Program-made: the position numbers and the translations under genes
Shown: piece by piece, positions 1 to 32,966 of the stretch
Numbering within the stretch: position 1 is the first letter of the stretch
Layout of the letters: each line of letters starts with the position of its first letter
NCBI GenBank assembly: GCA_002269645.1
Contig: NIVC01003677.1
Location: forward strand, 50,374-83,339
DNA length: 32,966 nucleotides
Reading direction: 5' to 3'
Source of the DNA: Macrostomum lignano
Taxonomy: Eukaryota
The notes under the pieces: generated by a model
What the model was told of the DNA's origin: nothing
Database searches by the model: none
What the model saw: only the letters and a program-made list of their open reading frames with translations

Positions 1-1294
1 CTTTTTTGTATGCGCAAAGGTACAGCAAAAAGGGGCACGATATATGTTTTTTCATTCCATACGGCAAAAGCTATATTTTCTTTGATAGTTAAGAAAATAT
101 GGTCAAATTAGTTCACTTCTTTGATAGTGAAAGTATAATGAATAAAAAATGAGCCAACAAGGGTATGTTCTTGGATCTAGTAAGATCGTCTACAAGAACA
201 AAATCGAAAAATCCGGACTTTTTTAACGTCAACGATAACGGATTTATGTCTATAAATGATTTTGTTAAGATCTTCTGTTTTTGAGTGAGTGACACTTGTC
301 ACTAAAAGAACCTAAACGTTAGAACCTAAATTATTCACTACCAGTACCCGACGCTGGCGCAGTAAAGATTAAAAGATTTTTAGTCTCTTTTTAGTAGAAA
401 GCTGTAAACTTTCAAAATAATTTTTTGAAACTTGAATTGTTGGACATTACGACTAAAAACTTGAACTCAAATGTATTACTAGTAGCAGTAACCTAAGTAT
501 TAAATAATAAAAATTGCATGATACCAGTGTAAAGCATTTATATAATATATTGTATCCTCTATTGCAGTTATTGTTGTTAAATGCACTCTATAAAATGAAG
601 CCCGTTATTGTATTGCTTTAATGCTCAGATAAATAAGCCACAAATATTTACATTATGCAGCCATGTAATCCACTGTCACTAATTGTGTAATTGTGTAAAT
701 GTTGTACATTCATGCGTTGCTAGCTATAGTCTCTTATTTTATTTATTGTCGTTGACAGCCTCGAATTTGTAGAAACAGATTGTAATCAATTGCAAAAATG
801 TTTTCAATAGTTTTCCAGTTTTCAGCAAATTATATTTGTGATAATCTGAAACTAGGAGAAACAACCGCGATTTGACTTAAAATTTTCTAAAATATGTTTT
901 TTTCTATCTGTGCTCCAAGTGTCAATGAAGCGCATTGCCTACGAAGATATTCGATACACGATGCAACTTGAGCACATTCTAACGTTTTTAGCACATTGAC
1001 ATGCTATGATTTCGAAAAATGATGGCTTACATTCAAATAAAAATTACTGAAGTACGCGTTACTTATCTACTAATTTGACTTTCATAATTAAAAAAACTAA
1101 TATTTTGTTTTAAAGGTTAGACTGCGCATACTATTAGAATTTGTGCGCTAGACAAAGCGCTTTAAGGTATCATGTCAACGAATTCGAAAAGCAGCTCATC
1201 ATCTGCAATTATGATGGTGTAACGAAGTGACTTCGTAGTGGTATTTCAGCCATATGTTACCGAATTATCCTCCTAACTCACCTCTGTTCATGGC

Positions 1295-1565
1295 AGTCAC
1301 CAACCTAACCATCACTGTTCGTAAAATTAACGCCCTTGAGGGCCAACCCACGAAGCACGTTGAGGTGTACACTCCGAACGTTGAATAGCTCGTAAAATTA
1401 GGGTCCTGTGAATGTGTTTTTCCAGTGCGTATGACTGCGTACGTATCCGCGCGTTTGTGTGCCTGCTCAGGGGAGTCGGTGGAATGGGCAGCAATGCCTC
1501 TCGCTGGTTGTTTGAATGACGCTCAAAGTGCACACAGCCCCCTGCCTCTAACTGAAAGCTAAGCA
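1295..1565 (+). mobile_element. tRNA-derived SINE family A, degraded or 5'-eroded copy
   Basis: Body matches 26590-26860 and, inverted, 12131-12360 (e.g. gtgtgcctgctcaggggagtcggtggaatgggcagcaatgcctctcgctg and cagccccctgcctcta). The tRNA head is not clearly recognisable here; boundaries approximate. Confidence 0.75.
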
Positions 1566-2445
1566 TCCCCTGCCTCTGTGTTTATGACATTTAAAACGAC
1601 GAACAAAAATATCGTGTTGTTTCTCAACGTGACGATGTAATCGCATCGCCCAATGCTCGGCCGAAATGCCGCAAAGAACATTCTCTTAAGGCTTGTTCGC
1701 ACCGATCAAAACGAGACAAAATTTTGGTTACTTGTGCCTTAATTTGTATAGCATTGTCCATCAGTTGAGCGATTTGATACTCAATTTATGGAGGTGTAAA
1801 CGAAATAAAGTTTTATTCTGTTTTACTATAATGCATGTATGTGAGTAAATATTTGGTTTCAGTGCTGGCAAGGGAAATGGCCCATGATCCAGACGCCATG
1901 TCCATCGATAGGCGGGTTCAGATGACTCTAAACTTACACTACAGTCTACGGGTTATGGTACAACACAACGTACTACTTGGAGAATCAAGCAAAACAGTCT
2001 CCAATCAAAAATCCCTCTTATGAGGGTTCTTTCTGTGTCGCCTCCTCTTAAAGCCGGTTCTCTTCGACGTTTCCCGACGCGAGAATCTCTGCAAGCTCGT
2101 CGGCTACCCAAGAGCTACCTGGCTATCCGGTTGAGGGATCCGCTTCAAAAACGAGCAAAATTGGATCGAACTTTGCCGCTGTCCGCACCTGTATAGATAA
2201 TATTGCAGATATGTTTCCAAATTAAGCTTGTGTGGAGCGGACTACAGAAGCTTGCAAATCGCATGTTCTGTATTCCTGCATTCATCTACCGGTAATGCAA
2301 CTTTGCATTCAATTTATTTCAAGCAAACTAACTTGATGAGACAAGATTATATAATCTACCATTTCGATACCAAGCAGCTCGCATTGGCCTAAAAACATAG
2401 CTCTGCACCATTGGTTGATTCAAACTAAATAGTGGGAATAAACGG

Positions 2446-2452
2446 CTATAAA
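2446..2452 (+). promoter_or_regulatory. TATA box of WSC-PAN gene copy 1
   Basis: TATAAAA about 70 nt upstream of ATG 2517, in a context conserved in copy 2 (ggcTATAAAAccctttc). Confidence 0.6.
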
Positions 2453-2516
2453 ACCCTTTCTTGTATTTGCGTCTCATGCCGCATCTCGGCTCCCAGGTGT
2501 GGTGTCTCTAGCAGTC

Positions 2517-3201
2517 ATGGCCGACGCGTCTCGCCTACCGGTTCTTCTCTGTGCTCTCCTCACCTGCGTGGCAGGCAGATTCGTTTAATTCTCCTACGTG
2601 GGCTGCTATGTTGATAACACTGGCAGTGTTCGAGACATGAAAGGCATTGGTAGCCTCGAAAATGTCGCTTGAGATCTGCAGTGGCATCTGCGCTCAGAGC
2701 AGCTTCCCGTATTTTGTTGTGCAGTTTTCCACGGAGTGCTACTGCGACAGCTCCTTCGGGTTGCAAGGAAAGGGAAAAGAGAGCGACTGCAACAGGCCGT
2801 GCAGGGGAAACTGGAGTCAAATCTGCGGAGATGCAGATCGCAACTCGGTGTATGCTCTGAGCTACCCTGGTCAGTAACTGAGTGTCTTATTCTTCATTTG
2901 CAATAAATCAACCAAGACATGCCATGAAACAACTGGCACATCGGGACTCTTCAATTCAGTTTCAGACTGGAACAGCTACACGGTGGTGAAGCCAAGCAAC
3001 CTGACGGTCACATTCAAGAGAACCCGCTACTCGCTTGTCGCTGCCCAGTCTGACGCGGACTGCCTGCTCCAGTGCAGCGCCAGAGCCGACTGCCAGGCCG
3101 CCGTTTTCTCCAAGCGGCTGCTCGCCTGCCGCCTGCTGGACTTTGTCTACCCGCCAGCCAGCCTGACCGGACCCGACTGGACTCTCTTCGTGCGGGGCTG
3201 A
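2517..3201 (+). pseudogene. Disabled secreted WSC + PAN/apple-like gene (exon 1 2517-2869, intron 2870-2965, exon 2 2966-3201)
   Basis: Paralog of 9534-10228 with the same GT-AG intron. In-frame TAA at 2586-2588 (CAC in copy 2) and a net 8-nt deletion causing a frameshift between 2643 and 2661. Exon 2 is still open (VKPSNLTV...WTLFVRG*). Confidence 0.85.
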
Positions 3202-3455
3202 GCGCGCGACCCAGGATAGGAACGGCATAGCAACAGCAGTTGCTGTTTATCTTTTTGAACAGGCGTGAAGTTTTACAGAAAGCTAAGAACACTCCAAAAT
3301 CTTAATCAGGATTTGTTGATTAAATTTGAACAACTTTTTGTGATGCAATTTGGTATGTCGGTGAAGCTAGAGTTATCGATCAAATATAACAAGCCTTCAT
3401 TTTTACTACTCTCTATTGAGCGACGAGTGACCCAGAGTATATAACTAAATCTGCT

Positions 3456-4704
3456 GTCAGTCAGTCAGTCAGTCAGTCAGTCAGTCAGTCAGTCAGTCAG
3501 TCAGTCAGTCAGTCAGTCAGTCAGTCAGTCAGTCAGTCAGTCAGTCAGTCAGTCAGTCAGTCAGTCAGTCAGTCAGTCAGTCAGTCAGTCAGTCAGTCAG
3601 TCAGTCAGTCAGTCAGTCAGTCAGTCAGTCAGTCAGTCAGTCAGTCAGTCAGTCAGTCAGTCAGTCAGTCAGTCAGTCAGTCAGTCAGTCAGTCAGTCAG
3701 TCAGTCAGTCACCCACTCACTCAAGTCAGTCAGTCAGTCAGTCACCCACTCACTCAAGTCAGTCAGTCAGTCAGTCAGTCAGTCAGTCACCCACTCACTC
3801 AAGTCAGTCAGTCAGTCAGTCAGTCAGTCAGTCAGTCAGTCAGTCAGTCACCCACTCACTCAAGTCAGTCAGTCAGTCAGTCAGTCAGTCAGTCAGTCAG
3901 TCACCCACTCACTCAAGTCAGTCAGTCAGTCAGTCAGTCAGTCAGTCAGTCAGTCAGTCAGTCAGTCAGTCAGTCAGTCAGTCAGTCAGTCAGTCAGTCA
4001 GTCAGTCAGTCAGTCAATCAGTCACCCACTCACTCAAGTCAGTCAGTCAGTCAGTCACCCACTCACTCAAGTCAGTCAGTCAGTCAGTCAGTCAGTCAGT
4101 CACCACTCACTCAAGTCAGTCAGTCAGTCAGTCAGTCAGTCAGTCAGTCAGTCAGTCAGTCACCCACTCACTCAAGTCAGTCAGTCAGTCAGTCACCCAC
4201 TCACTCAAGTCAGTCAGTCAGTCAGTCAGTCAGTCAGTCAGTCAGTCAGTCAGTCAGTCAGTCAGTCAGTCAGTCAGTCAGTCAGTCAGTCAGTCAGTCA
4301 GTCAGTCACCCACTCACTCAAGTCAGTCAGTCAGTCAGTCAGTCAGTCAGTCAGTCAGTCAGTCAGTCAGTCAGTCAGTCAGTCAGTCAGTCAGTCAGTC
4401 AGTCAGTCAGTCAGTCAGTCAGTCAGTCAGTCAGTCAGTCAGTCAGTCAGTCAGTCACCCACTCACTCAAGTCAGTCAGTCAGTCAGTCAGTCAGTCAGT
4501 CAGTCAGTCAGTCAGTCAGTCAGTCAGTCAGTCAGTCAGTCAGTCAGTCAGTCAGTCAGTCAGTCAGTCAGTCAGTCAGTCATTCAGTCAGTCACAGTCA
4601 GTCAGTCAGTCAGTCAGTCAGTCAGTCAGTCAGTCAGTCAGTCAGTCAGTCAGTCAGTCAGTCAGTCAGTCAGTCAGTCAGTCAGTCAGTCAGTCAGTCA
4701 GTCA
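3456..4704. repeat. (CAGT)n tetranucleotide array, ~1.25 kb, with recurrent CCCACTCACTCAAG interruptions
   Basis: Read directly; about a dozen copies of the interrupting variant at irregular spacing. Confidence 0.98.
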
Positions 4705-5400
4705 AAGATTTCATTTCAAAGTGCATTTTGCTCACTTTGGACTCTGCTGAGTGGAATGCTCACACACTGGGTATTCACTGACTGTGAATCTATTGACTGG
4801 GATTTAAAACTTAGTGAATCGATTTATGCGGAAAAATTACGAGTTTTAATGTGAATTCCATTTATAATACATAACGCGCTGTAACGTCCTGTTTCCGGAA
4901 TATTTTTCTATAATTTTATGGTGTCTGTTCTCTTATTACGATAAATTTCTGTCCCTGGCCCAATCCTCGTCACGTCTGCCACGTCCCCAGTAATAGCCGA
5001 CTCCAACAAATGATATGCTCTCAAACGAAAATTTTCATCATGAGCCATCAGCAATGTATTGACACCGTAAGCAAGAGGCTTTGCTTCAGACTATCAAATA
5101 AAATAACAGCCTTTAGTCGAGACTGTGTAAAAAATAAAAGTAAATGGAGATGCATAAAATTTTCGTCAAATGCATTAAAGTTGCACTTTAATCGCTGCTG
5201 GATGTTATCCCACTGATGAAGAACTGATCCCATCAAACTTAGTGGATTTCACATTTTCTTTCTGGAGGGAAGAACATGCCGGTTACGTTTTCGGTGCTTC
5301 CAATATTTGAACAGAGTTTTTTGTCACCTATATGCTTCTCCACACTTGTCTTGATGCGCTGCTGAGTACGAGGCGCAGTATGGAACTGGCATGGATACTA

Positions 5401-6148
5401 GGAGGCTTATTATATTTTCAGACTTTCGAGTTGATTGCAAATAGATGCTGCGACCTCCACGTGGTAAAGTTGAGAGCCGCGCTTAACTGCTGCGGCGGCC
5501 AACAGTGGCAGGACCAAGCGAGGGCAACGAAGCATAGTGCTGTCCGCCGAGATGCTGCCCCGCTGGTTCATGCGAATCTTCTGGGTGGCGTCAGTGACCG
5601 TGAGACTCGCTGCCATCGAGCCCCAGCCGTACCACAGGGCACGCTCAGTACCACAGCTGCCGTACTCTCAAGGCCGCCTGGCGAAATCATCTCCCTGCAT
5701 GAGGTGTACATCAGAGACGACCTGGGAATTCACTGTGAGGACCAAGGGGACGGAGGAACCCGCTGGTACACGTCGACGGACCAACGAGGCCGTGAGGCCG
5801 TGGAGGAATTGGAGCGCTGATTGGACCGAGGCTCCTTATCTGACCGGCTGCTTTGAATCGACGTCCGGAACGCTTATTAGTTCTTAGTTTATACTGTAGT
5901 ATAAAGTTATTAGTTATTAGTTATACGATAGTATAATCGAGTTGAGCCCTGCTACCCGCAACCGGTGCTGGAGGAGTTGTCTCTGACGTTGCAGGCACCC
6001 TACCGGCGAGGAAAGGCGCGCACTCGGTGCTTCCTCGACTGCCTGCCGGCTGATGCTGGAGTCCCGGACACTGCCAGCGGTGCGGCCTACGTTCGCGCCC
6101 AGGCCCTGAAACTCGCCCTGTGACATTTTCTTGCCTGTCAAGATAATA
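5401..6148 (+). pseudogene. GC-rich gene-fragment island of unknown family, present in duplication unit A only
   Basis: Unit B runs gcatggatacta-ac-acgaatgc (~11288-11309) with no island. The island has an acceptor-like ttttcag at ~5415-5421, coding-like frames broken by stops, and a terminal frame VEPCYPQPVLEELSLTLQAPYRRGKARTRCFLDCLP...QALKLAL* ending ~6123. Confidence 0.4.
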
Positions 6149-6429
6149 GCACGAATGCTTTTTATTCGAGGTGTCAGTTTTCTGATAATAGAGATTCAGA
6201 ATCAGATTCAGACAGCGTCCCGTGAGGTCTGTGAATGGCAACTACGTCATTGTATGTACGTCTTAGTTTTTTAGAACCTCACAAAATATACATCGCTAAC
6301 TTGGCCAGTTTGGGCCCTTCGTTTTCACGCTCAGCATAAACCGCAGTCTTCAGACTTAAGAAATACATAGTGATGGTTGTATTTTTTCCAATAACAACAT
6401 CTTGGAAAAAAAGACAAAAAGTAATTGCT

Positions 6430-6780
6430 GTTGTGTGCTGTTGCTATCCTAAGTCGCCACTTAGCAACAAATGGAGAGAGTCTTGGCTTACTTGACTCAG
6501 CTGCAGGGATTGCGGGCATCCAGATACAGCGGTAAGGCGCCGCCGCCCATTCCGCTAACCTCTGGCGACCACGAGCATCTAATGCTGCGGTTCCACGCAG
6601 GGAGATCCGTTGGTGCCAGTGTCCGCAGCGCGGTTCCCCTCCAGAGATTCTAGGAGATTCTAGGAGGTAGATAGTCGCTCGCCCGGTAGCCCAAGTACCA
6701 GTAGCGGACGAGCTGGCTGAGATTCTCGGGCCTGAAAATGTCCGAGAGGTCCGGTTTTGGAGCGAAAAGCGTCAAACTTT
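6430..6780 (-). pseudogene. Decayed coding fragment of unknown family
   Basis: Minus strand reads LFAPKPDLSDIFRPENLSQLVRYWYLGY. A 10-bp tandem duplication (gattctagga x2, ~6646-6665) breaks the frame. Similar to KPVLFDVSRRENLCKLVR on the plus strand at ~2050-2105. Confidence 0.35.
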
Positions 6781-6806
6781 TCTTTTTTCCAGTCGACTCT
6801 GATAGA

Positions 6807-6837
6807 AGCAGGCAGTCAGCGTCAGACTGGGCAGCGG
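6807..6837 (-). pseudogene. Micro-remnant of the PAN-like exon (AAQSDADCLL)
   Basis: Reverse complement gccgctgcccagtctgacgctgactgcctgct nearly matches exon 2 of both WSC-PAN genes (gtcgctgcccagtctgacgcggactgcctgct). Confidence 0.7.
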
Positions 6838-6929
6838 CTTTGACTCTCGAAGCTCTAGCTGGAATAATCTACTGCAATGCTTTCGGTGCCTCTGATATTT
6901 TTCGACAATAGTGATATTAGTGCCTTTTT

Positions 6930-7410
6930 GAAACTTGAACACTGCATCGCTCTCACTTTTTACTCGAGGCGTAATTTTTCAGGTTACGAGCGTAATGAAG
7001 ATGAAAATGCATCTCTTTTTAGAAGCCATAAACTCTCTGTGACGAACATAGCTCGTAGATTTCAATACAGCATTTGATAGACTGAATAAGTTCGACAGCT
7101 AAGTTCAACTGATATAAATATATATAAGAAATGAGCAATGCTAGTTTTTCATGTACATGTAGCATTAATCCTCAAATAAAAATTTGAGAAAGCTTGGGTA
7201 GTAGCTCTAAAGTAAGATTAACACGGATAAAGACAGCGTTCTGAGGTTGTCAAATGGAAATGTCTGCGTTAATTCAGGAAGTCTCCCGCTAAAGCGCATA
7301 TAGATATTTTGTTCCTACCAGTGAAGTTCATCTCTTCTCATTTCTTATGTTCATATCTCTTATGGCTACTAAAAGTAGAAAAGCTAGAAAACGCTTGCAA
7401 ATTTCCGACG
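6930..7410 (+). repeat. Non-coding segment paralogous to ~22290-22680
   Basis: Shared blocks cactgcatcgctctcactttttactcgag, ttcgacagctaa, aaagacagcgttctga, ctaaaagtagaaaa and tgcaaatttccga occur in the same order and orientation. Confidence 0.8.
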
Positions 7411-7989
7411 ATCACACAAAGAGGCTGTTGCACTGTTTCTGGGTGCCCTGCGCTAAAGAAAAGAGCTGAAAGTCGGCAGAGCAAGCATCTATCCACGCCA
7501 AGTCATCAACAATCGTACTTCGAAGTACCCCACATTGCCTCAAGCGCACGACCGAAGTTAGTTGATTAATTTTCTACTTTGTGGATCGTATGGTTATTTG
7601 CTTCAGTTAGCTTTGCACTCCGTGCACCGGACCGATTTCTCTCGTACCATCTCCGACTATATTCATTTGCAAGCCACCAAGCTGCGCCAGACTCTCTAGA
7701 TCAACGACTCCGACTGATTCCGGTGCATTCCGGTGCATAAAGTCTGGCCATCCAGCTGCTACTTTGATGTTCCGACCGGGCGTAGCTTGGTTGGGTGTTA
7801 AACCAGTGGGTGTGGCTCTTGGGCGTTGGTGCGGGGGTGGTGGGCCGGGCCTTGGTCACTTGCCCGCGGCTTGTGTGGCATTTATTTAATGCGATGCGGG
7901 CTGTCGCTGACCCGCCAAGCGCGTATTGATTTTTTTTTGTCTTTTAAGTCCTTTAAAATAAAGTAAATAAATACGCTCAAATACTCGTA

Positions 7990-8090
7990 CAATAGGGCCA
8001 GGCTCGAACCTGCGCCTCTCCTGCCAACTGCCTTGACTTCGTCTCACTGCTTTAATTGCACGCGCAACCTGATCTCGTTTTTGCGTTTAA
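7990..8090 (-). mobile_element. Possible tRNA-like SINE head remnant
   Basis: Minus strand has a B-box-like GGTTCGAGCC (~8021-8030) in GC-rich context; no body recognised. Confidence 0.25.
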
Positions 8091-8594
8091 ATCTCATAAG
8101 AACCGAGGAAATTTCTCAAGCCCTAAGTCTAACGACACCCTTACGCCTACCTTGAACAGCCCTCCTGCACTTATATATTTTGAGCTGGGCCGCACGAGGT
8201 TGCCCGTATTGAGTTGACTAACTTTGACAGGGAGATATCTACGAGCGTAGAAGGACGTAACTATTCATCTTGGTACGGGGCTTCTTAAGCAATAAAAATA
8301 TATATTAAAGCGTCATATTATAACTAGCCAAATAAATAAGGTCTAATTAAATATGTTTACGAGTAAGAGCTAATTAACTATGAACAAAGATATCGTAGAG
8401 CTCAAAGTTATCGAATTCCGGACTCTAACGATTCTATCAACCTGTTGATCGCAATTTCTGTTTAACTCTTTACGCTTGTAATCGCAAGCAGAGTAAACTG
8501 TAGACGGAAAAATATTTTACAAATTAGGAATTCCAAGCTGGGTTCGCTGTGAAACGACCAGCCTGAAAATGCTTTCTGATTTGTTTTACTGCAG

Positions 8595-8736
8595 GTGTAT
8601 CACGTATGAGAGCGACTTTGTGACAGCGGATGACTGTTCTCGGCCGTTTGGTCTGGCCAGCAGTCAGAACGTGCTTTGTGGCCGTCCCGAGAGGGGCAAA
8701 GCCGTTGTGTACAAGTTCCAAGCCACCTGTGTTTGA
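8595..8736 (+). pseudogene. Degenerate WSC-like exon fragment
   Basis: After an acceptor-like ttttactgcag: CITYESDFVTADDCSRPFGLASSQNVLCGRPERGKAVVYKF, resembling the WSC C-terminal half ECNRPCSGNSSQICGGGGRNAVY of the neighbouring gene. Stop at 8734-8736. Confidence 0.35.
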
Positions 8737-9463
8737 GTGGTGTTTGTCAGCAACGATCGGTGCAACTCTCGGGGTTTTATCGGCGTTTACTACGACGTAC
8801 TTTGATCGGCTTTCCAGTATGTTTTGACGGTGCCAGACGCGCCTCCGTCATCATAATTTTTCTGGACCACATTTTGGTAGCTCGTGGTAGTGCCTCTCAG
8901 CGGCAAATTAGGACTTCCTCAGAGTCTGTATCGCAAAGCACCAAAACCGTTTAGGGTCAACTTCACCAACTTTAAATCTTTTGTGAATGTCTTTTAATTC
9001 AAGAAGGAATACGGGCACAGGGTCACAGGGGAATGATATTCTGCGACAGGTAAACTGCTGCTGACACTCTCCTTACAGGCAAAGTTCCCTAACAGTAGAA
9101 CGTAGACCGTAGAAAATAATATCAAAACCAGACAAAAAAGTGTTATTACTCAGAATTTAATTTGTGCAGCATTGTACATCATTAGTACGATTCGCTGGCT
9201 CGTTTGAAGGCGATGTAAAGGGAGTAAAGTTTTTTAAACCTTTTAATTTTCAAATAAATGTATTCTCAGTGCTGGCGATTAAACTAGCCCATAATCTACA
9301 TCGATAGCGGGGCTCAAACGAATAGAAATTTACAGTAAAGCACGCACAGATTATGGCACAGCACAGCCAGTACGATTTAGGTACAAAAGCGAATCGCCAT
9401 TGGTCTAAAAAATAAAGCCCTACATCTATTGGTTGATTCATCCACGGTAGCGGGATAAAGGGC

Positions 9464-9470
9464 TATAAAA
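9464..9470 (+). promoter_or_regulatory. TATA box of WSC-PAN gene copy 2
   Basis: TATAAAA 70 nt upstream of ATG 9534; context conserved with copy 1. Confidence 0.65.
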
Positions 9471-9533
9471 CCCTTTCGCTTATTTGCGTCTCATAGCGCA
9501 TCTCGGCTTCCAGTTTTGGCGTCCCTAGTAGTC

Positions 9534-10228
9534 ATGGCCGACACGCCTTGCCTACCGGTTTTTCTCTGTGCCCTGCTCGCCTGCGTGGCCGGCAGGTTCG
9601 TTCACTTCTCCTACGTGGGCTGCTATGTTGACTATATTGACGGAACGCGAGATATGAAAGGTAATAATTTGAATAGCCCCGATGAAATGTCGCTTGAGAT
9701 CTGCAGCGCCATCTGCTCTCTGGACAGCTTTCTGTATTTCGGTGTGCAGTTTTCTTCTCAGTGCTTCTGCGACAGCTCCTTCGGGTCGCAGGGAAAGGGA
9801 GAAGAGAGCGAATGCAACAGGCCGTGCAGTGGAAACTCGAGTCAAATCTGCGGAGGTGGAGGTCGCAACGCGGTTTATGCTCTGAGCTACCCTGGTCAGT
9901 AACTGAGTTGTTTTATATTTCATCTGCAATGAGCATCCAAGACAAGCCATAAATCAGCTGCGATTCATTGAGACTTGAAAATTCAGTTTCAGACTGGAAC
10001 AGCTACACGGTGGTGAAGCCAAGCAACCTGACGGTCACATTCAAGAGAACCCGCTATAATCTTGTCGCTGCCCAGTCTGACGCGGACTGCCTGCTCCAGT
10101 GCAGCGCCAGAGCCGACTGCCAGGCCGCCGTTTTCTCCAAGCGGCTGCTCGCCTGCCGCCTGCTGGACTTTGTCTACCCGCCAGCCAGTCTGACTGGACC
10201 CGACTGGACTCTCTTCGTGCGTGGCTGA
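9534..10228 (+). CDS. Secreted WSC-domain + PAN/apple-like protein, 198 aa (exon 1 9534-9894, phase-1 intron 9895-9992, exon 2 9993-10228)
   Basis: Signal-peptide-like MADTPCLPVFLCALLACVAG. WSC signature YVGCYVD...MSLEICSAIC...YFGVQFSSQCFC...ECNRPCSGNSSQICGG...NAVY. Donor G|GTCAGT and acceptor tttcag join the exons in frame (YP-DWNS). Exon 2 has CLLQCSARADCQAAVF...CRL, a PAN/apple-like Cys pattern. Confidence 0.88.
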
Positions 10229-10495
10229 GCGCGCGACCCAGGATAGCAACGGCACAGCAACAGCAACCGCTGTTCATCTTTTTGAACAGCGTGCAAGTTT
10301 ACAGAAAACTAAAAAGAGTCTAGATATTCTTTTGTTTTGTTGATGGAATTAGAACAACTTTTTGCCATGCAATTCCGTATGTCAGTGAAGCTAGAGTCAT
10401 CGAACAAATATAACGAACCATAATTTTTACTAACTCGTTATTAAGCGACGAGTGAGCCAGAGTATATAACTAAATCTGCTGTCAGTAAATTATTT

Positions 10496-10832
10496 AGTCA
10501 GTCAGTCAGTCAGTCAGTCAGTCAGTCAGCTAGTCAGTCAGTCAGTCAGTCAGTCAGTCAGTCAGTCAGTCAGTCAGTCAGTCAGTCAGTCAGTCAGTCA
10601 GTCAGTCAGTCAGTCAGTCAGTCAGTCAGTCAGTCAGTCAGTCAGTCAGTCAGTCACCCACTCACTCAAGTCAGTCAGTCAGTCAGTCAGTCAGTCAGTC
10701 AGTCAGTCAGTCAGTCAGTCAGTCAGTCAGTCAGTCAGTCAGTCAGTCAGTCAGTCAGTCAGTCAGTCAGTCAGTCAGTCAGTCAGTCAGTCAGTCAGTC
10801 AGTCAGTCAGTCAGTCAGTCAGTCAGTCAGTC
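10496..10832. repeat. (CAGT)n array, ~335 bp
   Basis: Read directly; same position relative to the gene as 3456-4704; one CCCACTCACTCAAG interruption. Confidence 0.98.
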
Positions 10833-11511
10833 TGTTTGGGCTGGTTGCCTTCATAATAACTGATTCCGACAAATGGATACGAAATGGTAAAAAAATGTAG
10901 AAAAATATGGGCACGTGACTTGACTGACTAGCAAGCTGTCAAAAAAATTTCATCATGAGTTAGCAACGATGTATTGACACTGCAAGCAGTAGGATTTGCT
11001 TCAAGCTAGCAGAGATAAATGGAGCCATAAGTCGAGAGTGTGTGAAAAGGAAGTTGACGAAGTAAATGGTGATGCATAAAATTGTCGTCAATTAGCACTC
11101 CCATCGTTGCTAGAAGCTGACGTTGATGAAGAACTGATCCATCAATCATTTTTGGATTTCCTTTCTTCCAGCAAAAAGCTAGAAAGCCTGTATTTCCAAT
11201 TTTTTTGACAGGAAAATCTCCATTTTATCGCTTTCGTGCTTCTCCATGCATTTCCTTGATGCATTGAGGAGTGCCAGGCGCTTGTATGCATGGATACTAA
11301 CACGAATGCTTTTTATTGGAGGTGTCTGTTTTCAGATAATGGGATGTAGAATTTTTTTCTAGAAGGTGCTTAAATAGTAACTTTGTGTTTGATAGGGAAG
11401 ATTTGACAGACTAGAGGAAAATACAAGCTATGGCCATTAATTTCATTCTTCAGATCCAGAGAAAATGTGTTAGAAAGTTCTTGCGGTTCTAAGGTAATGT
11501 GTACGGTTCCA

Positions 11512-11587
11512 GGACATTTCGTCAACAGGCATTTCGTCAACTGGTATTTTGTCAACCTGCATTACGGCAACCGGACATTTGGTTCAA
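11512..11587. repeat. Five degenerate 15-bp tandem units (CATTTCGTCAAC core)
   Basis: GGACATTTCGTCAAC / AGGCATTTCGTCAAC / TGGTATTTTGTCAAC / CTGCATTACGGCAAC / CGGACATTTGGTTCAA. Confidence 0.8.
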
Positions 11588-12429
11588 GCCAAAATTATTC
11601 ATGTTAGCCGTTAACGTTATCATATTCTTGTGATTCAATGTACTGGCCCGTACTGTAGCTCTCTCTCTCTCTCTCTAGATCTGCCAACCCTCCCTACCCC
11701 TTCCATGCTCGCAACTTATTGTTAACTATTTTTATAATGTACTTTACACTGTTTTGTGGTGCCACTGCACTGGACCTAGTTGATGAATTAATTTATTTAT
11801 TTACTCACCCAGTGTCTGCGATTTCGGACCCCTGATTATGGTTAGCCCTCTCTCCCGCGCCCTCTCATTGGCTGTCACTATCATCTGTTAACTCTTGTTT
11901 TCTACCCCAATTTGCGTTCTGCGTGGCTGCAGCCAATCCCCTCTGGCTCTGTCTGCCCCACCCTGCCGTTTCTCTTACCCTGCAGCTATAACCCCACCCC
12001 ATTTGGAGCTGTCTTTTATTTATTGGCGTGTCTCCCGCGTGAGTTGTTTCCCCCTTTCCGTTTCGCTTCTGCTCGCTACCCTCTCAACTCCTGCTATTCC
12101 AAGCCCAATATAGCGCCCAATATATTTTTATTAGAGGCAGGGGGGTTGTGTGCACCCTGGCGCACTTTAAGCGACATAGGCACACAACCGGCGAGAGGCA
12201 TTACTGCCCATTCCGCCGACTCCCCTGAGCAGGCACACAAGCACGCGGATACGTACGCAGGCACACACTCACACAGGAGTGTACAGCGGCCCTAAATTTA
12301 TATTATCGTTAGGCATGTACACTTCACTGCGCCTTGGGGGGTTGGCTCTCAAGGCCATTAATTGCACGAGACTACGTATCGCGCCAAATCTGCCGGGTTT
12401 TCAGAATTCTGACGCAAAAAACGCAAATT

Positions 12430-12800
12430 ATACTACTATCTGAAAATGAAGTAAGTAGTATACAAAAACGCTATCCTAAGCGTGATATGGCAATATGTAG
12501 TCGTAATAATCCATGTGCTCATATATGTACATTAATTCCATGTACATTAATCCCTAAATATCTCAAATTGGATATGTACATTATTCCCATGTACATTAAT
12601 CCATATCTCAAATGTCCATGTCTATCCCCACTGAAAATGAAGTAAGTAGTATACAAAAACGCTATCCTAAGCGTGATATGGCAATATTTAGTCGTAATAA
12701 TCCATGTGTTCATATTAATTCCATGTACATTAATCCCTAAGTATCTCAAATTGGATATGTATTAATTCCATGTACATTAATCCCTAACTCAAATTGTCCA
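12430..12800. repeat. Subterminal repeats: ~190-bp duplication plus many CATGTACATTAAT motifs (mirrored at ~19675-20045)
   Basis: ctgaaaatgaagtaagtagtatacaaaaacgctatcctaagcgtgatatggcaata at ~12440 and ~12632; repeated atgtacattaatcc. Confidence 0.85.
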
Positions 12801-13946
12801 TGTCTATCCCCAATTCTATATGTACATGTGCATTAATCTACAGTGTCATCCCCAGCGCGCGCGCACCAAAATTACAACTCGAAACCCTACTACATGTACA
12901 ATCTCATCCAAATGAGTCAACTAATTGTATAGCTCACATCGTAATGTATATTTCCAATGTACATTCTCAGAGACAGATTTGAATAATACTGGTCGGAGCC
13001 TATATGTACATCGATAGCCTATACTCATATCTGCTACATACCCAAAAAATTAGGTATAATGTACATTTTCACCCTCGGAGAATGTAGGTTTGAATATGCT
13101 GATAATTTATTCGAAATCACTTATAAAATACACATACTTTCATATAGAGGCGGGCCTGTACAAATTCTCGCCAAGCAATGGGGTGGAGGTTGCGTCATTC
13201 AAGTCTCTCCCAAGTCTGCCCCCAAATACAAGACTGTGTTGAAGCAGTGCTTTATATTTCTATTGACAGTGGGTATGATACAAGAAGCATCGTCGCGCTT
13301 TAATTACAGTAAACCATCCCTTCGAAGCTCCTATACTGAATGCTGAATCACCCTTTAACTCGGACCATAGTCAAATTCAACCCTGTTCGAAAACAGCCAC
13401 CCCTCCGATGTTCACCAGACTCGTCTTCACAGCGCAGACCCCATAGCAAAATCGAGCTAAATTTTAACACTCGCCCTGTTCTCTCTGTCCCCCTTCTAAA
13501 TGCCAAGGAATTTCGACCCTCTCTCCATTTTCAGTGTACAGACAGATCTTTCCACAGCACAGACCCTATATTAAACTTCATTCAGCAAAACCCCTCTCTT
13601 CTCCGATTACGTCATCCATGCCGCCCCAGATAGCAAGAAACCAACTTTTAATGCACACATCAACCCCGCGAATCTGAGCAAATCATGAGTCCGCCAACCT
13701 CTACCTGCATTGACAAACCCCAGCTGCATTTGTAAATGTACACAGCCTATGAATCAGTGTCTCCACCGCATGCAATTCTGATTTACTTGATCTAAACTTT
13801 GTAAATAGTATAAGTCACCCTTGCGTTTACTAGAAGTAGTGAAGTCCACAAATTTAAATACGTGAGGCTATTCAATTCTGCCTCTCCCCTGCCTTCTCAC
13901 TTCAAGCTTTCAGACTTGGTCTTTGAGACGGTTTAATCTGTTAGAA

Positions 13947-15184
13947 GCAGGAATGAATCATGCACTGACCTCTCCATACAAAGTAAAGTTGGAATTTCAA
14001 ACAAGAAATTTGGTTATTTTGAAAGCTAAATGACTAGAAATGCACATTTTTTCATAAGAAAATACAATTTTTCACAGTTTTTATGCATTTTTTACGTTAA
14101 AATGCAGACTTTATTGATCAAAATCAGTAGTTTCATCACTAGAAACCATACTTTCAACAGCTAATTTGTCCAAATGTCGCTTTCAACTTGACCTTAGACA
14201 GCTTTTAAGCAGGAATGAATTCCACACAAACATCCACAAGCCAGCCCAAAATCATCCAAAGACATGGCTATTGAAGCCTAAATTGCTAGAAATGCGCATT
14301 TTTTTCATAAGAAAATACAAATTTTCACAGTTTTTATGCATTTTTTACGTTAAAATGCAGACTTTATTGATCAAAATCAGTAGTTTCATCACTAGAAACC
14401 ATACTTTCAACAACTAATTTGTCCAAATGTCGCTTTCAACTTGACCTTAGACAGCTTTGAAGCAGGAATGAACCCCCACGAACATCCACAAGCCACCCCA
14501 GAATCAACCAAAGACATGGCTATTGAAGCCTAAATTGCTAGAAATGAGCATTTTTTCATAAGAAAATACAAATTTTCACAGTTTTTACGCATTTTTTACG
14601 TTAAAATGCAGACTTTATTGATCAAAATCAGTAGTTTCATCACTAAAAACCACAATTTTAACACAAAATTATCACAAATGCTACTTCTGGAACTCTGAGA
14701 CAGCTTTGAGCAGGAATTATAATCGCACACGGATTACCCGAGCCAGTCCAATTTCCACTAAAGCCATCGTTTTTTTTAAAGCTAATTCTTAGAATTTCTC
14801 ATTCTTTCGTTTAATAAAGGCCAATTTTCACAGTTTTATTATTTTCTAACGTTAAAATGCGAAATGCGAATTGATCAAACTTAGTAGTTTCATCCCAAAA
14901 GCCATAATTTCAACCGCTAATTTGTCCAAATGCTGATTTCAAAGTTGGCAAGAGACAGCTTTCGAGCAGGAATGAGTCACACACTGATCTCCATATGCAC
15001 ACCCCGGCCCAAGTTGGAATTCCACCCAAGACATTTTCATTGAAAGCTAAATTACTAGAAATTTGCGCATTTTTGTTTAAAGCATGTCAATTTTTCACAG
15101 TTTTTACTCTTTTTAACGTTAAAATGCTGACTTTATTGAACAAAATTAATCACTTCATCAGCAGAAACCATAATTTTTACAACT
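13947..15184. repeat. About five tandem ~250-bp AT-rich units within the arm (mirrored at 17288-18525)
   Basis: Units start GCAGGAAT at 13947, 14209, 14462, 14710 and 14966; shared cores ttttcacagttttt, acgttaaaatgc, tagtttcatc. Confidence 0.9.
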
Positions 15185-15332
15185 AACACTCCTATTTTAC
15201 ATTCATTAAGAGGCGGCGGGCGCAGGCGGAGGCGGCAGTAGAGACAGGGACTGTGCTGCGCACAGTCACGGTCCGGCCACCCTCCGCCCGCTGCTGCCGC
15301 CTCTTAATGAATGTAAAATAGGAGTGTTAGTT
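15181..15332. mobile_element. 152-bp MITE-like hairpin with perfect 37-bp inverted ends
   Basis: 15181-15217 is the exact reverse complement of 15296-15332; GC-rich interior with an inner stem gactgtg/cacagtc. No convincing TSD. Confidence 0.7.
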
Positions 15333-15939
15333 CATGTATTAATGCTCCTTGACCTGCAAAATTTATACGGTTGCTAGGCAGTGTCGTAACACAGGACAAA
15401 TTTACAAAATGTCTCTATGAAAACTCATCTTCCTACTGACAGTAGAGTTTGCAAATATAGCAGTTGACAGATTTTTATTGAGAAACTATCGTCATTTCCA
15501 CAGAGAAAGATAAACATGTGAAGCTTTCGTGAAGATTACATCTTCATACTATGGGTGTCAAATTTTCCTGTATTTGACTGAACGTACGTGCATTTAGTCA
15601 TAGTCGGGGGAGTACTTCAACCATTTCTCAGGTTTAAATCGGCTGCCGCTTGCATATGTACATCACATGTAAATGAACATGTGGTAAATCTGATGAGGAA
15701 CTATGCACACATGCGCGAGTTGCCCCGGAAAGAGCTGAGATTGATAGATAATGAAAAATCAGTAGGAAAGAGAGAATGAGGCTGCGTGACCACCCACCCC
15801 ATTATCCTGTCTTTCCGTTGCATGGCAGCACGTAATTAAATGTGTCAAGTGTACAATTGATTCAATCGATTACTCGTTTATACGCAAAGTATCGAGAGAG
15901 TTTTTAATTGCATCCAAACTTTCTGACTAATGCCTTCGT

Positions 15940-17080
15940 GTGTTCCAAAGAAGGAGACACTGATTCATAGGGTGTGTACATTGACAAATGCAATTACAGC
16001 ACACATGGTAGGGTTGGCTTTGGTAGACGCGCGGATTTGCTTGGTTCGCATTGTTCATATATGTGCATCGAAATTTTTTTCTTGCTAACTGCTTCTATGG
16101 GGATGTATAGATGATGACGTAATCAGAGATAGGGCTTTGGTTGGGGGAGGCTGGGTCCGTGCTGTGAAAATATCTGCTTGCTTCGTCAAAATGTACATTG
16201 GGATTGAGAGAGAGGCCGGTCGAATTTCGTTGACAACTAGAAATGGAAAGGTTTGGTCAGAGAATAGGGGTGTATGTGTGTTTTGGCTTTATTCAAAATG
16301 GGTCTGTGCTGCGAAGACGAGTCCATTGACCATTGGGTGTTTGCTGTTTTGCCAATTCAGTATACTGAACCTGTTAAACTGATTGCCTCATGAGTCACTT
16401 TTCTGGGGTATGTGTAGGAGAGAGAGGCCTGAGAGAGACAAGGGCTCGATTTGGGTGGGTCCTCTGGCTCCATTCGTATTGGCTAATTTGGCGAATTGGC
16501 AAATCTACTTGCATGGGTTAAATTATTGAATATGGTCAGAGTTGAAGAATTTGGGGGATGAATCAAGATGTAAAGTTGGCAAAAACAACACTGATTCACC
16601 ACATCTAAAAGATGACTGCTAGGAGCTTCGGAAATAAGACTACTGTACACAGCAGCATCAACAAAAGGTATTAAATTGTCAATCAAAATCGACCCGTAGA
16701 TGTGCGATTTTGCATGGTTCACAATGTTCATATGTGCATCGAAAAATTTTGTTTCTTGCTAACTGCTCCTATGGGGAGGTGGATGACGTAATCAAGATAG
16801 GGTTTTGGTTGGAGGAGGCTCAATATATGAGTCTGTGCTGTGAAAATATCTGTTTATAAACTGAAATTCGAGAGGGAGGGTCGGAATTCCTTGACAGTTA
16901 GAAATGGTAAGGTCAGAGAGACAGGGACGAGTGGTTCTGTTCTACATGGGTCTGTGCTGTGAAGACGAGTCTAATATGACCATTGGGTGTTGGGTGTTTT
17001 GCCAATTCAGTAATACACTAAACCTGTCCAGCTGATTGCCACATGAGTCACTTTTCTCGGTGGGTGCAGAAGGAGAGAGA
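15940..17080. repeat. Two diverged copies (~15940-16420 and ~16700-17080) of a module also found in the arms (18700-19100 and 13370-13770)
   Basis: Shared ggagacactgattcatagg, gatgacgtaatc, tctgtgctgtgaaaatatctg, gaagacgagtc, cattgggtgt and atgagtcacttttct. Confidence 0.75.
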
Positions 17081-17287
17081 GAGGTCTGGGAGGGACAGTT
17101 TAAATGTCAATCGAAATCAACGGGCCGCTTCGCCGACTGTATATGTTAAAATTATTATAGCTAGGTTTATAGCAAACTGTACGTTTTAACCCAATATTCA
17201 AGAATAATCCCTTCCCTGACTTCATGAGGGGTATTACACGTACCAAATACATACATTTGAATGATGAAACAGCATTTTTGACGATTA

Positions 17288-20103
17288 AGTTGTAAAAATT
17301 ATGGTTTCTGCTGATGAAGTGATTAATTTTGTTCAATAAAGTCAGCATTTTAACGTTAAAAAGAGTAAAAACTGTGAAAAATTGACATGCTTTAAACAAA
17401 AATGCGCAAATTTCTAGTAATTTAGCTTTCAATGAAAATGTCTTGGGTGGAATTCCAACTTGGGCCGGGGTGTGCATATGGAGATCAGTGTGTGACTCAT
17501 TCCTGCTCGAAAGCTGTCTCTTGCCAACTTTGAAATCAGCATTTGGACAAATTAGCGGTTGAAATTATGGCTTTTGGGATGAAACTACTAAGTTTGATCA
17601 ATTCGCATTTCGCATTTTAACGTTAGAAAATAATAAAACTGTGAAAATTGGCCTTTATTAAACGAAAGAATGAGAAATTCTAAGAATTAGCTTTAAAAAA
17701 AACGATGGCTTTAGTGGAAATTGGACTGGCTCGGGTAATCCGTGTGCGATTATAATTCCTGCTCAAAGCTGTCTCAGAGTTCCAGAAGTAGCATTTGTGA
17801 TAATTTTGTGTTAAAATTGTGGTTTTTAGTGATGAAACTACTGATTTTGATCAATAAAGTCTGCATTTTAACGTAAAAAATGCGTAAAAACTGTGAAAAT
17901 TTGTATTTTCTTATGAAAAAATGCTCATTTCTAGCAATTTAGGCTTCAATAGCCATGTCTTTGGTTGATTCTGGGGTGGCTTGTGGATGTTCGTGGGGGT
18001 TCATTCCTGCTTCAAAGCTGTCTAAGGTCAAGTTGAAAGCGACATTTGGACAAATTAGTTGTTGAAAGTATGGTTTCTAGTGATGAAACTACTGATTTTG
18101 ATCAATAAAGTCTGCATTTTAACGTAAAAAATGCATAAAAACTGTGAAAATTTGTATTTTCTTATGAAAAAAATGCGCATTTCTAGCAATTTAGGCTTCA
18201 ATAGCCATGTCTTTGGATGATTTTGGGCTGGCTTGTGGATGTTTGTGTGGAATTCATTCCTGCTTAAAAGCTGTCTAAGGTCAAGTTGAAAGCGACATTT
18301 GGACAAATTAGCTGTTGAAAGTATGGTTTCTAGTGATGAAACTACTGATTTTGATCAATAAAGTCTGCATTTTAACGTAAAAAATGCATAAAAACTGTGA
18401 AAAATTGTATTTTCTTATGAAAAAATGTGCATTTCTAGTCATTTAGCTTTCAAAATAACCAAATTTCTTGTTTGAAATTCCAACTTTACTTTGTATGGAG
18501 AGGTCAGTGCATGATTCATTCCTGCTTCTAACAGATTAAACCGTCTCAAAGACCAAGTCTGAAAGCTTGAAGTGAGAAGGCAGGGGAGAGGCAGAATTGA
18601 ATAGCCTCACGTATTTAAATTTGTGGACTTCACTACTTCTAGTAAACGCAAGGGTGACTTATACTATTTACAAAGTTTAGATCAAGTAAATCAGAATTGC
18701 ATGCGGTGGAGACACTGATTCATAGGCTGTGTACATTTACAAATGCAGCTGGGGTTTGTCAATGCAGGTAGAGGTTGGCGGACTCATGATTTGCTCAGAT
18801 TCGCGGGGTTGATGTGTGCATTAAAAGTTGGTTTCTTGCTATCTGGGGCGGCATGGATGACGTAATCGGAGAAGAGAGGGGTTTTGCTGAATGAAGTTTA
18901 ATATAGGGTCTGTGCTGTGGAAAGATCTGTCTGTACACTGAAAATGGAGAGAGGGTCGAAATTCCTTGGCATTTAGAAGGGGGACAGAGAGAACAGGGCG
19001 AGTGTTAAAATTTAGCTCGATTTTGCTATGGGGTCTGCGCTGTGAAGACGAGTCTGGTGAACATCGGAGGGGTGGCTGTTTTCGAACAGGGTTGAATTTG
19101 ACTATGGTCCGAGTTAAAGGGTGATTCAGCATTCAGTATAGGAGCTTCGAAGGGATGGTTTACTGTAATTAAAGCGCGACGATGCTTCTTGTATCATACC
19201 CACTGTCAATAGAAATATAAAGCACTGCTTCAACACAGTCTTGTATTTGGGGGGCAGACTTGGGAGAGACTTGAATGACGCAACCTCCACCCCATTGCTT
19301 GGCGAGAATTTGTACAGGCCCGCCTCTATATGAAAGTATGTGTATTTTATAAGTGATTTCGAATAAATTATCAGCATATTCAAACCTACATTCTCCGAGG
19401 GTGAAAATGTACATTATACCTAATTTTTTGGGTATGTAGCAGATATGAGTATAGGCTATCGATGTACATATAGGCTCCGACCAGTATTATTCAAATCTGT
19501 CTCTGAGAATGTACATTGGAAATATACATTACGATGTGAGCTATACAATTAGTTGACTCATTTGGATGAGATTGTACATGTAGTAGGGTTTCGAGTTGTA
19601 ATTTTGGTGCGCGCGCGCTGGGGATGACACTGTAGATTAATGCACATGTACATATAGAATTGGGGATAGACATGGACAATTTGAGTTAGGGATTAATGTA
19701 CATGGAATTAATACATATCCAATTTGAGATACTTAGGGATTAATGTACATGGAATTAATATGAACACATGGATTATTACGACTAAATATTGCCATATCAC
19801 GCTTAGGATAGCGTTTTTGTATACTACTTACTTCATTTTCAGTGGGGATAGACATGGACATTTGAGATATGGATTAATGTACATGGGAATAATGTACATA
19901 TCCAATTTGAGATATTTAGGGATTAATGTACATGGAATTAATGTACATATATGAGCACATGGATTATTACGACTACATATTGCCATATCACGCTTAGGAT
20001 AGCGTTTTTGTATACTACTTACTTCATTTTCAGATAGTAGTATAATTTGCGTTTTTTTGCGTCAGAATTCTGAAAACCCGGCAGATTTGGCGCGATACGT
20101 AGT
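17288..20103 (-). repeat. Right arm of the long inverted repeat (2816 bp)
   Basis: Reverse complement of 12371-15184; the 250-bp unit continues a little further (to ~17200) on this side. Confidence 0.95.
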
Positions 20104-21289
20104 CACGAGCAGAGCCAAGCCGAGATTCCAATTCAGCCCCAAATTAATGTGACTGCACTTGGAATCGAGCCTGGGTCGCTGGCACACCAGAGCAGCTGCG
20201 CTGGGCTACGGCCCCCTCTAGCGCCTAATATAAAACGTACTTACTACCGGAACGTCCAGAGCGCCCGATTGCCGAAACTGCGCAAATGTAAGTGTCACCT
20301 GTACTTATTTCTTTTGGGATTCAGTGCTTAGGATCTTGTCACCAGGGCCTAGGTGCGTTCGCTGCGACCCTTGTTGCCGGCCTACTGCCTGCGCGTTAGT
20401 CCGACAGCGGGTTGGCAAGCAGCAGGACTGAGTGCTGAGTCTTCCTGCTCGTATAGAGCGCGAGAAGACGAAGCCGGCTGGTCCTTCTCGGGACACAATA
20501 TTTAAGTTTAAGTTTTAAGTTTAATCATCGTTATCTACGTTACACAGATGTCCAGATCCTATAAAACTGCATACCAGTATCGATGCTTGCAAATTTCCGA
20601 GAACAAAAGCGACTAGTCAGTACCCAAAAAGTATGGTTAATTAAAACTCCAAGATTTTTATAATTGATCGGGAAACTCTATTTTCAACTAGACAACAAAT
20701 CTCTTCAAAAAATTTCTAATCTTATAAAAGATGATAAACTGTTTTAAATTTTTTTATATTATCTCTTTATAAACTGTTTTTAGGCTTGTGTTAAATTTGC
20801 GCTTACTTTGCAAGCTTTGGTAAGGCTGGAAGTGGGTGAAAATATTGTTGTGGAATTGTGCCCTTTTTCGCCCCCGTGCCCCGCTCCAACCCTTCCCTCC
20901 TATAGCGTACATTTGTTCTTTAAGTATTTAATATTCATGTACTCGCGGGTCTAATGGCAAATATATATTGAAGCTGCTGTCTAGTGGGCAGCCGCCGCCT
21001 TGCTTCTTTTTGGTCCTATCGTTGGCGACTTCAAAAAAACTTACTTGTCTACCATAGCAAGTGCACGGCGAACTGCATCGGCTTTTCGTGAGCTAGTGAG
21101 TTACTGTTCTTTTCCTGCTTCTCCTAGGGCGCGGGACGGGAGATCCTACTTAGAACCTAAGTTCGAACCTAGGATCGCAGCTTCCCAACTGGTTAGGCTG
21201 CAGGCGTCGCTCCGGAGGACAGGCTCACAACCACAAAAATTTAAACATAAATTTTTGTAATATAAATACTCGTAAAAGACAAGCTAACA

Positions 21290-21510
21290 CACGTGAAGGG
21301 AGTCCAGCCAGGTTCGGTCAGGCTCGCTGGCGGGTAGGCGAACGCCAGCAGGTGGCAGGCAAGGCAGCCGATTGGAGAAAACGGCGGCCTGGCAGTCGGC
21401 TCTGGCACTTCAACGGAGCAGGCAGTCGGACTGGGCAGCGGCCGGCCAGACAGAAGTCGAGTTGGAAGTCACCATTGGGCTGGACTTGGGTGATCTGTCT
21501 GAATCTTTGG
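21290..21510 (-). pseudogene. Inverted, diverged PAN/apple-like exon pseudogene
   Basis: Minus strand: acceptor tttctttcag at 21511-21520, then AAQSDCLLR*SARADCQAAVFSNRL, a +1 frameshift, then ACHLLAFAYPPASLTEPGWTPF. Clear homolog of WSC-PAN exon 2 with a Cys-to-stop change. Confidence 0.8.
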
Positions 21511-23298
21511 CTGAAAGAAAAAAATCAAGCATGATTGGTAACTCGTCGTTTTGTCAACCTCCTGCCCGGGATTCGGCCTTCGTTGGCCCTCGAGCTCAGA
21601 GGCGCACCCTGTGACGCTGCCTGTATTGACCTGACAGCGTATTTTGTTGCTATTGCTTTTTCATTGGGCAGAATGAAAGACTAACCCTATCAGAAAGTTT
21701 TTCCTGACTCAATGATGGTCATGTCTTCCTTTCTGTCCAAAACCATGCAGTTGCAATATTTTCTTAGCGAGAAATCGTTGTAGTATGTGAGCATGTAAGC
21801 CAGTCTAGCTGCTAGTTCATCTGACTAGTCTAGTACTCTCGTACGTATCAATTTGTGCAAAAACAATTCATTATGGTCAGGAACAACTAAAACATTTGGG
21901 ACTAGTGTTTTAGTTGTTCCTGATTATGGTAAAAAGTGGTAGAAGAAAGATTGTCGCGCACATTGTCTGTCCTTTGAACTGTCAAACAAAAGTTCACTTT
22001 TTTGTCTCGAAGGAAATAGCGATGTGTCGTCACAGGGAGGTTTTGCTTCAATTAGAGGATAATGGAGCATTTAGCTCAAGCTGTATGAAACGGTATTTTA
22101 CGAAGGAAATGAATTTGAACACGATTTCAGCCAGTAGCTCTCAAGTTTATAAATTTTGACAGCAATAAAAACCTCATCCATCAGACTTCGTGGCCATGCT
22201 TTCGATGCATCTGATATTCAATTCAGACAGCACAAAATTGGTGAAGGAAAATTTATATATTTTTGACAATTGCGGTCTTAATGTATTCCTGAGAGCTGGG
22301 CACTGCATCGCTCTCACTTTTTACTCGAGACGTCAGTTTTCAGATTACGAGCGTAATGGAGATGCAAATGCATATCTTTTTGGAAGCTGATAGACTGACT
22401 AATTTCGACAGCTAAATTCAATTGATAAAAGATGCATACGAAAAACAAGCTATCCATGCAATATTCATCCTCAAAATTCGGCTAACTTCTAACACTGAAT
22501 TGAATCAACATTGATAAAGACAGCGTTCTGAAGTTGTTACAGTTAAATTGCACAGCAAAGATAGTTTGTTCCTACAAGTGAAGTAAATTGTCGCTTTTCA
22601 TCTCTTCTCATCTCTCATGTTCATAACTTTTATGCCTACTAAAAGTAGAAAAACTAGAAAATGTTTGCAAATTTCCGAGGACCAAGTGGAAGCAGGGATT
22701 GGTGCTACGTCGATTGGTTTTTGAATACGGTAGCTGCCTTCGCCGAGGTACTGATCACACTACAAAGGCTGGAAGGCTGCAGAGTGAGCATTACGGCCAA
22801 AATCAAGTTAAACGAGCATATCATCAAGAATGGTGGCCTAAAGTGCCTCTCCTTGACTCATGCACTTCAGCCCAGGTCAGTTTAGAAGGAGGTACTAGTG
22901 GGCGATCTAGATCGAAGAGCACATTACCAAAAGCATTCTGTAGTTGCATCTTCCGCCACGTGAATTGTTCGAAATCGGACTCAAAAAACCTGACTTGTAC
23001 AATGCATAGCTTGGAACCTAGCCTTACAGTGCGTCCTTAGCCCTTCGATGAGGTTTTTATGCACAGTCCTGAAGATTGACGAAGGCAAGCTGATGGTTGA
23101 CAACGTCACGATTCTGAAAGCTGCGCGTATGCTTACCATCCATCAGTGACAACGTGCTCCAGAGAGAACGTTGTAATGAACCGTTGCAGCTTTGCGGTCG
23201 ACAACAGGAATCAAGACGCACTTCCTGGCACCATGCTCAAGCATGCTATACCCACTGGCCAGGCTAGTCTGCACTTTTATGATACTTTCGGCGATGAA

Positions 23299-23610
23299 GG
23301 GGGTTGTAGCGTCGGATAGAGCGTCTGACTCGCGACTTAAAGGTCGGGGTTCGATTCTCGATCCACTCGGAACAACTTGTGTCTCTGAGCAAGACACTTA
23401 CCTCTGCAAATGGGTACCGTGCAGCATTAGCTGGGTTAATTGAGGGTGTGCGTGGCGACCCCCCCACCTGTCTTTGGACTAAACAGCCGTAAGCAGACTT
23501 CAGATGCGCCGCGCAATACATGTACGCTCGTAGATGCGGATGAGCTGTCGGTTGCAAATTTGCCCCAATTAGGGCACGTTTAGTCAGTTATCATGATTAT
23601 TATTATTACG
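23299..23610 (+). mobile_element. tRNA-derived SINE family B with CORE-like domain
   Basis: GGGGGTTGTAGCGTCGGATAGAGCGTCTGACTC...GGTTCGATTC (B-box 23348-23357), then TTGTGTCTCTGAGCAAGACACTTACCTCTGCAAATGGGTACC (23377-23418) resembling the MIR/CORE block TGTGACCTTGGGCAAGTTACTTAAC...CTGTAAAATGGG. Possible (TTA)n tail at ~23597-23609; 3' end uncertain. Confidence 0.65.
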
Positions 23611-23812
23611 GTGAAAGAAGTAGGATTAATCTATCTCCATTTCAATGCCAGGATCATCAAGTTCCACTGGATAATTAATGAGGTACTGGGCAACATAAAT
23701 CTCTGCGAGTAATAAATTTTAGCCCAGTGACAATTGCATTATTGATGATGTTGCACTGCCGTTGGCACTTGTCCTGTTTTGCTTCTGTAGCCCAACACCA
23801 AATAAAATCTAG

Positions 23813-24880
23813 CAACTCGACGATTTCTGCATAGCTGCCCGGGACTACGAGGTCTGCCTGCAGCTGCACAATTTTCTGCTGGTCACCCTGCAGCGCCTCG
23901 GCTTTGAGATCAACTGGGCCAAGACGCAGAGCCCAGCCACTTCGGTCACTTTCCTGGGTGTGCAGATCGACACATTGACTGGCCTGCTGTCACTGCCCGC
24001 CGAGAAGATGGACGGCCTTCGAGAACTTCTCCAGGACTGCGCCAACTCGAAGAGCCTGCAAAAACGTCGCCTTCAGCACCTAGTCGGCAAACTGAACTGG
24101 TTCTGCAAAGTGGCCAAACCTGCAAAGGCCCTGCTTCGCGCGCTCCTGGAGATAACCATCGCTATTCCTGAGCAGCATCATCGAGTACCGGTGCGCGGCG
24201 AGCTACTGGCCCAGTTGCAGTTCTGGCAGCATGCAATCCCAGTGTTCCCGACCGACAAGCTGTGGCGGCGTGCACGAGTGCTGGCAGCGGTCGAGACGGA
24301 CGCCTGCGTCAGTTCCGGTGGCATGATCCTGAGCACCTCTGATGGCCAGCGCGAGTTCCGCCTCGTCGACTTCTGCAGTGACGCCGGTGGATCTTCATGA
24401 GCGAGCACATCAACGCCAAGGAGATGGTACTGCCGCTGCTCGCCATCATTCTGTTCCAGGAGCAGCTGGCCGGCGGCAAGGTGGCCTGCTAAGTCGACAG
24501 CAGCGCGGCGGTCGGCACCATCAACCGCGGTGCCTCCAGCAACCCGATCGTCATGACCCTGCTCAAAACGGCCACTCTGGCAGCGCTGAGGCACGACTTT
24601 CAGTTTCGAGCTCACCATATGCCGGGGTCCTGGCAGCTGCTGAGCGACCCACTGTCGCGCTGCCTGACGCATCCCCGCCACATGCTGCTGTTTCTGCTGC
24701 GCTACTTCGGCCGGGCCAAGGCGCAGCCGGAAGATCTGCGCAGGGCCTGCCTCAATGAGTCAACGGCGGCCCGGTTGCTTGAGCAGGCGTCGCTCGCGCT
24801 GAGCCCCGGTCTCTGGCGCGGTTCTCGAGCGGAGCGAGTTGCGACGGCTGAAGCAGATCCCGAGCTCAGGTACGAGTCTT
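23813..24880 (+). mobile_element. Decayed DIRS/Ngaro-type tyrosine-recombinase retrotransposon: C-terminal RT + RNase H + start of the recombinase N-terminal region
   Basis: LDDF at 23816-23827, LQRLGFEINWAK, VTFLGVQID, LQHLVGKLNW; RNase H motifs ETDAC, HINAKE, VDSSAAV, SDPLSR. Frameshift near 24389 and stop at 24490-24492. 5'-truncated at the RT catalytic motif; recombinase catalytic domain absent. Confidence 0.88.
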
Positions 24881-24987
24881 AGAGCTATTGCTTGGACCTG
24901 GCTTTTTTAGCTTGGTTTAATTTTTTCTGCGGCTCGTTGATTTGATTTTACACGCTTGTCTCCTTCCTCCCTCTTTCTGTTGGTGTT

Positions 24988-25393
24988 GGGGTTCGTTTTC
25001 CCTTTCTGGGCCGCGTCTGCCGGTCTTTTGTGCCACTTGCTTTTACTCTGCGTTAGTCTTTTGGGGTTTAATACGTCAGTTTGAGGCAGGTATCTGACTC
25101 TAACTGGTTTTAAACCCCCCCCGCGCCGGCCCGGCCTCGCTTTGGTGGGTTGGTGGGGTGCTGGTGCTCTGCGTGCGTGCAGGGCTTAGGGCAGCCTCCC
25201 CCCGCTCTGTGCTATTTAGTCACGCGTCGCGGCCGCTGAGTCGGCGTAATTTTGGCAAAATATTTTTTTCTCTTTTAAATTACAAAATCAATATATTTCG
25301 TCGCTTAAGGGGTTCGTTTTCCCTTTCTGGGCCGCGTCTGCCGGTCTTTTGTGCCACTTGCTTTTTCTCTGCGTTAGTCTTTTGGGGTTTAAT
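24988..25393 (+). repeat. 85-bp direct repeat (24988-25072 and 25309-25393, one mismatch) flanking a 236-bp spacer
   Basis: ggggttcgttttccctttctgggccgcgtctgccggtcttttgtgccacttgctttt(a/t)ctctgcgttagtcttttggggtttaat occurs twice. Confidence 0.9.
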
Positions 25394-26510
25394 GGAGAAT
25401 GATTTTAAATTAGTAATAAATTTTGTTTTAAACATCTAACAGACCTGAAACTGTTGAAAGTTCGTGCAATACTGAAAATTTAAATGTGGGAATAATTACT
25501 CAGAGGAATCAATCAGCCTATGTTTGTTCGAATTTATTTGCTAATATTTTTATTGTAGGTTCGCACTTACTAGTTGCTGGGCTTTCGGTCTCAAATGTGT
25601 CAGGAAAATCAGCCATCGATACTGAGTTCGATCGTTTCTTCGAATACCAGATAAGGTTTGGTTATATAAGAATTTTTTGTGTAATTAATCTGAAAAGGGG
25701 AAATTTGGATTTTTGGATGGAAAGTTAATATATACAATAAAGCTATTTTGTAATGTAAAACTAATTCTAAGCTAGCTAAGCTAGTAACTGTGTATATATA
25801 CTTCTATACTACTATATGCACTCGTACTCCTATACACTTGTAGATACACCTATATATTAACTAGCTAAGTTATACTAAACGTTGGTCAAAATAAAAAAGC
25901 AGACATTCGGTGACAAGCGGAAAACTCTTAGTTTCCTTTGATTTATTTGAATTGAGTTGTTGTACTTGATTAGATAATCGTTCATATTTAAATAAACAAT
26001 TGAATTAGGAATCAGCAATTTACGAGCCTGTTAGTTTTATGTTTACTATAAATAAATGAATCAGAGTAAGAGAAAAATATAATTCAGTGATGCACTACAA
26101 TCGAGGGCCAGTCGCAGTTTGCGATTTTGATACATTCAAATTCAAAAGATCGATTACATTAAATACAACTATAACATTTACTCGTACTCCAATGTTAGAA
26201 GTATTTCTTTAACTTCTTTCAATAAAACATTAAAAATCAGGAAAACTTTGTATTCATTTATAATGAGTTTTAATAATGAAAACATACACTAGGATAACGT
26301 TTTTCTCAATCAAAAATTCGGCAACGGTTAGTTATAGCGAGAGCAATTCTGCTGCTGTTTTTAACTTAGACTGGCTTAAACTGTTTAGAACAGTCACTGT
26401 ATATCGTCTTTCATTAAACAATAAAAACTAAATTTGTTCCATCGAGGCACTAATGAAAACACGCTCCTTTTGTAATAATTATGTTATTATACTACGTAGT
26501 AATTTATTAC

Positions 26511-26860
26511 GGGGGCCGTAGCCTTGTGGTCTAACGCGGCGTTCTGATGTGCCAGCGGCCCATACTCGATTCCAAGTGCAGTCAGCTTGGCTCTGCTCAT
26601 GCAAGTAACGGCCTTAAGGGCCAACCTCAAGACACAGTAAAGTGTACATGCCTAGCGATAAAAATTGTTAAAGCCACTGTACACCCCTGTGTGCGTGTGT
26701 GCCTTTACGAATGACTGTATACATATCCGCGCGCTTGCTTGTGTGCCTGCTTAGGGGAGCCGGCGGAATGGGCAGTAATGCCTCTCGCTGATTGTGTGAC
26801 AATGTCGCTTAAAGTGCACCAGGGTAAACAGCCCCCTGCCTCTAACCAAGAAGCTAACTA
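26511..26860 (+). mobile_element. tRNA-derived SINE family A, near-complete uninterrupted copy
   Basis: GGGGGCCGTAGCCTTGTGG (A-box-like)...ACTCGATTCCAAGTGCAGTCA (B-box-like); body shared with the copies at ~1300 and 12131-12370. Confidence 0.85.
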
Positions 26861-27148
26861 GCAGTTTATTAATTTAATATTTGTGTAAAAAGTCTTCAAA
26901 GTAAAACAAATTTACAAACGCCTATAAACAGGCGTTATCTATAATTGTCCCAACAGTTGTCAATAGTAAATTTTTTATGGTTTGAATGTTAAAATCATAT
27001 ATACCGCTCTCACAGAAATTCATCAGATTTTGAACCGCTAAGAAAAAATGTAAGGATTAAAATATAGCCACTGGTAGCTACAATATAAGCAATTAAACCT
27101 ATTCAGTCACCACAATAGTCAAATTGATAAACTGCCTCTGCGTAGATT

Positions 27149-28611
27149 TTACAACCGCATTTTTTGAAGAAGTTCCGTCACCTGAACCCTGCAGTCATTC
27201 GTTGTTTGGTTCCTAGCTGAATTGGCTTGTTGGCGCGATTCACGACTGCTTTGAGGAGGCTCATTGACTCGAATCCAAAATTTCTTGCTTGTCTGCACAG
27301 ACCACCAGGGCAGCTGGCTGATGCCCAGATTAAAAGTGGCGTTTTGCACCACATAATTAACGATAGGAACCATTGATGCAATGTCGCACTTGTCGGCGAA
27401 CAGGTCGAGAACAGTGCACAGACACTGGATGAACCGACTGCCTCTGTCTGTCATTCGGTAGCTGCTTTCATCCGGCGAAGTCGAGTGAGCGACGATCATG
27501 TCAGGAAAGAACGCCAGCTCTGATTTAGGCCATCGACCAGGGTCTCGACAGTTCTCAAAGATAACCAATTGCTGCTTTCTACTTGTGCGTTTTCCTTTGG
27601 AAATTCTCTTTAGAATTTTACTTTCCTTTGCTGATTCGCCGTCGAAACCAACTACTTCACCGAGACATCCGTGAGACATAAAAGCAACTACGACTGAGCT
27701 GCCGTGTCGTGCGTCACTGCAAAACATGTCTAATTCGCTTTCGATTTCTACTTTGGTGAGATTCGACCTGATGCTCACTGAGTAGCCAAGCCTGAGCAAA
27801 GTGTCAGCCATTCGCTGGCAGTCGTACTGACTTCCGAACCGAGTAGATAGTTCCTTTTTCTGAAAGACAACGTTGTGAACGATGAGGGCTACAGCCTTGC
27901 ACTCTTGAGTGTCTAATCCAGGTGCATTCCATTCGCTTCTGAAAGTCTCTAATCGGAGAGAACCTCTTATTGCTGGTCTCGTCTGCGTGTCGTCACTAAC
28001 GTCAATTGAAGTCAGATTTGGGTGCGATGAACTCTCTTCTATATAAAAGTTTTCAAGCCAAGTGATTCTCTTCCTCCAGCCTGGGTTTTCATCATTGACT
28101 TTGCAGTGCATTATGCCGTGATGGCAGGAATGGCAGGAAAAATCTCTACCAACCACAAAGCTGCCATTGAGAGAGATGTTCTTCCTGGGAGATTCCAGCA
28201 GGGAGTCCAGAAATTCAATCACGCCGCACCGATTCCTGCAAACTCTGACAACGCTGAACTTCTCGGGTAGCTCCTCTGGCATCTGAGTGTTCGCGAAATT
28301 CTCTTCAGACTCGGACACTTCGCAAAGAATAAGCAAAATGCTACTGCTGCACTTTTGAGACGATTGCTGTTTAGAAAGTTCATCGAATATTTCTTGCAAG
28401 ACGTTGTCGTTGCGATGCGTGCGTACAATTAGATAAAGGACAACATTTCCTTCAGTTTCTTTTGGAAGCCTGATGGCTGTCTTGATTGAGCTCGAATTGC
28501 CATCCGTGTAATCGAAGAGCACTTTGAAGGCTGCATACTCCAGAAACATCTGATAGTTTCTGGCCCCATCAAACTGTCCTTCGGTGAGAATCATCACAAA
28601 CCCTGTTCGAT
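27149..28611 (-). CDS. Exon 4: degenerate caspase fold + caspase (peptidase C14A-like) domain with intact His/Cys
   Basis: AVALIVHN...TRFGSQYDCQRMADTLLRLGYSV...VVVAFMSHG (His 27673-27671)...LVIFENCR (Cys 27550-27548)...DMIVAHST...SYRMTDRGSRFIQCLCTVL...QLP. Confidence 0.93.
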
Positions 28612-31382
28612 CTGAAATTAAAAAGTGCAAGTACGGCTGAGCTTTGCTGAGATTATCGAGTTTTATTGACTCATGCAAGCAAAGTTGTTCTTTAATACAT
28701 GAATCTAATAATGTTTATAACTCAAGCGTATCTTTCTGAAATACATGTACTTATCAGAAGGTTTTTAGATGAAATAATTCTTCATAGGATAAAAATGTTT
28801 GGACATCGCAGAAAAAAACGGAACAGATACCAGTATAATTAGAAGTGAGTAGTCTTGCAAAGATGTTGCACATAGCTTTATATGGCTATAACGCATGAAT
28901 CGGATCTCTACGTCGTAAGAGGTGTTTCTCGATAATTTAATATGCCACTTACCAATTCTGGCGCTTTTAGGTTCTTTAGATTTCTTCTCTAGACTTTGTT
29001 TAGGTTCTTTAGATTTCTTCTGTAGACTTTGTTGCGAAACCTCCTGACCGGTAGCTAAAAGCAAAATAGTGCAAATGATTATGCAATAATGATTTCTGCA
29101 TAGTTGTAACTTTTCAATTTCGACTTTGGCAAAAGTGAACAATTTTGACAACAACAAGGAGAGACTGAAGACGACTAGTGAAGTACCTCGACATAAATGT
29201 AAACACGGCCAAAGCAGTCAATCACAGATTTGTCATTCAAGATTGTATTGTTTAAAGGCAACTAGAAGGAACCGTTAGGTCAAAATTTACACCACCAGTG
29301 TCGCGCCCTAACACCAAAAAATGTTGGCGGTGGCACAAGCAGTCTGAGCTACAGAACTACAATGATATTGATCACAAAGAATTTTAAGTCACTTTGACAG
29401 TAACAGTGACAGTCATAATTTATCGTGTTGCCGAAGTTGAAGTCACTTTTGGCAAAGTTCGAATTGAAAAGTATACATGCATTGAGCTAAAAAAAGTGCT
29501 CTTACCCTGGATTCCGTCTGTTCCCATGATATAAAAGAGCTTGCCAGTCTGAATAAACCACTTGGGCACAGATTCATCTAGTCGTTTGTGCTCATTAATT
29601 ATGGTAATCATAGAGGCCACGTCCTCTGTGTGCCCATACTGTCTGAAAGTTTCGCACAGTGTCTGAATAAAAGCGCTGCCCTCTGCTCTTGTCACATCGC
29701 TACTAACTGATCGACCGAACACCATGCCGCTGTGTGGATGAACCTTGATGGTTGAATCATGCTTGCGAAAATAGGCCTGCAAACCGTCCACAGCATCTTC
29801 AATGATCTCATAAGTATTGCTGCTGAAACCATCAGTAACAGAGTCTGTCTGCAGTGTTGTGACATCCCACTCGTGCAGAATAAAGAGTCGGGGCTTGGCC
29901 TCGAGCTTTTCGCCAATAGCCAAGCTTTTGTACAAATTCATGACAGTAGAGCTGCTCAGCTGCTGCTGCGTCTGGGACAGCACGACAAGGATGCAGGAGT
30001 CACCGTGTTCAGTATCTTCTGAAAAAAGCTCGATCCTTCTTTTCAAGGCGTCATTGGAGCGGGTTTGCACGTCCGTTACAATGTAGCCAAGATTTTTTAG
30101 CATACGCATAACTCTGCTGCGGTCAACTTGCAGAGCAGAGTATAGAGAGTCTCCTCGGTCATAGTTGATGATGACCAACGCTCGAGGCTTTTTCGGATTG
30201 CGCCGATTCGGATAGATTATTGAGGCATTCTCGCGCATCCAATCAGTCGGTTTGTCTTGAGCAGCCTGCTCTGATGCTGCTGGTAAGGCATCAACTTCAT
30301 CAAGGTTGCTCTTGGGTTCCCTGATAAATTTGAAAATGTCGCGCAGGAAATCTCCACCGAGCTTTCCTTCTCTATGATACAGAGAAAGGGACTCGTAAGC
30401 GAGTGGTAGCTTCAATGCCGTCTCCAGGATAGAAAATATACTTTTAGTCTCCCAACTGCACCTGCAGTCATCCAGAAAGCTTCTATAGAAGCCCTGTACG
30501 CTTTTAGTTTCCTTAGCCACGACGTAAGCGATAGTTGTACACTTGTATTTAAAATTCGCATTCGAAAATTCGTTTGCAAGTTTCGTGTCATCCGGGCTTT
30601 CTTCACCAGCGCGACAAAATAATAAACATCTGTTTTGGCAGTTGGGAAATGTACCCATTGTCATGAAATCTAGGACGTCCTTCATGAAAGCATTGCCAGC
30701 TATCACGACTACAATTAGCTGCTGGACCTCGGAATTGTTCACGAAGTCGGATAGACACGAGCCCAGTTTGCTTTCATACTGCTGTTCCAGGCTCCTCTTT
30801 ACGTTAAAACTGCACTCTTTTAGAAAGTCGGCGTACTCATCTGTCACTGACTCACTGCCAGCGTCGAAGAACAGAGCCAATCTTCGGGAACCTTAAATAT
30901 CATTATTTGGCAGAGGGTTTTTCATAGTTGGTTATTCAACAAGGGATCAGCGGGTTTTCATTGCTATTGTAGCTTAGTTAAGTTCTATAACTCTAGTAGT
31001 AAGGGTCGCCGCTCTGAGCAAAGCAGAAATAGCTACAGGATTCTACTTGAAACTACCAGTCTCAACAGTGTAAAATCTGTACATCGCGTATTTTAGTTCG
31101 TTTGCAAGGAAAAATTTTAGCAAAACTTGTTGTAAAACTTACATAGTTCATCTTCAAATTTGAAATCATCGGCAGAACTACTTTCAAGAAGAGCTGAAAA
31201 GCAATAATAAAGACAACAGTGCGGTAGTGTTAACCTTCCTTTCGTAAAGTTCAGAAGAATGAGCTTAAAGTTCGACAGGTAAAAACTCTTCTATGGGAAT
31301 TTAAACTACATTCATCATTCAAAAAAGACCTACTTGACGGTCTTAAGCGTATAATTTTTTTCACGTCGGTGACCTCGCTCAT
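27149..31382 (-). CDS. Predicted 999-aa protein with four caspase-fold domains; exons 31382-31334, 30891-29506, 29054-28953, 28611-27149
   Basis: Donors GTAGGT (31333), GTAAGA (29505), GTAAGT (28952); acceptors atttaag (30892), gcttttag (29055), aatttcag (28612). All three introns are phase 1 and the frame is kept: 49+1386+102+1463 = 3000 nt. In-frame TAA 27 nt upstream of ATG 31382. Confidence 0.72.
28953..29054 (-). CDS. Exon 3: 102-nt Lys-rich linker with an internal 33-nt duplication
   Basis: ATGQEVSQ-QSLQKKSKEPK-QSLEKKSKEPK-SARI, bounded by a strong acceptor and a GTAAGT donor, both phase 1. Confidence 0.7.
29506..30891 (-). CDS. Exon 2: two catalytically dead caspase-fold domains
   Basis: PRALVIINY...DRSRVMRMLKNLGYIV...HGDSCILVVLSQT (His to Gln)...KPRLFILHEW (QAC lost)...GSAFIQTLCETF. 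The N-terminal half also follows caspase secondary-structure order. The ORF reads on to a stop at 29420 if the donor is skipped. Confidence 0.88.
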
Positions 31383-32571
31383 TAAGACAGGCCGAACGGT
31401 GGCGGCTTAGCTGGAAATTTGAAAGTGTAAACGATAATTTCGTGGTTGCTTCGCCAAACTTAGCAAGGGAGAGAGGGCTTGCAACGGTGTATTTAAAATA
31501 GCCACACAAATAAAGAGACACTCCAGAATGGGGGCAAAAGCGTTGCCCGGCCAGATAAATTAACCATAGGCTACAAGACCCCACCAGCAGCAGCAGCAAC
31601 AGCAGTACAGTGCTGCACTTGGCAGCGGATTCTTTGGCGGCGGCTGATGCGGCCAGTAAGACCTTGAGTTCATTCGCTACTGATATCATCGGGTGCCCAG
31701 TTTAAGCTGCATATTACGCGGGTCTAAAAGGGGGTAAATCATTTTCCACGTCAATTGAGCCAGTAATTCAAGCCTTAGTGGGGAAAATGTGGCTACGGGA
31801 TCGAAACAATCTTTTCAAGACAAGATGCTACTATTCGCGGTAAAACTTGACAGTAGTGTATTTTGGTTGGATCGAAGCAGCAAAGTGCGAACAATTGCTT
31901 CAGATTTTGCTTTTATAAAATGAAAAGTTGACGCCTTTTCACCTCCCCGAAATCACTGGTGCAGGTCTCTTCCTTAAAATGAGAAAGGAGAAGGAAGAGA
32001 GGAAAGGGAAGGAGGGAGAGCACGAGGATAGGAGGGGCGGACAGAAGTGGAGGAAGGAGGAGAGACCATTTCAAGCATTCAGTGAAAATCTCACCCCTGA
32101 TAGCAACCCTAAATAGTGTAACGGGGAACTGAATTCATACCAGTCTCACCAGAGTTAGAATGAGCTCTCAGACAAATCTCAACTCAAACAAGAGTTTCTG
32201 TGACAGAGTTTTGGTATACAATGTTCATTTTAACAAATAACGTTAGCACTCGATTGCAGCAGGCTCAAAGGTAATTCTTGACAAAAAGACAAAAGCAAAA
32301 AAGGTTGGCATGATCGCAATTTAGTATTTCCCTTTTTGGTCAAATTACGAGCATACCCCAAACTGTTTCTTTACTTACGAGCGTATGTCTTTTTGTCACA
32401 AATTACTTTTGAGCCTTCATCTCCATGTCTCCTCATATTCCTTGTCTCCCCATTTCCCCTACCACCGTTATCCGCAGCTCCCGATGCACAGACCGCAAAA
32501 TAACTTTAAAAGCGAACTAAAAAGAAGAGAGAGAGGGAAAGAGACAAGGACAAAGAGAGGAGAGAGGGGGA

Positions 32572-32577
<6 letters not shown>

Positions 32578-32635
<58 letters not shown>
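32578..32635. repeat. (GA)n microsatellite in a purine-rich tract
   Basis: Read directly. Confidence 0.97.
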
Positions 32636-32640
<5 letters not shown>

Positions 32641-32966
32641 GAGAGATAGAGATAGTTTGCATTTGAACAACCAACTGAATGACAAATTAACGCATAAAAC
32701 AATTTAAATCTAACAATTATATTGTAACAAATGAAATGTGCTGCTTCGAACCTGTTATAGTAGGCCTAGTGTAATCTTTCACACTACTATAAATTATAAA
32801 GAAAGTAAAATAAGCAAATATGCAACATTAAATTTTGTTCACAAGAATATAAAAATTTGATTCCAAATGGCATCGCCCTTTATTGGCGCACTGAAAGAGG
32901 GTCCTCTGAAAGATTTCTGTGTATCGCGCTAAGCCGTATCTTGAAAACTGTACTCTACCCGTATTT

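What the first reader, a model, noticed from the sequence alone, without database searches (positions are those of the whole stretch)
12365..20109. 7.7-kb foldback element with 2.8-kb arms and a 6-bp (or 4-bp) TSD that fits no standard terminal signature
Seen: CACGAG flanks both ends and the termini are ACTACGTATCGCG...CGCGATACGTAGT. Because the TSD starts with C and ends with G, it can also be read as GACTAC...GTAGTC with a 4-bp ACGA TSD. Arms are almost identical and nothing inside is coding. Established: long TIRs with 6-bp TSDs typify Polintons/Mavericks, but those usually start 5'-AG; CACTA, Transib, Mutator, P/Galileo and piggyBac have other termini or TSDs. Inference: a young non-autonomous member of an unusual or unclassified family whose autonomous partner lies elsewhere.
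Basis: partly seen in the sequence, partly recalled or inferred. Interest (0 to 1): 0.72.

Follow-up and report, generated by a model that had tools for sequence, protein, structure and literature searches.

The report
Non-coding foldback transposon in flatworm DNA
A 7.7-kb piece of mobile DNA with two identical 2.8-kb inverted arms and no genes has inserted into an older repeat in the genome of the flatworm Macrostomum lignano. It is a real insertion of a familiar structural kind (a foldback-type, non-autonomous DNA transposon), but its family could not be determined from this single copy.

Summary
Inverted arms 12371-15184 and 17288-20103 (2814/2816 bp) differ only by two one-base homopolymer lengths. 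CACGAG lies directly outside both tips. The flanks belong to one ~330-bp interspersed repeat. Its uninterrupted copies (window 26510-26845, minus strand; M. lignano contig NIVC01000896.1) carry CA[C/T]GAG once. This is therefore a true insertion with a target-site duplication of 6 bp (4-6 bp by register), not an assembly fold-back.

The element has no coding capacity. The longest open stretch is 119 codons. All six frames gave no Pfam match, and one full frame found no homologue among 5.8 billion protein clusters.

Each arm carries a 191-bp x2 array holding seven copies of a 16-bp motif, a 1.2-kb unique stretch, and about 4.6 units of a 253-bp repeat. This layout matches the foldback elements Tetris, Galileo and FB.

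The host is Macrostomum lignano. No second copy could be found because no tool reaches this genome's DNA. Superfamily, TSD register, copy number and autonomous partner stay open. The tested signatures of Polinton, IS3EU, Dada, Mutator/FB and P/Galileo are not met.

Verdict: an ordinary, well-preserved non-autonomous foldback element. "Unclassified family" is untested, not shown.

The parts
12365..12370 (.). Left copy of the target-site duplication (CACGAG; ACGA in the 4-bp register)
   Evidence: The hexamer is present once in uninterrupted copies of the host repeat.
12371..15184 (+). Left arm (long terminal inverted repeat), 2814 bp, C-rich on the + strand
   Evidence: GC skew about -0.2.
12371..12439 (+). 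Unique terminal domain of the arm, starting ACTACGTATCGCGCC
12440..12812 (+). Subterminal tandem array, 191 bp x 2 (about 90% alike). It holds most copies of the 16-bp motif CCATGTACATTAATCC: 7 copies at 12523-12839, 4 exact and 3 with three mismatches, all in the same orientation relative to the tip. Candidate transposase-binding sites (inference). Mirror image at 19661-20033.
   Evidence: 14 matches in the window, all inside the arms, against 0.15 expected.
12813..14012 (+). Unique inner part of the arm. It includes a segment (about 13392-13764) that has diverged copies in the middle domain.
14013..15186 (+). Inner tandem array of about 253-bp units, roughly 4.6 units at 75-94% identity, reaching the inner end of the arm. 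Mirror image at 17284-18459.
15185..17287 (.). Middle domain, 2103 bp, non-coding and asymmetric
15181..15332 (.). 152-bp near-perfect hairpin (52-nt stems, GC-rich centre) abutting the left arm
   Evidence: I22. DNA fold -68.7 kcal/mol, z = -15.
15953..17097 (+). Two diverged direct units (16023-16440 and 16696-17097, 75% alike). They resemble arm segment 18708-19082 at 65-72% identity, in right-arm orientation. These are older internal duplications.
   Evidence: GC skew +0.32 at 16-17 kb.
17288..20103 (-). Right arm, 2816 bp, reverse complement of the left arm
20104..20109 (.). Right copy of the target-site duplication (CACGAG)
12125..12370 (.). Left part of the interrupted host repeat 'R' (an older interspersed repeat of about 330 bp)
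20110..20230 (.). Right part of the interrupted host repeat 'R'. It carries an extra stretch of about 29 bp that the other copies lack.
26510..26845 (-). Uninterrupted copy of repeat 'R', used as a paralogous empty site. It is not part of the element.

Best explanation
This is one copy of a non-autonomous class II (TIR) DNA transposon of the foldback type in the genome of Macrostomum lignano or a very close relative.

Inferred mechanism: a transposase or integrase encoded elsewhere in the genome recognised the two identical ends. The seven subterminal 16-bp motifs per arm may have served as extra binding sites. The enzyme joined the ends to staggered cuts 6 bp apart (4-6 bp depending on register) in a partly palindromic target, TTG-CACGAG-CAG, inside an older interspersed repeat. 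Gap repair then produced the flanking CACGAG duplication.

Shown: the insertion, the duplication, the absence of coding capacity and the arm architecture.

Inferred: trans-mobilisation, the binding role of the motifs and the type of enzyme.

The 2.8-kb arms most likely grew by inverted duplication or recruitment of internal sequence, and by expansion of tandem repeats inside the TIRs, as documented for Galileo and Tetris. They are kept identical either by recent origin or by arm-to-arm conversion. The superfamily is undetermined.
For: - Inverted arms of 2814/2816 bp with zero substitutions.
- CACGAG on both sides. The hexamer is single in two uninterrupted copies of the host repeat, which are colinear with the joined flanks at 88-89% identity.
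- No ORF longer than 119 codons stop-to-stop. No Pfam hit for the ten longest open stretches, nor for all six frames of 12371-17287 with X at stops.
- No homologue for frame 2 of 12372-17287 among 5.8 billion protein clusters.
- A 16-bp motif occurs 7 times per arm, only in the arms and in a fixed orientation relative to the tip; 14 observed against 0.15 expected.
- The domain layout (terminal domain, tandem repeats inside the TIRs, non-coding middle) matches published foldback elements. Tetris has TIRs up to 1735 bp with about 220-bp tandem repeats and a non-coding middle domain (PMC4079207). Galileo has TIRs up to 1.25 kb with about 210-bp internal tandem repeats, TIR growth by recruitment of internal sequence, and its longest TIRs in non-autonomous copies (PMC3573991).
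- Host identified through the neighbouring caspase ORF, 90-100% identical to M. lignano proteins, and through a paralogous M. lignano contig.
Against: - Only one copy was seen. No second copy of the tips or arms exists in the window, in 42 kb of other M. lignano DNA, or as an exact 24-mer in the metagenome, viral and prokaryotic collections. Those collections do not hold this genome, so this is absence of access, not absence of copies.
- No autonomous partner or transposase is known.
- A TSD of 4-6 bp with tips ACTACG/GACTAC matches no superfamily signature that could be checked.
- The only arm differences are homopolymer lengths, which are typical long-read consensus errors. The sequence quality inside the arms is therefore not independent evidence of anything.
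Confidence: 0.8

Rival explanations
1. An ordinary short-TIR transposon inserted here, and the 2.8-kb arms arose afterwards at this locus. One end region would have been copied over the other by intra-element inverted duplication or conversion. The foldback shape would then be a feature of this copy, not of its family.
For: - Zero substitutions between the arms, while internal duplicates of the same arm segment have diverged to 65-75% identity. The arm identity is therefore much younger than the rest of the element's internal history.
- In Galileo, TIR extension by recruitment of internal sequence is documented, and the longest TIRs occur in non-autonomous copies (PMC3573991).
Against: - The identity runs exactly to both tips and the TSD is intact.
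- The subterminal motif arrays and tandem arrays are mirror images, as in family-wide foldback architectures.
- No other copy is available to tell the two cases apart.
Confidence: 0.12
2. A non-autonomous derivative of a Polinton/Maverick element. It would be mobilised by that element's retroviral-type integrase, which makes 6-bp duplications.
For: - A 6-bp duplication is one of the allowed readings. Polintons characteristically make 6-bp TSDs (PMC10045372).
- The element has long TIRs.
Against: - The tips are ACTACG/GACTAC, not the 5'-AG that established knowledge (Kapitonov and Jurka 2006) gives for Polintons.
- No trace of a polymerase, integrase, protease, ATPase or capsid domain in any frame at Pfam E <= 0.1.
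- 7.7 kb of tandem-repeat-rich non-coding DNA is the foldback pattern, not an internally deleted Polinton.
- The TSD may be 4 or 5 bp.
Confidence: 0.04
3. An assembly artefact: a fold-back chimera from long reads with a missed adapter, or a collapsed or mis-joined repeat.
For: - The arms differ only by homopolymer lengths, the signature of long-read consensus error rather than of biological divergence.
- The M. lignano assemblies derive from early PacBio data and are known to be difficult, with 36% of the assembly length in chimeric scaffolds (PMC5730564, PMC10733133).
Against: - A read chimera gives a spacer-less palindrome. Here 2.1 kb of asymmetric unique sequence separates the arms.
- Both outer junctions run into the two halves of a single older repeat, with a clean 6-bp duplication of the target. 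An artefact would not create that.
Confidence: 0.03
4. Two independent insertions of the same 2.8-kb element, head to head, forming a composite.
For: Two identical units lie in inverted orientation.
Against: - The terminal 15- to 27-mer occurs only at the two outer tips, so the inner ends of the arms lack termini.
- There is a single matching TSD pair at the outer ends only.
- The inner ends fall inside a 253-bp tandem array.
Confidence: 0.01

Closest known systems
Tetris, a foldback transposon of Drosophila virilis (PMC4079207)
   Same: - Long TIRs built of an outer flanking domain, an array of about 220-bp tandem repeats and an inner domain.
- A variable middle domain with no coding capacity.
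- All copies non-autonomous, and the autonomous partner never found.
   Different: - Tetris TIRs reach 1.7 kb; here they are 2.8 kb.
- Tetris TSDs are 8-10 bp, which led its authors to suggest Mutator; here the TSD is 4-6 bp.
- No sequence relationship was tested or is expected (insect versus flatworm).
Galileo, P superfamily, Drosophila (PMC3573991, PMC3688188)
   Same: - Foldback-like long TIRs with internal tandem repeats of about 210 bp.
- The repeats carry extra transposase-binding sites.
- TIRs grow by repeat expansion and by recruiting internal sequence.
- The longest TIRs occur in non-autonomous copies.
   Different: - Galileo makes 7-bp TSDs and has known transposase-bearing copies.
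- Its TIRs are at most about 1.25 kb.
- The binding role of the 16-bp motif here is inference only.
FB (Foldback) of Drosophila melanogaster and Tm1 of root-knot nematodes, Mutator/Foldback group (PMC3169594; FB from established knowledge)
   Same: Arms made largely of tandem repeats, mostly non-coding copies, and a TSD at the ends.
   Different: Their TSDs are about 9 bp; here the TSD is at most 6 bp.
IS3EU/GingerRoot and Polinton/Maverick, the superfamilies with 6-bp TSDs (PMC10045372)
   Same: A 6-bp duplication, if that register is the right one.
   Different: - IS3EU/GingerRoot tips are TA..TA (occasionally TG..CA). Polinton tips are 5'-AG. Here the tips are ACTACG...CGTAGT.
- No coding remnant links the element to either superfamily.

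Membership tests
Foldback-type non-autonomous TIR element (a structural class, not a superfamily) | Very long terminal inverted repeats that make up most of the element | tested here: met
   2 x 2.8 kb out of 7733 bp.
Foldback-type non-autonomous TIR element (a structural class, not a superfamily) | Tandem repeats inside the TIRs | tested here: met
   191 bp x 2 and about 253 bp x 4.6 in each arm.
Foldback-type non-autonomous TIR element (a structural class, not a superfamily) | Non-coding middle domain | tested here: met
Foldback-type non-autonomous TIR element (a structural class, not a superfamily) | Target-site duplication and a demonstrable empty site | tested here: met
   CACGAG on both sides; the hexamer is single in uninterrupted paralogous repeat copies.
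Foldback-type non-autonomous TIR element (a structural class, not a superfamily) | Several dispersed copies sharing the termini | not testable with these tools
   No tool searches the Macrostomum genome as DNA. None found in the window plus 42 kb of other loci.
Polinton/Maverick | 6-bp TSD | tested here: inconclusive
   The duplication can be read as 6, 5 or 4 bp from one copy.
Polinton/Maverick | 5'-AG terminal signature (established knowledge, Kapitonov and Jurka 2006) | tested here: not met
   The tips are ACTACG or GACTAC.
Polinton/Maverick | Protein-primed polymerase B, rve-type integrase and capsid/ATPase/protease genes, or recognisable remnants of them | tested here: not met
   No Pfam family at E <= 0.1 in any of six frames.
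IS3EU/GingerRoot | TA..TA (occasionally TG..CA) termini with a 6-bp TSD (PMC10045372) | tested here: not met
   The tips are AC...GT or GA...TC.
Dada | No TIRs; insertion at a fixed site inside tRNA or snRNA genes; 6-7 bp TSD (PMC3706591) | tested here: not met
   The TIRs are 2.8 kb. The target repeat gives no tRNA or Rfam match even at E <= 1.
Mutator/Foldback (FB, Tetris, Tm1) | TSD of 8-10 bp | tested here: not met
   The direct repeat cannot be extended beyond 6 bp.
P superfamily (Galileo) | TSD of 7-8 bp | tested here: not met
   The maximum is 6 bp.
Kolobok / piggyBac | TTAA TSD | tested here: not met
   The TSD is CACGAG or ACGA. Family feature from PMC9587614 and PMC10045372.
Sola2 | 4-bp AT-rich TSD (AWWT) (PMC3627910) | tested here: inconclusive
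   The 4-bp register gives ACGA, which is not AWWT. One copy cannot define a preference.
Ginger1 / Ginger2 | 4 or 4-5 bp TSD (PMC10045372) with TGT..ACA tips (established knowledge) | tested here: not met
   The tips are not TGT..ACA. The TSD length is compatible.
Any DDE superfamily | Homology of the transposase of an autonomous relative | not testable with these tools
   This copy encodes nothing. Repeat-derived proteins of this worm are absent from the protein database, because the GenBank annotation excluded repeat-overlapping transcripts (PMC5730564).

The most novel reading that the evidence does not exclude
The element represents a DNA-transposon lineage not yet described. Its signature would be ACTACGTA tips, a 6-bp partly palindromic target duplication, and kilobase-long TIRs with arrays of a 16-bp motif. 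Its autonomous partner in Macrostomum would encode a transposase or integrase outside the current superfamilies, or a deeply divergent branch of a 6-bp family (IS3EU/GingerRoot/Polinton-type integrases).
Probability: 0.1. Interest if true: 0.55.

Novelty: new member of a known kind. Interest (0 to 1): 0.25.

Why it matters
For genome annotation, this is a clean, datable example of a recently intact foldback element in a flatworm. The worm's DNA transposons are essentially undescribed, and unclassified repeats were filtered out of its published repeat library (PMC5730564).

Perfect 2.8-kb inverted repeats are hot spots for hairpin or cruciform formation, deletion, inversion and mis-assembly. 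They can also yield long double-stranded RNA if transcribed, so copies near genes deserve attention; here there is a caspase gene pair 7 kb away.

If other copies fix the TSD at 6 bp and lead to a transposase-bearing relative, the family could extend the short list of eukaryotic transposons that make 6-bp duplications. On present evidence it is an ordinary repeat, and of interest mainly to people annotating Macrostomum genomes.

Tried and rejected
1. Other copies, searched as DNA:
- The 27-mer and 15-mer tips with up to 3 mismatches, and the whole element by blastn, against the window and two other M. lignano loci (L001, L002; 42 kb) gave nothing.
- The exact 24-mer tip in metagenome, viral and prokaryotic contig collections gave nothing. 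This was expected, because those collections do not hold the host genome.

2. Other copies, searched through proteins:
- Exact look-up of three ORFs of the element (97, 125 and 95 aa) found none on record.
- A full single-frame translation of 12372-17287, with X at stops, found no hit in 5.8 billion clusters.

3. Sampling more M. lignano DNA through a multicopy repeat protein: the 146-aa ORF in the GC-rich block at 23960-24400 had no homologue, so this route closed. P0004 (UniRef only) is not on record.

4. The homeologous empty site: the 21-kb locus around the paralogous caspase (L001) matches window 25.4-31.4 kb only and does not reach the insertion site. It did, however, supply a second uninterrupted copy of the host repeat.

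5. Dada-like targeting of small-RNA genes: my first impression that the host repeat has a tRNA-like head was not supported. ARAGORN and Rfam found nothing, even at E <= 1. Idea dropped.

6. KolobokP composite elements: these have direct, not inverted, long terminal repeats and TTAA TSDs (PMC9587614). Not relevant.

7. The reading in which CACGAG belongs to the element (CACTA-like imperfect tips): rejected, because the uninterrupted host repeat already contains the hexamer.

8. The representative-protein scan was not run. It searches the same protein universe that lacks this worm's repeat-derived ORFs, and it returns no genomic context.
Full report

Yes. The repeat finder and a blastn self-comparison show that 12371-15184 and 17288-20103 are reverse complements of each other. 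A global alignment of the two arms (2814 and 2816 bp) finds only two differences, both one-base differences in homopolymer length: A6 versus A7 at 12416|20058 and C5 versus C6 at 13219|19254. There are no substitutions.

The tips read ACTACGTATCGCG... and ...CGCGATACGTAGT, and CACGAG lies directly outside each tip (12365-12370 and 20104-20109). The 27-nt tip occurs nowhere else in the window, even with three mismatches, against 0.00 expected.

Because the hexamer starts with C and ends with G, the same letters can be read as GACTAC...GTAGTC with a 4-bp ACGA duplication, or as two asymmetric 5-bp versions. One copy cannot choose between them.

**2. Is it an insertion?**

Yes, and this is the main thing the tools added. 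The DNA on the two sides of the element (12125-12370 and 20110-20230) forms the two halves of one older interspersed repeat of about 330 bp, which I call R.

An uninterrupted copy of R lies at window 26510-26845 on the minus strand. Another lies in a paralogous Macrostomum lignano contig (L001 = NIVC01000896.1, positions 11265-11600 of the locus). When the two flanks are joined with a single CACGAG, they align colinearly with both uninterrupted copies at 88-89% identity over about 347 columns. Those copies read ...TTGCA[C/T]GAG followed at once by CAGAGCCAAGC, with the hexamer present once.

So the hexamer belongs to the target, and it was duplicated when 7733 bp were inserted. This also disposes of three other ideas:
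- that CACGAG is part of the element;
- that the structure is two independent insertions (the inner arm ends have no termini);
- that the structure is a read-chimera palindrome, which would have no 2.1-kb asymmetric spacer and could not recreate a split repeat with a target duplication.

**3. Host and surroundings**

The window is eukaryotic. It holds a (GTCA)n array of 310 units and has no tRNA or Rfam hits.

The 509-aa caspase-domain ORF at 27149-28678 (Pfam PF00656) hits only Macrostomum lignano proteins, at 90-100% identity. The surrounding 6 kb are about 90% identical to M. lignano contig NIVC01000896.1. The host is therefore M. lignano or a very close relative.

The published subgenomes of this worm differ by only about 2% (PMC10733133). 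L001, at about 90% identity, is therefore an older paralogue, not the homeologue, and it does not extend to the insertion site.

**4. Anatomy**

Each arm has, from the tip inwards:
- a unique terminal domain of about 70 bp;
- a 191-bp x 2 tandem array (12440-12812; mirror 19661-20033);
- about 1.2 kb of unique sequence;
- an array of about 4.6 units of a 253-bp repeat that runs to the inner end of the arm (14013-15186; mirror 17284-18459).

The subterminal region carries seven copies per arm of the 16-bp motif CCATGTACATTAATCC (four exact, three with three mismatches). They lie 150-470 bp from the tip, always in the same orientation relative to it, and nowhere else in the window (14 found, 0.15 expected).

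The 2103-bp middle domain (15185-17287) has three features:
- It starts with a 152-bp near-perfect hairpin (15181-15332; DNA fold -68.7 kcal/mol, z = -15).
- It contains two diverged direct units (16023-16440 and 16696-17097, 75% alike). They resemble arm segment 18708-19082 at 65-72% identity, in right-arm orientation. This also explains the G-rich skew of 16-17 kb.
- These old internal duplicates (65-75% identity) contrast with the 100% identity of the arms. The arm identity is therefore much younger than the element's internal history, either because the arms were formed recently or because they are being homogenised.

**5. Coding capacity**

There is none.
- The longest stop-to-stop stretch in one arm plus the middle is 119 codons.
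- The ten longest stretches give no Pfam match above noise.
- All six frames of 12371-17287, with X marking each stop, give no Pfam family at E <= 0.1. There is therefore no detectable remnant of a DDE transposase, rve integrase, polymerase B or capsid protein.
- One complete frame, searched against 5.8 billion protein clusters, found nothing.

**6. How it most likely works**

The insertion and duplication are shown. The rest is inference from established transposon biology.

An enzyme encoded elsewhere recognised the two identical ends, made staggered cuts 4-6 bp apart in the target, and joined the ends. Repair of the gaps produced the duplication.

The target TTG-CACGAG-CAG is two-thirds palindromic (8 of 12 positions), as expected for a symmetric transpososome, but this is a single instance.

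By analogy with Galileo, the repeated 16-bp motifs are the obvious candidates for secondary transposase-binding sites. In Galileo, tandem repeats inside the long TIRs carry extra binding sites for the transposase THAP domain (PMC3688188, PMC3573991). The long arms probably grew by expansion of repeats within the TIR and by recruitment or inverted duplication of internal sequence, both documented in Galileo (PMC3573991).

**7. Comparison with what is known**

Structurally this is a textbook foldback element.
- Tetris of Drosophila virilis has the same plan: an outer flanking domain, an array of about 220-bp tandem repeats, an inner domain, a non-coding middle, only non-autonomous copies, and a partner that was never found (PMC4079207).
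- Galileo and FB are similar. [quoted passage not shown]

Membership in a superfamily therefore rests on TSD length, tip signature and, above all, the transposase. Against the signatures I could document:

| Family | Documented signature | Result here |
|---|---|---|
| Mutator/FB/Tetris | 8-10 bp TSD | Excluded; the repeat cannot exceed 6 bp |
| P/Galileo | 7-8 bp TSD | Excluded; the repeat cannot exceed 6 bp |
| Kolobok, piggyBac | TTAA TSD | Excluded |
| Dada | No TIRs; targets small-RNA genes (PMC3706591) | TIRs are 2.8 kb; the target repeat has no tRNA or Rfam similarity even at E <= 1 |
| IS3EU/GingerRoot | 6-bp TSD, TA..TA tips (PMC10045372) | Tips do not match |
| Polinton | 6-bp TSD (PMC10045372), 5'-AG tips (established knowledge), viral-type genes | Tips do not match; no gene remnants |
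| Sola2 | 4-bp TSD, AT-rich, AWWT (PMC3627910) | The 4-bp register gives ACGA |
| Ginger | 4-5 bp TSD, TGT..ACA tips (established knowledge) | Tips do not match |

Tip signatures vary within superfamilies, however, and one copy with an ambiguous TSD register is thin ground for calling a family unclassified.

**8. What could not be done**

No tool here searches the Macrostomum genome as DNA.
- The metagenome, viral and prokaryotic collections contain no exact match to the 24-nt tip.
- The protein route failed because the GenBank annotation of Mlig_3_7 excluded transcripts that overlap repeats (PMC5730564). Repeat-derived ORFs of this worm are therefore absent from the protein database.

Copy number, the true TSD length, target preference, the autonomous partner and support from raw reads all remain open.

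**9. Verdict**

A real, structurally intact, non-coding foldback-type DNA transposon copy in Macrostomum lignano, inserted into an older repeat with a 6-bp (4-6 bp) target duplication. It is a new member of a known structural kind, and its superfamily is unknown.

"Young" is plausible but not proven by arm identity. The two arm differences look like long-read homopolymer errors. The Polinton idea has no support.

Interest is modest (0.25). I give a 10% chance that a genome-wide census would reveal an undescribed transposase lineage behind it.

Noticed in passing
window 27149-28678 (-) and 29420-30880 (-): Two neighbouring intronless ORFs (509 and 486 aa), each with a caspase (Peptidase_C14) domain in its C-terminal half. 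A block about 90% identical, with further caspase genes, lies on M. lignano contig NIVC01000896.1. This is a locally expanded caspase family.
   Followed up: partly
window 3456-4704 and 10496-10832: A very long (GTCA)n microsatellite of 310 units, and a second array of the same tetranucleotide (written AGTC, 84 units) on the same strand 5.8 kb away.
   Followed up: no
window 26491-26500 (also in L001 near 11620): The 10-bp palindrome ACTACGTAGT lies next to the uninterrupted copy of repeat R. It equals the first five plus the last five bases of the foldback element and is the only other ACTACGTA in the window (0.5 such 8-mers expected by chance). It could be chance or a footprint-like relic. 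No flanking duplication was seen.
   Followed up: partly
window 12125-12370 + 20110-20230; 26510-26845 (-); 1429-1531 (-); L001 11265-11600: An interspersed repeat of about 330 bp ('R'), with at least three full or partial copies in the window at 80-89% identity. My impression of a tRNA-like end was not supported by ARAGORN or Rfam. The interrupted copy has an extra stretch of about 29 bp that the others lack.
   Followed up: partly
window 23960-24882: A GC-rich block (60% GC at 24-25 kb) with overlapping ORFs of 109-167 aa on both strands. No Pfam match and no homologue in the protein database. It looks like a decayed repeat or retroelement fragment, but nothing confirms that.
   Followed up: partly
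window 9516-9902 (+): An ORF with a clear WSC domain (PF01822, E = 4.5e-19), probably an exon of a host gene.
   Followed up: no
window 15181-15332: A 152-bp near-perfect hairpin with a GC-rich centre, at the junction of the left arm and the middle domain (DNA fold z = -15). It may be a small palindromic insertion of its own. No other copy in the window or the fetched loci.
   Followed up: partly
window 21295-21427; 3058-3189 (-); 10085-10216 (-): Another short interspersed repeat of about 133 bp, three copies at 86-87% identity, seen while comparing the right flank with the rest of the window.
   Followed up: no

What the first reader, a model, noticed from the sequence alone, without database searches (positions are those of the whole stretch)
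27149..31382. One spliced gene encoding four tandem caspase-fold domains (three pseudo, one catalytic)
Seen: the two long ORFs and two short exons join through three canonical phase-1 GT-AG introns into an exact 3000-nt CDS (999 aa). D2 and D4 are obvious caspase domains. Inferred by manual alignment: the N-terminal halves of both big exons also follow the caspase fold. D1: RLALFF / DEYADFLKECSFNV / LIVVVIAG / FMKDVLDFM / FPNCQNRCLLFC / CTTIAYV / QGFYRSFLDDC / FLRDIFKF. D3: GFVMILT / ARNYQMFLEYAAFKV / VLYLIVRTH / LQEIFDEL / SILLILCE / KFSVVRV / GVIEFLDSLLE / WLENFYI. Only D4 keeps both His826 and Cys867. Established: caspases act as dimers, pseudo-caspases such as c-FLIP tune caspase-8 by heterodimerising, and animal caspases normally have one catalytic domain behind a CARD or DED prodomain. 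Inference: this chain could be a covalently pre-assembled pseudo/active caspase dimer or tetramer with no death-fold prodomain. I know of no characterised protein with this architecture, but could not search.
Basis: partly seen in the sequence, partly recalled or inferred. Interest (0 to 1): 0.92.

Follow-up and report, generated by a model that had tools for sequence, protein, structure and literature searches.

The report
Flatworm caspase with four caspase-fold domains
This flatworm (Macrostomum lignano) gene encodes one protein chain with four caspase-type domains, of which only the last keeps the catalytic residues; it is an unusually extended version of the "dead plus live caspase in one chain" design already known from corals and mammalian caspase-16.

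Summary
Including it gives a 1016-aa product that is 100% identical to UniProt A0A1I8GDU4 of Macrostomum lignano, so the gene is already in databases as "CASPASE_P20 domain-containing protein".

Pfam recognises only D2 and D4 as caspase domains. D1 and D3 have no Pfam match and are homologous to each other. AlphaFold2 models of both give caspases, c-FLIP and MALT1 as the top Foldseek matches. They also match the family's own caspase domains by profile-profile comparison (P 3.6e-5), above all controls. A TIR reading, suggested by a UniProt name, found no support.

The four-domain layout is shared by three paralogues and arose once. A single-unit relative with an active caspase looks like the ancestral form.

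The proposed pre-assembled dimer or tetramer was not tested. Coral caspase-X and mammalian caspase-16 are two-domain precedents. My verdict is a new variant of a known kind, of moderate interest.

The parts
31334..31382 (-). Exon 1, from the ATG to the phase-1 donor (MSEVTDVKKIIRLRPS + 1 nt)
   Evidence: Its N-terminus is identical to P0001, P0006 and P0008.
31143..31193 (-).
   Evidence: Acceptor TTTTCAG and donor GTAAGT. Present in the UniProt and GenBank models P0001 and P0005-P0008.
29506..30891 (-). Exon encoding D1 and D2, the first unit (cryptic pseudo-caspase X1 plus pseudo-caspase)
30323..30889 (-). D1 (X1), aa 18-206 of the 999-aa model. A cryptic caspase-fold domain with no His; it keeps the Cys of LLFCRAG at the position of QACRG.
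   Evidence: No Pfam match. The AlphaFold2 model's top Foldseek matches are caspase-6, caspase-3, drICE and c-FLIP, at E 3e-3 and TM 0.50-0.56. hhalign.
29525..30193 (-). D2, aa 250-472. A recognisable caspase domain with His replaced by Gln (LSQT) and Cys by Trp (HEWD), so a pseudo-caspase.
   Evidence: PF00656 E 3.7e-12; alignment; residues.
28953..29054 (-). Linker exon of 34 aa, Lys/Ser/Gln-rich, with an internal repeat QSL(Q/E)KKSKEPK
   Evidence: The junctions are present in P0005/PAA47018.1.
27149..28611 (-). Exon encoding D3 and D4 plus the C-terminal tail and the stop codon (27151-27149)
28034..28609 (-). D3 (X3), aa 514-705. A cryptic caspase-fold domain homologous to D1.
   Evidence: hhalign D1-type against D3-type: probability 96.7%, P 3.6e-10. 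For the AlphaFold2 model, the 24 Foldseek matches at E <= 0.001 are all caspases, c-FLIP or MALT1, with best E 3.4e-5 and TM up to 0.63.
27263..27907 (-). D4, aa 748-962. The only domain with the catalytic pair: His826 (27673-27671) and Cys867 (27550-27548). The S1 arginines are present, but Glu865 replaces the usual Gln.
   Evidence: PF00656 E 2.9e-31. Caspase-3 in PDB, E 1e-12..
26865..26883 (-). ATTAAA/AATAAA signals about 280 nt after the stop codon, likely the poly(A) signal
   Evidence: motif only, not verified with reads

Best explanation
The locus is one copy of a Macrostomum lignano gene that exists as several near-identical copies. It is already deposited as an uncharacterised 1016-aa "CASPASE_P20 domain-containing protein". 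Its product is built from two homologous units, each of the form cryptic pseudo-caspase (X) followed by a caspase domain, joined by a flexible Lys/Ser-rich linker: X1, pseudo-caspase D2, linker, X3, active caspase D4.

Shown here:
- The exon structure.
- The homology of unit 1 to unit 2.
- The loss of His and Cys in D2, and their retention in D4 together with both S1 arginines.
- The caspase-like predicted fold of X.
- A single origin of the four-domain layout before paralogues A, B, C and D diverged.
- The existence of a single-unit relative (X plus active caspase).

Inferred history: a caspase domain duplicated to give X-caspase, as in coral caspase-X and caspase-16. That unit then duplicated in tandem and fused, and the first unit's caspase domain died.

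Inferred mechanism, not tested: D4 is an Asp-directed cysteine protease. Its activity depends on pairing with a caspase-fold partner, and the three dead domains in the same chain provide or compete for that pairing, as c-FLIP(L) does with procaspase-8. Activation would then be controlled within the chain rather than through recruitment by CARD, DED or death domains, of which the protein has none.
For: - Exon join and residues.
- Identity with UniProt and GenBank models of M. lignano. The GenBank annotation derives from RNA-seq (PMC5730564).
- Pfam caspase matches on D2 and D4. PDB caspase-3 match to D4, E 1e-12.
- Unit-to-unit alignment, with the acceptor site at the same position and phase in both units.
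- X domain: D1-type against D3-type hhalign P 3.6e-10. X against the family's caspase domains scores 38.6, P 3.6e-5, in register over all secondary-structure elements. Reversed and shuffled controls score at most 23.7, TIR 18.8 and CheY 12.2.
- AlphaFold2 and Foldseek: the top matches are caspases, c-FLIP and MALT1 for both X models, and no TIR appears in the top 50. The predicted order of elements, beta1-alpha1-beta2-alpha2-beta3-alpha3-beta4-loop-beta5-alpha4-alpha5-beta6, is that of caspases.
- A nearly invariant Cys follows beta4 in X (LLFCRAG against QACRG).
- Paralogues B (P0011, 1017 aa) and C share the four-domain layout. D is X-pseudo-active, and E (P0014) is X-active.
- The D2-type domains form a clade (99/98), and so do the D3-type domains (100/99).
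- Eight copies have intact open frames.
- Precedents for pairing within one chain: PMC4715348 and PMC12198278.
Against: - The fold assignment of X rests on shallow alignments of 9-11 sequences from one species, and on models of medium confidence (pLDDT 70-72, with the C-terminal part including the putative beta6 below 50-60).
- Foldseek E-values are modest: 3e-3 for D1 and 3.4e-5 for D3.
- X does not match Pfam PF00656. It does not match a single human caspase-3 sequence by hhalign (P 0.23). A profile search of PDB gives a caspase only at E 0.74.
- No inter-domain packing was modelled.
- No reads were mapped here. Some database models of other copies are shorter, for example P0019, which holds D4 only.
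- This window's allele has Glu instead of the S1-pocket Gln (ENCRD), so its activity on Asp substrates is uncertain.
- Ka/Ks for D1 and D2 between copies is 0.6-0.9, so constraint on the first unit is weak.
Confidence: 0.7

Rival explanations
1. D1 and D3 are not caspase-derived. They are a generic three-layer alpha/beta domain (TIR-like, or flavodoxin/CheY-like) fused in front of each caspase domain, making the architecture TIR-like, caspase, TIR-like, caspase.
For: UniProt names a fragment of paralogue B (P0010, A0A1I8IZE5) "TIR domain-containing protein". TIR-caspase fusions are reported in an annelid (PMC11463336). The X profile's best PDB sequence match is a designed Rossmann 2x3 protein (E 2e-4). 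CheY-like receivers appear lower in the Foldseek list for D1.
Against: No Pfam TIR match to P0010, P0009 or any X domain at E <= 10. A PF01582 scan of the whole genome does not hit this locus. hhalign of X against two M. lignano TIR domains scores 18.8, P 0.03, and against CheY 12.2, compared with 38.6 against caspase domains. No TIR structure is in the top 50 Foldseek matches of either model. CheY-like matches have TM about 0.37, against 0.5-0.63 for caspases.
Confidence: 0.15
2. These are two separate two-domain genes (D1-D2 and D3-D4). They are co-transcribed or merged by annotation, and the mature mRNAs are separated by spliced-leader trans-splicing or polyadenylation. The four-domain protein would then be a modelling artefact.
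For: About 7% of M. lignano assembled transcripts are polycistronic precursors (PMC5730564). Some database models are clearly chimeric: P0009 fuses genes A and B, and P0006 runs onto the antisense strand of a WSC exon. P0019 models D4 alone for one copy.
Against: The D2-linker-D3 join uses canonical GT..AG sites and stays in frame. The same join is present in the TBONE-processed GenBank models of three paralogues: P0005, P0011 (full length, 1017 aa) and P0013. The second unit has no Met ahead of its first beta-strand in A, B or C. No AATAAA or ATTAAA lies between the D2 exon and the linker exon. The layout has been kept at 30-43% identity between paralogues.
Confidence: 0.1
3. The locus is a decaying member of a recently amplified family and has no protease function. 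On this reading all four domains are effectively dead in this allele.
For: This allele has Glu865 in place of the conserved S1 Gln. Ka/Ks for D1 and D2 is 0.6-0.9. One copy (C4582) is frameshifted. Paralogue B is absent next to this copy.
Against: All five exons are open with intact splice sites. Three contigs carry identical copies, and eight copies have open frames. Ka/Ks for D3 and D4 is 0.26-0.5. His, Cys and both S1 arginines are retained.
Confidence: 0.05

Closest known systems
Coral caspase-X (Acropora millepora AmCaspase Xa-Xd; PMC4715348)
   Same: One chain holds an N-terminal caspase domain lacking His and Cys, followed by a typical active caspase domain. It has no CARD, DED or death domain and is a lineage-restricted expanded family. 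The inactive domain was shown to dampen killing, and modelling suggests pairing within the chain through beta6 strands, as in c-FLIP with procaspase-8. The same paper mentions an unverified four-caspase-domain prediction in A. digitifera.
   Different: Caspase-X has two domains, and both are recognisable by Pfam. Here there are four. Two of them (X1, X3) are so diverged that no Pfam model in the library (including PF00656) and no PDB sequence search identifies them as caspase. There is no detectable sequence relationship beyond the shared caspase family, so the origin is independent (a flatworm-only family).
Mammalian caspase-16 (PMC12198278)
   Same: Its prodomain is predicted to fold like a caspase domain, arose by duplication of caspase exons, and has lost the catalytic site. 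The C-terminal domain is active, and pairing within the chain like caspase-8 with FLIP(L) has been proposed.
   Different: It has a single unit of two domains and is vertebrate-specific. Here the two-domain unit itself was duplicated and fused, giving three dead domains and one live domain.
c-FLIP(L) with procaspase-8 heterodimer
   Same: A pseudo-caspase that lacks His and Cys pairs with and regulates an active caspase domain. c-FLIP structures (3h11, 3h13) are among the top Foldseek matches of X1 and X3.
   Different: c-FLIP and caspase-8 are two separate chains brought together by DEDs. Here the partners are covalently linked and there is no death-fold domain.
Bivalve caspases with two CASc domains (Mytilus coruscus; PMC10967218)
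   Same: The caspase domain is duplicated within one predicted protein in a lophotrochozoan.
   Different: They have two domains only, they are predictions, and no relation to the X domain has been shown.

Membership tests
Caspase family (MEROPS C14A / Pfam PF00656), domain D4 | Significant match to the caspase domain profile | tested here: met
   PF00656 E 2.9e-31, 109 bits against a cut-off of 21.4. Caspase-3 in PDB, E 1e-12.
Caspase family (MEROPS C14A / Pfam PF00656), domain D4 | Catalytic His (SHG) and Cys (QACxG-type pentapeptide) | tested here: met
   His826 in SHG and Cys867 in ENCRD. The Gln of the pentapeptide is Glu in this allele and Gln in other copies.
Caspase family (MEROPS C14A / Pfam PF00656), domain D4 | S1-pocket arginines for a P1 Asp (caspase-3 Arg64 and Arg207) | tested here: met
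   STRFGS and SYRMT align with TSRSGT and SWRNS of caspase-3 (alignment).
Caspase family (MEROPS C14A / Pfam PF00656), domain D4 | Asp-directed peptidase activity | not testable with these tools
   Needs an enzyme assay.
Pseudo-caspase (caspase domain without catalytic pair), domain D2 | Caspase profile match with His and Cys replaced | tested here: met
   PF00656 E 3.7e-12. LSQT in place of SHG and HEWD in place of QACR. The same losses occur in paralogues B, C and D.
Caspase-hemoglobinase fold, domains D1 and D3 (X) | Sequence-profile match to caspase models | tested here: inconclusive
   No Pfam match at E <= 10. PDB profile search gives a caspase only at E 0.74. hhalign against the family's own caspase domains gives P 3.6e-5 and probability 71.5%, above all controls. 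Against a single human caspase-3 sequence, P is 0.23.
Caspase-hemoglobinase fold, domains D1 and D3 (X) | Predicted structure superposes best on caspase-fold structures | tested here: met
   D1: the top matches are caspase-6, caspase-3, drICE and c-FLIP, E 3e-3, TM 0.50-0.56. D3: the 24 matches at E <= 0.001 are all caspases, c-FLIP or MALT1, TM up to 0.63. Model confidence is medium.
Caspase-hemoglobinase fold, domains D1 and D3 (X) | Catalytic His/Cys pair | tested here: not met
   A Cys after beta4 is nearly invariant. D1-type domains have no His after beta3. D3-type domains have a His displaced by 1-2 residues. They are therefore pseudo-enzymes at best.
TIR domain (PF01582 / PF13676), for D1 and D3 | Profile or structural match to TIR | tested here: not met
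   P 0.03; no TIR in the top 50.
Tandem pseudo-plus-active caspases (coral caspase-X / caspase-16 type) | An inactive caspase-fold domain N-terminal to an active one in the same chain, supported by cDNA | tested here: met
   Domain order. Transcript-derived GenBank models. No reads were inspected directly.
Tandem pseudo-plus-active caspases (coral caspase-X / caspase-16 type) | Pairing within the chain through the beta6/alpha5 dimer interface | not tested
Initiator caspases with a death-fold prodomain (CARD/DED) | A CARD, DED or death domain N-terminal to the protease | tested here: not met
   No such Pfam match anywhere in the 999 aa at E <= 10.

The most novel reading that the evidence does not exclude
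The chain folds into a single-chain mimic of a caspase oligomer. Each X domain pairs with its neighbouring caspase domain, and the dead first unit docks on the live second unit. This would give an enzyme with one active site whose activation needs no death-fold platform, and is instead set by rearrangement or cleavage within the chain. The expanded Macrostomum-only family (genes A to F) would then be a distinct, platform-independent caspase signalling system, possibly used in immunity or in cell turnover during regeneration.
Probability: 0.25. Interest if true: 0.7.

Novelty: new variant of a known kind. Interest (0 to 1): 0.55.

Why it matters
Caspases are switched on by pairing of two caspase-fold domains, and how dead partners tune live ones (c-FLIP, caspase-16, coral caspase-X) is still being worked out. 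This family supplies natural single-chain constructs with 1:1 (gene E), 2:1 (gene D) and 3:1 (genes A, B, C) ratios of dead to live domains. It does so in a flatworm where transgenesis works, so the role of dead caspase domains could be tested by deletion in vivo. It also shows that caspase-fold domains can diverge beyond the reach of Pfam models, which means multi-caspase-domain proteins are probably under-counted. A recent survey of lophotrochozoan caspases did not report this architecture (PMC11463336).

Tried and rejected
- TIR hypothesis for D1 and D3, prompted by a UniProt name. Rejected after the Pfam search, the whole-genome PF01582 scan, hhalign and Foldseek.
- Profile search of X against 1.84 billion proteins. 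It found only M. lignano paralogues plus one spurious repeat protein, P0016, so it gave no outside relatives and no functional lead.
- Word-based homologue search with D4. It returned only a M. lignano D4-only model, so I could not build an independent, diverse caspase profile.
- Looking for paralogue B downstream in the window. It is absent.
- Literature search for the Mlig gene identifiers. No hits, so there is no expression information.
- Looking for model coordinates in order to check strand order and the position of the Cys. They are not available.
Full report
**What is in the sequence**

The window is DNA of Macrostomum lignano, a free-living flatworm. The encoded protein is 95-100% identical to UniProt and GenBank entries of that species.

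Joined, they give exactly 3000 nt and 999 aa without a stop, through three GT..AG introns, all in phase 1. The two long ORFs are real.

One correction is needed. It has a strong acceptor (TTTTCAG) and donor (GTAAGT) and keeps the reading phase. Including it gives a 1016-aa product that is letter for letter UniProt A0A1I8GDU4 (P0008). None of the database models retrieved here joins exon 1 directly to exon 2.

A likely poly(A) signal lies about 280 nt after the stop codon. No such signal lies between the D2 exon and the linker exon.

**One gene or two**

The predicted D2-linker-D3 junctions (…TDGIQ|ATGQEV…SARI|DRTGF…) occur exactly in the retrieved models. These include GenBank PAA47018.1 (P0005). 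The GenBank annotation of this genome was made from a genome-guided RNA-seq transcriptome that was cut at trans-splice and poly(A) sites (PMC5730564).

Paralogue B has a full 1017-aa four-domain GenBank model (P0011). Paralogue C has a model running from D2 to D4 (P0013). In A, B and C the second big exon has no Met ahead of its first beta-strand. I did not inspect reads myself.

Some models of this family are plainly chimeric or partial:
- P0009 fuses genes A and B.
- P0006 runs onto the antisense strand of a WSC exon 17 kb away.
- P0019 holds D4 only.

A two-gene reading keeps about 10% of my confidence.

**The domains**

Pfam PF00656 matches D2 (E 3.7e-12) and D4 (E 2.9e-31). D4 matches caspase-3 structures at E 1e-12. 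It has SHG, the catalytic Cys and both S1 arginines. D2 has Gln in place of the His and Trp in place of the Cys.

D1 and D3, together called X here, match nothing in Pfam, even at E <= 10.

Aligning the two halves of the protein and its paralogues shows that each half is one unit, X followed by a caspase domain, and the units align end to end. The splice acceptor sits at the same position and phase in front of both X domains. D1-type and D3-type X domains are clearly homologous (hhalign 96.7%, P 3.6e-10).

**What is X**

A UniProt name for a fragment of paralogue B, "TIR domain-containing protein", raised a rival reading, so I tested both ideas.

AlphaFold2 on a nine-sequence alignment with D1 first gave pLDDT 70 and pTM 0.73. 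An eleven-sequence alignment with D3 first gave pLDDT 72 and pTM 0.76.

Foldseek against PDB gave these results:
- D1: the top matches are caspase-6, caspase-3, drICE and the c-FLIP(L) protease-like domain (E 3e-3, TM 0.50-0.56). CheY-like receivers follow at TM about 0.37.
- D3: all 24 matches at E <= 0.001 are caspases, c-FLIP or MALT1 paracaspase (best E 3.4e-5, TM up to 0.63).

No TIR structure appears in either top 50. The predicted order of elements, including two helices and a final strand after beta5, is the caspase order.

At the sequence level:

| hhalign comparison | Result |
|---|---|
| X profile against the family's own caspase domains | score 38.6, P 3.6e-5, probability 71.5%, in register along the whole domain |
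| Reversed, column-shuffled and block-shuffled controls | score at most 23.7, P at least 0.0095 |
| Two M. lignano TIR domains | score 18.8, P 0.03 |
| CheY | score 12.2 |

In the alignment with the family's caspase domains, a nearly invariant Cys of X (LLFCRAG, LLFCRV, LIFCRI, LLILCEV) falls on the catalytic Cys position of QACRG. D1-type domains have no His after beta3, and D3-type domains have one displaced by one or two residues.

Weak points remain. X does not match a single human caspase-3 sequence. A PDB sequence-profile search gives a caspase only at E 0.74. The alignments are shallow and come from one species, and the C-terminal third of both models has low confidence.

I put about 75-80% on X being a degenerate caspase-fold domain descended from a caspase domain.

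**The family**

The genome holds about eight near-identical open copies of this gene and one frameshifted copy. It also holds:
- a tandem paralogue B, about 2 kb downstream in most copies but not in this window or on contig C217;
- paralogues C and D in tandem on another contig;
- a single-unit gene E (P0014, 580 aa: X plus an active caspase);
- a sixth, more distant member, P0017.

Gene D (P0012) is X-pseudo-active and has no X3.

A profile search of 1.84 billion proteins found X only in M. lignano. In trees, the D2-type domains of A to D form one clade (99/98) and the D3-type X domains form another (100/99). The four-domain layout therefore arose once, before the paralogues split.

Between copies of gene A, Ka/Ks is 0.26-0.50 for D3 and D4, and 0.63-0.92 for D1 and D2. 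The second unit is thus under clearer constraint than the first.

**How it probably works**

The shown parts are listed above. The rest is inference from established caspase biology: activity requires pairing of two caspase-fold domains, and c-FLIP(L), a dead paralogue, pairs with and regulates procaspase-8.

I propose that D4 is the only protease. The three dead domains in the same chain would act as built-in partners or competitors for the pairing surface. Control would then lie within the chain instead of through CARD, DED or death-domain platforms, none of which is present.

The short inter-subunit stretch of D4 fits an enzyme governed by pairing rather than by linker cleavage. This too is inference.

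The window's allele has Glu865 where other copies and paralogues have the S1-pocket Gln. Its specificity or activity may therefore differ.

**Comparison with what is known**

The dead-plus-live design in one chain is not new:
- Coral caspase-X has an inactive and an active caspase domain. cDNAs were cloned, the inactive domain reduced killing in HeLa cells, and a beta6-beta6 pairing within the chain was modelled. The same paper mentions an unverified four-caspase-domain prediction in Acropora digitifera (PMC4715348).
- Mammalian caspase-16 has a prodomain derived from a duplicated caspase domain, and the same FLIP-like idea was proposed for it (PMC12198278).
- Mytilus has predicted caspases with two CASc domains (PMC10967218).

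A survey of lophotrochozoan caspases listed only a kinase-prodomain caspase as unusual in M. lignano and did not report this family (PMC11463336).

What is new here is the four-domain form (three dead, one live), the extreme divergence of two of the dead domains, and the graded family of 1:1, 2:1 and 3:1 members in an animal where transgenesis works.

**Verdict**

The fold claim is upheld by medium-strength evidence, the packing idea is untested, and the novelty claim is overstated.
- This is a new variant of a known kind, with interest about 0.55.

Noticed in passing
window 27554-27556 (codon of Glu865, minus strand): This allele reads ENCRD where other copies and paralogues read QNCRD, QACR, QCCR or QLCR. 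The conserved Gln of the caspase S1 pocket is therefore Glu in this copy and in the copy on contig C217, whose sequence matches the window's.
   Followed up: partly
window 9459-9902 (+) and 9555-9776 (-): There is a WSC-domain exon on the plus strand (PF01822, E 6.5e-19). UniProt model A0A1I8J7M5 (P0006) splices the caspase gene's 3' end onto the antisense strand of this exon, which is probably a chimeric gene model.
   Followed up: partly
window 3456-4704 and 10496-10832: Long (GTCA)n tetranucleotide arrays of 310 and 84 copies. They create spurious 430-470-aa open frames in three frames.
   Followed up: yes
window 23813-24400 (+), within the 60% G+C stretch 24001-25000: A reverse-transcriptase fragment (RVT_1, E 3.8e-5, below Pfam's cut-off) lies in a G+C-rich island. 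It is probably a decayed retroelement lying downstream of the caspase gene, in the stretch where other copies carry paralogue B.
   Followed up: partly
window 1-27000; contigs C1547, C896, C4605, C1024, C3259, C4582: The tandem paralogue B follows gene A within about 2 kb on six contigs. It is missing downstream of the copy in this window, and within about 14 kb downstream of the matching copy on C217. This is a structural difference between copies or haplotypes.
   Followed up: partly
P0010 (UniProt A0A1I8IZE5, fragment of paralogue B): It is named "TIR domain-containing protein" in UniProt, yet no TIR signal was found by Pfam, hhalign or Foldseek. The basis of the name is unexplained.
   Followed up: yes
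G000:C4582:1663-2280 (L009-L011): One copy of gene A has its D1 region split over three reading frames, so it is a frameshifted pseudogene copy.
   Followed up: no
window 28953-29054 (linker exon): The linker contains an internal direct repeat QSLQKKSKEPK / QSLEKKSKEPK. Paralogues B and C have linkers of different sequence and length at the same place.
   Followed up: no
window 17809-18453 and 19661-20033: Tandem repeats with periods of 253 bp (2.6 copies) and 191 bp (2 copies) lie in a G-skewed, A+T-rich stretch.
   Followed up: no
D3-type X domains (window 28034-28609 and paralogues B and C): All three D3-type domains keep a His within one or two residues of the catalytic His position (RTH, KKH, QRH). 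A and C also keep the Cys after beta4. This is probably a relic, but a residual active site was not excluded.
   Followed up: no
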